Positions 1 to 64,000 of a stretch of 64,000 nucleotides of DNA are shown one piece after another. The first letter of the stretch is position 1. Every line of letters starts with the position of its first letter. This stretch comes from Pirellulales bacterium. GTDB taxonomy: Bacteria; Planctomycetota; Planctomycetia; Pirellulales; JAICIG01. The translations under genes and the position numbers were made by a program. Location of the stretch: positions 771 through 64,770 of the forward strand of contig JBBDYJ010000037.1 in the NCBI GenBank assembly GCA_040901675.1. Direction: 5' to 3'. The notes under the pieces were generated by a model that worked only from the letters and a program-made list of their open reading frames with translations, made no database searches and was not told the origin of the DNA.

Positions 1-95
1 ACTACCTGGAGCGCTGCGCCACCGATGCGATCCGCTCCGGCGATGCGGCGGTCTACGACGAGCTGATGGAGGCAATCTACAAATTCGCGAAGTGA
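1..95 (+). CDS. 3' end of an unidentified CDS (partial, runs off the window start)
   Basis: Open frame from the window edge to TGA at 93-95 (...AVYDELMEAIYKFAK*). Too short to assign a family. Confidence 0.3.
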   Translation, partial: YLERCATDAIRSGDAAVYDELMEAIYKFAK

Positions 96-157
96 GGCTC
101 GCGGAAGCGGGTGCGTTGCCCGCGTTTCGACGAACCCGTTTTGATTGGGAGGTTCCG

Positions 158-331
158 ATGAACCGGAAACTGATGGCCGCCATTGTGGCGTTGCCTCTGG
201 CGGTTGCCGGTTTGGCCTACGCCACCGCGGCGAGCCAGACTCATGACCAGACGCAACAGGCAGAGGCTTTTATCTGCCCGGCAACGGGAGAAGAGCTCCC
301 CTGCCCGAATTGCTGCCCGTTGAAGCCGTAG
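158..331 (+). CDS. small secreted Cys-rich protein (57 aa), function unknown
   Basis: GGGAGG Shine-Dalgarno 5 nt before ATG 158. Signal peptide MNRKLMAAIVALPLAVAGLAYA. C-terminal ICPATGEELPCPNCCPLKP. Followed directly by a strong terminator hairpin. The track ORF starts at GTG 92, but the SD supports 158. Confidence 0.55.
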   Translation: MNRKLMAAIVALPLAVAGLAYATAASQTHDQTQQAEAFICPATGEELPCPNCCPLKP

Positions 332-336
332 AAACG

Positions 337-372
337 AAGCCGTACGGGATTTAATCCCGTGCGGCTTTTTCT
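337..372 (+). terminator. rho-independent terminator
   Basis: 13-bp stem (337-349 pairs with 355-367, one G-U), 5-nt loop TTTAA, then a T-run (366-370) just after the stop at 329-331. Confidence 0.6.
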
Positions 373-422
373 TCGTCTACTCGGCACTCCCCCGGAGGGT
401 CTACCTCGTTTTCTTGGGACTT

Positions 423-1232
423 TTATTCGAGCAACGAAAGTCCTTGGCGCCAGCGGCGTTCCAGGTCGGCAATCCCGTCGATTCGATAGGTGGTTCGCAA
501 GGCGGATTCGTATCCGCTCTCCACGGAGGACCTCAAAAAGCGGGCAAACCGATCCGGTGTCCCCTGCTGGACAAGAAAGTCGACCAGCGAAACGCTTTGG
601 CCGTAGAATACGCCTTGCCCAACGGCGGGGTACTCTTGCAGGCCCACTAGCTCGACCAAACGCAACGAGTTGTGGCGGGCGAAGGCGTCGTGGAATGCGG
701 CCAGGTGCTCGTTTTGCTTGGCCGGCGTATCAGCAAGGACCGCCATCCCTTCATCGGCCCAGCGTGGAATCGGTCGATCCACGAACAAATCGGCGAGCAC
801 CAGGTGCGTTAGCTCATGCGGCAAGGCACTGGTCAGCCAGTCGGCACGGTTGGCTCGCACATCAATGCGTCGCGTAACGACGCGCTCATGCTCGATCTCG
901 ACGAGAGAAGAACCGGCTGTCTGCGCGCCGCCGGGGACCGCTCGCAAATACCCTGCATCCGTCCCGTGCAGAATGACCTCACAACGCGGAGTCCAGGCCG
1001 CCTGCTCGCTACCGAGCCATCGCGTGCTCAACTGCCGACGAAGCCTTTCCGCTTCGGCAGCCACCGTGCCAGGAGATGCGCTGGCTGGACAACAGACGCG
1101 GAAGTTGGCCGATTCATGGACCAGCCACCGACCGCTTGAATAGCTCCGACACGGCTTGCCACAGGGACACGCCGCCCAAACAGAACTGGTCCAGGCGGCA
1201 ACGAGCAACGCGACCGAGCATGTCTTCCACAT
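423..1232 (-). CDS. secreted HExxH zinc metallopeptidase-like protein (peptidase MA-like)
   Basis: 269-aa ORF with N-terminal signal peptide (MWKTCSVALLVAAWTSSVWA). Contains HELTH (HExxH) followed by a downstream ADEGMA segment. Confidence 0.7.
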   Translation of the reverse strand: MWKTCSVALLVAAWTSSVWAACPCGKPCRSYSSGRWLVHESANFRVCCPASASPGTVAAEAERLRRQLSTRWLGSEQAAWTPRCEVILHGTDAGYLRAVPGGAQTAGSSLVEIEHERVVTRRIDVRANRADWLTSALPHELTHLVLADLFVDRPIPRWADEGMAVLADTPAKQNEHLAAFHDAFARHNSLRLVELVGLQEYPAVGQGVFYGQSVSLVDFLVQQGTPDRFARFLRSSVESGYESALRTTYRIDGIADLERRWRQGLSLLE

Positions 1233-1480
1233 GCCTGGCCGGCATTAACAAGTATCGTGCCAAGTCGGCGGCACGGACTCGGCTGGAGTGCGCCAAAGGA
1301 TTGCTAATCAAGGGTTTAGGAGTTGTGGGCCAAGTCCACGTTTTTCGCCCGACCAGGACGCCGTGCTCTAGAACCGGGCGAGAACTGCCCGATTCGTGGG
1401 CATGTTGCAAGCAGGCGGAACCCGGTATCATGGGTGTTGCTATTCCCGACTCGGTTCACTTCAATCGGAGGTCGGCCCCA

Positions 1481-2026
1481 ATGCAAAAAAGACTCGTCCT
1501 CGCTTTGGTTGCCGTAGCCCTGCTTTCGCTCGCGGCCTACGCGCAGAAAATTGACTATTCGGCTGGTCGCAAAATGTCGGGCAGCGTCTATCGCCCGCAT
1601 TCGGCATCGGCCTACCAGCGGCAGGCAAGAAGCCATGCGCGCGTGCTGAATCACTATGGTCGCCGGCACGAAGCGGTGCCCCAGGACACCGCCCAGGAAC
1701 ACGCCACGGAAATCCGCCGCAACATGGAAGCCGCAACGAAGGAAGTCGCCAAGCTCGAAAAGGACAAGCAACTCAGGAACAACAAGCAAATCATGGAGCA
1801 GGTGGCGAAGGTGCGGGAGCACCACGCTAAAGCCGCCGAGATGTGCGACATGCTGGATGAAGCGTGCGCCCAGGGTGACGCTGACTCGGCGACACTCTGC
1901 GAATGCTGCTCCGTCATTTACAAGGAGCTTGAAGCCGCGGAGGCCGAACACGACAAGCTGAAACAGATGCTCGGCGTGGAACCACTGGACGAGCCTGGCA
2001 AGGAACCGCCAGCGAAGAAGCTATAG
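1481..2026 (+). CDS. secreted coiled-coil protein, hypothetical
   Basis: GGAGG 9 nt before ATG 1481. Signal peptide MQKRLVLALVAVALLSLAAYA. Lys/Glu-rich helical region and C-terminal Cys cluster (CDMLDEAC...CECC). The 5' part of track ORF 1076.. has no coding character. Confidence 0.6.
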   Translation: MQKRLVLALVAVALLSLAAYAQKIDYSAGRKMSGSVYRPHSASAYQRQARSHARVLNHYGRRHEAVPQDTAQEHATEIRRNMEAATKEVAKLEKDKQLRNNKQIMEQVAKVREHHAKAAEMCDMLDEACAQGDADSATLCECCSVIYKELEAAEAEHDKLKQMLGVEPLDEPGKEPPAKKL

Positions 2027-2101
2027 CGCCCGTGGCTCTTCTTCGCGGGCTTGCTCAGCGTCGCCGAGCCTTCGAGAGGACCGGGCGTGGCATATTGGTC
2101 A

Positions 2102-2557
2102 ATGGATCGAGTGGTTTGGATATACCTTTCCACCGTGTCGGCCGTTGCCTTTGTGCTCAATTGGGCTTGGGAAATGGCGCAGATGCCCGGCTACGCGGAG
2201 ATGGCCGGGCGGCCATGGAGTGAGACGCTTTGGCGCTGCACCATGGCCGCGGGCGGGGATGTTGCCGTCACGCTAGGGGTGTATGGCGTCGGCGCGATGG
2301 CTGCCGGCTGCATGCGGTGGGGGCAACGCGGAAGCTGGAATGCATATGCGGCGGCGGCCGTCATGGGCGCTGTCGCCGCAGCGGCAATTGAATGGCAGGC
2401 GCTCGGGGCCGGCAAGTGGTCTTACAACGATCGCATGCCGATCGTGCCGTTGCTGGACGTCGGCCTCTGGCCTCTGCTCCAGCTCAGCATGCTGATCCCC
2501 ATGGCAATGCTCATGGCGCGCGCTCTGGTGTCGATGAGAGCAAGCGCAAGCCATTGA
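2102..2557 (+). CDS. integral membrane protein, hypothetical
   Basis: Several hydrophobic helices (VVWIYLSTVSAVAFVLNWAW, AVMGAVAAAAI, LWPLLQLSMLIPMAMLMA). Start uncertain (TTG 2051 or ATG 2102). The 3' end overlaps the convergent ATPase gene by 47 nt. Confidence 0.5.
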   Translation: MDRVVWIYLSTVSAVAFVLNWAWEMAQMPGYAEMAGRPWSETLWRCTMAAGGDVAVTLGVYGVGAMAAGCMRWGQRGSWNAYAAAAVMGAVAAAAIEWQALGAGKWSYNDRMPIVPLLDVGLWPLLQLSMLIPMAMLMARALVSMRASASH

Positions 2558-4676
2558 AGATGACCAGCAGCGAGGCCCCCATGTCGGCCGCTATCGCGGC
2601 CCACAGCGACGCCTGGCCCAGGAACGTCAGCGCCACAAAGACGGCCTTCACGGCGAGAGAGGCGAAGATGTTCTGCCGAATCACGGTGAGCGTGCGCTTG
2701 GAATGGTGAACGAGCCAGGCCAGCCGCGAGAGATCGTCGCTCATCAAGGCAATGTCGGCCGTCTCCAGGGCCGCGTCGGTCCCCACGGCCCCCATCACGA
2801 TTCCAAGGCTGGCGCGGGCCATTGCCGGCGCGTCGTTCACGCCGTCGCCCACCATGGCCACGTGCCGGTAACGTCCGACGAGATCCTCGACCGCTCTCAC
2901 CTTGTCTTCGGGGAGCAGTTCCGCGAGCACTTCGTCGACGCCCGCCTGCCGTCCGATCGCTTCGCCGGTGCCTCGATTGTCGCCGGTGAGCATCACGATG
3001 TGCTCGATGCCGGCCTGCCGCAGGTCGGCAACAGCGCGGGCGGCGTTGGCACGAATCCGATCTCCAACGGCGATCAGCCCGCAGACGTGCTCGTCGTTGC
3101 CGACAACGACGACGCTCATACCTGATGCGGCCACTTTCTCCAGCCGCTCGTGCATCTCGGGCGTTTCCTGGCCGCGCTCTTCCAACTGCCGGTGCGAGCC
3201 GATCCATACGGCTTGTCCCTTCCATTGCGCAGTGGCCCCCTTCCCCTTAATCGCCTGAAAACCGTCGGCCGCAGCGGGGCGGATGCCCTGGGCGTCGGCG
3301 CGGCGAACGATCGCCTGGGCCAGCGGGTGCTCCGACCTTAGCTCGATGGCAGCCGCGATTTCAAGCACCTCGCGCTCGTTGTGGCCCGAAAGCGGAATGA
3401 CCTCCTGGACTTCCGGATGACCTTCCGTGAGCGTGCCGGTTTTATCCATCGCGACGGCCGCCAGGCGGGCGGGCAGCTCGACGTACGGCCCGCCCTTGAT
3501 GAGAACTCCGTGCCTCGCGGCCGACGCCAGCGCGGACACAATGCTCACGGGCGTTGAGATCACTAGCGCGCAGGGACACGCGATCACCAGCAGCACGAGA
3601 CCTTGATAGAACCACTGTGACCAAGAGCCGCCGAAAAGCAACGGAGGCAAGGCCATGACGGCGATGGCCAGGAACATGACCGCCGGTGTGTAGTATCGAG
3701 CAAATTTTTCGACCCACTGCTCGCTGGGCGACCGCCTGCTCTGTGCATCGCCGACCATCCTGATGATCCGGGATAGCGTGGTGTCCTCGGCCGGCCGGGT
3801 GGTGACGAACTCGACGGCGCCGTCCTGGTTGATGGTGCCGGCGAAGACCTCGCTGCCGGGCGACTTTGGCACGGGCAGCGACTCGCCCGTAATCGGAGCC
3901 TGGTTGACGGTCGTTTCTCCCTGGACAATCTTGCCGTCCAGGGGGAACTTGTCGCCCGGCTTCACGACAACCATCGCCCCAACGGGCACGGCATGGGCAT
4001 TCAGCAACTCCTCTCGCCCATCGGCACGCAGCACGCGGGCCGTTTCAGGAGTCAACGTCATCAAGGCCGCGATGGCACGTCGAGCGCGCCCCACGCTCCA
4101 AGCCTCCAGTGCCAACGATACGGCAAACAGGAAAGCGACGGTGGCCGCCTCCAAGACTTCGCCGATCAGGACGGCGCCCGCGACGGCGACCATCATCAGC
4201 AGGTTCATGTCCGGCCGCAGCCGGACCAGGGCCCGCCAGGCTTTGGGCGCCACGAACCACGCGCCGGCAATCGTCGCGCCCGCGTACAGCAGTCGCGCCA
4301 AGAGCGGCATCGGCGCCTGGCTGCCGCCGATGGCCGGACCCCACCCCCCGGCCAGGATGTGGAGCAGGAACCCCGCCGCGATGAGGACTCCGCTGCCGGT
4401 CGTGGTCAACGTCCGGCCCCACCTCGCCCAGCCCGCGGCCTGGGCCAGCCCCTGCCTGAAATCCTCCCAAGGCAGGGCCCGCATGCCGGTCCGGGCCACC
4501 GCGGCCGCGATATCTTCGGCCGTGACCGTATTCTCAGCGAAGACAACGGTCATTTTGGCGTTAAGGACATCGAAAGCGAGATCCTCGACGCCAGGCATCG
4601 GGCCAAGCTGCGCCTTGAGCGCGGCGACTTCCTCCGCGCAGTCCAGTCCGCGAATCTTGTAGGTGGCGGTTGCCAT
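2511..4676 (-). CDS. heavy-metal translocating P1B-type ATPase (Zn/Cd/Pb-type, CPC motif)
   Basis: Diagnostic motifs: DKTGTLT phosphorylation site, CPC in the TM6 context (VIACPCALVISTP), SEHPLA, GDGVNDAPA, and an N-terminal HMA-like domain (YKIRGLDCAEEVAALK). I place the start at ATG 4676 (MATATYKIRG). The longer track ORF to 4811 is the alternate frame of the upstream gene's His-rich tail. Confidence 0.95.
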   Translation of the reverse strand: MATATYKIRGLDCAEEVAALKAQLGPMPGVEDLAFDVLNAKMTVVFAENTVTAEDIAAAVARTGMRALPWEDFRQGLAQAAGWARWGRTLTTTGSGVLIAAGFLLHILAGGWGPAIGGSQAPMPLLARLLYAGATIAGAWFVAPKAWRALVRLRPDMNLLMMVAVAGAVLIGEVLEAATVAFLFAVSLALEAWSVGRARRAIAALMTLTPETARVLRADGREELLNAHAVPVGAMVVVKPGDKFPLDGKIVQGETTVNQAPITGESLPVPKSPGSEVFAGTINQDGAVEFVTTRPAEDTTLSRIIRMVGDAQSRRSPSEQWVEKFARYYTPAVMFLAIAVMALPPLLFGGSWSQWFYQGLVLLVIACPCALVISTPVSIVSALASAARHGVLIKGGPYVELPARLAAVAMDKTGTLTEGHPEVQEVIPLSGHNEREVLEIAAAIELRSEHPLAQAIVRRADAQGIRPAAADGFQAIKGKGATAQWKGQAVWIGSHRQLEERGQETPEMHERLEKVAASGMSVVVVGNDEHVCGLIAVGDRIRANAARAVADLRQAGIEHIVMLTGDNRGTGEAIGRQAGVDEVLAELLPEDKVRAVEDLVGRYRHVAMVGDGVNDAPAMARASLGIVMGAVGTDAALETADIALMSDDLSRLAWLVHHSKRTLTVIRQNIFASLAVKAVFVALTFLGQASLWAAIAADMGASLLVIFNGLRLLSSTPERAP

Positions 4677-4719
4677 GGTCAGCGTTGGGCTGCACCCCCG
4701 CAATTGGCTGAACGCCGAT

Positions 4720-5328
4720 CTAGTGATCGTCCTCGTGGTCATCATGGTCGTCGCCATGCTCATGGTCATGCTCGTCGCCATGGTCATGGTCATGCTCGTC
4801 GCCGTGATCATGATCGTGATCGTGCTCGTTTGAGGCCGTGTACGGCTTGCCCTCGATCGTGACCACGAGCCGCGGGTCGGCGCCTTCGCGATCCAGATCC
4901 TCGCCCAGCTCTTGGTCCTCGCTTACAAAGCGGGACGACCGGCCCGGAGGATCATCGGCATCGGGAGAAGCAGTGAGCTTGAACTGCTCCGGTTTGCCGC
5001 CGTGCTTGAGGTTAATCGTCAGCTCCGGGGCCTCAATGGGAACCAGCTTTTCAGCCGCCGCGTCCAGCAGGTAGACGGTCACCGTTCCCGCCGACTCGTC
5101 ATGAACAATCTCGGCGTGGTACTGTTCGTTACCAAGCTCGACGAGCTGGCCGCCGTGCGGCCCCTGGGAGGGATGTTCATGCTCGCCGGCCGGGGCTTGA
5201 TAGGCTGGGGCCGCGGTCCGAGGCTGCTCTTCGGTCGACGAACGGTTGCAACCGGCCAACGGGAACACTACCAGGGCCGCCGCGGCAAAAACCTTCGCAG
5301 AGTGGATTCTCACGGAAACAAGACGCAT
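4720..5328 (-). CDS. lipoprotein with C-terminal His/Asp-rich metal-binding tail
   Basis: AAGGAG SD 6 nt before ATG 5328. Lipobox (VFPLAGC). The C-terminus is NEHDHDHDHGDEHDHDHGDEHDHEHGDDHDDHEDDH. Lies 43 nt upstream of the ATPase on the same strand. Confidence 0.75.
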   Translation of the reverse strand: MRLVSVRIHSAKVFAAAALVVFPLAGCNRSSTEEQPRTAAPAYQAPAGEHEHPSQGPHGGQLVELGNEQYHAEIVHDESAGTVTVYLLDAAAEKLVPIEAPELTINLKHGGKPEQFKLTASPDADDPPGRSSRFVSEDQELGEDLDREGADPRLVVTIEGKPYTASNEHDHDHDHGDEHDHDHGDEHDHEHGDDHDDHEDDH

Positions 5329-5468
5329 GCTGATCTCCTTTTCAAACAATTTGGTTAACACAACTACGAACAAAACGCCTGGTTCTTCACTTCTTGCGTG
5401 TAGCCGACCATTTTCCAAACGCGGTGCTGCCGTTCAGGCGGCTCGCCGTGGCCGTCGGCCTTTCTGCA

Positions 5469-5912
5469 TTAGTCTCGGACCGCCGGAACTTCAGCCAGGC
5501 CGGCCACCAGCCGCTCGGCATCAAGGCGCCACCATTTGACATCGAAGACATCCAGGCTGTTGGCTTCGCCTTGCTCAAAGGCGGCGGCAAGCCACTCTTC
5601 CATGCGCTTCATGCGGTCCAAGTGCCGTTGGACCGCGGCAACGCGTTCGGGCTGGTCTTTGCTTGCATCCGTTTCGGCTTCCATCAGACGGAGGGACCAA
5701 CGGAAGCTCTGTTCGTCCGCCCGGCCGATTTCGTTCTGCTGGATGAGCTGCTGGACGACTCGGTTCGCCTCGTTGGCTAACTCCAACCGCTCCTTTGCAA
5801 TCCGCGAAGAGCTCTCCGACTTCGTTGCCGCCGTCGGGGCCGCCGCGGCCACGACCGCCACCAGAGCCAGGACAAATGCCGCACATGCCGTTGTCTTGTA
5901 ACCAGTTATCAT
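5469..5912 (-). CDS. secreted or membrane-anchored helical protein, hypothetical
   Basis: GGGAGA SD about 8 nt before ATG 5912. N-terminal hydrophobic anchor (ACAAFVLALVAVVAAAAP), remainder charged and helical. Sits between the RND remnant and the His-rich lipoprotein. Confidence 0.55.
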   Translation of the reverse strand: MITGYKTTACAAFVLALVAVVAAAAPTAATKSESSSRIAKERLELANEANRVVQQLIQQNEIGRADEQSFRWSLRLMEAETDASKDQPERVAAVQRHLDRMKRMEEWLAAAFEQGEANSLDVFDVKWWRLDAERLVAGLAEVPAVRD

Positions 5913-5946
5913 GAGTGGGTCTCCCGCTTGAGTGGGCCACGCCCCT

Positions 5947-6465
5947 TTAAGGTCGTAATACGGCCTGTTGTTCGGCCGCTTCCTTCAACGCATGTCCATT
6001 TTCGTCAGCGGTTGGCCCGGCTGCCGTTGCAACCGGCCGGCGGTCGCCAAGATCGTCCTGCTCGCCCGCAACCATCTGGTGCTCGGCATCCTTGCGGCCA
6101 AACAGCCAGAACAAGGCCGGATGAACCAGGAAGTCGAGCAAGGTGGAACTAATGATCCCGCCCACGATTACGGTGGCGACCGGGTAGAGGATCTCCTTGC
6201 CTGGTTCGCCGGCGGCAAAAGCCACGACGCCCTCGACGTGTTTCAGCCGCTCGTCGACCATCCCGGCGATGCGGTTCGAAGTGGCCAGCGACGTGCCGGG
6301 CGGCAGGAACACGTTGACCTGGACGGTGCCTTCATTAAAGGGGGGCAGGAAGTCGCGGCCGAGCTGCGTGACCACGACCACGCTCACCACGACGGCGGCG
6401 GCCACGGAGCCCAGGATCGGCCAAGGCCGGCGAACGCTGAAGCGGATCGCGAATCCGGCCAGCCA
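5947..6465 (-). pseudogene. remnant of a CusA/CzcA-family heavy-metal RND efflux pump (N-terminal half lost, large internal deletion)
   Basis: The translation WLAGFAIRFSVRRPWPILGSVAAAVVVSVVVVTQLGRDFLPPFNEGTVQVNVFLPPGTSLATSN matches the mid-protein TM7/periplasmic-entry region of CusA/CzcA pumps. It then jumps to ...GKEILYPVATVIVGGIISSTLLDFLVHPALFWLFG, the C-terminal TM12 signature. About 170 aa remain of a protein that is normally about 1,000 aa. Confidence 0.7.
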
Positions 6466-6621
6466 TTACGAACAGGCCGGGGCGCTGTCCACCACTTGCA
6501 GACCTTGCATGGAACCCCGATGCGCGTGGTGCCAGCAACAGCCCCCCACCAAGTGGGCGACTAAGGCGAGAATCGTCGAAAGCGTGGTCAGTGTAGACAA
6601 CATTTCGGACCAGGGGATCAT
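6466..6621 (-). CDS. possible 51-aa membrane peptide with GGCCWHHAH motif (speculative)
   Basis: Hand translation gives MIPWSEMLSTLTTLSTILALVAHLVGGCCWHHAHRGSMQGLQVVDSAPACS*. Not in the ORF track (too short). It is in the same frame as the RND remnant, separated from it by a single TAA (6466-6468). Confidence 0.25.
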   Translation of the reverse strand: MIPWSEMLSTLTTLSTILALVAHLVGGCCWHHAHRGSMQGLQVVDSAPACS

Positions 6622-6753
6622 CGGGCCAGCCGCATTGAATTATTTGCCTTGTGGGGGATCCCGTCAATATCGCTATCGGCCAAATTCAGCGGGTGTGCCG
6701 CGAGCAAATGGCGGCATATTGGCATTTATCCCATCCGTCGCCCAAGCTGCGCT

Positions 6754-7722
6754 TTACCGCACGATGTCGACCGCACGGCGGATAAACTTGACCTTGGGCT
6801 TGCCGCCCGCGCCGGTCAGGTAGTCGATCGCGTAGCGCTGCGGCTCGCGGGGTTTTTCGGGAAGGCGGATGTTGTCTCCCTTCTGAAGCACCGGACGATA
6901 TTCCGGCATGCCGCCGAAAGCCCGCGTGCCGGCCGCCTGGCAGGGAAACCAGTACCCGTCGCCTTCCTCGTCTTGGAGGTAAAACTCCGGATAACAGTGG
7001 CCGGGGATCCAGACCGTGCGGGCGGGGATACCGCTCGCCCGGCACAAGGCAATGAACAACGAGGTCAGCTCCTCGCAATCGCCCGTCTCGTCCTTGAGCG
7101 CTGCCACGGCTCCCTTCATGGGCCCTTCCTTGTACTCCACGTGCTCGCGGACCCAGTCGTAGATGGCCTCGACGCGTTCCCAGTCCGGCTGCCCTTCGGT
7201 GTCCTTCATGATCTGGCGGGCGAGCGACTTGATCTTGCCGTTCTGGCTCTCGATGTAAGGGCTGGATCCCAGATAGGGCCGCACGTCCTTGGGCAGCTTG
7301 GCCCTGGGCGGGATCTGAAAGATGCCGGCCGCCGGCGGCGGCAGCAGCGAGTGGCGGCTGACCTCGACGGTGATCACCGCGCGGGCCTCCTCCCCCGCCG
7401 GCAGCTCGGGAATGCTCACCACCATCTGCTTGACGTTGCCGCCCACCGTGCGGTAGCTGACGCGGGCAAACGGGGAAATGTCCTCCTCCACGATCCGGAT
7501 CTGCTGTTCCGGCCAGTCCACCGGCACCGTGGTAGTCCCGACAATGCCCCGGCACGCTCCCGAGGCGGCCGTCACGACGATGCCGAACTCCCATCGCTGC
7601 ACCTGTTCCTTATCCGGTTGCGGCCCCTTGGTGCTTTCGGTGCCGGGGAATTGGCCCCAGGCGACAGAGGGCGAGCAGGCAATCCAGGCTGTGATCAACA
7701 ACATCGTTCGCACGCCTGACAC
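6754..7722 (-). CDS. secreted transglutaminase-like cysteine protease-fold protein
   Basis: Signal peptide (MLLITAWIACSPSVAWG). Transglutaminase core GDCEELTSLFIALCRASGIPARTVWIPGHCYPEFY (Cys and His visible). Start ambiguous (GTG 7722, GTG 7713 or ATG 7704). Confidence 0.85.
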   Translation of the reverse strand: MSGVRTMLLITAWIACSPSVAWGQFPGTESTKGPQPDKEQVQRWEFGIVVTAASGACRGIVGTTTVPVDWPEQQIRIVEEDISPFARVSYRTVGGNVKQMVVSIPELPAGEEARAVITVEVSRHSLLPPPAAGIFQIPPRAKLPKDVRPYLGSSPYIESQNGKIKSLARQIMKDTEGQPDWERVEAIYDWVREHVEYKEGPMKGAVAALKDETGDCEELTSLFIALCRASGIPARTVWIPGHCYPEFYLQDEEGDGYWFPCQAAGTRAFGGMPEYRPVLQKGDNIRLPEKPREPQRYAIDYLTGAGGKPKVKFIRRAVDIVR

Positions 7723-7840
7723 TCCTCAAAGGATGACGCGGCCTTGGAAAAGCCCCCGCCTGCGCTCCTTCTATTGTAATTCGCGGTTTCGCCACGTGCG
7801 CCATTGGACGTGCAATTCCGCCGGTCGATGAGGCAACGGT

Positions 7841-7864
7841 CCGAATTCTGGCGAATTCGGCTAC
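7841..7864. repeat. palindromic intergenic repeat, family A (CCGAATTCTGGCGAATTCGGCTAC)
   Basis: Perfect 8-bp arms CCGAATTC/GAATTCGG around loop TGGC. Related copies at 11334-11458, 16103-16129, 30441-30662 and 59902-59927. Confidence 0.8.
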
Positions 7865-7965
7865 CAGCCGTCCAAACCTTGTCAGGCGGCGGCCTTGCGG
7901 GATACCATGAACCGGCCAGCCAGCACGATCCGCCTGACTCACTCCTCGTTTCGCGAGATCAGCCG

Positions 7966-9789
7966 ATGCAATATGCCACCCAACGCCCGCGACGAGGGCT
8001 CGCCGCGACGCTGGGCGTCTGCCTGTACCTGGCCGCCGCGATATCTGCGCTAGTGCCAATGGCAGCCAGGGCCGAGTCGCCGGACCGTTCGCCCGTCGAC
8101 CTGGTGCTGTCGTCCGACGAGCGCTGGCTGATCACGGCCAACCAGACATCGAACTCCGTCTCGCTCGTCGACGTGCCCGCCGCTAAGGTCGTCCAGGAGC
8201 TCGAGGTCGGCCGCCGTCCCGGCGGCCTGGCGCTCACACCGGATGGCAGACGGGTGCTCGTGGCCTGCACTCATTCGGGCACTCTCGATGTGCTGGAACT
8301 GGCCGATGGCAGGCTGAGCGGTGCCGGATCGGTCCGGGTGGGTTTCGAACCGGTGGGCGTCGCCGTTGCGGCGGATGGCCGTTTGGCCTACGTGGCGCTG
8401 CAGGCGGCCGCGGCGGTGGCCGTGGTGGATCTCGAAGCGCTTGCAGTGATTGACCAGATCGACGTGGGGCGCTGGCCGCGGCACCTGGCGTTGTCTTCCG
8501 ACGGCAGCCGCCTGGCGGTGGGCACCAGCGGCGACCAGAGCATCTCGGTAGTCGACACGCATTCCCGCCGTCTGCTGTACCAGGAGAAGTTCGGCGGCAT
8601 CAACGTGGGCCACCTCGTGCCCTCCAGCGACGGCAAGTACGCCTACTTTCCCTGGATGATCTACCGCACCAATCCGATTACCCAGCGAAACATCCAACTA
8701 GGCTGGGTGCTGGGAACGCGCATCGCCAGGGTGCGGCTGGATGGGGCGGCCCGCCGGCAGGCGATGACCCTGGACCCGCGCGGCGAGGCGGTCAGCGATC
8801 CCTACGGGATCGCACTCACCAGCGACGAGCAGTGGCTGGTCGCCTCGGCGTCGGGGACGCACGAGCTGCTGGTCTACCGGATGAAAGACCTGGTGTTTCA
8901 GGACCATGGGGGACCGGGGGACCACATCGATCCTCTGCTGTTGGGCAATCCGGACAGGTTCTACCGCGTGCCCTTGGGCGGGCGGCCGATGGGCATCCGC
9001 TTGGCGCGCGACGATCGCCGCGTCTTCGTGGCCAACTACCTTGCCAGCGCCGTGCAGGTTGTGGATCTCGAATCCCGCAGCGTCGTCCAGACGTTCGATC
9101 TCGGCGGTCCGGCACAGCCATCGTTGGCCCGCCGCGGCCAGGCAATCTTCTACGACGGGGGCCGCAGCCTGGACCAATGGTATAGCTGCCATAGCTGCCA
9201 TTACGAGGGTGGCACCAACGCCGTGGCGATGGATACCAGCAACGACGGATCGGACGGCACGTTCAAGACCGCGCTCCCCCTGTCCAACCTGCGGCACACG
9301 GGTCCGTGGACCTGGCATGGGTGGCAGACTGATCTCGAAGCAGCCATGCACAAGAGCTTGACCGAAACCATGCTCGGCCCGCGGCCCACGGGCGACGACG
9401 TGCAGGCGCTGTTGGCGTTTATCGATTCGATCGAGCCGCCGCCCAATCCCTATCGCGGCCAGGACGGCAATCTGAGCGAAGCGGCCCAGCGTGGCAAACA
9501 AGTCTTCGAGAGCGCCAAGGCGGCCTGCTCAACGTGCCATAGCGGGCCGCACTTCACCGATGGTCAGATCCACGACGTCGGGCTGGGCCGCCCCCGCGAC
9601 GTCTACGAGGGCTTCAACACGCCGTCGCTGAACGGCCTGTATGGCCGCGTCCGCTACTTGCACGATGGCCGGGCCAAGAGCCTGGAGCAGTTGTTGACCG
9701 GTCCGCATAATCCCGCCGACGTGGCCGGCCTCGGCGAGCTCGGCGACAGCGAGCGGTCCGACTTGATTGAATATCTGAAGTCGCTCTAA
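7966..9789 (+). CDS. beta-propeller repeat protein fused to a di-haem cytochrome c (peroxidase/MauG-like) domain
   Basis: Start at ATG 7966 (MQYATQRPRRGLAATLGVCLYLAAAISALVPMAARA signal). Repeated propeller-like segments (ITANQTSNSVSLVD, VACTHSGTLDVL, YVALQAAAAVAVVD, VGTSGDQSISVVD). Two haem c motifs, CHSCH and CSTCH, in the C-terminal third. Confidence 0.85.
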   Translation: MQYATQRPRRGLAATLGVCLYLAAAISALVPMAARAESPDRSPVDLVLSSDERWLITANQTSNSVSLVDVPAAKVVQELEVGRRPGGLALTPDGRRVLVACTHSGTLDVLELADGRLSGAGSVRVGFEPVGVAVAADGRLAYVALQAAAAVAVVDLEALAVIDQIDVGRWPRHLALSSDGSRLAVGTSGDQSISVVDTHSRRLLYQEKFGGINVGHLVPSSDGKYAYFPWMIYRTNPITQRNIQLGWVLGTRIARVRLDGAARRQAMTLDPRGEAVSDPYGIALTSDEQWLVASASGTHELLVYRMKDLVFQDHGGPGDHIDPLLLGNPDRFYRVPLGGRPMGIRLARDDRRVFVANYLASAVQVVDLESRSVVQTFDLGGPAQPSLARRGQAIFYDGGRSLDQWYSCHSCHYEGGTNAVAMDTSNDGSDGTFKTALPLSNLRHTGPWTWHGWQTDLEAAMHKSLTETMLGPRPTGDDVQALLAFIDSIEPPPNPYRGQDGNLSEAAQRGKQVFESAKAACSTCHSGPHFTDGQIHDVGLGRPRDVYEGFNTPSLNGLYGRVRYLHDGRAKSLEQLLTGPHNPADVAGLGELGDSERSDLIEYLKSL

Positions 9790-9821
9790 TCTGGGCTCGA
9801 AAAGTGCGGGCGGAGGTCTGC

Positions 9822-10451
9822 ATGGAGAATGAAATGAAACGCTCGTTGCTGCTGCTCTCGGTGCTGGTCCTGTTGTTGCCGGGCTGCGAACGGTCCAAGA
9901 CCGTGCCCAACGTGCCCGACGCCGGCCAAAGCGAGGCAGCCAAGGCCGGTCCGGCGGCTGACGCGGGCACGCTGCCCCCGGCCAACGACGCAGTGACCCT
10001 GCAGATCAAGGATTACGACGGCATCCTGGCCCTGGTCCGCGACAAGCAGGGCAAGGTGGTCGTGCTGGACGCCTGGAGCACCTGGTGCGAGCCGTGTATG
10101 AGGGAATTCCCGGGCCTGGTCGCGTTGCACGAGAAGTACGGGCCCGACCGGGTCGCGTGCATCAGCTTGAGCTTGGACTTCGACGGCATCGGCGACGAGA
10201 AGCCCGAGCAGCACCGCGACAAGGTGCTCGCATTTCTCAACGAGCAAGGTGCCGCGTTCGACAATCTCATTTCCAGCGACCCCTCGGAGGAGCTCTACAA
10301 AAAGCTCGGCTTCGCCAGCGTGCCGGCGGTTTTCGTCTACGACCGGCAAGGCCAGTTGGCCAGGCGGTTCGATAACACGGACGCCAAGCGCGAGCCGTTT
10401 ACCTACCAGGATGTCGAGGCGCTGGTGGTCGAGTTGCTCGAGGCTCAATAG
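9822..10451 (+). CDS. TlpA/ResA-like thiol:disulfide oxidoreductase lipoprotein
   Basis: GGAGG 5 nt before ATG 9822. Lipobox LLLPGC. Thioredoxin active site WSTWCEPC. Confidence 0.85.
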   Translation: MENEMKRSLLLLSVLVLLLPGCERSKTVPNVPDAGQSEAAKAGPAADAGTLPPANDAVTLQIKDYDGILALVRDKQGKVVVLDAWSTWCEPCMREFPGLVALHEKYGPDRVACISLSLDFDGIGDEKPEQHRDKVLAFLNEQGAAFDNLISSDPSEELYKKLGFASVPAVFVYDRQGQLARRFDNTDAKREPFTYQDVEALVVELLEAQ

Positions 10452-10468
10452 ACACCGATAAAGCACCG

Positions 10469-10509
10469 TGGCCGCGGCCTCAATCCGGAAACCGGTGAGA
10501 CCGCGGCCA
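10469..10509. terminator. long hairpin between convergent genes (possible bidirectional terminator)
   Basis: TGGCCGCGG (10469-10477) pairs with CCGCGGCCA (10501-10509). Nested inner pairs CTCA/TGAG and CCGG-AAA-CCGG. No T-run, so function is inferred from position only. Confidence 0.4.
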
Positions 10510-10601
10510 GGTGTTGTGTCGAGCAATCGGAGTGTGAAACGGGACGAGCCTTCACGGCCGTCTCAGCGGTGCGCTGGATGAATCACCTCGCCATTGCGAA
10601 G

Positions 10602-11180
10602 TTATTCCTCCAGGATCTTGGGTACGTCGGCCAGGATGGCCTCCTCGCCTTTCTCCTTCTTCAGTTCGCCAGGGCCAAAGGCGTGGTTGGCCTTGACCTT
10701 GAGCCCGCTGTAGAGCATCACGCTCACTTCAGCATCGGGGCTGATGCCAAAGTTCTCGGGGCCGTTCTCGAATTCGACCGGGACCACGATCGGGGTGTGC
10801 TTGGCTTCGCTCTTTTTGGCAAGCTCCTTGGCTTGCTCTTCGAGAGCGTCCTGGTCCTCACCCAGCAGATTGACGAAGACACGCAATTCCTTGTCTTCGT
10901 GCTTTGCCACGAGCGCGTCGAGCTTCTTGACCAAACTGGCCAAGGCCGCGTCTGATTTTCGGGCGAAAATCATGACGACGGGTCGAGCACTGTACTTTCA
11001 GCGATAGCAGAGTCTCTGGCCCTCGCGGACGCCGTCGTCCTCGGCGCCGGCAATTTTTAATACGTCAAAGGCACCGACCGCGGCATCGACGTCGAGGCCG
11101 CTCTTCAGTTCATCGGCGCCTGCGGTCGTGGCGCCGGCCACCAAGGCCGCCGCCAGACCGAAGCTTGGGAGTAATCTCAT
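10602..11180 (-). CDS. secreted C-x-x-U protein: candidate selenoprotein (192 aa if TGA 10998-11000 is read as Sec); otherwise a nonsense-disrupted gene
   Basis: Track ORFs 10998..11180 and 10602..10973 are in the same frame, separated by TGA plus 8 sense codons: ...EGQRLCYR-TGA-KYSARPVV-MIFARKSD... AAGGAG SD about 12 nt before ATG 11180. Signal peptide MRLLPSFGLAAALVAGATTAGA. No SD before the internal ATG 10973. The TGA lies 3 residues after the only Cys in the protein. Confidence 0.55.
10946..10981 (-). promoter_or_regulatory. candidate bacterial SECIS stem-loop
   Basis: On the mRNA: CGUC-A-UGAUUUUC [GCCC] GAAAAUCA-GACG (10977..10949), 12 bp with a bulged A. Extendable by 3 bp with a bulged U to 10981/10946. 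The stem starts 19 nt after the UGA and the G-first tetraloop lies about 33 nt after it. Confidence 0.4.
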
Positions 11181-11333
11181 AATGGCAGGAATCTCCTTTC
11201 TCGGTTTTCCAGTGAAACGTCACACTCGCACGCATTCGACTGGCTGTAGTCTATGGAGGAGGCCCCCGTTTGGCAAGTTTCCCCCGACTGGGTTTCCAGG
11301 AAGCGGAAGCCTCCCGACTTTTGGGGAGGGTGA

Positions 11334-11458
11334 CTGAACTCGCCAGAGTTCAGGAGGCGCAGGTCGGGCCATCGGCCCGAATTCTGGCGAATCCGGCTAC
11401 GGCCTGGCGCTCTTCCGCTACGGAGGCACGCCGGTAGCTGAACTCGCCAGAGTTCAGG
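11334..11458. repeat. cluster of family-A related palindromic repeats
   Basis: CTGAACTCGCCAGAGTTCAGG at 11334-11354 and 11438-11458 flank CCGAATTCTGGCGAATCCGGCTACGG at 11377-11402. The outer copies are the inverse-orientation variant (loop GCCAG versus CTGGC). Confidence 0.75.
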
Positions 11459-11474
11459 GAGGAGCGCATCGGGC

Positions 11475-13220
11475 CTACGGGCTTGGCGCATCAGCCTCGA
11501 TCAATAACTCGAACCCCAGCATCGAGGGCTCGGTGGTCAGGCGGAGGCCGGCCTTGTTCACCGCCTTGATGAGCTGAAGGAGCGTGGCGATGGCCTGCTC
11601 GGCCTCGCCGCGGTCGTTCCCCTGGGCAAGCATGTTCTGACTGATCAACAGCTCGCGATTGTCGTCCAGAATGGCGGCGAGCGGGGCAGCCTGCAGGGCC
11701 AGCTCGAAGTTGCCGGAATCCACCGCGGACCCTCCGCTGCCTAGGACGTCGACTAGCTGCTTGACGATGCCGATGGTGGAGCCGAACACGAAGCGGTCGC
11801 CGACGCGCGCGCAGGCCGGACTGAAGTTGTAGTTGAGGGGCGCTTTGCCCGGCTCTGCCTTTTGCGGCGCAAGGTAGCTGGCCGTGGAAATGCTCGCTCC
11901 CTGGTACTCTTCGCTGGCCAACAGCAACTGTGGCTGCCCCTGCTGCCCGCCGACAATGTTCGTCAGCCCGATCACCTTCTGATAAGCAATCAGCAGATGC
12001 TTGGCAAAATCGTCCGGTTGCTCCATCGTGAGGACCAGGGCCATGGCCGGCAGCTTGAGGGCCGGCACCGGCTGATCGCGGAACTCCTGGCGGACCACGA
12101 TGAATTGCCAACCGGGCTTTAACTCACCAAGCACCTCGGAGCCAAAATCACGCCCGGAGAAGAACAATCCCAATTGCGTGTCGGCCTGGGCGAAGCCGGC
12201 CACGGTCTGCTCGTCGAACAAATCGCCCCGCGACAACCAGAATCCGGCCAGGTCGCGGACCAGCGACAGCGTGGCAATCGTGCCGGGCAACTCGACTCCG
12301 GCGGGGACGCCTTCGGCCTCGGCAAAGTACCACGAGCGGGCAGGGGCGACTTGGGCAGCGTCGCGCGGCATATAAGCCCGCAGACGAAGCGTGCCGCCGT
12401 CCAGGTGCAGGCTGGCGGCGGCATACGGGGCGTGGCGGGCCGCTTCGAGCACGCCGCCCAGCAGCAGCTCGCCCAGCGGATTGTTGTTGGGGCTTGAGAG
12501 CGCCTTCTCGACATTGGGCAGCTTGCGGATGGTGTCGAGCCCGGCCCAGGCCCAAGCCGCGGCCTCGGCGGGACGCGCCGCACGGGCCTCGGCAAAGGCG
12601 GGCACGTTGGCCAGGCTCGGCGAACCGGCCTGCCGCGAGCGGTCGATGGCCGCCTTGAGCGCGTCGGCGTTGTTGCTGCTCACGAGCAGGTCGCCGATGA
12701 TGGCATGGAACTGGTTTGGACCGAAGCTCCATCCCACCACGCCGTTGTATTCCTTCGACTTCACGGGCGACTCACGCGCGTTGTTGCGTGCGTCGGCTTC
12801 GATGAGGTCGGCCAGGGTCTTGTTGAGCCTGTTGAGCAATTCGGGATTTGTGCTGCGGCTGATCCAAAGGGCCGAATTGCCGGCCGGATCAAAGGCCAGA
12901 TACACCCCCCCGCCGAGCACGTCGCTGACCGCGGTCCGCCAGTCGGTCCCCAACTGGGCCTCGACCAGCGCGGTGCCCGCACGGGCCTGCCGGTACTGGT
13001 CCGAATCGAGGTATTGCTTGTAGGCCGGGATCCCCTGGGCCAACTCGTAGGTCGAGGGCGCCAGGGCCGGCCCGAGCAAAGCGTCCGGTCGCGTCACTTC
13101 CAGGTACAATATCGACGACTCGGGCGCCAGCCGCGCCGGGTCCGCCACCTCGCCGCGGCAAACAGGCAGTCCAGTGCCGAAAACGGCCAACACAAGCAAG
13201 CCGAGAAGGGGCTTTTTCAT
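11475..13220 (-). CDS. large secreted protein, hypothetical
   Basis: 581-aa ORF with a clear signal peptide (MKKPLLGLLVLAVFGTGLPVCRG) and coding-like composition. No motif I can assign. Confidence 0.7.
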   Translation of the reverse strand: MKKPLLGLLVLAVFGTGLPVCRGEVADPARLAPESSILYLEVTRPDALLGPALAPSTYELAQGIPAYKQYLDSDQYRQARAGTALVEAQLGTDWRTAVSDVLGGGVYLAFDPAGNSALWISRSTNPELLNRLNKTLADLIEADARNNARESPVKSKEYNGVVGWSFGPNQFHAIIGDLLVSSNNADALKAAIDRSRQAGSPSLANVPAFAEARAARPAEAAAWAWAGLDTIRKLPNVEKALSSPNNNPLGELLLGGVLEAARHAPYAAASLHLDGGTLRLRAYMPRDAAQVAPARSWYFAEAEGVPAGVELPGTIATLSLVRDLAGFWLSRGDLFDEQTVAGFAQADTQLGLFFSGRDFGSEVLGELKPGWQFIVVRQEFRDQPVPALKLPAMALVLTMEQPDDFAKHLLIAYQKVIGLTNIVGGQQGQPQLLLASEEYQGASISTASYLAPQKAEPGKAPLNYNFSPACARVGDRFVFGSTIGIVKQLVDVLGSGGSAVDSGNFELALQAAPLAAILDDNRELLISQNMLAQGNDRGEAEQAIATLLQLIKAVNKAGLRLTTEPSMLGFELLIEADAPSP

Positions 13221-13379
13221 CGTTTTTCTCGATTGTAGGTGCGTGGCACAACTAGGTCCGTCGTCCTCTAATACCAGGAGGGGCGTGGCGGGGTTTCAGG
13301 TTCTGCGATGAAACCCAAGCACTCCTGCCGCGGTATAGCCCAGCAGATTTGATTTGCCGACCACCACGGAGGCAGAGCC

Positions 13380-14780
13380 ATGCCGGCGCCCGCCGATCCG
13401 CAGCCGCAGCCGATTGAGCAGGCGGATCCCGCCTGGGCCTGGGCCAGTTACGAGCCATCTGGCAGCGAGGGGTGGAGTTTGGACCTTGCGGCCCATCTCT
13501 ACCGAAGGGCCGGTTTTTCGGCCAACTGGAGCCAGTTGAGCCAGGCGTTGAACGACGGTTGCCAGGGCACCGTCGATCGATTGCTCAGCGGTGTGCCCGA
13601 CACGGACGGCCATTACGAGCAAGCAGCCGGCATGGTCGAAACTCTGCTGGGCTCGTCCAACGGGCAGAACCTGCCGGCCTGGTGGCTGCACCTGATGGTG
13701 CACACTCCGCACCCGCTGTTGGAAAAGATGACCCTCTTCTGGCACGGGCATTTTGCCACGTCGGCCGCCAAGGTGACCGATCCCCGGCTGATGCACGACC
13801 AGAACCATCTGCTGCGCACGCACGCTCTGGGGCGGTTCGGGCCGCTGCTGGAGGCGATGGCCAAGAATCCGGCCATGCTGCTGTGGCTCGATTCGGCCAC
13901 GAACCGCAAGGCCCGACCCAATGAAAACTTTGCCCGCGAGGTGATGGAACTGTTCAGCATGGGCCTGGGCAACTACACCGAGCGGGACATCAAGGAGGCG
14001 GCCCGGGCCTTTACCGGTTGGGAAGTGAAGCACGGTGAGTTCCGCTTCAATCGCTACGAGCACGATCCCCGGCCCAAGACGGTGCTCGGCCTGACGGGTC
14101 CCTGGAACGGCGACGACGTGATACGCATCCTGCTGGAGCAGCCCGCCACGGCCAGGTTCCTGGCGAAGAAAGTCTACCGGTACCTGGTGAGCGAAACCGA
14201 GGAGCCGCCCGACAGCCTCATTGAGCCATTGGCCGACGGGCTGCGCCGCAACGACTACGACATGACCTGGCTGGTTCGCACGGTTTTGTCCTCGAACCTG
14301 TTTTATTCCCCGCACGGCGTGCGGCAGCGGATTAAGTCGCCCCTCGAGTTGGCGGTGGGCCTGCTGCGGGCGTTGGAGGGGACGGCGAACATGTACGTGC
14401 TGGCCCAGGAGTTGGAGGCGCTGGGGCAGGCCGTGTTCTTTCCCCCCAACGTCAAGGGCTGGGACGGCGGCACGACCTGGATCAATTCGTCGACTCTGCT
14501 CGGGCGGGCCAACCTGGTGTGGGGACTCGTGGGCCGCGAGGGGCGCTACAACAGCAAGGTCGACCTGGTGCGGTTACCCGCGCTGGAGGGGGTCGACGAG
14601 CCGGCCGCGCTTGCCCGCCGGGCGGTCGAGCTGCTGCTGGGTTCGACTTTGCCCGATGAAGTCTACGTGCAGTTGACCGCGGTGGCCAACGAAGCGGGCC
14701 AGGCCAATTCGGACAGGCGGCAACGGCTGGCCCGGCTGGTCCAGGCGGTGGCGACCTTGCCCGAGTTCCAGTTGGCATAG
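13380..14780 (+). CDS. DUF1800 family protein
   Basis: Family-typical segments LFWHGHFATS, NENFAREVMELFSMGLGNYTE.DIKEAARAFTGW and FFPPNVKGWDGG. Precedes a DUF1501 gene, as is usual for this pair. Confidence 0.85.
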   Translation: MPAPADPQPQPIEQADPAWAWASYEPSGSEGWSLDLAAHLYRRAGFSANWSQLSQALNDGCQGTVDRLLSGVPDTDGHYEQAAGMVETLLGSSNGQNLPAWWLHLMVHTPHPLLEKMTLFWHGHFATSAAKVTDPRLMHDQNHLLRTHALGRFGPLLEAMAKNPAMLLWLDSATNRKARPNENFAREVMELFSMGLGNYTERDIKEAARAFTGWEVKHGEFRFNRYEHDPRPKTVLGLTGPWNGDDVIRILLEQPATARFLAKKVYRYLVSETEEPPDSLIEPLADGLRRNDYDMTWLVRTVLSSNLFYSPHGVRQRIKSPLELAVGLLRALEGTANMYVLAQELEALGQAVFFPPNVKGWDGGTTWINSSTLLGRANLVWGLVGREGRYNSKVDLVRLPALEGVDEPAALARRAVELLLGSTLPDEVYVQLTAVANEAGQANSDRRQRLARLVQAVATLPEFQLA

Positions 14781-14842
14781 AAGTGCGGATAGCAACCATT
14801 GCGCATCGTTTCAAAGCGACATTCAGAAAAAGGGAGTGATCC

Positions 14843-16090
14843 ATGTCCACGTCACGCCGCCAGTTCCTGCGGGCCGCTCTGGGTTCGACGACGTTGTTGT
14901 CGGCCGGGCTGAGCGTGCCTTCGTTCCTGGCCCGCAGCGCCCGGGCGTTCGACCAGTCCGGCAAGCCGGGCGAGCGGATCCTGGTGGTCGTGCAGTTGAG
15001 CGGCGGCAACGATGGGCTGAACACGGTCATTCCCTACGCCGACGACGGCTACGCCCGCAACCGGGTCGCCTTGCGGATCGCCGCCGAGCAGGTGCTGAAA
15101 ATCGACGACAAGCTGGGCCTGCACCCTCAGATGCAAGGCTGCCACAAGTTGCAGGAAGAAGGCCGCCTGGCCATCCTGCAAGGAATCGGTTATCCCAACC
15201 CGGACCGCTCACACTTCCGCTCGATGGACATCTGGCACACGGCCCGGCCGGAAGTGGAAGACCGCCGCGACGGTTGGCTGGGCCGCTCGATCGATCACGC
15301 TGCGCGTCGGGCTGGGCAGGATGTGCCGGCGCTGCACCTAGGGCCGAACCAGTTGCCATTGGCCTTGGTGAGCCGGCAAACGCCCGTCCCTTCGGTCGAT
15401 TCGCTGGAAACATTCCGCTTGCGCACGGCCGACGGCGCCCTGCCTCGCGAGGCATTGAGCAAGCTGGCCGAGGCGCCCCGCGGCGGCGCCTCGACGCTGT
15501 TGGACTTTTTGTGCAAAAGCACGCTCAGCGCGTATGCCTCCAGCGAACAGGTGCAGCAGGCGTTGGAAGACGACTCCAGCCCCGTCGAGTACCCGGGGTT
15601 CACCCTGGCACGCAAGCTTCGGCAGGTGGCCCAACTGCTCGACGCGGGCCTCAGCACTCGGCTGTATTACGTGTCGCTCGACGGATTCGACACGCACGCC
15701 AACCAGGCCGAGGCCCACGCGGCCCTGCTGAACGAGTTCTCCTCGTCGCTCAAGGTTTTCATGGACGACATTGCCCAGCGAGGCCATCTGGACCGGGTGG
15801 CCGTGCTCGCCTTTTCCGAGTTCGGCCGGCGGGTGCGGGAAAATGCCAGCCAGGGGACGGACCACGGCGCCGCGGCCCCGGTCTTTGTCGCCGGCGGACA
15901 AGTGCGAGGGGGTCCCTTGGGGGCCCATCCCAGCCTGACCGACCTGGACAACGAAGGGGACTTGAAGTTCCACACCGACTTCCGCCAGGTGTATGCCACG
16001 CTTTTGGACCAGTGGCTCGGCTGTTCCAGCCAGGCCGTGCTAGGCGAGCAGTTCGACCACGTGCCGCTGTTCAAGACAGTCCTCGGCTAG
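14843..16090 (+). CDS. DUF1501 family protein (Tat-exported, sulfatase-fold-like)
   Basis: AGGGAG SD before the start. Twin-arginine signal MSTSRRQFLRAALGSTTLL. Family-typical GGNDGLNTVIP, DRSHFRSMDIWHT, GFDTHANQ and TDHG segments. Confidence 0.88.
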   Translation: MSTSRRQFLRAALGSTTLLSAGLSVPSFLARSARAFDQSGKPGERILVVVQLSGGNDGLNTVIPYADDGYARNRVALRIAAEQVLKIDDKLGLHPQMQGCHKLQEEGRLAILQGIGYPNPDRSHFRSMDIWHTARPEVEDRRDGWLGRSIDHAARRAGQDVPALHLGPNQLPLALVSRQTPVPSVDSLETFRLRTADGALPREALSKLAEAPRGGASTLLDFLCKSTLSAYASSEQVQQALEDDSSPVEYPGFTLARKLRQVAQLLDAGLSTRLYYVSLDGFDTHANQAEAHAALLNEFSSSLKVFMDDIAQRGHLDRVAVLAFSEFGRRVRENASQGTDHGAAAPVFVAGGQVRGGPLGAHPSLTDLDNEGDLKFHTDFRQVYATLLDQWLGCSSQAVLGEQFDHVPLFKTVLG

Positions 16091-16102
16091 CATCGTGGCT
16101 AT

Positions 16103-16129
16103 CTGTAGCAGCACTCGCCAGAGTTCTGG
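16103..16129. repeat. family-A related palindromic repeat (inverse orientation)
   Basis: CTGTAGCAGCACTCGCCAGAGTTCTGG, starting 13 nt after the DUF1501 stop. Confidence 0.6.
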
Positions 16130-16286
16130 TGAGGCGGGCCACGCTCCGAGTGCCGAGTGCCGCTGCTCGAAGGCCGCTGCTGGTCCGCCCAAGCCGGACG
16201 AAGCAGTGCATCCAGCGTGCTTCGCATTGCGTCGGTAGTGGATCGTGGGTACGCTGATACTGGTACGCAAACAGCGGAGAGTTGCA

Positions 16287-16520
16287 ATGGCCCGCACGGT
16301 CGCGATTGAATTGGAGATGCCGGACGAACTTGCACGGTTCCACTTGCCGGAGGGGGTCCATGCGCGCTTACAGCAGCTTCTTGATCGGCAGGATGGCGGC
16401 GTCCCGTTAACCGCTGCGGAGCGACGCGAAGCGGAAGGGCTCGTTACGCTTTCAGAGTTCCTGTCGCTGCTTCGTCTGCGCGCTGAAAGCGCTGCGAGGC
16501 CCGATACCCCTGGCCGATGA
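16287..16520 (+). CDS. small protein translationally coupled to an HNH nuclease (antitoxin/immunity-like, function unknown)
   Basis: GGAGAG SD 6 nt before ATG 16287. 77 aa (MARTVAIELEMPDELARFHLPEGVHARLQQLL...). Its stop overlaps the HNH start as ATGA (16517-16520). Confidence 0.6.
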   Translation: MARTVAIELEMPDELARFHLPEGVHARLQQLLDRQDGGVPLTAAERREAEGLVTLSEFLSLLRLRAESAARPDTPGR

Positions 16521-16930
16521 GCCGCGTGCCGCCGAAGATTCGGCGCCGCGTATCTGACCGCGCCGGCCATCGGTGCGAGTATTGCGGGCTGGCGCAGGAG
16601 TCGCAGGAAGCCAGTTTTCACGTCGATCACATCCTTCCGCGCGTAGCCGGAGGGAAGACGAGGCTTGACAATCTTGCTCTTGCTTGTGTTTCGTGTTCGT
16701 TGCGCAAAGAGGCGCGGCGCTCGGCGCGCGATCCTGAAACGGATCGCACGGTTCCCCTCTATCATCCGCGACGACAGCTTTGGTCGGATCACTTTAGATG
16801 GGACCATGTCACCGTAATCGGCAAGACTGCAACGGGCCGAGCGACCGCTGCCGCCCTCCAATTAAATCGTCCACTAATCCTTGCCATCCGTCTCGAAGAA
16901 ACCGATCGGGGTCGCCACCCACCATTTTGA
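16517..16930 (+). CDS. HNH endonuclease family protein
   Basis: CEYCG...HVDHILPRVAGGKTRLDNLALACVSCSLRK, i.e. Cys pairs plus the His-Asn-His core typical of HNH (COG1403-like). Confidence 0.85.
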   Translation: MSRVPPKIRRRVSDRAGHRCEYCGLAQESQEASFHVDHILPRVAGGKTRLDNLALACVSCSLRKEARRSARDPETDRTVPLYHPRRQLWSDHFRWDHVTVIGKTATGRATAAALQLNRPLILAIRLEETDRGRHPPF

Positions 16931-17006
16931 AGCGGATTGCCGTGATGCCTCGACGGCCATCCAGCTCGCGCCGCGCGGCTAAGTCGATGCGCTGGTTGGG
17001 AGGCAA

Positions 17007-18275
17007 TCAGGTCAGCTCGAAATCGACCGAGTGTACGCCGTGCCAGCCGTAGCCGGCGGGGTTCCAGCCGATGGCGCCGTCGAGCGGCTGGCCGCGGCCT
17101 TGAGCATCGATGGCCCGGGCCAGCAGGCGTTGTTTGCCGCGAGGCAGCGTCAGCGTAGTCCGCCAATGATACCAGGCATAGGGGCTGGCGGGCGCTTTCA
17201 GCTCGGTCCGCCGCCACGTGCCAGCGCCGTCGGTTGAGACCTCGACCGACACGATCCGGGCCGCACCGTCGTTGAAGGCGACTCCGCGGACGTCGACCGC
17301 GCCGGCGGCGAGCCGCTCGCCTTCCAAGGGGGCGAAGACGACGCTCTTGATCGGCATCCGCCAGTTGGGCTCGCTGTTGGCCAGGCCGTACTCGAACGGG
17401 CTGCCCGGGGCGATGGGCACGAGCGGAGTGCGGTAGCGCCGCACCTGGTGATGGTTGTGCGTCTCGCGGGCCTCGAACCGGAGCCGGTGCAGCCATTTGA
17501 TGTTCATCGTTCCGTAGTAGCCGGGCGTCACGAGGCGGACTGGGCCGCCGTGGACCGCGGGCAACGCTTCGCCGTTCATGGTGATGGCCAGTAAGGAGCG
17601 GCCGAGGGCGTCGGGCAGGGGGATGCTGTGCTCGAAGTCGGCGCCCTGCGGGTCGGACGCACCATCCTTGCCCTCGGCGGTGAGGAATCTGGCCTCGGGG
17701 TCCACGTTCAAGCCGAGTGCGTCGACGATCGTTTGCAGCCGCACCCCGCCGAAGCGGACATTGCCCATCGCTCCGTGCTGCCATTGGCTTCCCTTGGCGG
17801 GCGCCGAGCGTGAAAACAGGGCCCGGCCATTGCCGGAGCACTGCAGCACCATCTCGACCTCGACCTGCTCCATGCGGGCCAGGTCGGCGGCGCTGAACGT
17901 CCGCGGGCTGGCGGCCAGACCAGCCAACTGGACCGTCCAGCCGGCGGAGCCGGCGGGCTCGGTGGTCCGCGTGTCCGGCAGTTCCTGGTTGTTGCGGACG
18001 AAGAGCACGGTCTTCGGAGTGAGATCGTGCTTGCGCAACCAGGCCAGCGGAGTTTCCAGCTCGACGGTCTTGGTGTTGTGGACAACCAGCCGGCGGTCCT
18101 TACCGGCCACGATTTCACCCGCGCCGCCCTCGCCCGGCTCGGCGGCAAGCGGACCTCTGCCATCCAGCATCGCGGCGGCCACCAGGCCCGCCGCCGCTCG
18201 CTTGAGGAGCGTGCGCCGCTCGAGCGGTTCAGCTTCCCTCTTACCGGTCAGCCATTCAATTGCGTGATCAGCCAT
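17007..18275 (-). CDS. Tat-exported molybdopterin oxidoreductase, sulfite oxidase/SorA-like
   Basis: Start at ATG 18275 (GGAGAAAG upstream). Tat signal LERRTLLKRAAAGLVAAAML. Moco cysteine context VLQCSGNGRALF. C-terminal dimerisation-like domain. The track ORF extension to 18485 is not supported. Confidence 0.8.
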   Translation of the reverse strand: MADHAIEWLTGKREAEPLERRTLLKRAAAGLVAAAMLDGRGPLAAEPGEGGAGEIVAGKDRRLVVHNTKTVELETPLAWLRKHDLTPKTVLFVRNNQELPDTRTTEPAGSAGWTVQLAGLAASPRTFSAADLARMEQVEVEMVLQCSGNGRALFSRSAPAKGSQWQHGAMGNVRFGGVRLQTIVDALGLNVDPEARFLTAEGKDGASDPQGADFEHSIPLPDALGRSLLAITMNGEALPAVHGGPVRLVTPGYYGTMNIKWLHRLRFEARETHNHHQVRRYRTPLVPIAPGSPFEYGLANSEPNWRMPIKSVVFAPLEGERLAAGAVDVRGVAFNDGAARIVSVEVSTDGAGTWRRTELKAPASPYAWYHWRTTLTLPRGKQRLLARAIDAQGRGQPLDGAIGWNPAGYGWHGVHSVDFELT

Positions 18276-18399
18276 CGCGGGAACTTCTTTCTCCAATCGG
18301 GCGCGGCGAGCCCCTGCGTTCGAGTATCGCACTGGCAAGCCAGGCCGGCAGCCGGAGCGCGTCGACAGCCGGAGCGGGCGGGAACTACTGACGAGAGAG

Positions 18400-19146
18400 T
18401 CAAGGCGCTCCTTTAGATGGTCTAATCGGTTCGGCTTGATGCCGGGTCCCCTGTTGTTGCTCCAGCTCACCCACAAGCCTTTCAAGCTGATCCCTTCCCG
18501 GACCTTCGTACCGCGCTGCGACCTCCTTCAAAAGGTTAGCGTCTTCCGCTCCATCAACGTTGTGTAACTCGCGGTACCAAGCCGTTACCGTACCTTCTTT
18601 GAGCGGCAGATAGGTCCAGCGGCCGTCCTTGAGGATGCACAGTGTATTGCGTCTCGCAGACACTCGCGTGGAATAAGGCGAGCCGTCCATCAGGACCGCA
18701 GTTGACGGACTCGCGCCTCGTATGGGATAGATCATCCCGTGGTAGCGCGCGCTACGGTCCCCCGACACAATAACAACCAACATGTTCAGACTAAAGTCCG
18801 GGAATCCAGAGGTCCCCCTCCGATCACACAGTGGTCGGATTGTTCGCCATACGGGCAGTGGTTCAAAATCAGCATGCGACCCGTAATCTTCGTGAAAAAG
18901 CGGCCGCCTCAAAGCCAAAGAGCCAAGCGCCGCTGCAATGCAAATCAGCGTCATTGCCGGCACGGCTATGCTTAGGCGATAGCAACCTAATAATCCTGGA
19001 CCAGCGCGGCACAACCGGGAGATGGTCCATGAAGCACCCCCAACGAAATGGCGGTACGCCACGACGGCTATACTCCGCATACTCTTCGGTCCCATTTTCA
19101 CCTCCGCGCTAAGGCCGCACGACTTGTACCAATGTGTACTCCGCAC
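18400..19146 (-). CDS. hypothetical protein in a lower-GC segment (start uncertain; ATG 19080 or 18954 also possible)
   Basis: Only long ORF in the region. One hydrophobic segment (MTLICIAAALGSLAL). Two 60-nt samples give about 55% GC against a mid-60s background. No recognisable motif. Confidence 0.35.
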   Translation of the reverse strand: MRSTHWYKSCGLSAEVKMGPKSMRSIAVVAYRHFVGGASWTISRLCRAGPGLLGCYRLSIAVPAMTLICIAAALGSLALRRPLFHEDYGSHADFEPLPVWRTIRPLCDRRGTSGFPDFSLNMLVVIVSGDRSARYHGMIYPIRGASPSTAVLMDGSPYSTRVSARRNTLCILKDGRWTYLPLKEGTVTAWYRELHNVDGAEDANLLKEVAARYEGPGRDQLERLVGELEQQQGTRHQAEPIRPSKGAP

Positions 19147-19162
19147 GTAGCCCTATTATTAT

Positions 19163-20404
19163 CTAAGGATTGCTGTTCGCAGCCCAGCGGAGCTTGTCCC
19201 AGTCGAGCGGACGACGGCAATCGAGGCGCGGGATGTCGGAGCGCATAGCCTCGGGGTATTTTTGCGCGGCACCCGTGTTGAAGATGACGACGTGTTCATC
19301 GGCTCCGATCCAGCCCTCTCGCGACAGCTTTTCCAGGGCGCCGACGCAGGCGGCTGTTTCCGGGCAAATTGAAATGCCTTCCAGGCCGCAGGCCAAGCGC
19401 ATCCACTCGGCGATACGCCCTTCCTCGACCGCGACGGCGGTGCCGCCGCTGGCGCGGAGCGCGTCGAGGATCATGAAATCCCCGATGGCCGAGGGCACGC
19501 GGATGCCGCTGGCCACCGTGGCGGCGCCGGCAAACGATTCGGCAAACCGCTGGCCGGCCTCGAAGGCGCGCACGATCGGCGGGCAGCCGTCGGACTGCAC
19601 GGCCACCATCCGAGGCCGCCGCTCGCCGGCCAGCCAGCCCAACTGGGCCAACTCGTCGAACGCCTTCCACATGCCGATCAAGCCGGTGCCGCCTCCCGTG
19701 GGGTAGAGGATCACGTCGGGCAGCCGCCAATCGAGCTGCTCGGCCAGCTCCAAGCCCATCGTCTTCTTGCCCTCGATGCGATAGGGCTCCTTGAGCGTCG
19801 ACAGGTCGAACCACGCGAGCGGCTCCTTTCCCTCGGCCACGATCCGGCCGCAATCGGTGATCAGGCCGTTGACCAGAAAGGTGCGCGCGCCGGCCAGCAG
19901 GCACTCGAGCTGGTTGATCGAGGGCGTGTCGTCGGGCATGAAGACGTAGGCTTCCATGCCGGCCCTGGCCGCGTAAGCCGCCATCGCCCCGCCGGCATTG
20001 CCCGCGGTGGGGATCGCCAGCCGGCGGATGCCAAAATGCCTGGCCATGCTGACGGCCATCGCCAGGCCGCGGCTCTTGAAGCTGCCGGTGGGCAGGCGCG
20101 ACTCGTCCTTGATCGAGACGTGCCGCAAGTTCGAGTGGGCGGCCAGCCGCGGGCAGTCGACCAGCGGCGTGATCCCTTCGCCCAGTGAGACGGCGGCGGC
20201 TTCATCCGGAACCGGCAACAGCTCTCGATATCGCCACATCGTGGAAGGCCTGCCGGCGAGCGTGCCCTTGGTCAAGACGCGCCCGACGGCTTGCAAATCG
20301 TAGCGGACCCAGAGCGGCCGGCCGTTGTGCAGCGTCTGCACGCGACCGGCATCGAGCGGCGTGCCGTCCAAGGCGCTTTCGAGGTGCGTGACGAATGAGG
20401 GCAT
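19163..20404 (-). CDS. thrC: threonine synthase
   Basis: PLP-lysine motif GSFKSRGLAMAVS, glycine-rich PLP loop YPTGGGTG, and length and overall pattern of the ThrC family. Confidence 0.88.
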   Translation of the reverse strand: MPSFVTHLESALDGTPLDAGRVQTLHNGRPLWVRYDLQAVGRVLTKGTLAGRPSTMWRYRELLPVPDEAAAVSLGEGITPLVDCPRLAAHSNLRHVSIKDESRLPTGSFKSRGLAMAVSMARHFGIRRLAIPTAGNAGGAMAAYAARAGMEAYVFMPDDTPSINQLECLLAGARTFLVNGLITDCGRIVAEGKEPLAWFDLSTLKEPYRIEGKKTMGLELAEQLDWRLPDVILYPTGGGTGLIGMWKAFDELAQLGWLAGERRPRMVAVQSDGCPPIVRAFEAGQRFAESFAGAATVASGIRVPSAIGDFMILDALRASGGTAVAVEEGRIAEWMRLACGLEGISICPETAACVGALEKLSREGWIGADEHVVIFNTGAAQKYPEAMRSDIPRLDCRRPLDWDKLRWAANSNP

Positions 20405-20413
20405 GGGTGGTCC

Positions 20414-20490
20414 GCAGCCTGGAAGCTTATGCTACGGGTCTGCAGGCTCGAAGGCTACGCTACGGTCGCAGGCTGGAAGGCTACGCTACG
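20414..20490. repeat. three tandem ~26-bp repeats (GCAGGCTGGAAGGCTACGCTACGG) followed by a purine-rich tract
   Basis: Read directly: GCAGCCTGGAAGCTTATGCTACGG / GTCTGCAGGCTCGAAGGCTACGCTACGG / TCGCAGGCTGGAAGGCTACGCTACG. A GGAGA/GGGGA-rich run extends to about 20580. Confidence 0.7.
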
Positions 20491-20658
20491 ACAATAAGGG
20501 TACAGGAGACAGGAGATAGGGGATAGGAGCAGGGGTCGCGGGGGGAGAGGGAAGAGGTAAGGACGGGAGCACGACGCTTGCGCCCCTCGACGGGCTCAGG
20601 GGTCGAGCCCGTCGAGAAGCCGCGTTTGTGATTCCTCCTTCGGCCGGACTCGGTCGTT

Positions 20659-21126
20659 CTACGGCGCAGGGGCCGCGGTGGCCGGCCGATCGGCGGCGTA
20701 GCGGAGAATGTCGCTGCGGGTGATCATGCCGACGAGCTGCGTGCCGCGAAGCACGGGAATCCGCCGGATGCGGTGCAGGATGAAGAGGCTGACGATATCG
20801 GCCAGCCCGGCCTCTTCCTGGACGGTGAGCACGTCCTTGGTCATCAGGTCGCGGACGCGGCGGGCCTTGATCTCGGGCGCGTAGATCACCTCCAGCAACT
20901 GGAACTCGCTGAGGATGCCGACCAAGGCGCCCTGCTGGTCGAGCACCGGGGCGCCGCTGATCTTCTTGTCCAGCAGGATGTGAATGGCCTCGTCGATCGT
21001 CGTGTCCGGCGACACCGCAACCATCGCTTCGTTCATCACGTCTTTTGCCTGGTACACGAACGTCTCCGCGGGGCTTGTGGGCGGCTTGGCCGGACAGCAT
21101 GGCCAGCAGGTTGTCCTCCAAACCAT
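20659..21126 (-). CDS. CBS-domain pair protein
   Basis: Two CBS-like units (DVMNEAMVAVSPDTTIDEAIHILLDKKISGAPVLD and LMTKDVLTVQEEAGLADIVSLFILHRIRRIPVL). The true start may be GTG 21057 (GGAGAC SD), giving about 132 aa. Confidence 0.7.
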   Translation of the reverse strand: MVWRTTCWPCCPAKPPTSPAETFVYQAKDVMNEAMVAVSPDTTIDEAIHILLDKKISGAPVLDQQGALVGILSEFQLLEVIYAPEIKARRVRDLMTKDVLTVQEEAGLADIVSLFILHRIRRIPVLRGTQLVGMITRSDILRYAADRPATAAPAP

Positions 21127-21192
21127 ACGTCAGCGGGAAGACGATTTGGGGGTTCGATGTTGGTTTTTCGATGGCGCCAGGCAGACTGCGGA

Positions 21193-21340
21193 CATGCGCA
21201 ATGGCCGGTGCTCGTACCGCGGGGGACCTCTCGCTGGCGCCTCGGGGTGCTCGCACGGGGGGACCGTCGCTGGCGCGTCGGCATGCGGGGGGACCTCTCG
21301 CTGGCGCGTCGGGTTAGTTTGTCATGCGCAATGGCGGGTG
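21193..21340. repeat. intergenic repeat block (CATGCGCAATGGCSGGTG x2 flanking GGGGGACCTCTCGCTGGCGCSTCGG x3)
   Basis: Read directly from the sequence between the CBS gene start and the aminopeptidase stop. Confidence 0.7.
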
Positions 21341-21401
21341 GTTGTACGGGGGGAAGCGTGCGGGCCGCCGCAGGTAATCCAGAATCCGAAGTCCAAAATC
21401 C

Positions 21402-22517
21402 CTAGAGCCCCGCGTTCAGGCCTTGGAGGTCGGCTGGGACGAACTTGCCGTCTTTGCGGATCAGTTCGCCGTCGAAATGGATCTCGCCGCCGCCCCAGGC
21501 CGGCGTCTGGATCAGCACCAGGTCCCAGTGCACGCGGCTGCGATTGCCGTTGTCGCACTCCTGGTAGGCGCTGCCGGGGGTCAGGTGGATCGATCCGCCG
21601 ATCTTCTCGTCGAACAACGTGTCGAGCATGGGCTGCCGGATGTGGTTGTTGCAGCCGATCGACCACTCGCCGATGTAGCGGGCCCCCTCGTCCGAGTCGA
21701 GTATGGCCGCCAGCTTGGCCTCGTCAGCCGCGCAGCGGGCGGTCACGATGCGGCCCTGGTGGAACTCGAACTCGATTCCGTCGAAGACGGTGCCCTGGTA
21801 GCGTGAGGGGGTGTTGTAACGGATGGCGCCGTTGACGCTGTCGCGTATCGGCGCGGTAAAGACCTCGCCGTCGGGGATATTGCGCTGCCCGTGGCAGGGG
21901 CGGACGGGCATGCCCTGAATTGAGAACTCCAGGTCGGTGCCGGGGGCCGTCAGCCGCACCCGGTCGGCGGCCAGCATGCGACGCACCAGCGGTTCCTGGT
22001 CGCGGGCCATCTGGACGTAGTCGGCCGTGCAAACCGCAAAATAGAACTCCTCGAAGGCCTCGCTGCTCATGTTGGCCGCCTGGGCCATGGCGTCGGTGGG
22101 ATAGCGGAGCACCACCCATTTGGTCTTGGGCACGCGGACCTCGCTGTGGACGGGCTGCCACCAGAGCCGCTGATACAGGTCCATCCGCTCGATGGGGACG
22201 TCGGCGAACTGGCTGCTGTTGGCGGCGCCGCGAATGCCGACATAGGCGTCGACCTGTTCCATGCGCTGCTGCTCGATCCGGCCGGCCAGCTCGAGGGCTG
22301 CTTCGCTGCCGGTGCGATAGAGCGACCTGAGCACGGCGTTGTTCTTCCAGGTGACCAGCGGGACGGCTCCCCGCTGGTGGGCCAGGTCGATCAGCCGGCA
22401 GACCAGTTCGGGGGAAGGCAGGTCGTAGGCTTCGATGAGTATTTTCTCGCCGGGCTTGAGCTGGCAGCTATGGTCCACGAGGATTTCAGCCAGGCGGTCC
22501 AGGCGTGGGTCGTGCAT
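21402..22517 (-). CDS. aminopeptidase, M29 family (AmpS/PepS-like)
   Basis: 371 aa. N-terminus MHDPRLDRLAEILVDHSCQLKPGEKILIEA and the C-terminal HLTPG.../VHWDLV pattern are typical of thermophilic-metalloprotease (M29) aminopeptidases. Confidence 0.85.
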   Translation of the reverse strand: MHDPRLDRLAEILVDHSCQLKPGEKILIEAYDLPSPELVCRLIDLAHQRGAVPLVTWKNNAVLRSLYRTGSEAALELAGRIEQQRMEQVDAYVGIRGAANSSQFADVPIERMDLYQRLWWQPVHSEVRVPKTKWVVLRYPTDAMAQAANMSSEAFEEFYFAVCTADYVQMARDQEPLVRRMLAADRVRLTAPGTDLEFSIQGMPVRPCHGQRNIPDGEVFTAPIRDSVNGAIRYNTPSRYQGTVFDGIEFEFHQGRIVTARCAADEAKLAAILDSDEGARYIGEWSIGCNNHIRQPMLDTLFDEKIGGSIHLTPGSAYQECDNGNRSRVHWDLVLIQTPAWGGGEIHFDGELIRKDGKFVPADLQGLNAGL

Positions 22518-22846
22518 GATGGGCCTCTGGTTGAGCGGAAAAACATCGTTGGGCCGCCGGCGTCAAGCGTGGCAGCCGCGGCGGCGGCGCGGGCCGCTTT
22601 TCGTTGCGACCGTTATAGCAGCGAATCCTCGTCTCGTCCGCCCCACCGGCACGACCCGCCCGGCCGGCATCCCGAGGAGGTCGGGGGGCGGCCGTTTTGA
22701 CCGGCGCGGAGGCGTGTCCTATAGGAATATAGAAACAAAGCGTTGCATTTTGCCAGCGCGATGGCGCACGGCAACCCCTTGGGTCCGCTTGGGCCGTGCG
22801 CCATTGGAGCGCGGCGTGCCGCGGCGCCCGCGTTAAAGCAAGAGCG

Positions 22847-24247
22847 ATGGAAGACCCCTCTGTCCTGAACGAAGCGGACGCTCGTTGGAGCGAGGAGTTC
22901 GCCCGCGCGTTGGCGTCGCAGCGCGAACGGGTGCGCGAGTACCTGGGCTCGTTCAGGCGGCGGCAGGAGGAGGTCGGGGGCGAGCTGAACCAGCAAGTCG
23001 CCCAGGTGGCCGAGGGATTGGCCAAGGAGCGGAGCGAGCTCAGCCAGCGGCAGACGGAGCTGGGGAGCGGACTGGCGCAACTGGAGGCCAACCAGGCAAA
23101 GCTGCGCCAGGACGAACGCGGGTTGAGCCAGCTCAAGAGCGAGCTGGAAAGCGACTCGGAAGAGCTGGCCCGCCAGCGGAAGCGGGTACAGGAGAAGCTG
23201 GCCGAGCTCGACGCCCAGCGCGAGGCGCTGGAAACCGAAGAGCGAGAGACCAAGACCCAACGCCGGCGCATCGCGCAGGAATTCGCCAAGCAGCGCCAGT
23301 CGCATCTCAAGGAACTGGACGAGCGCCGGGACGAGCTCAAGAACATCCAGGGCCGGCTGGGCGACGTCAAGCCTCTGGCGGCCGAGCTGGACGGCCTGCG
23401 GCACCAGCACGCCCGGTTGGAACGTCAACTGGCCGACATGACGGCCCAGCGCGACGAGCTGTCTGGGCGGCTGGAGTCGGCCGCCGGGCAGGCGGGTGGA
23501 TCGGGCGAAGCCGATGCGGCCCTGCGGGAAGAATGCGACCGTCTGCGCGGTCAGCTCGCCGAGGCGCGGGAGCAAGTGGCGGCGGGCGGGCCAGCCGGCG
23601 GGGAGGGAGGCAGTGAAGAGCTGGCCGACATGCAGCGCCGCTATGAGCTGGCGCTGGAAGACCTGCGCGACTTGAAAAAGCGGAACGCCGAGCTGGAAAA
23701 GCGGTCGGCCTCGGCCCCGCAGGCGGCGGGCGGCGGCGAAACGATGGACTGGGAGGCGCAGAAGCGCCGCATGCTGGCCGCACTGGAGTCGGGCGGCGAA
23801 GGCGAAGATGAATCGCAGCGGGACGAACGCCTCAAGATCAAAGAAGTGCTGCAAAAGACCGAGGCGGTCGTGGCGTCGAAGGACGAAGAGATCGCCGAGC
23901 TGAAGCAACGGCTCGAGGAGCAAAGCAGCACCTCGGGTTCGGCGTCCGCGGGCGCCGCGGCCGTGGCGGAGCTATTCTCGCAGGACGAAGTGCTCAAGAA
24001 AGAGCGCGAGCGGCTGCAGGCGCTGCAACGCGAGTGGGAAGACAAGCTTCGTCAGGCCGAGATCGATCTGTCGGTGCAGCGGGCCAAGATCGCCCGCGAA
24101 CGGGCCGAGGTGGAGGAGCGGCTCCGCGTGCTGGCGGAGCAGACCGCGCGGGGCGAGGAGGCGGTCGACACGGGCGACGGAAGGGGAAAGAAACCGCCCC
24201 GCGGCCGCTGGCTGACGCGGCTGGGACTCAAGGAACAGGACGAGTGA
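22847..24247 (+). CDS. long coiled-coil protein (SMC-like composition), hypothetical
   Basis: 466 aa from ATG 22847. Almost entirely E/R/Q/L/A heptad-like sequence. The 3' end overlaps convergent lptB by 20 nt. Confidence 0.7.
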   Translation: MEDPSVLNEADARWSEEFARALASQRERVREYLGSFRRRQEEVGGELNQQVAQVAEGLAKERSELSQRQTELGSGLAQLEANQAKLRQDERGLSQLKSELESDSEELARQRKRVQEKLAELDAQREALETEERETKTQRRRIAQEFAKQRQSHLKELDERRDELKNIQGRLGDVKPLAAELDGLRHQHARLERQLADMTAQRDELSGRLESAAGQAGGSGEADAALREECDRLRGQLAEAREQVAAGGPAGGEGGSEELADMQRRYELALEDLRDLKKRNAELEKRSASAPQAAGGGETMDWEAQKRRMLAALESGGEGEDESQRDERLKIKEVLQKTEAVVASKDEEIAELKQRLEEQSSTSGSASAGAAAVAELFSQDEVLKKERERLQALQREWEDKLRQAEIDLSVQRAKIARERAEVEERLRVLAEQTARGEEAVDTGDGRGKKPPRGRWLTRLGLKEQDE

Positions 24248-25001
24248 CCAGGGCGTGCGGGCCGGCGGGGGCCAGGGGCACCTCGATCTGTTCGCCGAAG
24301 TAGTACTTGCGGGCCTGGGGGTCGGCCAGCACTTCGGCCGGGCTGCCATGGCAGAGGACTCGGCCGGCGCGGATCACGTAACTGCGGTCGGTGATCTGCA
24401 GTGTCTCGCGGACCTGGTGGTCGGTGATGAGGATCGCGATGCCCTGCCGGCGCAGGGCTCGGATGATGTCCTGAATGCTGGCAATCGTGACCGGATCGAT
24501 GCCGGTGAAGGGCTCGTCCAAGAGGATCAGCTTGGGGTTGGAAACCAGCGAGCGGGCGATCTCCAAGCGGCGGCGCTCGCCTCCCGACAGCGAGATGGCC
24601 AGCGACTTGCGCAGGCGGGCGATATCGAACTGGGCCAACAACTCGTCGCAGCGCTTGCGGCGGGTCTTGCGGTCGACGCCCAGCATCTCCAGCATGCCCA
24701 ACAAGTTGTTCTCGACCGACAACTTGCGAAACACGCTCGATTCCTGGGCCAGGTAGCCCATGCCCCCTTGGCGCGCGCGGCGGTGCATGGGCCAGGCGGT
24801 CACGTCCAGCCCTCCCAGCATCACCTTGCCGGCGTCCGGCTCGATCATGCCGCAGGCCATGCGGAAGCTGGTGGTCTTGCCCGCGCCGTTGGGGCCCAAC
24901 AGGCCGACGATTTCGCCCCGATCGACCTGGAAATCCACGCCGTCCACGACGCGGCGGCGGCCGTAGGTCTTGACCAGCCCGTGCACTTCAAGAATCGACA
25001 T
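24228..25001 (-). CDS. lptB: LPS export ABC transporter ATP-binding protein
   Basis: Walker A GPNGAGKTT, signature LSGGERRRLEIARSL, Walker B LILLDEPF, H-loop ITDH. The N-terminus MSILEVHGLVKTYGRRRVVDGV is LptB-like. Confidence 0.88.
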   Translation of the reverse strand: MSILEVHGLVKTYGRRRVVDGVDFQVDRGEIVGLLGPNGAGKTTSFRMACGMIEPDAGKVMLGGLDVTAWPMHRRARQGGMGYLAQESSVFRKLSVENNLLGMLEMLGVDRKTRRKRCDELLAQFDIARLRKSLAISLSGGERRRLEIARSLVSNPKLILLDEPFTGIDPVTIASIQDIIRALRRQGIAILITDHQVRETLQITDRSYVIRAGRVLCHGSPAEVLADPQARKYYFGEQIEVPLAPAGPHALVTRPVP

Positions 25002-25022
25002 GGCAAGAGGTCCTCCATGACC

Positions 25023-25078
25023 GTAGAACGGAATTCATTCCGTTTGCCTGGAGCAGCGCGGAATTCATTCCGTTTCCT
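25023..25078. repeat. palindromic repeat family C, two copies (AACGGAATTCATTCCGTT core)
   Basis: GTAGAACGGAATTCATTCCGTTTGCC at 25023-25048 and GCGCGGAATTCATTCCGTTTCC at 25057-25078. The reverse complement recurs twice at 53711-53765. Confidence 0.8.
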
Positions 25079-25097
25079 TCGATAGAACGGCGCTCGT

Positions 25098-27149
25098 TCA
25101 GCGGACCAGCCCCATGCGTCCCACGTTGGGAAAGAACGGGAACCAGATGTCGCGGTTCCAGGGAACGTGGTTCAGAGCGTGGGGCCAGTAAATGTACAAC
25201 GCCTTGCCGATCAGCAAGTCACGGCTGACGTAATACTCCGGATTGCCCTGCTCGTCGCGCCCGTCCCACATCCGGCTGTCCTTGCTGCGCGGGCTGTTGT
25301 CGCCCAGCACCAGGAACTGGTCGGCGGCCAGATCGAAGGCCACGATTCGGGGCTCGTCGTCCTCCCCCAGATCCTCCGGAAACAAACCCCGCAGCCGCTG
25401 CTGGCGGAGGCGCTCGGAACGAGTGTAGCGATACTCGCTGATCGTCGACCGGTCGGGCCAGCGGTTATCCTCCCCCGACTTGTCGGCAATGTAGTACACG
25501 TCGCGGAGGATCCGCAGGTGGTCGACCCGCAGGGCCGCACGCCGCGCGGCGATGCCGGCCGGCGAGAGGTCGGCCGGCTGCTGACGCTGGTTGTCCAAGC
25601 CGTCGTAGGTGGTGGCGGCATCGAATTCGACCACGTTGCCATTGACCCAAAGGAGCAACTGGTCGTCGACGTTGGCAAAGCGCAGACGGTACCTGCCCGG
25701 GCCCCGCATTCTGGTTTGAGCGGACGGCTCGAACCCATCCAGGCCGGAAATGCCCAACTGCGCTTCTCCACTGGCCAGGTCGATGCGGCATTGGAATCCC
25801 ACGCCTCCTTCGACCAGTTCCAGCACCAGCTCGCCCTTGTCGCTTTCGACCGTCACTTCGCATTCCAGCGCCAGGTCGCCCACCCAGTTCAGGCCGAGCA
25901 CGTCCTGATCGCGGAGGTTGCCCCGCAGCCGGCCCGCGTTGTAGGCATAGAAATCGGTGATCAGGCGGGGCCGCACCCCGGCCAGCTCGCGATCGGTCAG
26001 CGCCCGCTCGGGAAGGATCTTCCAGTCCTCGGCCATGGGAACAAAGTGACGGTAGCGCAGCCACTGCCGCTCTTCGGAAGCACCACCCACCGAATAGGAG
26101 CGATAGTCGTGCGCAGGCTGCCAGGCGTCTGAATCGGCCGCGGCCGGATCATCGGCGGTCCGCCGCGCGTCGATCGCTTCGTCCAGCGCCAACCCGTCGA
26201 ATGAGGACGAATCGAGTCCGCCGTCCTCGGCGGACCAGTCCATTGCCTTCCAGCGGACTGGCCAGCGCCGCTGAATCAGTTTCGGCAATACGTAGTCGTT
26301 GTCGTAGACGGCCTGCAGCAAGGCCTCGATCTTGGCGGGCGGCTTCCGTTGGATGTGTACTTTGCCTTCGGCGCGCAACTGGTTGAGCAACTCGGCATGG
26401 GACGGCTCGCGCCATACGCCTGGCTGGGCGGTCAGAATGTCGCCACGATGAATAATCACGGTTTCGTTGGGCAAACCGACGATCCGTTTGATAAAGTTTT
26501 GTTTGGCCGTTTCCGGATACTTGAACACGGCCACGTCCCAGCGGTCGGGGTCGCGGAATTCATAAGGGAACTTGGCAACGAGAATCCGGTCGCCCTTAAA
26601 CGACGGGTAGTCCTTTCCCTCGGGGCGCTTGGGATCAATCCGCATGGTGTACCGGCACATGGGACAAGTGCACGCCACCACTTCCTTGTTGGCCAGCTCG
26701 CTCTTGATCTCATCCCGCCGGCGGGCCAGATAAGCCAGGTCCTGCCGAAGCCGAACCGCGTCGCGCTCGCTCAAACCCGGGCGCATCCGGGCTTCCAACC
26801 GCGCCAAGTCCCTTTCCACGGCCTTGAGTTCGGCCCGACTCTTGTCGGCCGCGTCGTCCGCCGCCTCGCTGGCGCTGACTCGATAGGGGTAGCCGCACTC
26901 GGAGCAGACCAGGTCCTTGTGCTGGCCCATTAAGGTGGGCGCCATCGACCCCGTTGGGATCACAAAGGCCTCGGCCTCGAACGTGCGGAACAGAAACGCC
27001 AGCACAAAGGCGATCACGATCGACTCGACCGTCTCACGGACGCCGTCTTTGACGGGGGGCCTCTCGGCGGCCGCCTGGCGGTCGCCGGCCTGCCCCGCCC
27101 TGCGATCGGCTGCTTTGGGACGGGCCGCTACATCGGTCTTTCTATTCAT
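25098..27149 (-). CDS. lepB: signal peptidase I with Zn-ribbon insertion and large C-terminal extension
   Basis: S26 boxes GSMAPTLMG (catalytic Ser), GDRILVAKF (Lys) and GDNSPRSKDSR. CxxC...CxxC insertion (CSECGYPY...CPMCRY). Start taken at ATG 27149, immediately after the upstream paralogue's stop. Confidence 0.85.
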   Translation of the reverse strand: MNRKTDVAARPKAADRRAGQAGDRQAAAERPPVKDGVRETVESIVIAFVLAFLFRTFEAEAFVIPTGSMAPTLMGQHKDLVCSECGYPYRVSASEAADDAADKSRAELKAVERDLARLEARMRPGLSERDAVRLRQDLAYLARRRDEIKSELANKEVVACTCPMCRYTMRIDPKRPEGKDYPSFKGDRILVAKFPYEFRDPDRWDVAVFKYPETAKQNFIKRIVGLPNETVIIHRGDILTAQPGVWREPSHAELLNQLRAEGKVHIQRKPPAKIEALLQAVYDNDYVLPKLIQRRWPVRWKAMDWSAEDGGLDSSSFDGLALDEAIDARRTADDPAAADSDAWQPAHDYRSYSVGGASEERQWLRYRHFVPMAEDWKILPERALTDRELAGVRPRLITDFYAYNAGRLRGNLRDQDVLGLNWVGDLALECEVTVESDKGELVLELVEGGVGFQCRIDLASGEAQLGISGLDGFEPSAQTRMRGPGRYRLRFANVDDQLLLWVNGNVVEFDAATTYDGLDNQRQQPADLSPAGIAARRAALRVDHLRILRDVYYIADKSGEDNRWPDRSTISEYRYTRSERLRQQRLRGLFPEDLGEDDEPRIVAFDLAADQFLVLGDNSPRSKDSRMWDGRDEQGNPEYYVSRDLLIGKALYIYWPHALNHVPWNRDIWFPFFPNVGRMGLVR

Positions 27150-27150
27150 A

Positions 27151-28590
27151 TCAGTGAATATAGCGAATCCTTGCCGGATCAGGAACTTGAAAACAAACGC
27201 CCCGGCGGCATACCAGGCGGCTGGGAAAATGAACAAGAAACGGCTTGCCTAGCAACAGCTCGGCCCGCACGCCTGGCACACGCGGCCAGGTGCGGCTGTC
27301 GTCCGATTGCGGGCTGTTGTCGCCCAGCACCAGGTATTCGTCAGGGCCCAGCCGGTATTGGACCGGGGGCGCTGCCCCGCCCGCCTGGCGGATTGGCGTG
27401 TAGTACACGTCGCGCAGCACTCGGATGTCCCAAGCTTCCAGCGCGAGCCCGCGTGCTCCAATGCCCAGCGGCCGGCGGGGCTCGTCATCGCCCCAGGTCG
27501 AGCCGGCGGTCGGGGCGGCCGGCGTGTCCGCGGGCCCGGTGGCTTGGTAGGGATGGCTGAACAAGCACGCTCCATCCAGTGCCAGCATGAATTGCCGGTC
27601 CACCAGCGATAGTTCCACGTGCGCCGCCTGTCCCTGGGGCCAGTCCAGATCGCTTAATTCCGCCAGGACGGCCCCGTTGTGCAGGATGGTTCCGCGCCGC
27701 AGGGCCGGCTCGACCAGGACCAGAAACCGCTCGCGGCCGTCGTGGGCCGCCAGGACCAGCGAGCCCTCCCCCTCCGCCTGGAGCCGCGCTGCCAGCAGCA
27801 GATCGCGGACTTGAAACGACTGCGTTACCGGCCGCGTTTGGTTATACCCGCAGGCGTCGGTAATCGGCGTTTCGCGAACGGCTTCGGACCGGCCCGGCAT
27901 GCGCCGGAGATGGCGGTACGTCAACCAATCGACGTGGTTGCCGCCCGCGGGCAACCCGTGCTTGGGCGGATCCAGCACGTAGCCCCGACCCGAGGGGCGC
28001 CAGGCGGTGCCGGCGTTTTCCCCTTGCCAGCGAGCGGGCAGCTTCGATTGCCGGGGCCGGAAGTTGTCGTCATGCACGCCGACGGCCAACGTCCGCTGCT
28101 GGGCAAGTGTCTTGCGCTGGATCACCCCGTTGGCATAAATGTCGCCGCCCTTGATCTCGATGAGCTCGCCGGGCAGGCCGACCACGCGCTTGACGCAGAC
28201 CGTCGTTGGGTCGTGCGGGCAGCGAAAGGCCGCCACCTCCCAGCGCCGCGGCCCCCGCAGCGCATAGGCCGCCTTATGGACCAGCAGCCGGTCGCCACTG
28301 GTGGGCGCGGCTGCGTCGAGTTGGTCTCCGGTCTGGCCGCAGTTGGGACAAGTGGCCCTCTTGGCGGCCATGGCTTGTGGATCGCTTCCACAGACGAAGT
28401 CGTATCGGCAATCGCTGCAGGTTACCGCGTGATGCGGCCCGAGCAGGGCCTGTGCCATCGAGCCGCTGTTGACCAGGAACCATTCGACGTGCCAGGTGAC
28501 GAGGAGCAGCAAGGCGATCAGCGAGGAGACAACCGTTTCGACGGCGTGGCGCAGCGACCAACGGTTTGTCGGGTGACCGGGCATAATCAT
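27151..28590 (-). CDS. signal peptidase I paralogue with Zn-ribbon insertion
   Basis: NSGSMAQALLG, GDRLLVHKAAY and GDNSPQSDDSRTW boxes. CSDCRY...CPNCG. Start at ATG 28590 (MIMPGHPTNRW). The longer track ORF runs into intergenic repeats. Confidence 0.8.
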   Translation of the reverse strand: MIMPGHPTNRWSLRHAVETVVSSLIALLLLVTWHVEWFLVNSGSMAQALLGPHHAVTCSDCRYDFVCGSDPQAMAAKRATCPNCGQTGDQLDAAAPTSGDRLLVHKAAYALRGPRRWEVAAFRCPHDPTTVCVKRVVGLPGELIEIKGGDIYANGVIQRKTLAQQRTLAVGVHDDNFRPRQSKLPARWQGENAGTAWRPSGRGYVLDPPKHGLPAGGNHVDWLTYRHLRRMPGRSEAVRETPITDACGYNQTRPVTQSFQVRDLLLAARLQAEGEGSLVLAAHDGRERFLVLVEPALRRGTILHNGAVLAELSDLDWPQGQAAHVELSLVDRQFMLALDGACLFSHPYQATGPADTPAAPTAGSTWGDDEPRRPLGIGARGLALEAWDIRVLRDVYYTPIRQAGGAAPPVQYRLGPDEYLVLGDNSPQSDDSRTWPRVPGVRAELLLGKPFLVHFPSRLVCRRGVCFQVPDPARIRYIH

Positions 28591-28712
28591 CGATGGCACA
28601 AGACATAGGCGGGGCCCGCGGGCCGATACACCAATGGTATCCCGATGGTGCCACTGCTTGAAGGCCGCGCTGCGGTCCGAAGGCGGGGTGCCCGCGTCAC
28701 CGTTGCAGGGGA

Positions 28713-28856
28713 GCACTGCTTCTCGGCCGCCGGCAGCCTCCAAGCAGTGGCACACGGCAATCGGGTGAGTCGCTCCGGACGAGCACTGCTTCTCACGGCC
28801 GCCCACGGCGGCCGCTCCAAGCAGTGGCACACGGCGGCCTCCAAGCAGTGGCACCC
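28713..28856. repeat. hairpin repeat family B (GCACTGCTTCTC...CCAAGCAGTGGCAC), 2.5 copies
   Basis: CACTGCTT and AAGCAGTG are reverse complements. Copies at 28713-28753 and 28783-28830, plus a half copy at 28838-28854. Another copy at 30585-30633. Confidence 0.8.
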
Positions 28857-28875
28857 GGCAGTGGTACCCAGAGGG

Positions 28876-30255
28876 CTAGGGGGTGCGCGCGCGTTCCAGG
28901 ATGGCGGTTCGCCGGTTGTGGCGAAGCACCTTGTGGGCCGGCTGGAGAGTCAAACCGCGATCGAAGACTGCCACGGCCGCTTCGAACCGCGATTCGGCCA
29001 GCAAGTGGAGTCCCCGGTGATTGACGGCGGCGGCCTCGGCTTCGGACACTTCGGCGCGGCCGGGGTAGCGGCGCCTGGCGTCGGCCAACAGGTCGAGCGC
29101 TTCGTCGAGCTGCCCGCGATCGGCCAGGTGCATGCTCCAGCCGCGGTAAACCTCCCAGCGAGTGGCATCCAGATGCATGTTCGCCGGCAGGTCTTGTTCG
29201 GCCTGCCCGGCGATGGCCAGGGCTTGCCGATAGTGGTTTTGATCAACCAGCCGCTCGATCCAGCGTTGGTAGACGGCCACCTGGTTGACGCGGAACGGGC
29301 GGTGTTGGGGAGCGAACGCGCGGCACTGCCGCAGCAGATCCACAGCCCGCCGGAACTGGGCCCGGTCGGCCAGATCGAGGGCCCAGTTGTTTAAGGCCGC
29401 CAGCAGATTGCCGAAGATGGTCCGGCTGTCGGGGTCCAACCGCCAGGCCTTGGCGTTGGCGGCCACGGCCTCCTCGAAGCGCCTTTCTTCCAGGAAGTCG
29501 ACTCCCCGGTTGTAATAGATCAGCGCGACCAGGGCGGGCCTGGAAAGTTCGCGGGCGGCGACATCCTCGGCCGACCGCGGGCCGAAGCGCGCGGACCGGC
29601 CGTCGATCGGGTCGTTCAAGTGAGCGGTGGCGCGCGACAGAATCTCCCGCCGAGCCTGGGGGTCGTCGACAATTTCGAACCAGCGCGAGCAGGTGGTCTC
29701 GACGTCGAGCCGCTCGTCGGCCAGCTTGAGCACGCTATAGGCGTGTCCCGGCTTTTCCGCGGCCAGCGCGGTGAGGCCGACTCCTTCGGCCAGGCAGTTG
29801 AACAAGACAGCCGAGCTGACACAGTTGTACCGGCCCGTGTCGAGGGTCTCGGCCGGATCGGTGCATTCAACCTGGTAGTCGCCGTAACAGATGCGGCGGT
29901 GAAGCAGCTCGAAAACGGCCTGGGCCCGGTCGCGGGGTTCCTGCCCCGCGGCGCCCGACTCGAGGCGATCGATCCATTGCTCGACGCGGGTCCGATAGGC
30001 TTCGATCGTGTCTGAATCGCTGGTGCCCCCGGCGACCAGCGCGGCGGTAAACAGCCAATGGCGGTCGACGTCGCCGGCCGCGGCCGACTCGAACAATTCG
30101 CCTTCGAGCGGGCCCAGCTCGAACTCGGCGCCCGCCACATGGATCGAGGTGGAGGAGGCGGCGGAACCATCACCGCGGGCGGCAAAAAGAGCCCCGGAAC
30201 CCTGCGCGAACAGGACCGTAACTGCGAGCAGCAGTTGCCAAGCGCGTCGGTGCAT
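28876..30255 (-). CDS. secreted transglutaminase-like domain + TPR repeat protein
   Basis: Signal peptide MHRRAWQLLLAVTVLFAQG. Cys/His/Asp core candidates (YNCVSSAVLF, PGHAYSVL, LDVETT). C-terminal half made of TPR-like helical repeats. Confidence 0.72.
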   Translation of the reverse strand: MHRRAWQLLLAVTVLFAQGSGALFAARGDGSAASSTSIHVAGAEFELGPLEGELFESAAAGDVDRHWLFTAALVAGGTSDSDTIEAYRTRVEQWIDRLESGAAGQEPRDRAQAVFELLHRRICYGDYQVECTDPAETLDTGRYNCVSSAVLFNCLAEGVGLTALAAEKPGHAYSVLKLADERLDVETTCSRWFEIVDDPQARREILSRATAHLNDPIDGRSARFGPRSAEDVAARELSRPALVALIYYNRGVDFLEERRFEEAVAANAKAWRLDPDSRTIFGNLLAALNNWALDLADRAQFRRAVDLLRQCRAFAPQHRPFRVNQVAVYQRWIERLVDQNHYRQALAIAGQAEQDLPANMHLDATRWEVYRGWSMHLADRGQLDEALDLLADARRRYPGRAEVSEAEAAAVNHRGLHLLAESRFEAAVAVFDRGLTLQPAHKVLRHNRRTAILERARTP

Positions 30256-30339
30256 CTCGATGGATGGTGCCGGTTCGTGACACGGTTACCGTGCAGCCGG
30301 CCCCCATGACCGGCACGCGCAACAAATATAGGATGCAAA

Positions 30340-30662
30340 AAAGTGGCGGCGGCGCCAAGGGGGGGTTGGAAGGCAGAAGGAGGAAGGCAGAAGGCAGAAG
30401 GCAGAAGGAGGAAGGAGGAAGGGAGAAGCGGGCTGGGGGCCCGAATTCTGGCGAATCCGGCTACGGAACATAAACAGCGCATCGGGCCCGAATTTCTGGC
30501 GAATCCGGCTACGGACATGAGAAACGGGCTGGGGGCCCGAATTCTGGCGAATCGGGCTACGGATGGGGAATCCAGTTACAGGCGGCACTGCTTCTCGGAC
30601 GCCGCGGCCGGCGTCCTCCAAGCAGTGGCACCCGCCCCGAATTCTGGCGAATCGGGCTACGG
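30340..30662. repeat. composite repeat region: purine-rich (GGCAGAA/GGAGGAA)n, four family-A copies and one family-B hairpin
   Basis: Purine microsatellite at 30340-30428. CCGAAT(T)TCTGGCGAATCSGGCTACGG at 30441-30466, 30488-30514, 30537-30562 and 30637-30662. Family B at 30585-30633. Confidence 0.85.
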
Positions 30663-30683
30663 AGATGTGGGGCCACGTAATAG

Positions 30684-31940
30684 TCAGGGGAGCTGGTGGC
30701 CGAGCTTCTCGCGCTTGGCGGCCAGGTAGCGGGCGTTGTATTCGTTGCTGGGAGGCAAGATCGGAACCTGGTCGACGACCTCCAGGTCGAAGCCGCCGTA
30801 GATGAAGGCGTCGGTCTTCTTCGGGTTGTTCGTCAGCAGCCTGACACGCGTTAAGCCAAGATCCTTGAGCAGTTGAATGCCAATGCCGTAATCGCGGGTG
30901 TCGGCCTTGTAGCCCAGGGCCAGGTTCGCTTCGACCGTGTCCATCCCCTTGTCCTGCAGGCCATAGGCCTTGAGCTTTTCGATCAGGCCGATGCCGCGGC
31001 CTTCCTGCGGCAGGTAGACCAGCACGCCGGTCCCGGCCTGGCTCATCATTTCCAAAGCCATGTGAAGTTGGTCGCCGCAGTCGCAACGGAGCGACGCGAG
31101 CAAGTCGCCGGTAAAGCAAGACGAGTGCAATCGAACCAGCGGAACGGCGGCCTTGGACAGATCACCCAGGACCAGCACGATGGGTTGTTGGCTTTCGTAC
31201 TTGACGCCGTAGGCGATGACCTTGCCCGGGCCGTAGTGCGTCGGCAGGTCGGCCTCGGCCAGCCGGTAGACAAGCTTTTCCCGCAGCCGCCGATAGCGGA
31301 TCAGATCTTCGATGGTGATGATTTCGAGTTGATGATCGCGGGCAATTCGCAGCAGGCACTCGCGGCTGGCCCGGTCGCCATCCTCGTCGAGGATCTCGCA
31401 GAGCACGCCGGCCGGCGAGAGTCCCGCCAGGCGGGCCAGATCGACCGAGGCTTCGGTGTGCCCGGCCCGCCGCAGTACGCCACCCTCCTTGGCAATCAAG
31501 GGAAACAGGTGGCCGGGCCGAACGAAATCGGCCGGCTGGCTGGCCGGATCACTGATGGCCCGGATCGTGCGGGCCTTTTCCTGGGCGGTAATCCCGGTTC
31601 TCGAGCTGCGGTGGTCGACCGGCACGGTAAAGGCCGTCCCCAACCGGGCCGTGTTGGTCTCGACCATGGGCGCCAGCTTCAGCCGCTCGCAGACTTCCGG
31701 CAGGATGGGCATGCAGACCTGCCCGCGGCCGTGCTTGAGCATGAAATTGACGATTTCCGGCGTGACCTTTTCGGCCGCGCAAATGAAATCGCCCTCGTTT
31801 TCGCGGTCTTCGGCATCGACCACGATGACGACCCGGCCCTGGGCAAAGGCCTCGACGGCCGCTTCGATAGTGGACAAATTACTGGTCAAGCACTCCCCTC
31901 CAACTCGACGGTCCAGTTCAGTTATGATTATAGGCGGCAT
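30684..31940 (-). CDS. ribBA: bifunctional 3,4-dihydroxy-2-butanone-4-phosphate synthase / GTP cyclohydrolase II
   Basis: DHBP synthase region (VVDAEDRENEGDFICAAE, RAGHTEASVDLARLAG) followed by the GCH-II region (RLHSSCFTGDLLASLRCDCGDQL, GRGIGL). Confidence 0.95.
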   Translation of the reverse strand: MPPIIITELDRRVGGECLTSNLSTIEAAVEAFAQGRVVIVVDAEDRENEGDFICAAEKVTPEIVNFMLKHGRGQVCMPILPEVCERLKLAPMVETNTARLGTAFTVPVDHRSSRTGITAQEKARTIRAISDPASQPADFVRPGHLFPLIAKEGGVLRRAGHTEASVDLARLAGLSPAGVLCEILDEDGDRASRECLLRIARDHQLEIITIEDLIRYRRLREKLVYRLAEADLPTHYGPGKVIAYGVKYESQQPIVLVLGDLSKAAVPLVRLHSSCFTGDLLASLRCDCGDQLHMALEMMSQAGTGVLVYLPQEGRGIGLIEKLKAYGLQDKGMDTVEANLALGYKADTRDYGIGIQLLKDLGLTRVRLLTNNPKKTDAFIYGGFDLEVVDQVPILPPSNEYNARYLAAKREKLGHQLP

Positions 31941-31979
31941 TTGATCCGGTCGAAATCCCCGCTTGGCCCCTGGTCTGGA

Positions 31980-32813
31980 ATGCTAGAACGCGAAGAGTAC
32001 GTCGAGCAGGCCTATTTTTTCCACGTCCTCGGCGAGCGGATGACGCAGAACATGTCGACGCAGGACCTGTTGGTCAGCGTCCGCGAGGAGCTGCTGGCCA
32101 CCACCCGGCTGCCGATGGCGGTCGATTTCCTGTGCAGCGAACTGCGGCTGACCGGCGTATTTGCCACGGCGATGGCCCGTCTGAGCCATTACTTCACGCC
32201 GTTTCAAACGTTCGTCGTGGCCCAGGCGGAGCGCGAACGGGGCCGCTTCGATTTCACAATCGCCCTGCAAATCCTGGAGCACGAGGCTGCCTACCGGGCC
32301 GACGGGGCGACGCCGCAGGGGGCGTTTTTGTACCAGTTCGAGTGCCTGTGCCGTAACCGGCTGGGATACGACAAGGGGCTGGAGGCGATGGCGGCCGACC
32401 CGATTTACAACTCCGATTGGCGGGACTGGATCGTGACTGTCCGCCGCCAGGTGGGGATTGTCGAGATTGCGGACCTGATCTACGTCCGCAGCCAGCACTA
32501 CGTGAACAACCGCCAGCGGCAAGGGCTGGACCGCGATGGGCCGGAAAAACCGGTCCTGTTCGGCGAACAGGAGGGCAAAATCGCCCTGGCCAACCGGCAG
32601 CGGGAGCCGTTGTTGCTGTTTTCGGCCCTGGAAAGGCATTTGCACTACCCGAAAGTGCCTCGTCCGAAACCGGTGGACGAGTCGAAACTCCTGCTGCCCG
32701 GCCTGCTGCGGCGAACGGACCGGCTCGAGGCACGCATTAAGTTGTTGGAGGAGGAGCAGAAGGGGGGGATCGACCTGACGCGCTTCCTGGGCGAGCCGCC
32801 GCCGGAGCCCTGA
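31980..32813 (+). CDS. conserved hypothetical protein
   Basis: 277 aa from ATG 31980 (MLEREEYVEQAYFFHVLGERM...). Coding-like composition. The 5' 1.1 kb of track ORF 30873.. is antisense to ribBA and is rejected. Confidence 0.65.
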   Translation: MLEREEYVEQAYFFHVLGERMTQNMSTQDLLVSVREELLATTRLPMAVDFLCSELRLTGVFATAMARLSHYFTPFQTFVVAQAERERGRFDFTIALQILEHEAAYRADGATPQGAFLYQFECLCRNRLGYDKGLEAMAADPIYNSDWRDWIVTVRRQVGIVEIADLIYVRSQHYVNNRQRQGLDRDGPEKPVLFGEQEGKIALANRQREPLLLFSALERHLHYPKVPRPKPVDESKLLLPGLLRRTDRLEARIKLLEEEQKGGIDLTRFLGEPPPEP

Positions 32814-32910
32814 AAGGCGGCGTGCTGCGGCTCACCAGGCCCGATGAGGGAATTTTGAGGCAATCGAGGCAATTGCGGTTCAATTGTCGCATACAACGTG
32901 GTAAAGTTGC

Positions 32911-33465
32911 GTGAGTGGTGCGCTCTCGCGGGGATCAGCCGGCGTGGACATTGAGCTCAATCTGACGACCGAATCCGTCGAGCAGGCTTCACCGGCCGAG
33001 CCGGTCTGCGTGGAGCCGCACTATACGGTTCGCCAGGTGTTCGAGCACCTCAAGGAGAATCGCGCCGGCAACATCCTGGTATGCCGTGACGGAGTGCTGA
33101 TCGGAATCTTCACCGAGCGCGATGCACTGCGCATCATGGCCCGTGCGGTCGAGCCGGGGCTCCAGGAGCAGGGTCTCCAGGGGGAGCCGGGGTACGATCC
33201 GGCCGCCGTTTGGGATGCGCCGATTGAAACGGCCATGACGCGCGATCCGGTCACGCTCGGCCCACAATCCCCCGTGGCGGCCGCCGTGCAGAAGATGGCC
33301 TCAGGCGGCTATCGGCGGCTGCCGATCGTCGATTCCCAGGGGCGGCCGGTAGGTGTCGTCCAGGCCGCGGGCATCGTGCACTACCTGGTCGAACATTTTC
33401 CCAAAACCGTGTACAACCAACCTCCCGTGCCCCACCCCGTAATGCAAGAGCGCGAAGGATCCTAG
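32911..33465 (+). CDS. CBS-domain pair protein
   Basis: CBS-like units (VRQVFEHLKENRAGNILVCRDGVLIGIFTERDALR and ETAMTRDPVTLGPQSPVAAAVQKMASGGYRRLPIVD). GTG start at 32911 is uncertain. Confidence 0.72.
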   Translation: MSGALSRGSAGVDIELNLTTESVEQASPAEPVCVEPHYTVRQVFEHLKENRAGNILVCRDGVLIGIFTERDALRIMARAVEPGLQEQGLQGEPGYDPAAVWDAPIETAMTRDPVTLGPQSPVAAAVQKMASGGYRRLPIVDSQGRPVGVVQAAGIVHYLVEHFPKTVYNQPPVPHPVMQEREGS

Positions 33466-33685
33466 CGTAAGCCAGCCATGCCGGCTTTTGCCCCCTGCCG
33501 ACTGCCGAAGTGTTTGCGACAGCCAGCGTTTCCACGGACCTCGTTTCCCACCCGCGGCGCGTGTCCTCCCCAGGCAAGCCGTCGATTCGCGTGCGTCGAG
33601 CGGCCGTATCCTTGCTTGGGGAGAAGCCGCACCGACTGCTATTGCCCGAATGTTTTCTCCACGAAGAATGGATGTGTCCAATTAA

Positions 33686-35662
33686 ATGACATCTCCGAAT
33701 AATACTGATATCGAAGCGGCAATTGATCTGGAACCCACAACCGCTCTGGAACCCACAACCGGCCCCCTGGCCACCAAGGAACAGCGACCCCTCATGGCTA
33801 CTGTCAGCGCGCCGCCTGCCGCACCGTCCAAACGGATTGTCGACCTGGAAAGTGCCACCGTTCGATTCTGCGGCGATTCGGGCGACGGCATGCAGTTGGC
33901 CGGGACGCAGCTCACCAATACCTCGGCCCTGGCCGGCAACGACGTGGCCACGTTTCCCGACTTCCCGGCGGAGATCCGCGCGCCGCGGGGCACCAAGGCC
34001 GGCGTCAGTGGTTTCCAGATCCACTTTGCCAGCAAGGAGATCTTCACTCCCGGCGACCAGGTCGAGGCGCTGGTGGCCATGAACCCGGCCGCGCTGGTCA
34101 CCAACCTGGTCGACCTGGTGCCCGGCGGGATCCTGGTCATCAACAAGGACGCCTTTGACGAAAAAGGCCTGAAGCAGGCGGGTTACAGCACGAACCCGCT
34201 GGAGGACGGCAGCCTGTCGGCCTACCAGGTGTTCCGTGTGGAGATGACCCGCTTGACCCGGCTGGCGGTGGAAGAATGCGGGCTGGGGGTCAAGGAAAGC
34301 GACCGTTGCCGGAACTTCTACGCCATGGGGCTGGTGTTCTGGCTGTACGATCGTTCGCTGGAACCGACGCTGCGTTATATCGATGCCAAGTTCGGCAAGA
34401 AGTCGCCCGCCGTGGCGGAGGCCAACCGCCGGGCCCTGCACGCCGGATACAACTACGGCGAGACCACCGAAGCCTTCGCCAGCCAGTTTCGCGTCAGCCG
34501 GGCGGAGCTGACCGCGGGAACCTACCGCAACCTCACGGGCAACGAAGCGACCGCCTATGGCCTGATGACGGCCGCCAAGCGCAGCGGCTGCGAGCTGTTT
34601 CTGGGCAGCTATCCGATCACGCCGGCCAGCGATATCCTGCACGAGCTGGCCAGGCACAAGAACTTCGGGGTCCGCACGTTCCAGGCCGAGGACGAGATCG
34701 CGGCCATCACGTCGGCCATCGGCGCCTCGTTTGGCGGCGCCATGGCGGTAACGACCTCCAGCGGGCCGGGCATCGCCTTGAAGCAGGAGGGGATGGGCCT
34801 GGCCGTGATGACGGAGCTGCCCTTGGTCATCATCAACGTCCAGCGGGGCGGACCCAGCACCGGGCTTCCCACCAAGACCGAGCAGGCCGACCTGTTGCAG
34901 GCCCTGTATGGGCGCAATGGCGAGTGCCCGATGCCGGTGATCGCGGCCCGCAGCCCGGCCGACTGCTTCGACGTGGCCCAGGAGGCGTGGCGGCTGGCCA
35001 CGCGGTACATGACTCCGGTGATGATGTTGAGCGACGGCTATATCGCCAACGGTTCGGAGCCGTGGCGGATACCGGACGCGAAGTCGCTGCCGCCGATCGA
35101 GGTCAGGCACCCTGGGGCGACGGACAACGGCGACGTGTTCCATCCGTATGCGAGGGACGAACGGCTGGCCCGTCCCTGGGCGCTGCCCGGCACGGCGGGG
35201 CTGATGCACCGCATCGGCGGGCTGGAAAAGCAGGATGTGACCGGCAACGTCAATTACGAACCGGAGAACCACCAGCACATGGTGAACACCCGGGCCCGCA
35301 AGGTGGCGGGCATTGCCAGCGACATCCCGCTGCAGGAGGTGCTTGGCCCGGAGCGCGGAAAGCTGCTGGTGGTGAGCTGGGGGGGCACCTACGGCGCCTG
35401 CGCCACGGCGGTCCGCGACGTGCTGGAGTCGGGCGGTTCGGTGGCGCACTGCCACCTGCGCTACCTGAATCCCTTTCCTCGCAACCTGGGAGAGATCGTC
35501 AAGCGGTACCAGAAGGTGCTGGTGCCCGAACTGAACCGCGGGCAGTTGAGGCTGCTTTTGCGGGGCGAGTTCCTGGTCGATGCGGTCGGGCTGAATAAAA
35601 TTAAGGGGAAGCCGTTCAGCGTTTCCGAGATCGTCGAAAAAATCCAAGAACTGCTCGCCTAG
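33686..35662 (+). CDS. korA: 2-oxoglutarate:ferredoxin oxidoreductase subunit alpha
   Basis: 658 aa, fused gamma/alpha-type arrangement (FCGDSGDGMQLAG...; GNEATAYG...YPITPAS; GGPSTGLPTKTEQADL), followed by the beta subunit. Confidence 0.9.
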   Translation: MTSPNNTDIEAAIDLEPTTALEPTTGPLATKEQRPLMATVSAPPAAPSKRIVDLESATVRFCGDSGDGMQLAGTQLTNTSALAGNDVATFPDFPAEIRAPRGTKAGVSGFQIHFASKEIFTPGDQVEALVAMNPAALVTNLVDLVPGGILVINKDAFDEKGLKQAGYSTNPLEDGSLSAYQVFRVEMTRLTRLAVEECGLGVKESDRCRNFYAMGLVFWLYDRSLEPTLRYIDAKFGKKSPAVAEANRRALHAGYNYGETTEAFASQFRVSRAELTAGTYRNLTGNEATAYGLMTAAKRSGCELFLGSYPITPASDILHELARHKNFGVRTFQAEDEIAAITSAIGASFGGAMAVTTSSGPGIALKQEGMGLAVMTELPLVIINVQRGGPSTGLPTKTEQADLLQALYGRNGECPMPVIAARSPADCFDVAQEAWRLATRYMTPVMMLSDGYIANGSEPWRIPDAKSLPPIEVRHPGATDNGDVFHPYARDERLARPWALPGTAGLMHRIGGLEKQDVTGNVNYEPENHQHMVNTRARKVAGIASDIPLQEVLGPERGKLLVVSWGGTYGACATAVRDVLESGGSVAHCHLRYLNPFPRNLGEIVKRYQKVLVPELNRGQLRLLLRGEFLVDAVGLNKIKGKPFSVSEIVEKIQELLA

Positions 35663-35693
35663 AACTTTTGAACGAGGTTCCAAAAAAAACGAT

Positions 35694-36716
35694 ATGTCGA
35701 CCGAAAGTGCGTTGCCGGTTCTGAGCGCCACCGATTTTGCCAGCGACCAGGATGTGCGCTGGTGCCCCGGCTGCGGCGATTACTCGATCCTGGCCCAGAT
35801 GAAAAAAATCCTGCCCACGCTGGGGATCTCTCGCGAGAAGACCGTGTTCGTGTCGGGCATCGGCTGCTCCAGCCGCTTTCCCTACTACATGAACACCTAC
35901 GGCATCCACTCCATCCATGGCCGGGCGCCGGCGGTGGCCACCGGGCTGAAGAGCACGCGGCCCGATCTGTCGGTGTGGGTCATCACCGGCGACGGCGACG
36001 GGCTGAGCATCGGCGGCAACCACTTGATGCACTGCATTCGCCGCAACCTGGACATCAACATCATCCTGTTCAACAACCGCATCTACGGCTTGACCAAGGG
36101 CCAGTACTCGCCGACCTCGCCGCTGGGCAAGGTGACCAAGAGCACCCCCATGGGCGCCATCGACAATCCGCTGTTGCCGCTTTCGATCGCCATCGGCTGC
36201 GAGGGGACGTTCGTGGCCCGCTCGATCGACACCAACATCAAGCACCTGGGCATGGTGCTCAAGCGGGCGGCCGAGCATCGCGGCACGTCGTTCGTCGAGG
36301 TCTACCAGAACTGCAACGTGTTCAACGACGGCGCCTTCGAGTACGCCACCGATCGCGACACCAAGGCCGACACGACGCTGGAACTGGAGCACGGCAAGCC
36401 GCTGATCTTCGGCAAGAACCGCGACAAGGGCATCCGGCTCAACGGCATGAACCCTGAAATCGTCGAGCTGGGCAAGGGGGTCAGCGAGGACGACCTGTTG
36501 TTCCACGACGAACGGGCCACCGAGCCCAGCCTGGCCTACCTGCTCAGCAGGATGCGTTATCCGGAGTTCCCCGAGCCGATCGGCGTTTACCGGGCAGTCG
36601 ATCGCCCCATGTACGACGACTTGATCAACGGCCAGATCGCCGAAGCCCGCAAGGCCAAGGGAGACGGCGACCTGCAAAAGCTTTATAATGCCGGCGACAC
36701 CTGGACCGTGAACTGA
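35694..36716 (+). CDS. korB: 2-oxoglutarate:ferredoxin oxidoreductase subunit beta (TPP-binding)
   Basis: WCPGCGDYSIL, GIGCSSRFPYY, and the TPP motif GDGDGLSIGGNHL...NNRIYGLTKGQ. Confidence 0.92.
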   Translation: MSTESALPVLSATDFASDQDVRWCPGCGDYSILAQMKKILPTLGISREKTVFVSGIGCSSRFPYYMNTYGIHSIHGRAPAVATGLKSTRPDLSVWVITGDGDGLSIGGNHLMHCIRRNLDINIILFNNRIYGLTKGQYSPTSPLGKVTKSTPMGAIDNPLLPLSIAIGCEGTFVARSIDTNIKHLGMVLKRAAEHRGTSFVEVYQNCNVFNDGAFEYATDRDTKADTTLELEHGKPLIFGKNRDKGIRLNGMNPEIVELGKGVSEDDLLFHDERATEPSLAYLLSRMRYPEFPEPIGVYRAVDRPMYDDLINGQIAEARKAKGDGDLQKLYNAGDTWTVN

Positions 36717-36757
36717 TCTTTGCACGTGGCTGCGGTCCGGACCGAGGGACGCTTCGC

Positions 36758-37297
36758 ATGCTGATCTGCCCCTTCTGCGGCGACGAAAATATCGACGGGG
36801 CCGACGTCTGCGAGCAATGCCAGCAGCCGCTGGAGTTCTTGTCGAAGCCGCGGCCTGCCTCGCGCATCGAGTACAGCCTGGTTCGGGACCGGGTCTACAT
36901 GCTGGCCCCCGGCCGGCCGGTCGTGGTGGAGGCCGACACACGGGTGCGCAACGTGTTGCGGCTGCTGGTCGACCGCAAGGTAGGCTGCGTGGTCGTGGTG
37001 CGGCGGACGGCCGACGCGCCGGACGCGGTGGTCGGCATTTTCAGCGAGCGCGATGCCTTGTTACGGTTGAACACCGACGTGGCCGAGGTGGCCGACCAGC
37101 CCATCTCGCAGTTCATGACGCCCTCGCCTGAGATGGTCGAGTCCGACGCCTCGATCGCCTTTGCCCTGCACAAGATGGACATCGGCGGCTACCGGCACCT
37201 GCCCGTGCTGACCGACGGCCGCACCAGCGGCGTCATCTCCATTCGCGACATTCTCCGCTACGTCACCGACGGCCTACTGGCGGCCGACCTGGGTTGA
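36758..37297 (+). CDS. CBS-domain pair protein with N-terminal zinc ribbon
   Basis: MLICPFCGDENIDGADVCEQCQQPL (CxxC-x12-CxxC) followed by two CBS units (GIFSERDALLRL; MDIGGYRHLPVL...ISIRDILRY). Confidence 0.8.
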   Translation: MLICPFCGDENIDGADVCEQCQQPLEFLSKPRPASRIEYSLVRDRVYMLAPGRPVVVEADTRVRNVLRLLVDRKVGCVVVVRRTADAPDAVVGIFSERDALLRLNTDVAEVADQPISQFMTPSPEMVESDASIAFALHKMDIGGYRHLPVLTDGRTSGVISIRDILRYVTDGLLAADLG

Positions 37298-37304
37298 AGT
37301 TCGC

Positions 37305-37449
37305 AGTGACCCGATTCATCGGGTCCGGCTGCTCGTTTGGCTCTTCGACCGCATGAATGCGGTCACTACAAGCCCGTTCGGAGTGACCCGATTCATCGGG
37401 TCCGGCCGCTCGTTTCGATCTTCGACCGCATGAATGCGGTCACTACGAG
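37305..37449. repeat. two tandem 77-bp units, each with two palindromes (GACCCGATTCATCGGGTC and GACCGCATGAATGCGGTC)
   Basis: Unit 1 is 37305-37381 and unit 2 is 37382 to about 37449. Nearly identical on direct reading. Confidence 0.85.
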
Positions 37450-37582
37450 CCTACCGAGCCTACCAACCGGCTGCGCCGCCAGTTACGCTGGATGGGCCGC
37501 ATGCAGGCCAAGCCACGGAATCCGTGGTTTTTTTTGCGGCGCGATTCGCCCACTTTTCGTGACTAATCAGAAAGGGAAGGCC

Positions 37583-38197
37583 ATGTGTGCCGCCGCCCAG
37601 GTGGACCCGGAGCAGCTTTTGAAGCTGGCTCGGGCCGGCTCGGACGACGCTCTGGGGCAGCTCATGGAGCTGTATCGCAACTATTTGGGCCTGATGGTCC
37701 GGCTGCAGATCGGCCGCCGTCTGCAGGGGAAGGTGGACGAGGCGGACCTGGTGCAGGAGACGTTCCTGGAAGCGCACCGTCATTTCAGACAGTTCCGGGG
37801 CGCGAGCGAAAGTGAATTGGTGAGCTGGCTGCGGCAAATCCTGGCCGCCAAACTGGCCAACCTGGTCCGCCGCTATTGCGGCACACAGCGCCGCGACGTG
37901 CGGCTGGAACAGGAACTGGCCGCCGAGCTGGACCAATCGTCGCAAGCGATGGATCGGGGGCTGGTGGCCAATCAGAGCTCGCCCAGCCAGCAGGCCGCCC
38001 GGCGGGAGCAGGCGGTGCGGCTGGCCGATGCGCTCAAGGAGCTGCCGGAGGCATATCGAGAAGTGATCATCCTCTCTCACTTGGAAGGTCTGAGCTTTCC
38101 CGAGGTGGCCAGCCGCATGGGGCGTACCGTGGATAGCGTGAAGAATCTTTGGGCCCGGGCCCTGGCCCGGCTGCGCCGCTCGCTGGGAGACCCCTGA
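37583..38197 (+). CDS. ECF-type RNA polymerase sigma-70 factor (Ser/Thr-kinase-associated type)
   Basis: AAAGGGAAGG before ATG 37583. Region 2 (DLVQETFLEAHRHFRQF) and region 4 (REVIILSHLEGLSFPEVASRMGRTVDSVKNLWARAL). The stop overlaps the kinase start (TGATG). Confidence 0.9.
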   Translation: MCAAAQVDPEQLLKLARAGSDDALGQLMELYRNYLGLMVRLQIGRRLQGKVDEADLVQETFLEAHRHFRQFRGASESELVSWLRQILAAKLANLVRRYCGTQRRDVRLEQELAAELDQSSQAMDRGLVANQSSPSQQAARREQAVRLADALKELPEAYREVIILSHLEGLSFPEVASRMGRTVDSVKNLWARALARLRRSLGDP

Positions 38198-41100
38198 TGG
38201 ACGGCGGGACAGACTGGCCTGATCCGCCCGGCCGGCCGGACGGTGGCCGCACCTCCCACGGTGAAGCTTTACCGCCGAGCGGTCTGGACGCGCTTGCCGA
38301 CGACGCGAGCCTGGATGCCCGCCTGACGCGGGCCTTGGAACAATACCGATCGCTGCTCGAAGCGGGCCACCGGCTCGACCGCACCGAGTTCTTGGCGCGC
38401 GATCCAACCATCGCCGATCTCTTAGACGAGTGCTTGGCCGGACTGGAGTTCGTGCACGCCGTGGCCCCCCAGTTGAGCGGCACGGGCCGGACCCGATCTT
38501 TGCCGGAGGCCTGGAATGCCGGATCGACCGAGCGGATCCAGGCGGCGATGGCCCTGGGCGACTTTCGCATTGTGCGGGAAATCGGCCGGGGCGGGATGGG
38601 CATCGTGTACGAGGCCGAGCAGCTCTCGTTAGGGCGCCGTGTGGCCGTCAAGGTGCTCCCCTTCGCCGGCGCCTTGGACGCCAGGCAACTGGAGCGGTTC
38701 AAGCACGAGGCGCAGGCAGCCGCGCAACTGCACCACGGCAACATCGTGCCGGTGTTCTACGTGGGCTGCGAGCGGGGCGTGCACTTCTACGCGATGCAGC
38801 TCATCGAGGGACGAACGCTGGCGCAAGTGATCGCCGGGCTGCGGGAGTCGACCTCGTCGGTTGACGCAGTTGCCGAGGAGTCCGAAGCGGTCCAATCGCC
38901 GAGCCGATTGCGGGGCAGCGAACCAGGCACTGGAGTTGTCGACGAGACGTTGGCAGCGTCGGCGACCGGCTCGACGCTTTCGTGCCATGACGGGCCGGGC
39001 TTTTTCCGCACGATGGCCGGCCTGGGCATCCAGGTGGCCCAGGCGCTGGAGTACGCACACTTGCAGGGCGTGGTGCATCGGGACATCAAGCCATCGAACT
39101 TGCTGCTCGATTTGCGGGGCAAGGCCTGGGTGACCGACTTTGGCCTGGCCCTTGCTCCGGCCGATGCGACGTTGACGATGACGGGCGACTTGCTCGGCAC
39201 GTTGCGGTACATGAGCCCGGAGCAGGCTTTGGGCAGGCGGGTCCTGGTCGATCACCGCACCGATATTTATTCGCTGGGAGTGACGCTCTACGAGCTGTTG
39301 ACTTTGCAGCCGGCCTACCAAGGACGCGACCGAGAGGAACTGTTGCGGCAGATTGCCCAGGACGAGCCCAAGCCGCCCCGGCGGCTGAATCCTGCGGTGC
39401 CGGTCGAATTGGAGACGATCGTCTCGAAGGCGATCTCCAAGGCACCCGAAGACCGCTATACAAGCGCGGGCGAACTGGCCGACGACCTCCAGCGCTTCTT
39501 GGATGACCGACCGATTCACGCCCGCCGGCCCACGCTGGCGCAGCGGGCCCGGAAGTGGGGCCGCCGTCACACGCCCCTGGTGGTCTCGGCGGCCATATCG
39601 GCGGCTGCACTGCTCATTTTGGCGGTGGCGTCGTTGGCGATCAGCAATCGTTTGATTTCGAGCGAGCAGGTTCGCACTCGCCAGGCCCTGGGGAGGGCCA
39701 AGGCAGGATTCGAGGCGGCCGATGCCGAACGCCTGCGGGCCGAGGCCAACCTGCAAAAGGCGATGGACACGGTGGACCGCTTGCTGACGCGCGTCTCAGA
39801 GCAACGGCTGGCCGGCATTCCGGAATTCGAGCCGTTGCGGCGCGAGCTACTCGAGGACGCTTTAAAGCTTTGCCAGGAGCTCCTCGACCAGAATGGGGAG
39901 AGCCCGGCGGTTCGTTATGAATTGGCCCTGGGTCAATCGAGGGTGGGCCGGATCTATAGTCTGCTGAATCAGCTTGAACAGGCCGAGCACGCCTTCCGCG
40001 AGTCGATCGCCCTGGCGTCGAAACTGGCCCAGGAGTTTCCCGAAGAGAGCAAGTTCCGCAGCACGCTCGCCGAGGCGAACGTCGAGCTGGGCCGCCTGTT
40101 GCTGCCCAAGGAGGGGCGGCAAGCCGAGGCCGAAGGAGCATACCGCCGGGCCCTGGGGCTGCTGGAGCGGCTGGCAGCCGAAGTGCCTTCCGATACGAAA
40201 AGAGCAATTCGCCAGGCCGTCGCGCACCGCGAGTGGGGGTACTTGCTCTGGCAGGCCGGCCGGCTGAGCGAAGCGGAACTGGAGTTCCGCCGCGCGCTGG
40301 AGTTGCAAGGAAAACTGCCTTCCGAGAATGGGGCGCGTGGCCTAGGGCGGCTAGAGTTGGCCCGCACATGGAACTCGCTGGGCCTGCTGTTGCGGCAATC
40401 GGCCAGGGCGGCCGAAGCCGAACAGGCCCATCGCCGGGCCGTTGCCCTGCTCGATGCCGAGAACTTGCAGGTCCGGCGGACGGAAGCGCTGTCGCACGAA
40501 GCGGCGCGCAGCTACGGCCACCTGGGGCTGGCGCTGCGAAGGCAGGGACGGCGAGACGAGGCGGAGGCGGCGCTGAGGCGCGCGATTGACATCCGGCAAA
40601 AGGCGGTCGACCGATGGCCGAAGTCGCGATTCTCCCGGGAAGAGCTGGCGTTGACCTGGTTCAGTCTGGCTGACCTGCTGGAGGCGGCCGGCCGGGCCGA
40701 CGAGGCGGAACAAGCCTACGGCCAGGCGATAGCCGGCTGGCAGCTTCTGTGTGATGAGCGTTCAGGACCGTACGAGCATCGCCATAGGCTGGGATCGTTA
40801 ACGGCCGCGCTGGGCGGTCTTCTGTATCGTCGAGGCCGGTTGGTCGAAGCTGAAACTCTTTTCAAGCAGGCTGAAACTGTCTACCGCCAGGCGCTACTCG
40901 AGTTCCCCGGCCGCAGCGACGTACAGGACGAGTTGGCGTGGCTGCTGGCGACCTGCCCCGAGGCCCAGCGCCGTCAACCCGCGGAGGCAATCCGGCTGGC
41001 GGAAGGGGCCATCGCCGCCAATCCAGGGCAATCGCACTATTGGAGCACGCTGGCCGTCGCCCAGTATCGTCGCGGTGATTATGCCGCCGCGATCCGTTCG

Positions 41101-41385
41101 GTCGGGCGGTCCACCGAGTTAAGTCCCGCCGGCGAAGGACTCGCCGCGCTGGTTCGCGCCATGGCCCACGCCCGGTTGGGCGAAATCGATGCGGCCCGCG
41201 ACTGGCTGCGGCGCGGGACTGAGTGGATCCTGGCTAACAACCCTGACAACCTGGAGCTGGCGCAATTCCGCGCCGAGGCCGAAGAGTTGATCCTTTCCGG
41301 CCCTGCATCCCAGTCGGGAGCGCCCGACAGTGCTTCCGCGGCGCGAAGACTCGATGGCGTCGACGAGTTTCCTCTTTCCGACTGA
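38197..41385 (+). CDS. membrane Ser/Thr protein kinase with extracytoplasmic TPR domain
   Basis: Hanks motifs GRGGMGIVY, VAVKVL, HRDIKPSNLLL, DFGLA and YMSPE. One TM helix (LVVSAAISAAALLILAVASLAI). About 600 aa of TPR-like repeats follow. Confidence 0.9.
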   Translation: MDGGTDWPDPPGRPDGGRTSHGEALPPSGLDALADDASLDARLTRALEQYRSLLEAGHRLDRTEFLARDPTIADLLDECLAGLEFVHAVAPQLSGTGRTRSLPEAWNAGSTERIQAAMALGDFRIVREIGRGGMGIVYEAEQLSLGRRVAVKVLPFAGALDARQLERFKHEAQAAAQLHHGNIVPVFYVGCERGVHFYAMQLIEGRTLAQVIAGLRESTSSVDAVAEESEAVQSPSRLRGSEPGTGVVDETLAASATGSTLSCHDGPGFFRTMAGLGIQVAQALEYAHLQGVVHRDIKPSNLLLDLRGKAWVTDFGLALAPADATLTMTGDLLGTLRYMSPEQALGRRVLVDHRTDIYSLGVTLYELLTLQPAYQGRDREELLRQIAQDEPKPPRRLNPAVPVELETIVSKAISKAPEDRYTSAGELADDLQRFLDDRPIHARRPTLAQRARKWGRRHTPLVVSAAISAAALLILAVASLAISNRLISSEQVRTRQALGRAKAGFEAADAERLRAEANLQKAMDTVDRLLTRVSEQRLAGIPEFEPLRRELLEDALKLCQELLDQNGESPAVRYELALGQSRVGRIYSLLNQLEQAEHAFRESIALASKLAQEFPEESKFRSTLAEANVELGRLLLPKEGRQAEAEGAYRRALGLLERLAAEVPSDTKRAIRQAVAHREWGYLLWQAGRLSEAELEFRRALELQGKLPSENGARGLGRLELARTWNSLGLLLRQSARAAEAEQAHRRAVALLDAENLQVRRTEALSHEAARSYGHLGLALRRQGRRDEAEAALRRAIDIRQKAVDRWPKSRFSREELALTWFSLADLLEAAGRADEAEQAYGQAIAGWQLLCDERSGPYEHRHRLGSLTAALGGLLYRRGRLVEAETLFKQAETVYRQALLEFPGRSDVQDELAWLLATCPEAQRRQPAEAIRLAEGAIAANPGQSHYWSTLAVAQYRRGDYAAAIRSVGRSTELSPAGEGLAALVRAMAHARLGEIDAARDWLRRGTEWILANNPDNLELAQFRAEAEELILSGPASQSGAPDSASAARRLDGVDEFPLSD

Positions 41386-41430
41386 CGCGACAAACCCAAC
41401 ACGAACATCCCAAGGCGGGAGTAACTTACC

Positions 41431-44400
41431 ATGGCGCGTACCAAGCGCTCGAGGACTAGAACTCAACGGCCGCGCGGACCATTGCCTTGCACCGGCAACC
41501 GCTGTTTCGGGCGTCTGCGGGGCGAGTGGCTCGAGCCGCGCTGGCTCTTGGCACTCGATACCGTCTACATTTGCGAGACGTTGCAGGAGGCGTTCACCGA
41601 GTTCGAAACGCACAGCGGCACGCTGGCGGGTTTGGTGGATCCCAATGCCAGTTCCAATAGCCCCCTGGCCAACGGCCTGCCGCTGATTTCGGACGCCGAC
41701 TGGGACACGGCCGTGGACCTGGTGTCGGCGCTGGCTTCAGTCGACTTTCCCACGCTCAATTGCGGCGGACTGAGCACGGCCGACGTCAAGCAGGAACTGG
41801 AAAGCCATGGCTTTACTGTTTCGTTCATCATCTCGGATGCCGAGCTGGCGCAGGTCGACGCGGGTGACGGGACTAACCTGATCACGGTCAGCAAGCCCCA
41901 TCAGTTCAACAACTTGTTGGACCCCAGCGGGTTGGACGTCGCCCAAGACCTGGGCATCAGCTCCATCCCGGCGGGCGCCATCAGCGGCGCGCTCGATGGC
42001 GACGTCGCACTGGCGCTCGACTTGACCGTTGGAGCCACGTCCAGCGGAGCCTACTTCGGGCCTGAAAGTAACCTGGCACTCGACGTCGACGTGGCCGGCA
42101 GTCTCGCCGCCAATATTCCCCAGCTCAACGTTGCCGCCCAAGGTGCGTTGGACTTTGTCTCCGCGGTTTCATTTTCCGGGTCCGACACCGACGCCGACGG
42201 AAAGGTGACCTCCGCCGAGCTGTCAGCGGGCATCGGCAGCTTGCCGCTCGATTTGCTAGGGACGGCTGCGCTCGATGTCGACGGCGAACTGGCGCAGTTC
42301 GATGTCCAGGTTCAAGGCGATTTCCAATGGGCATTGGACAATGCCGGCGCGCAGCTCAATCGGACTGATTTTTCGCTTGGAAACGCCACGTTCTTTAGCG
42401 GCCAGGTGGCCGTCAGCAACGTCACCGGCACTTACGACGGCAGCCTGGCCACTATTGAATCGGGCACGGTCCAGCTCGATCCGGCCGTCTTCGGCCCGAA
42501 TGCCAGCGCCTCGTTATCCGAGCCGATCGTGCTCGATGCGGACAGCGTGCAGTCAGGGGCCGCTCTGTTCAGCAATTTCGATCTGCCGCAGGTAGGCGGT
42601 TTTCAGGCCACTATCGACTCGGCCCTGCTGTCCTTCAGTGCCCAGAGCGACTTCGAGCTGGCCGAAGTGGCCGGGCACGTGCTCGCTCATGGAGTGGTCA
42701 TCGATTTTGGAGGCGTGATTCAATCGAACGGCGATTTTGCTCTGGCCGCCGACGTCGCTGGGTTTGATTTGGGTTCCGTCACGGTCCAGCTTTCCGGCAA
42801 CATCAGCCGCACCGCCGGCGAGATTGATTTTGCTCTCACCGCCGATCTGGCGGGTGAATTGATTGCGGGGCTCGTCATCGAAGAACTCTCGCCCGGTGAG
42901 CCATCCCACGTCAATCTCACGGCAGCCGGCGGCCTCGTGCTGGACGCCCGGGCCGAGGCGTTTGGAGTGAACCTGCTGCTGGCTGGCGACGTCGATCCCA
43001 CGGGCGACTTTTCCGTGGATGCCACGGCTGACAGCTTCGAGCTGGGCGACTTGGACGTGGACCTGGTCGGCACGCTGACGCGCCTAGCAGGCGTGATCGA
43101 CTATTCGCTTGCTGCCGAGATTGCCGGCACGCTGGTCGCCGGTCTGGTGATTGAAGAGCTTTCCCCGGGGCAGCCGTCGCTGGTCACGTTGACCAAGGAT
43201 GACGGTCTGGAGTTGGACGCGCGGGCCGAGGCGTTCGGCGTCAAGCTGCTGCTGGCCGGCGACATCCATCCCACGGGCGATTTTTCCGTGGACGCCACGG
43301 CCGACAGCATCGAGCTGGGCGCTTTGGAAGTGGACTTGGTCGGCACGCTGACCCGCGTTGCGGGGGTGATCGATTACTCGTTGGCTGCCGAGATTGCCGG
43401 CACGCTGGTCGCCGGCCTCGTGATTGAAGAGCTTTCCCCTGGGCAGCCGTCGCTGGTCACGCTGACCAGGGACGACGGTCTGGAACTGGACGCACGGGCC
43501 GAGGCGTTTGGCGTCAAGCTGCTGCTGGCCGGCGACATCCATCCCACGGGCGACTTTGCGCTGGATGTCACTGCCGACAGCTTCGAGTTGGGCGACTTGG
43601 ACGTGGACCTGGTCGGCACGCTGACCCGCATCGCGGGCGTGATCGATTACTCGCTGGCTGCCGAGATTGCCGGCACGCTGGTCGCCGGGTTGGTGATTGA
43701 AGAACTTTCTCCGGGTCAGCCGTCGCTGGTCACGCTCACCAGGGAGGATGGTCTGGAACTGGACGCTCGGGCCGAGGCGTTTGGCGTGAAGCTGCTACTG
43801 GCGGGAGCGATTCATCCCACAGGCGACTTTGCGCTGGACGTCACTGCCGACAGCTTCGAGCTGGGCGACTTGGACGTCGACCTGGTCGGCACGCTGACCC
43901 GCATCGCGGGGGTGATCGATTACTCGTTGGCTGCCGAGATCGCCGGCACGCTGGTCGCCGGGTTGGTGATTGAAGAACTTTCTCCGGGCCAGCCGTCGCT
44001 GGTCACACTCACCAAGGACGACGGCCTGGAGCTGGACGCACGGGCCGAGGCGTTTGGGGTGAAGCTGCTGCTGTCCGGCGATGTCCACCCCACGGGCGAC
44101 TTTTCCGTGGACGCCACGGCCGACGGTTTTGAGCTGGGCGACTTGGACGTGGACCTGGTCGGCACGCTGACCCGCATCGCGGGCGTGATCGATTACTCGC
44201 TGGCAGCCCAGATTGCCGGCACGCTGGTGACCGGGCTGGACATCGTGGAGTTGGCCCCGGGGCAGCCGTCGCTGGTCACGCTCACCAAGGACGACGGTCT
44301 GGAACTGGACGCGCGGGCCGAGGCGTTCGGTGTGGACCTGTTGCTTTCGGGCACAATCAATGCCGCCGCAGACTTTTCCATCGTGGCTACGGCGGATGGG

Positions 44401-47400
44401 TTCAGCTTGGGCGATTTGGATGTTGACCTCGTCGGCACGCTGACCCGCATTGCGGGCGTGATCGATTACTCGCTGGCAGCCGAGATTGCCGGCACGCTGG
44501 TCGCCGGGCTGGAAATCATCGATCTCGCGCCAGGGCAACCCTCGAACGTCACCCTGACCAAGGCCGATGGTTTGAACCTGGACGCTCGGGCCGATGCGTT
44601 CGGGGTGAACTTTGTGCTTTCGGGCGCGCTGGACGTCAGCGGCGATTTCTCACTGGCGGTGACGGCCGAACCGTTCGAGCTCGGCGGCCTGACCATTGTG
44701 CTGGCCGGCCAGATTACCGGTGTCTCTGGAGTGCTCGACTATGCGCTCGAAGGAGACGTGTCCGGCGAGCTCTTGCCCGGCCTGACGATCGTCGAGCTTT
44801 CGCCCGGGGTGCCATCGTCTGTCTCGCTGACCAAGGGCGACGGGCTGACGCTTGATGGCCGCGCCGAGGCATTCGGGTTGGATCTCAACATCGACGGCCA
44901 GTTCCACGCAACCGGCAACTTCAATCTGTTGGTGTCCACCGACCCGTTCGATATTCCCGGCGCGGCTGGCAACGTCATCCTGGCGGGCAGCATCTTCCGC
45001 AACGCGGCAGGCTTGGACTGGCTGCTCACGGCGGAGGTGAGCGGCTGGGAGCCGGCGCCGTTCCTCAACGTGCCGCTGCTGGAGGTTCGGCTGGGCGTAG
45101 CGGGCCTCGAATTCGACGCCGTAGCCGATATCGGCGACCTGGAGGACGTGCACCTGTTCGGCGACTACGAGTTCGATTCCGCGACGTTTGCACTGGCCGC
45201 GGCCGCGCCGCTCGAAGATCCCTGGGAGCCGGTGGCCGAAGTGGAATTGACCGGCGTGCTGTTCACGGTCACCAATCGCGACGCCAATGGACTTCAGACC
45301 GGCGTCACCGCCTGCGCCACCGCCGACCTCGCGCTGTTCGGCAGCGGTTTTACCGTGGCCGCCTGCGTGACGCCACGCGGCACGTGGCTGGTGGCCACGC
45401 CCGAAGGGCCGTCGTTCGAGCCGGTGCCGGGCCTTTCGCTGGACGATCTGCACCTGGTCGTCAGCACGTACGACTTCGGCGACTTCGATCTTGCCTTCGA
45501 CCTCGACACGCTGGGTGAAGTGTCCAGGCCGTCCGGCGGATTGACCGGACGGCTGCGCGACATCAGTTTTGGCATCAACCTGGTGGCGACGAGCTTCTTG
45601 CCGGATGGCATCCCCGGCATCGGCGGCAGCGAAGTCCAGATTGGAGGCGTGATCGGCAGCAGCCTGCCCGATATGCTGATCGAAGCCCTCATCGTTCTGG
45701 ACCAGCCCTGGGTGCTGGCCGACGTGATCCAGATCGATTTGCTGGGTCTGCGGATCAGCGGCCAGCCGTCGCTGACCATCTTCGGCGATGGGCGGATCCT
45801 GCACGACCAGATTCCCGGTCTGGACGAGGATATTCTCGTCCGTGCCGCGCTGTCGCTGACCACCACCGAGCTGAACGGCTCGCTCTCGTTGCTGGCGCCG
45901 GTCCACGACGTGTTCGGCGTGGAGGGCTTGAACATCATCGAGGCCGACGTACAAGTCGGCATCAGCTTCGTGGCCACCCCTGTGCCGCCCCCCACCGTGG
46001 GCTTCAACTTCCTGGTCGAGACGCCCGAGATCGCCCAGGACCTGCTGAGCGTGCCGGCCACGCTGGGCGCGTCGCTCAAGGTGAGCAACATCGAGCCGAT
46101 CTTTGCCATGACGGTCATCGATTGGGTTCCCTACGGCAACCTGGGGCTCACGCAGTTCGTGGTGAACGAGGGCACGCTGGTCGTGGCGCCCAATGGCGGC
46201 ACGATCGGCACCAAGACGTTCGATCGTGGCTTCAGCGCCTCCTTCGACATCGACATCTTCGGCACCAACGTGGCCTTCCTGGGCGTCTTCGACGAAGACA
46301 CCCAGGGCATCGTCATGGAGGGCTTTGTATCAGCCTTCGAGGTGGCGGGTATCGGCATCACCGGCGAAGGCCCGGATGGCATCTTTGAGGACGGCGTGGT
46401 TTCCAGCCCAACGGATGCCGATGCCGATAATGCGGTTGTCTTTCGGGCGGCCCTGACGGCCGCGGCGCCCCAGAACAACGGCCTGGCGTTTTCCGGCCGG
46501 ATCGACCTGCCGGGCGAGGACGAAGCGGGCAATCCGGCCTTCATCGCGCTCTCCGGAGAGTTCGACAGCCTGGGAGTCGTGATCCAGGGGGAGATCCAGA
46601 ACTGGGCGATCGTTCCCTCAGTGATTCTGATCGATGAGGCGACCTTCACGCTGGCTATCCTCCTGGAGAATCCGGACCAGAACCTGGTCGCATTCACAGC
46701 CGACCTGGACTTGCTGGGCACGCACATCGTGGCGGCCGGCAGCCTCAGCGGCCAGGGACTCGCCCTGGCCGGCTCGCTGGAGCCCGGCAACCAGCGGTTT
46801 GCCGGAGTGCGCGTCGAACAATTTGGATTTTCGTTCAGCACACTGCCCGCCGATGAGCACCTGCGGGTCAACTTCCAGGTCGACTTGCCGGGGGCTGGCG
46901 GGCTGGTCAGCGTGGTGGGCGGCTTTGAGGACCAGACGCTGCTCCTGGATGCAAACATCAGCAACTGGCAGCCCATCCCCACGATGGTGTTTGCCGGCAG
47001 CCTGCACGCCGAAGCCGACCTGGCTGCCAGTTCGCTGGAATTGGACTTCGACGTCACCGGCAACGTGCTGGGCACTTCCACCCATTTCGTCGGCTCGATT
47101 TTTGCCGATCCCAGCGGGCTGACGCTGTACGCGACTGCAACCGTCGGGTTGAAGTTTCCCGGCGGGCTGAAGGTGGCGGACCTGGTCGCCACGATTGACC
47201 TGGGATACACGTCGCCGTTTTTCATTTCGCTGGCGGCCGACTTCCGCCTGCCCGGCACGCGGCCCGCCGACGTGCTGCTGCTGGGTGGCATCGGCACCAG
47301 CGGTGTCACGCTGGCGGGCAGCATCGATCGCTGGGGCCTGGTGCCGGGCCTCTTTTTCGACGGCGAACTGGAAGTCGAGGCGGATTTCCAGGCCACCTCG

Positions 47401-50400
47401 GTCGTGGTCAACATCGAAAGCGAAACCCACTTGCTGGGCACGCGGCTGTCGCTCGATGGCCAGTTGATGGCCGGCCCCGGCGTGTTCAATCTGGACCTCG
47501 AAGGAAGCGTACGGTTCCAAGGTCAGCGGTTCGGCTTTGTCGACCTCGACCTGGACGTGGAGCTGGCGACCAGCGGAACCGCCTCGAACCGTCAGTATCG
47601 GCTCGACTTCGACGGGCGCCTGCGGGCCCTGGGCGGAATCATCGACGTCCAGGCGGGCGCGACGTTGATCGCCCAGTCGGACGGCGGCTGGCTGGTGACG
47701 GCCACGGTCGACTTCGATCCGCCTCAGTTCAGCCTGGATTTGGGCGCCGTGACGATGAAGCTCGATTTCGACGCCTCGATGTCCTTGCAGTTCGGCAGCG
47801 ACCTGGACGACCTTGGGCTGGACTTGTCCGGCAAGTTGACGGCGTCGGCCTCCATTTCGGGGCTGGGCAGCTATTCGAAGACGCTTGCCTCGATCAATGT
47901 AAGCCTGAACCTCGACACCGGGATCATCAAGATTCCCAATGCGAAAATCAAGATCAAGAAAAATTCCCTCGGCATTCCGTACGGCATTGAGTGGGTCGAT
48001 CTCAACCTGAAGATGGGCGAGCCGGAACCGCCGACGACCACGGTCACCGCCAAGCTCATTCCCACCTCCTTCAAGTTGCCTGGCGAGCCCGCCCCGTCAC
48101 GGCTGGAGATCCGCGGTGGGGCCGCTCCGGAGTTCGTGCGCGTTCTGCGGCAAGGGGGCTCGATTTTTCCACCTTTTCCACCTCCTTCTCCCACTGACAC
48201 GGTGCTCGTGCAGGGTGCCGATGTCGAGGGACAATGGGTGACCCTGCTGACGACCACGGTGGGCAATCTGTCGTCGATCGATATCGACATGAGGGGGGGC
48301 AACGACAGTATCGACATCGATCCGGATCTTGATTTGCCGGCGACTATCCGCGGCGGCACGGGGGCCGACGTGATCCGCGCCGGCAACGGGCCGAATCTGA
48401 TTTACGGCGGCCGGGGACCGGTGGAAGACGACAATCAGCCCGGAACAGGGTTCGGAAAAGGCGGTCTGCCCGGCGGGATAGTTTTCACTGGATCCCAACC
48501 GGACCGGGGCGACCTGATTTCTGGCGGCAGCGGCAACGACACCATCTTCGGTGACGCCGGCAACGATACCATCACTGGTGGCGGCGGCAACGACCTGATC
48601 GACGGCGGCCAGGGCGTCAACATCATCAACGGCCAACTCCAGATCGCGGGGACCGCCCGGGGCGATCACATCGTCGTCGAGCGCGACCAGCGCATTGTGC
48701 CCGTCTGGGCCAGCAATATCAGCTTGGATTTGCCGGTTGGCGGTCTCACCGGCCAATCGGCCGGCGTCTCGATCAGCGCCATCGGCCGCCCCCCCGCCGT
48801 GTGGTTGCCGGTCAACGCCATCCCGTTGCCCGACGACGTGCCGGGCGAGTCGGTCGACGACATCGTGGTGCTGTCCAAAAACCGGCTGGGGACGGCCGTC
48901 ACGCTGTTCCGAACGCCGGTGGCGAGCCTGTCGTCGCTTTTGATTGCCGCCGGGGCGGGTGACGACGTCGTCGAGGTCAGCCAGATGCTCACCCTTCCGG
49001 TCGAGCTGCGCGGCGGCGCCGGCGACGACGTGCTGCGCGGCGGGGCCGGTCCCAACATTCTCCGTGGCGGCGATGGCGACGACGTGTTGATCGGAAGCTC
49101 CGCCGACGACTCGCTGTTTGGCGAGGCCGGCGACGATTACCTGGACGGCCGTGGCGGCAACGACCTTTTGGACGGCGGCCCGGGCGACAACACGATCGTC
49201 GGTGCCGCCGGCCCCGATCCCGTCGCAGGTGAAAACCCGCCACCGGTGGTCGAACCCATCGGCAGCTTTACCGTCAATGAGGGCGAGCTGCTGACGTTCA
49301 CCGTCGTGGCCGGCGACCAGTCCTCAGGCGGTGATGGCGACGGCGATGGGATCATCGCTCAGAATACGTTCGACGCGAGCGACGAGGGCTGGCGCATCGG
49401 CGAGTTCTTCAGCAATGCAGGTGACGGAATCCCCACGTTTTTGGCCTCCGGCGGCAACCCGGACGGGTTCATCCGCGCGACTGACAGCGCCGGCATCGTG
49501 GCCTTCCAGGCCCCGGCGCTGTTCCTGGGCGACCAGTCTGCGGCCTACGCCAAGACCTTGCACTTGGAGCAGCGACTTCTCACGTCAGACGGGGCGAATT
49601 ATCCGATGGTGCTGTTGTCTGACGGGACCCTTTTCCTGCAGTTCAGGACTGCCCCTCCGGGGACGGACTGGACCGCGTATGACATCCCGCTGGTCGCGTC
49701 GGCCGGTTGGGAGGTTTCGGACCTCTCGGACACGGCCGACCCCGACCCGGCGGCAACCGAGGCCCAACTTCAACAAGTGCTGGGCAATCTCACGCTCTTC
49801 AACATCTGGGCCGATTGGCAGACTGGGTCGGACCAGGTGGATCTGGACAACGTCCGCCTCAAGAGCGGCGATGACGGCCCGCTGAACGTCGAACTTGTCA
49901 AGGACGTTGTCGAAGGACCCCTCGGATCCAGCCCCTTCATGGGCGCCGTCGTCAACGGCGTTTTATTCTTTGGCGTCAACCACCCCGACCGCCAGCTTTG
50001 GAAGACCGACGGCACGGCCGCCGGAACGGTGTTGATCAACGACGGCATCGAGTTCGGGCTTCCCATGCGCGCCATCGGCGGGAACTTGTTCTTCATGGCC
50101 GACGACGGAGTTCACGGCACCGAGCCGTGGACGAGCGACGGCACCGCGGACGGAACGCAGATGGTCGTGGACATCAGGCCCGGAAGGACCTCCAATGCTT
50201 TCACGCGCCTGGCCGAGCTGAACGGCAAGCTCATCTTCAGCTACGACGACGGCACCAGCGGCGTGGAGCTATGGGTCAGCGACGGCACCGAAGCAGGCAC
50301 GACGCTGGTCAAGGATATCCAGCCGGGCAGCGCCAGCTCACAGCCAGACCGTTTTACCAACGTCGATGGCCGGTTGTTCTTCACCGCCGACGACGGTGTC

Positions 50401-53400
50401 GTGGGCCGGGAGCTGTGGGTCACCGACGGCACCGAGGCCGGCACGATGCTGGTCAGGGACCTCACGCCCAACGCGCCCGGCTTCACCGGCAGCCCGCTGA
50501 ATCTTACCGAAGCCGGTGGCAAACTCTTCTTTTCTCAGTTCAGGACCGGCAATGGCGACGAGCTGTGGATCAGCGACGGCACGGCCGCGGGCACCAACCA
50601 GGTCAAGGATATTTTCCCCGGCAGCAATAGCTCCAGTCCGAACGAGCTTGTCGAAGTCGATGGCACCTTGTATTTCAGAGCCCGCAGCGCCCTGGGGCCC
50701 GAACTTTGGAAGAGCGACGGTACCTTTGACGGCACCGTGCTGGTCAAGGACATCATCGAGGGGAGCGAAGAGTCCTTCCCCAGTTCGCTGATCAACGTGG
50801 CCGGAACGCTGATGTTCTTCGCCGATGGCCCCGAAACGGGATTTGAGCTCTGGAAGAGCGATGGCAGCGAGGCCGGGACTGTGTTTGTCAAGGACATCAA
50901 CCCCGGCCCCGACGACTCGGCGCGCCTTGGCGACGTTTCGTCCATGGCGGTCGTCGGGAACATCCTGTACTTCATCGGCTGTGATCAATCCGACTCCCAG
51001 GGCGATCCTACCAACTGCGAGCTGTGGCGAAGCGACGGCACCACCGAGGGTACCTTCCTGGTCCACGATTTCAGCCCCGCGGTGAACGACCCGGACCTGG
51101 GCACCAGCGCCGGTTCGCCCGGCAATTTGTTCGACTTCGACGGCACGCTGGTCTTCGCCGCCGTCGACGGCGTGCATGGCGAGGAGCTGTGGAAACTCAC
51201 TGGGCAGGCGTCGCCAAGCGAGGTGGTGTTCTCCGCCGCCGACGACTTCTCGGCCACCCAGAATCCGGCCGGCCCGTGGAGCTATGGCTGGTCGGCTGTC
51301 CGAGGCGGCGATTTTAACCTCTACCCGACGACGCAAGGCACAGCGGACGTTATTCCTAGTTGGGTCGATCCGGCCATTATTTCCTTGGGCGCTCCGGCCG
51401 TGTTCCACAACGAAACCGACCTGGTTCAGCAGCCTTCAACGGCGACGTTGCAGCCGAATCAGCTTGCCTTCCATCCCGGACAAAGCGGCGAGAACAGCAT
51501 CGTCCGCTGGACCGCTCCTGTCTCCGGCAGCTATCGAATCGAAGCCACGTTCAGCGGCATCGACAGCACGTCCACGGATGTTGCCGTGCTGGTCGACATG
51601 GGCGGCTTGGAGCTTTCGGAGGTCTTTAGCGGAGACATCAACGGCTTTGGCGACACGGAGTCGTTCACCAGCATCGTCACGGTGCTGGCCGGTAAAATCA
51701 TCGATTTTACCGTCGGCCACGGCGGCAACGGCTTTTTCAACGACAGCACGGGTTTGGACGCCACGATCACGCTGGTCACGGCGGTCACCTTCTCCGCGGC
51801 CGCCGACTTCTCGGCCACGGACAACCCGGCCGGCGCATGGAGCTACGGCTGGTCGGATCCGAGCGGCGACGGCTTTACGCTGTTTGCTAGCAGCGAGGTC
51901 GACGAAGCCGGCGTGGTCACATGGAACGACGTCAACACCTTCGACTCGTTGTTTCCGGCGCTTTTCTTCAATTCGGCTGACGCCCAGAACGTGGTCGGCA
52001 CATGCGGCACGGCCGCTATCCAACCGGGGCAACTGGCATTGCATCCTGGCAGCGACCAGGCGAGTGTCGTCCGCTGGACCGCCCCGGCCAGCGGTACTTA
52101 CACGGTCACGGCCACGTTCACGGGCATCGATTTCGAGTGTCCGCCAACCGCCACGGTCTTGGTGCTCCACAACACGGGCGCCTCGGAACCCAGCGAGCTG
52201 TTCTCCGACTCGATCGACGACGATGGCGACGTGGCTGCGTTCAGCGGGTCGGTAACCGTGGCGGCCGGCGAGACGCTCGATTTCCTGGTCAACGACGGCG
52301 GCGATGGCCGATTCGGCGATACCATCCTCCTGGACGTAGTCATTCGTGGTGAGGCATCGACGCCGCCACCACCGCCCCCCGGTACTGGGACCGTTACTTT
52401 CAGCCTCGACCCCGGCGCGCCCGAAGGGGCCGCCATCGATCCGGAGACCGGCGTCTTCACCTGGACGCCGGCGGCGGAGCACGGGCCGGGCGCCTACATC
52501 GTGACGGTTCGCGTCACCGACGAGGGCACGCCTCCGGTCAGCACCACGCAGACCTTCCTGGTCACGGTGGTCGACCCGAACGAGGCGCCGCAGATTGCCC
52601 CGATCGACCCGGTGAGCGTAGAGCAGGGAGCGACTCTTGCAATCGACGTGCTGGCCACCGATCCCGACGTGCCCGCCAACCGGATCGCGTTCAGCCTCGA
52701 CGAAGGGGCGCCGGCCGAGGCCTCGATCGATCCGCGGACGGGCCGCTTTACCTGGCGGCCCTTGAGGTCGACTGAGCCGGGGACCTACGAGGTCACCGTC
52801 CGCGCAACCGACGACGGCGAGCCGGCACTCGACGCCACCGCCACGTTCAGCATCACGGTCACCGAGCGTGCCTTGCCGCCGTCGCGCGATCCGGAGGCGG
52901 GCTCGTTTGTGATCGATCCCGACGGCGTGGCAGTCTACACCAAAGCCGATACGTTCCAACACGTCGACCGGCTGGCATACCTGGATGACGATGGCGACGA
53001 CGGCGTCAACCTGGTCACCGCCGAGTTCACCAGCGAGCCGTTCCGCAACGTGTCGAGCCTGTATGAGGACCTGCTCGATCGAGACGCTTCGGACGGCGAG
53101 GTGATCGACTGGACTGGCCGGCTCGATGACGCGACGTTCCGCGGCGTCGCGGGCGAATTCCTCGCTTCGCGGGAGTACGTGCAGAACGTGGTGCAGGAGC
53201 TTTTCGAATCGCTGCTGGACCGGCCGGCCGATCCGGGGGGTCTCGATTTCTGGACCGGCCAGCTTCTGGGGGGCACGCCCGCCGACACGGTGCGGGCGCT
53301 GATCGTTGCCAGCGAGGAGTATTTTGCCCAGCACGCCTCGGCCCGCGAGGACTTTGTCGTCGGACTGTATGAGGATCTACTCGAACGAACGCCCGGCGAG

Positions 53401-53697
53401 GAAGAGGTGGCATTCTGGCGCACCACGCTCGAACAGGGCGCCAGCCGCGACGCCGTCGCCCAGGGCTTTCTGGCGAGTGCCGAGTTCCGAGCCTTGTTGA
53501 TCCAAGAGTGGTATCGCGATTACTTGTATCGCGAGGCCGACGAGGCAGGGCTCGATCACTGGCTCGACGTGATGACAACCGGCCAGGCCCAGCGCCAGGT
53601 GCAGCTTGAGCTGTTGGCCAGCCAGGAGTACCAGAGCGAAGAGCGACTGGCCCGCGGACGCCTGCCGCGCGTGATCGGCCCCTTCGAACCGGACTAA
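41431..53697 (+). CDS. giant (4,088 aa) secreted/surface repeat protein (adhesin-like)
   Basis: Single uninterrupted ORF 45 nt after the kinase stop. Basic N-terminus with LEPRWLLA motif. Eight 91-aa tandem repeats. RTX-like GGxGxD runs (GGSGNDTIFGDAGNDTITGGGGNDLIDGG). About nine ELWxSDGTxxGT repeats. Two ~190-aa duplicated modules. Two Ig/cadherin-like modules. C-terminal DUF4214-like repeats (LYEDLLDR...). Confidence 0.9.
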   Translation: MARTKRSRTRTQRPRGPLPCTGNRCFGRLRGEWLEPRWLLALDTVYICETLQEAFTEFETHSGTLAGLVDPNASSNSPLANGLPLISDADWDTAVDLVSALASVDFPTLNCGGLSTADVKQELESHGFTVSFIISDAELAQVDAGDGTNLITVSKPHQFNNLLDPSGLDVAQDLGISSIPAGAISGALDGDVALALDLTVGATSSGAYFGPESNLALDVDVAGSLAANIPQLNVAAQGALDFVSAVSFSGSDTDADGKVTSAELSAGIGSLPLDLLGTAALDVDGELAQFDVQVQGDFQWALDNAGAQLNRTDFSLGNATFFSGQVAVSNVTGTYDGSLATIESGTVQLDPAVFGPNASASLSEPIVLDADSVQSGAALFSNFDLPQVGGFQATIDSALLSFSAQSDFELAEVAGHVLAHGVVIDFGGVIQSNGDFALAADVAGFDLGSVTVQLSGNISRTAGEIDFALTADLAGELIAGLVIEELSPGEPSHVNLTAAGGLVLDARAEAFGVNLLLAGDVDPTGDFSVDATADSFELGDLDVDLVGTLTRLAGVIDYSLAAEIAGTLVAGLVIEELSPGQPSLVTLTKDDGLELDARAEAFGVKLLLAGDIHPTGDFSVDATADSIELGALEVDLVGTLTRVAGVIDYSLAAEIAGTLVAGLVIEELSPGQPSLVTLTRDDGLELDARAEAFGVKLLLAGDIHPTGDFALDVTADSFELGDLDVDLVGTLTRIAGVIDYSLAAEIAGTLVAGLVIEELSPGQPSLVTLTREDGLELDARAEAFGVKLLLAGAIHPTGDFALDVTADSFELGDLDVDLVGTLTRIAGVIDYSLAAEIAGTLVAGLVIEELSPGQPSLVTLTKDDGLELDARAEAFGVKLLLSGDVHPTGDFSVDATADGFELGDLDVDLVGTLTRIAGVIDYSLAAQIAGTLVTGLDIVELAPGQPSLVTLTKDDGLELDARAEAFGVDLLLSGTINAAADFSIVATADGFSLGDLDVDLVGTLTRIAGVIDYSLAAEIAGTLVAGLEIIDLAPGQPSNVTLTKADGLNLDARADAFGVNFVLSGALDVSGDFSLAVTAEPFELGGLTIVLAGQITGVSGVLDYALEGDVSGELLPGLTIVELSPGVPSSVSLTKGDGLTLDGRAEAFGLDLNIDGQFHATGNFNLLVSTDPFDIPGAAGNVILAGSIFRNAAGLDWLLTAEVSGWEPAPFLNVPLLEVRLGVAGLEFDAVADIGDLEDVHLFGDYEFDSATFALAAAAPLEDPWEPVAEVELTGVLFTVTNRDANGLQTGVTACATADLALFGSGFTVAACVTPRGTWLVATPEGPSFEPVPGLSLDDLHLVVSTYDFGDFDLAFDLDTLGEVSRPSGGLTGRLRDISFGINLVATSFLPDGIPGIGGSEVQIGGVIGSSLPDMLIEALIVLDQPWVLADVIQIDLLGLRISGQPSLTIFGDGRILHDQIPGLDEDILVRAALSLTTTELNGSLSLLAPVHDVFGVEGLNIIEADVQVGISFVATPVPPPTVGFNFLVETPEIAQDLLSVPATLGASLKVSNIEPIFAMTVIDWVPYGNLGLTQFVVNEGTLVVAPNGGTIGTKTFDRGFSASFDIDIFGTNVAFLGVFDEDTQGIVMEGFVSAFEVAGIGITGEGPDGIFEDGVVSSPTDADADNAVVFRAALTAAAPQNNGLAFSGRIDLPGEDEAGNPAFIALSGEFDSLGVVIQGEIQNWAIVPSVILIDEATFTLAILLENPDQNLVAFTADLDLLGTHIVAAGSLSGQGLALAGSLEPGNQRFAGVRVEQFGFSFSTLPADEHLRVNFQVDLPGAGGLVSVVGGFEDQTLLLDANISNWQPIPTMVFAGSLHAEADLAASSLELDFDVTGNVLGTSTHFVGSIFADPSGLTLYATATVGLKFPGGLKVADLVATIDLGYTSPFFISLAADFRLPGTRPADVLLLGGIGTSGVTLAGSIDRWGLVPGLFFDGELEVEADFQATSVVVNIESETHLLGTRLSLDGQLMAGPGVFNLDLEGSVRFQGQRFGFVDLDLDVELATSGTASNRQYRLDFDGRLRALGGIIDVQAGATLIAQSDGGWLVTATVDFDPPQFSLDLGAVTMKLDFDASMSLQFGSDLDDLGLDLSGKLTASASISGLGSYSKTLASINVSLNLDTGIIKIPNAKIKIKKNSLGIPYGIEWVDLNLKMGEPEPPTTTVTAKLIPTSFKLPGEPAPSRLEIRGGAAPEFVRVLRQGGSIFPPFPPPSPTDTVLVQGADVEGQWVTLLTTTVGNLSSIDIDMRGGNDSIDIDPDLDLPATIRGGTGADVIRAGNGPNLIYGGRGPVEDDNQPGTGFGKGGLPGGIVFTGSQPDRGDLISGGSGNDTIFGDAGNDTITGGGGNDLIDGGQGVNIINGQLQIAGTARGDHIVVERDQRIVPVWASNISLDLPVGGLTGQSAGVSISAIGRPPAVWLPVNAIPLPDDVPGESVDDIVVLSKNRLGTAVTLFRTPVASLSSLLIAAGAGDDVVEVSQMLTLPVELRGGAGDDVLRGGAGPNILRGGDGDDVLIGSSADDSLFGEAGDDYLDGRGGNDLLDGGPGDNTIVGAAGPDPVAGENPPPVVEPIGSFTVNEGELLTFTVVAGDQSSGGDGDGDGIIAQNTFDASDEGWRIGEFFSNAGDGIPTFLASGGNPDGFIRATDSAGIVAFQAPALFLGDQSAAYAKTLHLEQRLLTSDGANYPMVLLSDGTLFLQFRTAPPGTDWTAYDIPLVASAGWEVSDLSDTADPDPAATEAQLQQVLGNLTLFNIWADWQTGSDQVDLDNVRLKSGDDGPLNVELVKDVVEGPLGSSPFMGAVVNGVLFFGVNHPDRQLWKTDGTAAGTVLINDGIEFGLPMRAIGGNLFFMADDGVHGTEPWTSDGTADGTQMVVDIRPGRTSNAFTRLAELNGKLIFSYDDGTSGVELWVSDGTEAGTTLVKDIQPGSASSQPDRFTNVDGRLFFTADDGVVGRELWVTDGTEAGTMLVRDLTPNAPGFTGSPLNLTEAGGKLFFSQFRTGNGDELWISDGTAAGTNQVKDIFPGSNSSSPNELVEVDGTLYFRARSALGPELWKSDGTFDGTVLVKDIIEGSEESFPSSLINVAGTLMFFADGPETGFELWKSDGSEAGTVFVKDINPGPDDSARLGDVSSMAVVGNILYFIGCDQSDSQGDPTNCELWRSDGTTEGTFLVHDFSPAVNDPDLGTSAGSPGNLFDFDGTLVFAAVDGVHGEELWKLTGQASPSEVVFSAADDFSATQNPAGPWSYGWSAVRGGDFNLYPTTQGTADVIPSWVDPAIISLGAPAVFHNETDLVQQPSTATLQPNQLAFHPGQSGENSIVRWTAPVSGSYRIEATFSGIDSTSTDVAVLVDMGGLELSEVFSGDINGFGDTESFTSIVTVLAGKIIDFTVGHGGNGFFNDSTGLDATITLVTAVTFSAAADFSATDNPAGAWSYGWSDPSGDGFTLFASSEVDEAGVVTWNDVNTFDSLFPALFFNSADAQNVVGTCGTAAIQPGQLALHPGSDQASVVRWTAPASGTYTVTATFTGIDFECPPTATVLVLHNTGASEPSELFSDSIDDDGDVAAFSGSVTVAAGETLDFLVNDGGDGRFGDTILLDVVIRGEASTPPPPPPGTGTVTFSLDPGAPEGAAIDPETGVFTWTPAAEHGPGAYIVTVRVTDEGTPPVSTTQTFLVTVVDPNEAPQIAPIDPVSVEQGATLAIDVLATDPDVPANRIAFSLDEGAPAEASIDPRTGRFTWRPLRSTEPGTYEVTVRATDDGEPALDATATFSITVTERALPPSRDPEAGSFVIDPDGVAVYTKADTFQHVDRLAYLDDDGDDGVNLVTAEFTSEPFRNVSSLYEDLLDRDASDGEVIDWTGRLDDATFRGVAGEFLASREYVQNVVQELFESLLDRPADPGGLDFWTGQLLGGTPADTVRALIVASEEYFAQHASAREDFVVGLYEDLLERTPGEEEVAFWRTTLEQGASRDAVAQGFLASAEFRALLIQEWYRDYLYREADEAGLDHWLDVMTTGQAQRQVQLELLASQEYQSEERLARGRLPRVIGPFEPD
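42820..45003 (+). repeat. eight in-phase 273-bp tandem repeats inside the giant gene
   Basis: The marker GTGATCGA recurs at 43093, 43366, 43639, 43912, 44185 and 44458, exactly 273 nt apart. Diverged end copies at 42820 and 44731. Central copies are nearly identical at the DNA level by eye. Confidence 0.9.
48290..49200 (+). repeat. RTX-like glycine/aspartate nonapeptide repeat blocks (putative Ca-binding) within the giant gene
   Basis: GGNDSIDID, GGTGADVIRAGNG, GGSGNDTIFGDAGNDTITGGGGNDLIDGG and GGAGDDVLRGGAGPNILRGGDGDDVLIG...GEAGDDYLDGRGGNDLLDGG. Confidence 0.75.
49993..51204 (+). repeat. ELWxxDGT repeat region within the giant gene
   Basis: QLWKTDGTAAGT, EPWTSDGTADGT, ELWVSDGTEAGT, ELWVTDGTEAGT, ELWISDGTAAGT, ELWKSDGTFDGT, ELWKSDGSEAGT, ELWRSDGTTEGT and ELWKLTG, at roughly 50-aa spacing. 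Confidence 0.8.
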
Positions 53698-53710
53698 CGA
53701 ACGATTTGAC

Positions 53711-53765
53711 GGCAAACGGAATGAATTCTATTCTACGTGGGCAAACGGAATAAATTCCGTTCTAC
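53711..53765. repeat. palindromic repeat family C, two copies, between convergent genes
   Basis: GGCAAACGGAATGAATTCTATTCTAC and GGCAAACGGAATAAATTCCGTTCTAC. These are the reverse complement of the 25023-25078 copies. Confidence 0.8.
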
Positions 53766-54499
53766 TACGCATAGTCCTGCGAGGTCGGCTTGATCACCAG
53801 CTCGGGCACGTGCGCCCGCGGAGGCAGGCAGGCCACCATCAGCACTGCGGCGGCCACGTCCTGGGGCTTGAGGATCCGGGCCCGGTGCTCCGCGCTGACC
53901 GGCTCCGGCCGCCGCTGGAGGATCGGCGTGTCGACCTCGCCGGGATAGATGTTGGTCACGCGGATGCCGTGCGCGTTCTCCTCGCGCGCCGCCGTGATGC
54001 CCAGGGCGGTCATGGCAAACTTCGAGGCGGTGTAGCCGACGCCGCCCAGCAGGCTCGATCGCTTGCCGGCGATCGACGAGATGTTCACGATCAGGCCGTC
54101 TTTGCGGGCCCGCATTTCAGGCAGCACCGCCCGCATGCAGTAGAAGGCGCCGCTGGCATTCACGTCGAGCATGTATTGCCAGTCCTCGATCGACAGCTCG
54201 GCCATGGTGCGCTTGACCACGTTCACGCCGGCGCTGTTGACGAGGATATCAAGCGGCCCCAGCTCGCGGCGGGCCCAGCTCACCAGGTTGTCGACGCTCT
54301 GGGGGTCCGCCACGTCGGCCGCGTGTACCAACAGCCTTGAGCCGCCACCGGACCCGGCAACCGCGGAGCGGAGTGCGTCTTCGCGGCGGCCGGCGATCGC
54401 CACGCGGCAGCCTTCGGACGCCAGGGCGAGCGCGATTCCCAGTCCGATGCCCGTTCCGCCCCCGGTCACCAGCGCGGTCTTGCCTTCGAGTTTCATCAA
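53765..54499 (-). CDS. short-chain dehydrogenase/reductase (SDR)
   Basis: TGGGTGIGLGIA cofactor motif, NSAG, and catalytic YTASK. 244 aa. Confidence 0.9.
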   Translation of the reverse strand: MMKLEGKTALVTGGGTGIGLGIALALASEGCRVAIAGRREDALRSAVAGSGGGSRLLVHAADVADPQSVDNLVSWARRELGPLDILVNSAGVNVVKRTMAELSIEDWQYMLDVNASGAFYCMRAVLPEMRARKDGLIVNISSIAGKRSSLLGGVGYTASKFAMTALGITAAREENAHGIRVTNIYPGEVDTPILQRRPEPVSAEHRARILKPQDVAAAVLMVACLPPRAHVPELVIKPTSQDYA

Positions 54500-54743
54500 T
54501 CTGGATCCTTGCCTGCTGGAAAGCTGATGGCCCGCTCACGTCGAGCCGGCATGCGCCGATCGGCCCGATCGGCCAGTGCCTTTGTACACCGCCGGTGATT
54601 GGGAACAAAGGCCCAGGGATGTGCCAAACGCCGCTAGCCGGCGTTGCCCCGCCATGGCGGGTTCGTTGACACCCTTTTGCCGCAGGGCTTAAAATCCCCT
54701 GCTCAACTCGAAATTCTTTGGAATGCAGCATTTGCGGAGGGGA

Positions 54744-56702
<1,959 letters not shown>

Positions 56703-56734
56703 CCACCCGCAAAGAGAAGAAACCTTGTTGCAGC

Positions 56735-57175
56735 TTAAGACCGCGAGGAAGGGGCGCGGTATGGACGTACCCCGATGCCGGCTGCTGCCTTCTTAAGCTT
56801 TGTGTCGAGCGTCGCCAGCGGCAGGCCTTGGCGAACGGCTAGTTCCAGGTACGCGGCATCGTAGGCGCTCAATTGCCGGTCTCTGGCAAAGAGCAATGTA
56901 TCGCTCCAGGCCCGTGCGTTCGTCTCGTCATCGACGGTGATCGGAAGTGATTTCAAGAAACTTGTCCAGGCCAACGTGTCCGCGGGTGTCGATCGCTTCC
57001 GTCGCTCACCCATGAGCAAAGCGTTTGCTATCTCCAAGGGCCAGATGGCGGGCACCAGCGCTTCGGCGTTCGGAAATCGCTTTGCAATCGCGGTGGCGTA
57101 CGAGTCGGCTTCGTCGGCAAAACACCATGCCAGGGCAACGGAGCCATCCAGTACGTATCTCTCCTTGGCCGTCAT
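56735..57175 (-). CDS. vapC: PIN-domain toxin (VapC-like)
   Basis: 146 aa. The N-terminal YVLDGSVALAW (acidic Asp) and SAYDAAYLELA segments are typical of the PIN fold. Lies 24 nt downstream of an antitoxin gene. Confidence 0.82.
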   Translation of the reverse strand: MTAKERYVLDGSVALAWCFADEADSYATAIAKRFPNAEALVPAIWPLEIANALLMGERRKRSTPADTLAWTSFLKSLPITVDDETNARAWSDTLLFARDRQLSAYDAAYLELAVRQGLPLATLDTKLKKAAAGIGVRPYRAPSSRS

Positions 57176-57199
57176 TCTCGGCTCCGACTGCTGGAACTG

Positions 57200-57448
57200 T
57201 TAATATCGGCGCCCCTCGTTAATCAGTTGCCGAAAAGTAATGCCGCCCAGGGTCCGCTTCTGTCGGTCCCGATACTCCAGCATCTCCTTCACAACCTGCT
57301 TGATGTCCTTCTGCTCATGGCCTGTAGCGGGCACGAGCATGGCAACCGGTTTGCCCCGCTTGGTGATGGTGATTCTTTCTCCCAGGGCCACCCGCTCGAG
57401 TAGTTGAGGCAGGTGGGTCTTGGCCTCGTACGAACCGACGGAAGTCAT
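57200..57448 (-). CDS. Phd/YefM-type antitoxin
   Basis: AGGAGG 6 nt before ATG 57448. MTSVGSYEAKTHLPQLLERVALGERITITKRGKPVAMLVP is the Phd/YefM N-terminal signature. The track ORF extension to 57523 is not supported. Confidence 0.8.
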   Translation of the reverse strand: MTSVGSYEAKTHLPQLLERVALGERITITKRGKPVAMLVPATGHEQKDIKQVVKEMLEYRDRQKRTLGGITFRQLINEGRRY

Positions 57449-57526
57449 CCGACGCCTCCTAAAAAGGACTGGTCTATCAACTAGTCTATCCCTCGCCGGG
57501 GATTTTGGCAAACCGTTCGACATGAT

Positions 57527-58804
57527 TTACTCGGCCAGCGTGTAGTATCCGAAACTCCCGCCGAGGCCGGCCACCGCTGCCGACCCGTTGGTGGTCGGCG
57601 TGTAGCCTCGGATAGCAAGCTCCAGCCGCCGGGCGGTGACCTGGCGGGCAATGTCCGGCTCCACCTCGACCAGGATGAACCGCCGTTGGCCGCCATCCGC
57701 GTGGTTCATCGCCAGCACCGCGTGCCCGGTCGTGCCGCTGCCGGCAAACGAATCGAGCACGATCGCCTCCGGATCGCGCACCATCGACAGCAAGTACTGG
57801 ATCAGCTTCAGCGGCTTGGGCTGCGGAAACGCCCCCCCTCCCAGCATCTCGCGCAACAGCACCGTCCCGTCCTTGTTGAAACCAACGTCCTTGGGGCTCA
57901 ACAGCGTATCCGGCGGCCGGCCCGCCTGTACCTGGCTTAAGTACCGTTTGGCCCGCGGCCGGCGGCCGTTAAAGGAAATCCCTCCGTCGGCCTCCATTCT
58001 CCTCAGCGTTTCGACCGCGTAGCGCGGATAAGTGCCCGGCGGCGCCGACCAGCACATGCCGTTGCCGAACACGTGCTGGTAGGGGCGATAGTAATTGCGG
58101 GCGTGCAGCGGATCGAGCTTGTACGCCCCCTTGCCATCCTGGTCGTCGTGTGGATACGCCGAGGTCTTGTCGGCCGGAACGCGCAGGTACCTGGCGCGCT
58201 CGGCCCCGAACCAGGCCTTGTTGCGGGCGAAAGCGACCACGTAGTCGGTGTTGGCATTGAAATCGCGGCTCGAATTCCGCACCGTGTGCATCGCCCGCCG
58301 CGTCAGCGTGGCTAGCCAGTTGGCCGCTCCGAACACCTCGTCCATCACCAGCCGCAGGTGGGCCGCCTCGGTGTCGTCCACGCTCACGAAGATCAACCCC
58401 TCCTCGGGGTGCAAAAGCTCCTTGAGCAACTCGAGGCGGGGATACATCATGCACAACCACTTGTCGTGCCGCGACATCTCGTCCGCCTTGCTTCCCGCCA
58501 GCTCGCGCAGCCAGACGCGCATCGGCGGGCTGTCGACCGCGTCGTTATAAATCCAGTCGCCGCGGCCCGTGTTGTAGGGAGGATCGATATAGACGCATTT
58601 CACCCTGCCTGCAAAGTGCGGCAACAGCGCCTTGAGCGCCAGCAGGTTGTCGGCCTGGACCAGCATGTTCTCGTCCAGGCCCTCGCCGGGCTGCGCTTGC
58701 GGATTGTCCACCGAATGGCGGTCGTCGCGCTTCAGTGATCGGCAGGCAACCTGGAGGTGATGGCTGCAAACAGCCTGCTTGCCAATCCAGTCGAGTACGG
58801 GCAT
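57527..58804 (-). CDS. site-specific DNA methyltransferase, beta-class N6A/N4C, type III Mod-like, no cognate nuclease in the window
   Basis: GGAGGG 10 nt before ATG 58804. Mod-like N-terminus MPVLDWIGK. Motif IV DPPYNT precedes motif I FAGSGTTGHAV (beta-class order). The track ORF extension to 59215 overlaps czcD and is Arg/Pro-rich. Confidence 0.82.
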   Translation of the reverse strand: MPVLDWIGKQAVCSHHLQVACRSLKRDDRHSVDNPQAQPGEGLDENMLVQADNLLALKALLPHFAGRVKCVYIDPPYNTGRGDWIYNDAVDSPPMRVWLRELAGSKADEMSRHDKWLCMMYPRLELLKELLHPEEGLIFVSVDDTEAAHLRLVMDEVFGAANWLATLTRRAMHTVRNSSRDFNANTDYVVAFARNKAWFGAERARYLRVPADKTSAYPHDDQDGKGAYKLDPLHARNYYRPYQHVFGNGMCWSAPPGTYPRYAVETLRRMEADGGISFNGRRPRAKRYLSQVQAGRPPDTLLSPKDVGFNKDGTVLLREMLGGGAFPQPKPLKLIQYLLSMVRDPEAIVLDSFAGSGTTGHAVLAMNHADGGQRRFILVEVEPDIARQVTARRLELAIRGYTPTTNGSAAVAGLGGSFGYYTLAE

Positions 58805-58998
58805 GGGCGATCTACCCTCCGTGTTTCGGCGGGGCGGTTCCTTCGCGTCCGCAAGTCTACCCAATGGCTGCCCGCCGTCCAGCACGCCAGGGCCGGCGGC
58901 ACGGGTCCATTTTTGCCCTCGTTTCCCGGCCCGGATCCACGTAATCTGGTGGCGACGCGGCCGCAAGCATTCCCGGCTGCCCCCCCGCCGCCACACCC

Positions 58999-59901
58999 AT
59001 GGCATCACACCACCACCATCACGCCGCCACGAACGCCAGCCGGTTGGCGTGGACCTTGGCCCTGGCCGCCGCCTACATGGTGGCCGAGATCGTGGGAGGC
59101 CTGTTGAGCAACTCCTTGGCCCTCTTGGCCGACGCGGGCCACATGTTCTCGGACGTGGCGGCCCTGAGCCTGAGCCTGTTCGCCATCTGGATCGCCCGCC
59201 GGCCGGCCACGGCACGCAGCACGTACGGATTCCATCGGGCCGAGATCCTGGCGGCCTTGGCCAATGGGGCCACGTTGGTGGCGGTCGCCGTGTTCATTTT
59301 CATCGAGGCCTACCAGCGTATCCGCCGGCCTCCCGAAGTCGAAGGCGCGCTGATGATGGGAGTTGCAGTCGGCGGGCTGGCGGTCAACCTGATCGGCCTG
59401 TGGATCCTCGGCGGCGGCAGGCACCAGAATCTGAACGTGCGTGGAGCGTGGCTGCACGTGCTCTCCGATGCCCTGGGAAGCTTGGGGACCATTGTCGCGG
59501 GGGTCCTGGTGTGGGCGTTTGAGATGAACTGGGCCGACCCGCTGGTCTCGGCCTTCATCGGGATTCTGATCATCTATTCCTCCTGGCGGCTTTTGGCCGA
59601 AGCGGTGGCCGTGCTGATGGAGAGCGCGCCGCACGGCATCGACGTCGACGAGGTCCGCTCCGAAATCGGCCGGGTGCCCGGAGTGCTGGGCGTGCACGAC
59701 CTGCATATCTGGACGATCACCAGCGGCCTGGATGCCCTTTCGGCCCACGTCGTGGCCGGCCAGGAGCCGCCGCCCGCGGTACTGCTCCGCTCGTTGTCGG
59801 CCATGCTGGCCGAACGGTTCGGCATCCACCACGTCACGATCCAGATCGAGCCGGAGGATTTCGACGAGCCCGGCGGCCCGGCCCATTGTGCCCTGCACTA
59901 G
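58999..59901 (+). CDS. czcD: cation diffusion facilitator (Zn/Co/Cd efflux)
   Basis: His-rich N-terminus MASHHHHHAA. CDF signature SNSLALLADAGHMFSDV, HVLSDALGS, and a C-terminal cytoplasmic domain (HDLHIWTITSG). Confidence 0.9.
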   Translation: MASHHHHHAATNASRLAWTLALAAAYMVAEIVGGLLSNSLALLADAGHMFSDVAALSLSLFAIWIARRPATARSTYGFHRAEILAALANGATLVAVAVFIFIEAYQRIRRPPEVEGALMMGVAVGGLAVNLIGLWILGGGRHQNLNVRGAWLHVLSDALGSLGTIVAGVLVWAFEMNWADPLVSAFIGILIIYSSWRLLAEAVAVLMESAPHGIDVDEVRSEIGRVPGVLGVHDLHIWTITSGLDALSAHVVAGQEPPPAVLLRSLSAMLAERFGIHHVTIQIEPEDFDEPGGPAHCALH

Positions 59902-59927
59902 CCGTAGCTGAATTCGCCAGGCTTCGG
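59902..59927. repeat. family-A palindromic repeat (inverse orientation), immediately after the czcD stop
   Basis: CCGTAGCTGAATTCGCCAGGCTTCGG is the reverse complement of the CCGAAxxCTGGCGAATTCAGCTACGG type. Confidence 0.7.
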
Positions 59928-60062
59928 GACGCGGTGCGGCTCCCCGGAATCCGGCGCGCGTCAGGTACCTCGCCGCGCACGCCGCGACCAGATACACTCT
60001 TTATAGAGACTCCAGCAAGGTTGCGGCGCTAGCGCACAAACCCAGTAGAAGGGGACTGAACA

Positions 60063-60962
60063 ATGAGTTTCGTGCTACTGTCGGGGGTGCTGATGGGTTT
60101 GATTCAAACAGGACAGGCGGCCGGAGACGACGCGTATCCTCGGGCCGAGCTGCTGGTCGAGCCGGCCGATTTGGCCAGGGCCGAGGTCGCCAAGCAGTTC
60201 GTCATCCTCGATGCGCGTCCGCGGCGGCAGTACGACGAGGGGCACGTGCCGGGTGCCGTCTTGGTCGACGCCTCCGCCTGGGCCAAGGCCTTCGGCGATG
60301 GCCAGGACAGTGAGGGTTGGAGCCGGCGGATCGGCGAAGCGGGCATCGACCGGCAATCGAAGGTGGTTGTCTACGATAACAGCTCGAACAAAGACGCTGC
60401 CCGGATCTGGTGGATTCTTGGCCATTGGGGTGCCGACGACGCGCGGCTCTTGAACGGCGGCTGGGCCGGCTGGCAATCGGGCAACCTGCCCGTCGAGACC
60501 GAGGCCTCCAGGCCCAAGCAGGCCGAGTTTCAGGCCCGGGCGCGGGCGAAGCGGCTGGCGACGAAGGACCTGCTGCTCGACTCGCTTTCGGGCGCTTCCG
60601 GCAAGCTGCAGGTGGTCGACGCACGCTCGGAGGGAGAGTTCTGCGGCACTGAAAAACTGAACAACAAGCGGGCCGGCGCGATACCCGGAGCGACGCACCT
60701 GGAATGGAGCGATCTGGTCGATCCGGAAACTCAGCGGTTCAAGGGCCCGGACCAGCTTCGCGAGCTGTTCGATTCGGCGGGCATCGATCTGGAGCAGCCG
60801 GCGGTGGCCCATTGCCAAAGCGGCGGCCGGGCCTCCGTGATGGCATTCGGTCTGGAGTTAATGGGCGCCCGCGACGTGCGCAACTACTACGCGAGCTGGT
60901 CGGAGTGGGGCAACGCGGATGATACGCCCATCGAGCCCGGCAAACCGGCGGACGAGAAATAG
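60063..60962 (+). CDS. secreted tandem-rhodanese sulfurtransferase (thiosulfate/3-mercaptopyruvate sulfurtransferase-like)
   Basis: Signal peptide. Two rhodanese-like halves (YDEGHVPGAV... and GAIPGATHLEW...). Active-site loop CQSGGRAS in the second half. Confidence 0.82.
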   Translation: MSFVLLSGVLMGLIQTGQAAGDDAYPRAELLVEPADLARAEVAKQFVILDARPRRQYDEGHVPGAVLVDASAWAKAFGDGQDSEGWSRRIGEAGIDRQSKVVVYDNSSNKDAARIWWILGHWGADDARLLNGGWAGWQSGNLPVETEASRPKQAEFQARARAKRLATKDLLLDSLSGASGKLQVVDARSEGEFCGTEKLNNKRAGAIPGATHLEWSDLVDPETQRFKGPDQLRELFDSAGIDLEQPAVAHCQSGGRASVMAFGLELMGARDVRNYYASWSEWGNADDTPIEPGKPADEK

Positions 60963-61094
60963 TAGGACGAGCTTCCATGCCCAAAGCAGCCCTCACGCTC
61001 CGCGTGAGGCAGCTTGTCACGCCCAGCGTGATCAAATCGGAGCCTGACAGACCGCTGGAGGGCGGCCGAAATAACAGTTCGGCGGATAGCATCC

Positions 61095-61508
61095 ATGCCC
61101 AACGTCACCGGCCTGCTGGAGAGCGCCCTGTACGTGGCCGACGTGGGCCGCTCGGCCGAGTTCTACCAGCGCGTCTTCGGCTTTCGCCGCCTGGTGAGCG
61201 AGCCCCGCTTTTGTGCCTTCGACGTGGCGGGCCGGCAGGTGCTGTTGCTGTTCGAGCGGGGCGGGTCGACGAGTCCCACCCGGCTGTCCGGGGGCGTCAT
61301 CCCGCCGCACGATGGGAGGGGCACGCTGCACTTTGCTTTGGCGATCGCCGACGACGAGCTGGAAGCCTGGGAGCGTTGGCTTTCGTCGCAGCAAGTGGCG
61401 ATTGAGAGCCGAGTCGATTGGCAGGGCGGCGGTGTGAGCTTGTATTTCCGCGACCCTGACAGTCACCTGGTCGAGTTGGCCACTCCCGGCCTGTGGAGCA
61501 TTTATTAG
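61095..61508 (+). CDS. glyoxalase/bleomycin-resistance/VOC family protein
   Basis: 137 aa. LLESALYVADVGRSAEFYQRVFGF ... HFALAI ... SLYFRDPDSHLVEL, the paired beta-alpha-beta-beta-beta VOC pattern. Confidence 0.82.
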   Translation: MPNVTGLLESALYVADVGRSAEFYQRVFGFRRLVSEPRFCAFDVAGRQVLLLFERGGSTSPTRLSGGVIPPHDGRGTLHFALAIADDELEAWERWLSSQQVAIESRVDWQGGGVSLYFRDPDSHLVELATPGLWSIY

Positions 61509-61609
61509 CTCGGCATACTTTTTTGTTGACTCGGCCTGAATTTTCCCTTACGCTCTTGGCAGTAGCGTTCGCGAAAGTGTACCTTTCGCAACCAAGTCGC
61601 ATTGAATAT

Positions 61610-62083
61610 ATGTGCCCATCTCAGGCCCATCGCTCCCGCTGGTCCAGGCCGTTTCGGCCGGCGGGCCGGTTCGTTTCCGGGTTGCTGGCAGGTGCGGCCC
61701 TGTTGGCCTTGAGCTGGGTTGGACCCCAGCAGGCCCTGGCGACGTGCGGCGATTATGTCATGGTGGGTGGGCATGCCAACAAGACATTTGAGAATTGGCC
61801 AATGGAGAATTGGATCCCTTACGACAATCGATTGCTCGGATTGGAGCTGCCCCTTGGGCCATCCGGTCCGGGCTGTCATGGCCCCGAATGCCATCGCCAC
61901 ACTCCGGCGCCCGCCTCGCCGCAGCCTTCCGTTCGAAACGGCAGCAGCGATCAATATGTCTTTTTCGGGGCAGGCAGGCTGGACAAAGCTCTCTCATTCG
62001 CCCGTGCCGTAAGCTGCGCATGGGTTCACACTTCGGACGGTTTTCCACTGCGCATCGACCGTCCTCCTCGGCACGGCCGTTAG
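61610..62083 (+). CDS. secreted Cys/His-containing protein, hypothetical
   Basis: ATG 61610. Hydrophobic signal-like segment (FVSGLLAGAALLALSWVGPQQALA) followed by TCGDYVMVGGH and GCHGPECH. Weak support. The upstream part of the track ORF overlaps the VOC gene end. Confidence 0.45.
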   Translation: MCPSQAHRSRWSRPFRPAGRFVSGLLAGAALLALSWVGPQQALATCGDYVMVGGHANKTFENWPMENWIPYDNRLLGLELPLGPSGPGCHGPECHRHTPAPASPQPSVRNGSSDQYVFFGAGRLDKALSFARAVSCAWVHTSDGFPLRIDRPPRHGR

Positions 62084-62510
62084 TCGACTCCGCGACTAAC
62101 AGCGTTGCTGCCGGCAGCCTTGATTTGGGCAGGATTCAGGTGCCGGCAGGCCGCCGCTCGAGCCAGCGCATGCACGGATCTTGCCATTGGCATTTCTCCG
62201 ATGCGCGCGGCTGTCGGGTCCGCGGCGCAATGGCTGTCCCGCGACAGCCGCCTCGACTTGGGCGCCGCGAGTAGCTGCGCGAGCGCGCTGGAATGCCGGC
62301 ACCGGCAGGATGGCGTGGCGCAGCCGCGGACCCGTGAGACGGCGGCTGGCGCACGGATCGACTCAGTCCCGCTCACTGTTGCGCGGCCGCTGCGCCCCGG
62401 CGTGATCCGTGGTGCGCATGCCAGCGTTATGGGCTGCCATCGCGTTGAAATGAATGTTCGCTGTTTATTAATTACTTCTCATTCGTCGTCTTTCTCTGGA
62501 GGATCGTTCC

Positions 62511-63506
62511 ATGCATCGTTCTCGTCATGCGTTCACATTAGTGGAGTTGCTGGTGGTGATCGCCATCATCGGCATCCTGATTGCCTTATTGCTGCCCGCC
62601 GTGCAAGCGGCCCGCGAGTCGGCCCGCCGCACGCAATGCAACAACAACCTGAAGCAGATCGGCTTGGCATTGCAGGTGTACCACGACACTCAGAAGCGGT
62701 TTCCGCCCGGGAACATTTCCTCCACGCCAGCCACGGGTTTTGGCGGGGCCGGATTCTCGGTTCACGCCAGGCTGCTCCCCTTCATCGAGAAGGCGAATCT
62801 CAAGGACCTGGTCAACTCCGAGGTCGCCTGGGACGACCCACTGAACGACGTGGCGATGCAAAAATGGGTTTCGATGTTCATCTGCCCCTCCGATTCGAAC
62901 ATCCTGATCCCGCCCGGCGCGGGCGGGCCCAACAACTACTACGCCAACCAGGGGAGCGAGATCATCGCTGGCGTTCCCTGGTCGCCCGGCAATGTCGGCA
63001 CGCCGAACGCGACGATGCCTCCGCCCAGCGGCGTGTTCTACTCCGGCAGCACCGTTAGCTTCGCCGACCTCAAGGATGGCGCGTCCGAAACGGCCGCGTT
63101 TGCCGAGAAGGTCACGGGCGACTTCAACAACGGCATCTCCACGCTCCAAAGCGACACCTTCCGCCCGGGGACCTATCCCAGCACGCCTGACGAGGCCGTG
63201 GACGACTGCCGGGCCATCGACGTGACCGACCTCTCGATGCAGGGCTACTCGAACGTCGGGGCTCCCTGGATCCGGTCGTACCATTCGACGACCAGCTACT
63301 ACCACGTGGAAACGCCGAACAAGCGGTCGTGCATGTATCCGCCGGGCCGGATCATGACCACGGCCAACAGCAACCATCCGCGCGGCGTGAACGTGGCCTT
63401 TTGCGACGGCTCCGTGCGGTTCATCGCCGACACCATCAAGCTGGAAGTCTGGCGCGCGTTGGGCACGCGCGCCGGCAAGGAAGCCTTTTCAGACCAGGAT
63501 CTCTAA
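62511..63506 (+). CDS. DUF1559 protein with type IV pilin-like N-terminal prepilin signal
   Basis: GGAGGA SD. N-terminus FTLVELLVVIAIIGILIALLLPAVQAARE. C-terminal H-x9-DG motif (HPRGVNVAFCDG). Confidence 0.9.
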   Translation: MHRSRHAFTLVELLVVIAIIGILIALLLPAVQAARESARRTQCNNNLKQIGLALQVYHDTQKRFPPGNISSTPATGFGGAGFSVHARLLPFIEKANLKDLVNSEVAWDDPLNDVAMQKWVSMFICPSDSNILIPPGAGGPNNYYANQGSEIIAGVPWSPGNVGTPNATMPPPSGVFYSGSTVSFADLKDGASETAAFAEKVTGDFNNGISTLQSDTFRPGTYPSTPDEAVDDCRAIDVTDLSMQGYSNVGAPWIRSYHSTTSYYHVETPNKRSCMYPPGRIMTTANSNHPRGVNVAFCDGSVRFIADTIKLEVWRALGTRAGKEAFSDQDL

Positions 63507-63584
63507 GAACCCTCAACATCACACGTATCTGCCTTGCCACGCACGCGCGGCAAGGCGGTACACGCACTTTTTCGGAGTTATTCC

Positions 63585-63992
63585 ATGAAATACTTTCGTT
63601 GTTCCACGCATTGTTCCAGGCATTCGTCCTTTGTCTGGTGCGCGGCCGCTGTCATTTCTCTCCTGGCAACAGGCTGCGGCTACAAGAACCAGCCGACCAA
63701 CGCCGTCCTGGCCCGGGAGTCGCTCAGGACCGCGCTGGACTCCTGGAAGGACGGTCAAACGCCCCAGGACCTCAAGCAACGTTCACCTTCGATCATTGTG
63801 GGAGACACGGCCTGGGAAGGCGGGCAGAAACTGGAGAGTTACGAGATCGTGGGGCCGGAATTCGACGACGGCGTCAACCTGCACTGTCCGGTGAAACTGG
63901 TGCTCAAGGACAGCCAGGGCAGCACGCGCACCGAGGAAACCACGTACGTCGTCGGCACCAGTCCCGTGATCACCGTTTTTCCGGAACAATAG
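63585..63992 (+). CDS. small lipoprotein, hypothetical (frequent neighbour type of DUF1559 genes)
   Basis: ATG 63585. Lipobox LLATGC. 135 aa. Confidence 0.6.
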   Translation: MKYFRCSTHCSRHSSFVWCAAAVISLLATGCGYKNQPTNAVLARESLRTALDSWKDGQTPQDLKQRSPSIIVGDTAWEGGQKLESYEIVGPEFDDGVNLHCPVKLVLKDSQGSTRTEETTYVVGTSPVITVFPEQ

Positions 63993-64000
63993 CCTTTTTC

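Follow-up and report, generated by a model that had tools for sequence, protein, structure and literature searches.

A probable selenoprotein family with a Cys-x-x-Sec motif and a predicted thioredoxin-like fold in Pirellulales

The locus and its reading frame

A single frame of 192 codons runs on the minus strand at 10602-11180 of the window, the 64,000-nucleotide stretch of Pirellulales DNA analysed in this study. On translation it shows one internal stop, a TGA at 10998-11000, and it closes with a TAA at 10602-10604. Mechanical ORF listing cuts this frame in two, giving pieces of 60 aa (10998-11180) and 123 aa (10602-10973), both on the minus strand. As the initial annotation of this DNA had described, and as translation confirmed, the two pieces share one frame and are separated by the TGA and eight sense codons. 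The sequence around the TGA reads GQRLCYR-TGA-KYSARPVVMIFARK, and the longer stretch across it DDGVREGQRLCYR-TGA-KYSARPVVMIFARKSD. The TGA is located three codons past Cys58 (TGC, 11007-11009), forming the motif C-Y-R-TGA, and Cys58 was found, again in agreement with the earlier description, to be the sole cysteine of the 192-residue product. These two small ORFs are almost certainly one gene, and the complete selenoprotein coding sequence would occupy 10602-11180 (minus strand), with selenocysteine (Sec) at codon 61.

The start of the frame has the features of a translated and exported protein that had been attributed to it. An AAGGAG Shine-Dalgarno-like motif can be read from the sequence at 11193-11198 (minus strand), 12 nt upstream of the ATG at 11180. 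The first 22 residues (MRLLPSFGLAAALVAGATTAGA; 11115-11180, minus strand) form a predicted signal peptide, with cleavage after AGA and before DE; its n-, h- and c-region pattern was read directly from the sequence. A hydrophobic N-terminus ending in an AxA-like site just before ELKSG is common to the homologues, and residues 1-20 have pLDDT values below 50 in the AF2 model. Judging from the signal-peptide-like N-terminus alone, the protein is probably exported to the periplasm.

The genes around the locus include those for a heavy-metal P-type ATPase (2511-4811), a transglutaminase-core protein (6754-7722), a beta-propeller/di-haem protein (7804-9789), a TlpA-like redoxin (9804-10451), which is convergent to the selenoprotein gene, and a DUF3352 protein (11475-13220). 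Comparison of the TlpA-like neighbour with the window protein by hhalign gave a probability of 0.7%, that is, no homology. When flanking ORFs were clustered across 81 related loci, no conserved neighbour was found; the beta-propeller/di-haem protein recurs in seven of the 81 and the TlpA-like protein in two to four. The gene therefore appears to be a stand-alone unit, with no functional clue offered by its neighbourhood. A crude scan of the window for a second selenoprotein gene, based on in-frame TGA codons near Cys, gave noise only, and the string NW-U-AGC at 37821-37823 was rejected as a Sec site, lying out of frame within an ECF-sigma-like gene.

Homologues and the codon at the cysteine column

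A search with the joined 192-aa sequence, in which U was replaced by C, returned 209 homologous proteins. All of them are annotated as 'hypothetical', none has a Pfam domain, and the named sources amongst them are Pirellulales or Planctomycetales MAGs. They fall into two length classes of about 190 aa and about 121 aa. The members of the longer class span 99% of the query, and in all of them the motif reads L-C-Y-R-C, its second Cys falling on the TGA column; C58, Y59, R60 and C61 are invariant across an alignment of 84 sequences. The initial annotation had stated that planctomycete homologues carry CYRC followed by RP.V.(I/V)F.R, and this proved to be correct. The nearest relatives of the C-terminal part (65-93% identity) are all called at about 121 aa and start with M(I/V)F(A/S)RK, which is the signature that truncation of a gene call at the TGA leaves. 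When 1.84 billion representatives were searched with a profile, the family grew to 2,040 proteins at E <=1e-3 (130 at <=1e-30), including proteins with two or three tandem domains. Around 12 of the top 150 profile matches start exactly at profile positions 69-71, which identifies them as TGA-truncated calls.

To see the codon at this column, the DNA of relatives was translated upstream of each match, with 32 loci taken from genomes representing GTDB species and 50 from metagenomes. Both states that had been anticipated in relatives were found: out of 81 related Pirellulales/Planctomycetia loci, 40 have TGA and 41 have TGC or TGT at the column of the invariant Cys. The 40 TGA loci represent 29 unique 75-nt regions and 35 unique longer regions, and they come from independent assemblies with protein identities down to around 45-55%. 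Upstream of the TGA the frame is conserved through the signal peptide and the motifs LKSG...GAF.V.K..G..DGV..G..LCY(R/V). Pairwise divergence upstream of the TGA is 0.45 at third positions compared with 0.26 and 0.19 at positions 1 and 2; downstream, the corresponding values are 0.53 compared with 0.33 and 0.20. Third positions thus diverge about twice as much as the other two on both sides of the TGA, which indicates that both parts are translated in this frame. This excess, the single frame and the coverage by the cysteine homologues are the basis on which the whole of 10602-11180 is taken as the coding sequence.

In a neighbour-joining tree, all of the TGA forms belong to one deep clade, with a depth like that of the whole Cys clade. 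Nested within the TGA clade is a single Cys form (L073), in which the hairpin described below has been lost. It was also observed that TGA and TGC copies occur together in four MAGs (L002/L017, L003/L019, L004/L016 and L009/L024). The tree topology suggests that the Sec clade had a single origin from a CxxC ancestor and that L073 represents one nested reversion to Cys. The Sec clade also seems to have been long maintained, often beside a Cys paralogue in the same genome.

Hairpins downstream of the TGA

A hairpin of 15 bp with two 1-nt bulges is located at 10946-10981 (minus strand), with its GCCC apical loop (10961-10964) 33 nt after the UGA. Its folding energy is -17.9 kcal/mol on its own, and the 74-nt region from the TGA folds at -24.5 kcal/mol (z = -2.3 compared with shuffles). 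The initial annotation had proposed such a stem-loop; its single-nucleotide bulges, the position of the GCCC loop and a stem length within the stated 12-15 bp were all recovered, but the stem starts 16 nt past the UGA rather than the 19 nt given there, or 12 nt when three extra outer pairs are counted. No Rfam match was found in the window.

The published bSECIS model requires a loop of 3-9 nt, an upper stem of 4-16 bp, a G in the first two loop positions, and a distance of 16-37 nt from the UGA with an MFE of -7.5 kcal/mol or lower (PMC13188914). With a 4-nt loop and an 8-bp upper stem, the window hairpin lies within these limits throughout, as do the hairpins of 27 of the 29 unique TGA sequences; the other two depart from the model solely by the missing loop G, and the spacing is 33 nt in all 29. 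The likeness to bacterial SECIS elements suggested at the outset is borne out by these sequences, and the recurrence of one TGA and one hairpin in 40 independent loci goes well beyond chance.

The pairing is well conserved amongst these 29 sequences. In the hairpin register, 95% of cells are paired, compared with 33-51% in registers with the 3' arm moved by one to three columns, and the bulge shifts between A31 and U32 with the base at column 51. Three pairs show double compensatory changes, and many one-sided changes retain G-U pairing. The strong conservation of the element leaves few true double compensatory changes, and with covariation this thin an analysis of synonymous sites provides the sharper test. 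Synonymous diversity, taken as the diversity of codons for the majority amino acid, is 0.17 in the Sec forms across codons +6 to +24 compared with 0.43 for the remainder of the gene; the Cys forms show 0.44 in either region. The stem-paired codons CGA, AAA, ATT, TTG and AGT, which are rare for a genome of 65% G+C, are fixed, and variation is highest (0.71) at the wobble base of the loop codon (+12, GCN). The peptide PVVMIFARKSD is encoded by two Cys forms (L073 and L081) as well, but with the codons CGC-AAG-TCG; in L073 the hairpin is wholly absent, and in L081 only a weaker, different fold is left. The bSECIS-type hairpin is thus kept with the TGA, as had been predicted, and the Sec-form hairpin is missing from these Cys controls.

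The invariant block runs around 20 nt beyond the SECIS stem and into a second conserved hairpin of 8 bp, predicted by alifold at about 10926-10944 (minus strand), 4 nt 3' of that stem, with the sequence CUUGGCCA-GUU-UGGUCAAG. This hairpin is 100% paired; five variant types all keep the pairing, one of them by a double compensatory change. Synonymous diversity in the Sec forms is zero over codons +19 to +24.

Predicted fold, decoding and comparison with known selenoproteins

No match to Pfam-A or NCBIfam r20 models was found for the window protein with E-values up to 0.1-1, and a profile search of PDB sequences gave no match. The structure was approached through a model of a Cys homologue (P0002) that is 60% identical to the window protein, built with AF2 from a 91-sequence alignment (mean pLDDT 90.5, pTM 0.84). 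Foldseek comparison of this model with the PDB returned thioredoxin-superfamily folds only, with probability 1.0, TM values of 0.5-0.6 and identities of 9-16%. The 549 PDB chains matched at E <=1e-3 are all of the Prx, TlpA, ResA, Sco or deiodinase type, covering the deiodinase-2 core (E 2e-7, TMq 0.58), Bcp/PrxQ, Prx5/Ahp1, ResA/TlpA/DsbE and Sco. The family is accordingly modelled as having a thioredoxin-superfamily fold of peroxiredoxin/TlpA/deiodinase-like character.

According to DSSP, the model begins with strands 40-44 and 56-57, and CYRC then sits at the N-terminal end of helix 59-63. Next come strand 68-73, helix 78-93, strand 100-105 and helix 110-124, after which P130 leads into strand 131-134; the last elements are strands 152-158 and 161-168 and helix 175-183. 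This order maps to the TlpA/Prx topology. By this order, CYRC (58-61) comes before the central strand 68-73, and the canonical strand-helix junction (74-78) reads R74-K-S-D and contains no Cys. The model points to a selenenylsulfide centre that would be redox-active and lie away from the canonical site. With CxxU apparently placed off that site, the redox mechanism of TlpA or Prx cannot be transferred directly to this family.

Reading of the TGA without selenocysteine, through insertion of Cys or Trp by a near-cognate or suppressor tRNA or through a reassigned code, is the alternative that survives best and is still improbable. Stop-codon read-through can be stimulated by downstream hairpins in general, and the hairpin here might be a mere stimulator of this kind. 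Sec machinery was also not found in the DNA surveyed: tblastn with E. coli SelA, SelB and SelD gave no match to selA, selB or selD in the window and around 390 kb of related flanks, and ARAGORN detected no tRNA gene in the 64-kb window and no tRNA-Sec in 39 TGA-form loci. On the other hand, TGA is the stop codon of six of the 13 other confidently identified window genes and is found internally and in frame in none of the 13, which include a gene of 4088 codons; TGA is therefore an ordinary stop elsewhere in the window, and its recoding would be site-specific. The recoded site is exactly the redox Cys of a CxxC motif, which is a hallmark of Cys/Sec pairs, and the SelB-type bSECIS geometry of 27 of the 29 sequences likewise argues against non-Sec read-through. 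Complete selA/B/C/D sets together with predicted selenoproteins have been found in several Planctomycetes, including two Porphyra isolates, Gemmata and Isosphaera (PMC4807772), so that relatives within the phylum do possess this system. The Sec-decoding capacity of the window's own genome is assumed here.

Even less probable is the model that gene callers produce, in which a secreted peptide of 60 aa ends at the TGA and a cytoplasmic protein of 123 aa is independently initiated at the ATG nine codons further on (Met70; 10971-10973, minus strand). The Cys forms are one polypeptide, continuous over the point of the TGA, and in the structural model strands 40-44 and 56-57 and the CxxC helix are packed against the C-terminal domain (pLDDT 90), indicating that the fold needs both parts. 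From the TGA to this ATG, the eight intervening codons show conservation as coding sequence. The ATG itself was correctly described in the initial annotation as having no Shine-Dalgarno motif and being buried in the hairpin, since it lies inside the SECIS stem; in two TGA forms (L010 and L051) the codon is GTA, a non-start Val codon. Met70 is also present in the Cys forms and appears to be a structural methionine rather than a start codon.

A pseudogene or artefact, produced by a nonsense mutation of TGC or TGT or by a sequencing error in one assembly, had been kept in view from the beginning and can be given practically no weight, for although a single base change turns TGC into TGA and the databases annotate only the 123-aa piece, the same TGA recurs with its hairpin in 40 loci, which excludes it, and the frame is intact with coding-type selection on both sides of the TGA.

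The preferred reading, that 10602-11180 is a genuine selenoprotein gene whose UGA is read as selenocysteine, is considered very probable. The candidate interpretation with which the work began is supported by the Cys/TGA column, the clade-wide occurrence of the TGA and the conservation of the hairpin, and all of the refuting checks proposed with it that were run turned out in its favour. Under selenocysteine insertion, the UGA would be recoded during translation by a SelB.GTP.Sec-tRNA(Sec) complex tethered by the hairpin at 10946-10981. With its apical loop 33 nt downstream, the hairpin could stay folded at the mRNA entrance of the ribosome when the UGA is in the A site. If Sec were not delivered, termination would release a fragment of 60 residues. 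The mature product is probably an exported thioredoxin-fold protein of around 170 residues bearing Cys58-Tyr-Arg-Sec61, in which the Cys-x-x-Sec pair at the N-terminus of a short helix would cycle between the selenol/thiol and selenenylsulfide states. The redox pair is what we infer from the CxxU motif and the fold. The parts given to SelB and tRNA(Sec), to export, to redox chemistry and to a substrate are inferences too, whereas the single ORF, the Cys/TGA column, the conserved TGA, the conserved hairpin with its RNA-level constraint, the fold class and the site-specificity of the recoding are shown by the present analysis. An extracytoplasmic thiol/selenol oxidoreductase, or a peroxide or disulfide reductase, is the most likely role, with low confidence in the specific assignment.

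The immediate consequence is the correction of an annotation error, as the calls of NCBI, JGI and ENA are 'hypothetical proteins' of 121-123 aa that lose both the signal peptide and the active-site motif. The bacterial selenoproteome would gain a family from a phylum hardly represented in selenoprotein surveys, and selenium use by soil and peat Pirellulales is indicated. The pairs of Sec and Cys paralogues in single genomes, along with the one Sec-to-Cys reversion, offer natural material for studying why Sec is retained over Cys. The off-site redox motif and the second hairpin are modest departures from the textbook thioredoxin-fold site and the bSECIS model, and the work as a whole amounts to a solid new family and an annotation fix rather than a new principle.

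A recent review (2026) lists all prokaryotic selenoprotein families, known or predicted, under their Pfam, NCBIfam, TIGR or CDD identifiers (PMC13188914). No match was found to the families in Table 1 of that review that have a Pfam or NCBIfam model, others in the table being defined by CDD or PANTHER identifiers alone. Planctomycetes are not mentioned in deep-Sep (PMC12013277), BSepDB (PMC13326102) or the ISME J survey (PMC5029168), and a literature search found no paper on a CYRC/CYRU family or pairing CYRC with selenocysteine. Set apart in this way by the Pfam and NCBIfam models, the proteins appear to constitute a previously uncatalogued selenoprotein family. Taken jointly, and only tentatively, the observations may describe four things at once: an undescribed family with around 2,000 relatives at 50% clustering, confined as far as seen to Pirellulales and related Planctomycetia; a non-canonical Cys-x-x-Sec with the classical site lost; a Sec lineage long kept beside Cys paralogues; and a bipartite signal in which the SECIS is joined by an equally conserved GUU-loop hairpin around 61 nt from the UGA, outside the current bSECIS model.

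A possible precedent is the 'hypothetical' selenoprotein candidate of planctomycete P1 (IMG 2643311185/6, Table S9 in PMC4807772). Like the window gene, it comes from a planctomycete and was called as two ORFs, with a predicted SECIS and no functional annotation, and its nearest match is a Cys-containing Rhodopirellula protein. Compared by description alone, it might belong to the same family; the family, distribution and fold of the candidate are not treated in that paper.

Amongst catalogued selenoproteins, the closest in kind are the thioredoxin-fold proteins in Table 1 of PMC13188914, namely the Prx-like thiol:disulfide oxidoreductase, the UGC-containing TlpA, the Redoxin-family and the thiol-disulfide isomerase-like proteins. 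They share with the window protein a Cys/Sec motif with two-residue spacing, Cys-containing homologues and paralogues in abundance, a SECIS within the coding sequence directly 3' of the UGA, the thioredoxin-superfamily fold and an export-type N-terminus. The window protein differs in having no match to the Pfam Redoxin, AhpC-TSA or Thioredoxin models or to NCBIfam selenoprotein models. Its motif is CxxU, compared with UxxC in most thioredoxin-fold selenoprotein families, and the order of secondary-structure elements puts it ahead of the central beta-strand rather than at the strand-helix junction that is the canonical site of the fold. The best structural match is the deiodinase core (PDB 9h48; deiodinase-like, PF00837), which is also a selenoprotein with a Prx-like thioredoxin fold and an RP-hydrophobic-strand-F segment. 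The identity is only 16%, however, and the window protein has no match to PF00837. The deiodinase Sec is located past the central strand at the canonical site, where the window protein has R-K-S-D, its own Sec being around 10 residues upstream of the strand.

The hairpin resembles the SECIS elements of the E. coli fdhF/fdnG type in being located within the ORF downstream of the Sec-UGA and in having a small apical loop with G as its first base. Its spacing, its upper stem of 7-8 bp and its energy are all inside the limits of the bSECIS consensus. Unlike that consensus, the family has GCNC loops instead of the commoner G-G/U, a spacing near the top of the permitted range, and a second, GUU-loop hairpin that the model does not contain. 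The mechanism is thus wholly of a known kind, combining a Sec-UGA, an in-ORF SECIS, a Cys/Sec pair and a thioredoxin fold; what is new is the family itself and its spread across a clade, together with the off-site motif and the accompanying hairpin.

Sec and Cys forms of the family

Four metagenome-assembled genomes (SMAG_U14055, U14026, U11258 and JTS-RE139) carry TGA (Sec) and TGC (Cys) copies of the family together on separate contigs, the Sec/Cys pairs among the related loci compared being L002/L017, L003/L019, L004/L016 and L009/L024. In the tree, the Cys (TGT) form at locus L073 (2195-2581) was placed inside the Sec clade. Its peptide PVVMIFARKSD is the same as that of the Sec forms, while the codons differ and the hairpin is absent; given this combination and its nested position, L073 has the appearance of a natural reversion from Sec to Cys in which the SECIS was lost. 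Another Cys form, L081 (TGC), resembles L073; of these two loci, the tree covered L073 and left out L081.

The Sec forms are systematically recorded in public resources (NCBI, JGI, ENA and Logan) as hypothetical proteins of 120-129 aa beginning MIFARK or MVFARK (P0001, P0064, P0067, P0097, P0104, P0107, P0113, P0115, P0120 and others). These entries leave out residues 1-69, and with them the signal peptide and active-site motif. Some family members contain the whole domain in two or three tandem copies, as found in the homologous proteins P0121 (557 aa), P0122 (386 aa), P0126 (373 aa), P0139 and P0171.

Genes surrounding the selenoprotein gene

A single neighbour recurs around the family, in seven of the 81 loci and adjoining Sec and Cys forms alike: a gene (7804-9789, plus strand) for a 661-aa fusion of a beta-propeller of YVTN repeats with a di-haem MauG/CCP-like domain. 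Its best NCBIfam matches were the beta and gamma subunits of hydrazine synthase, both weak and far under the cut-offs. At a distance of 3 kb from the selenoprotein gene is one with a transglutaminase core (PF01841; 6754-7722, minus strand), and in planctomycete P2 the operon for Sec insertion has a transglut_core gene embedded in it (PMC4807772). Across the other loci of the family the transglutaminase-core gene is not conserved as a neighbour, and the shared occurrence may be coincidental. Within 10 kb of the selenoprotein gene, an HMA-domain heavy-metal P-type ATPase (2511-4811), a sulfite-oxidase-type molybdopterin oxidoreductase (17007-18485) and a PLP-dependent, cysteine-synthase-like enzyme (19163-20404), all on the minus strand, suggest a loose metal/sulfur redox neighbourhood. 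Elsewhere in the window, a giant plus-strand ORF of 4088 aa (41431-53697) contains RTX calcium-binding repeats, cadherin/He_PIG/Rib Ig-like and Laminin_B domains, and DUF4214 repeats at the C-terminus.

A second hairpin beside the SECIS

Four nucleotides to the 3' side of the SECIS stem lies a second conserved hairpin of 8 bp with a GUU triloop (10926-10944, minus strand; columns 59-78 of the aligned region). Synonymous diversity across it is zero, and its pairing is kept in every variant observed. The GUU loop, at 61 nt from the UGA, is beyond the 16-37 nt range of the published bSECIS model (PMC13188914).
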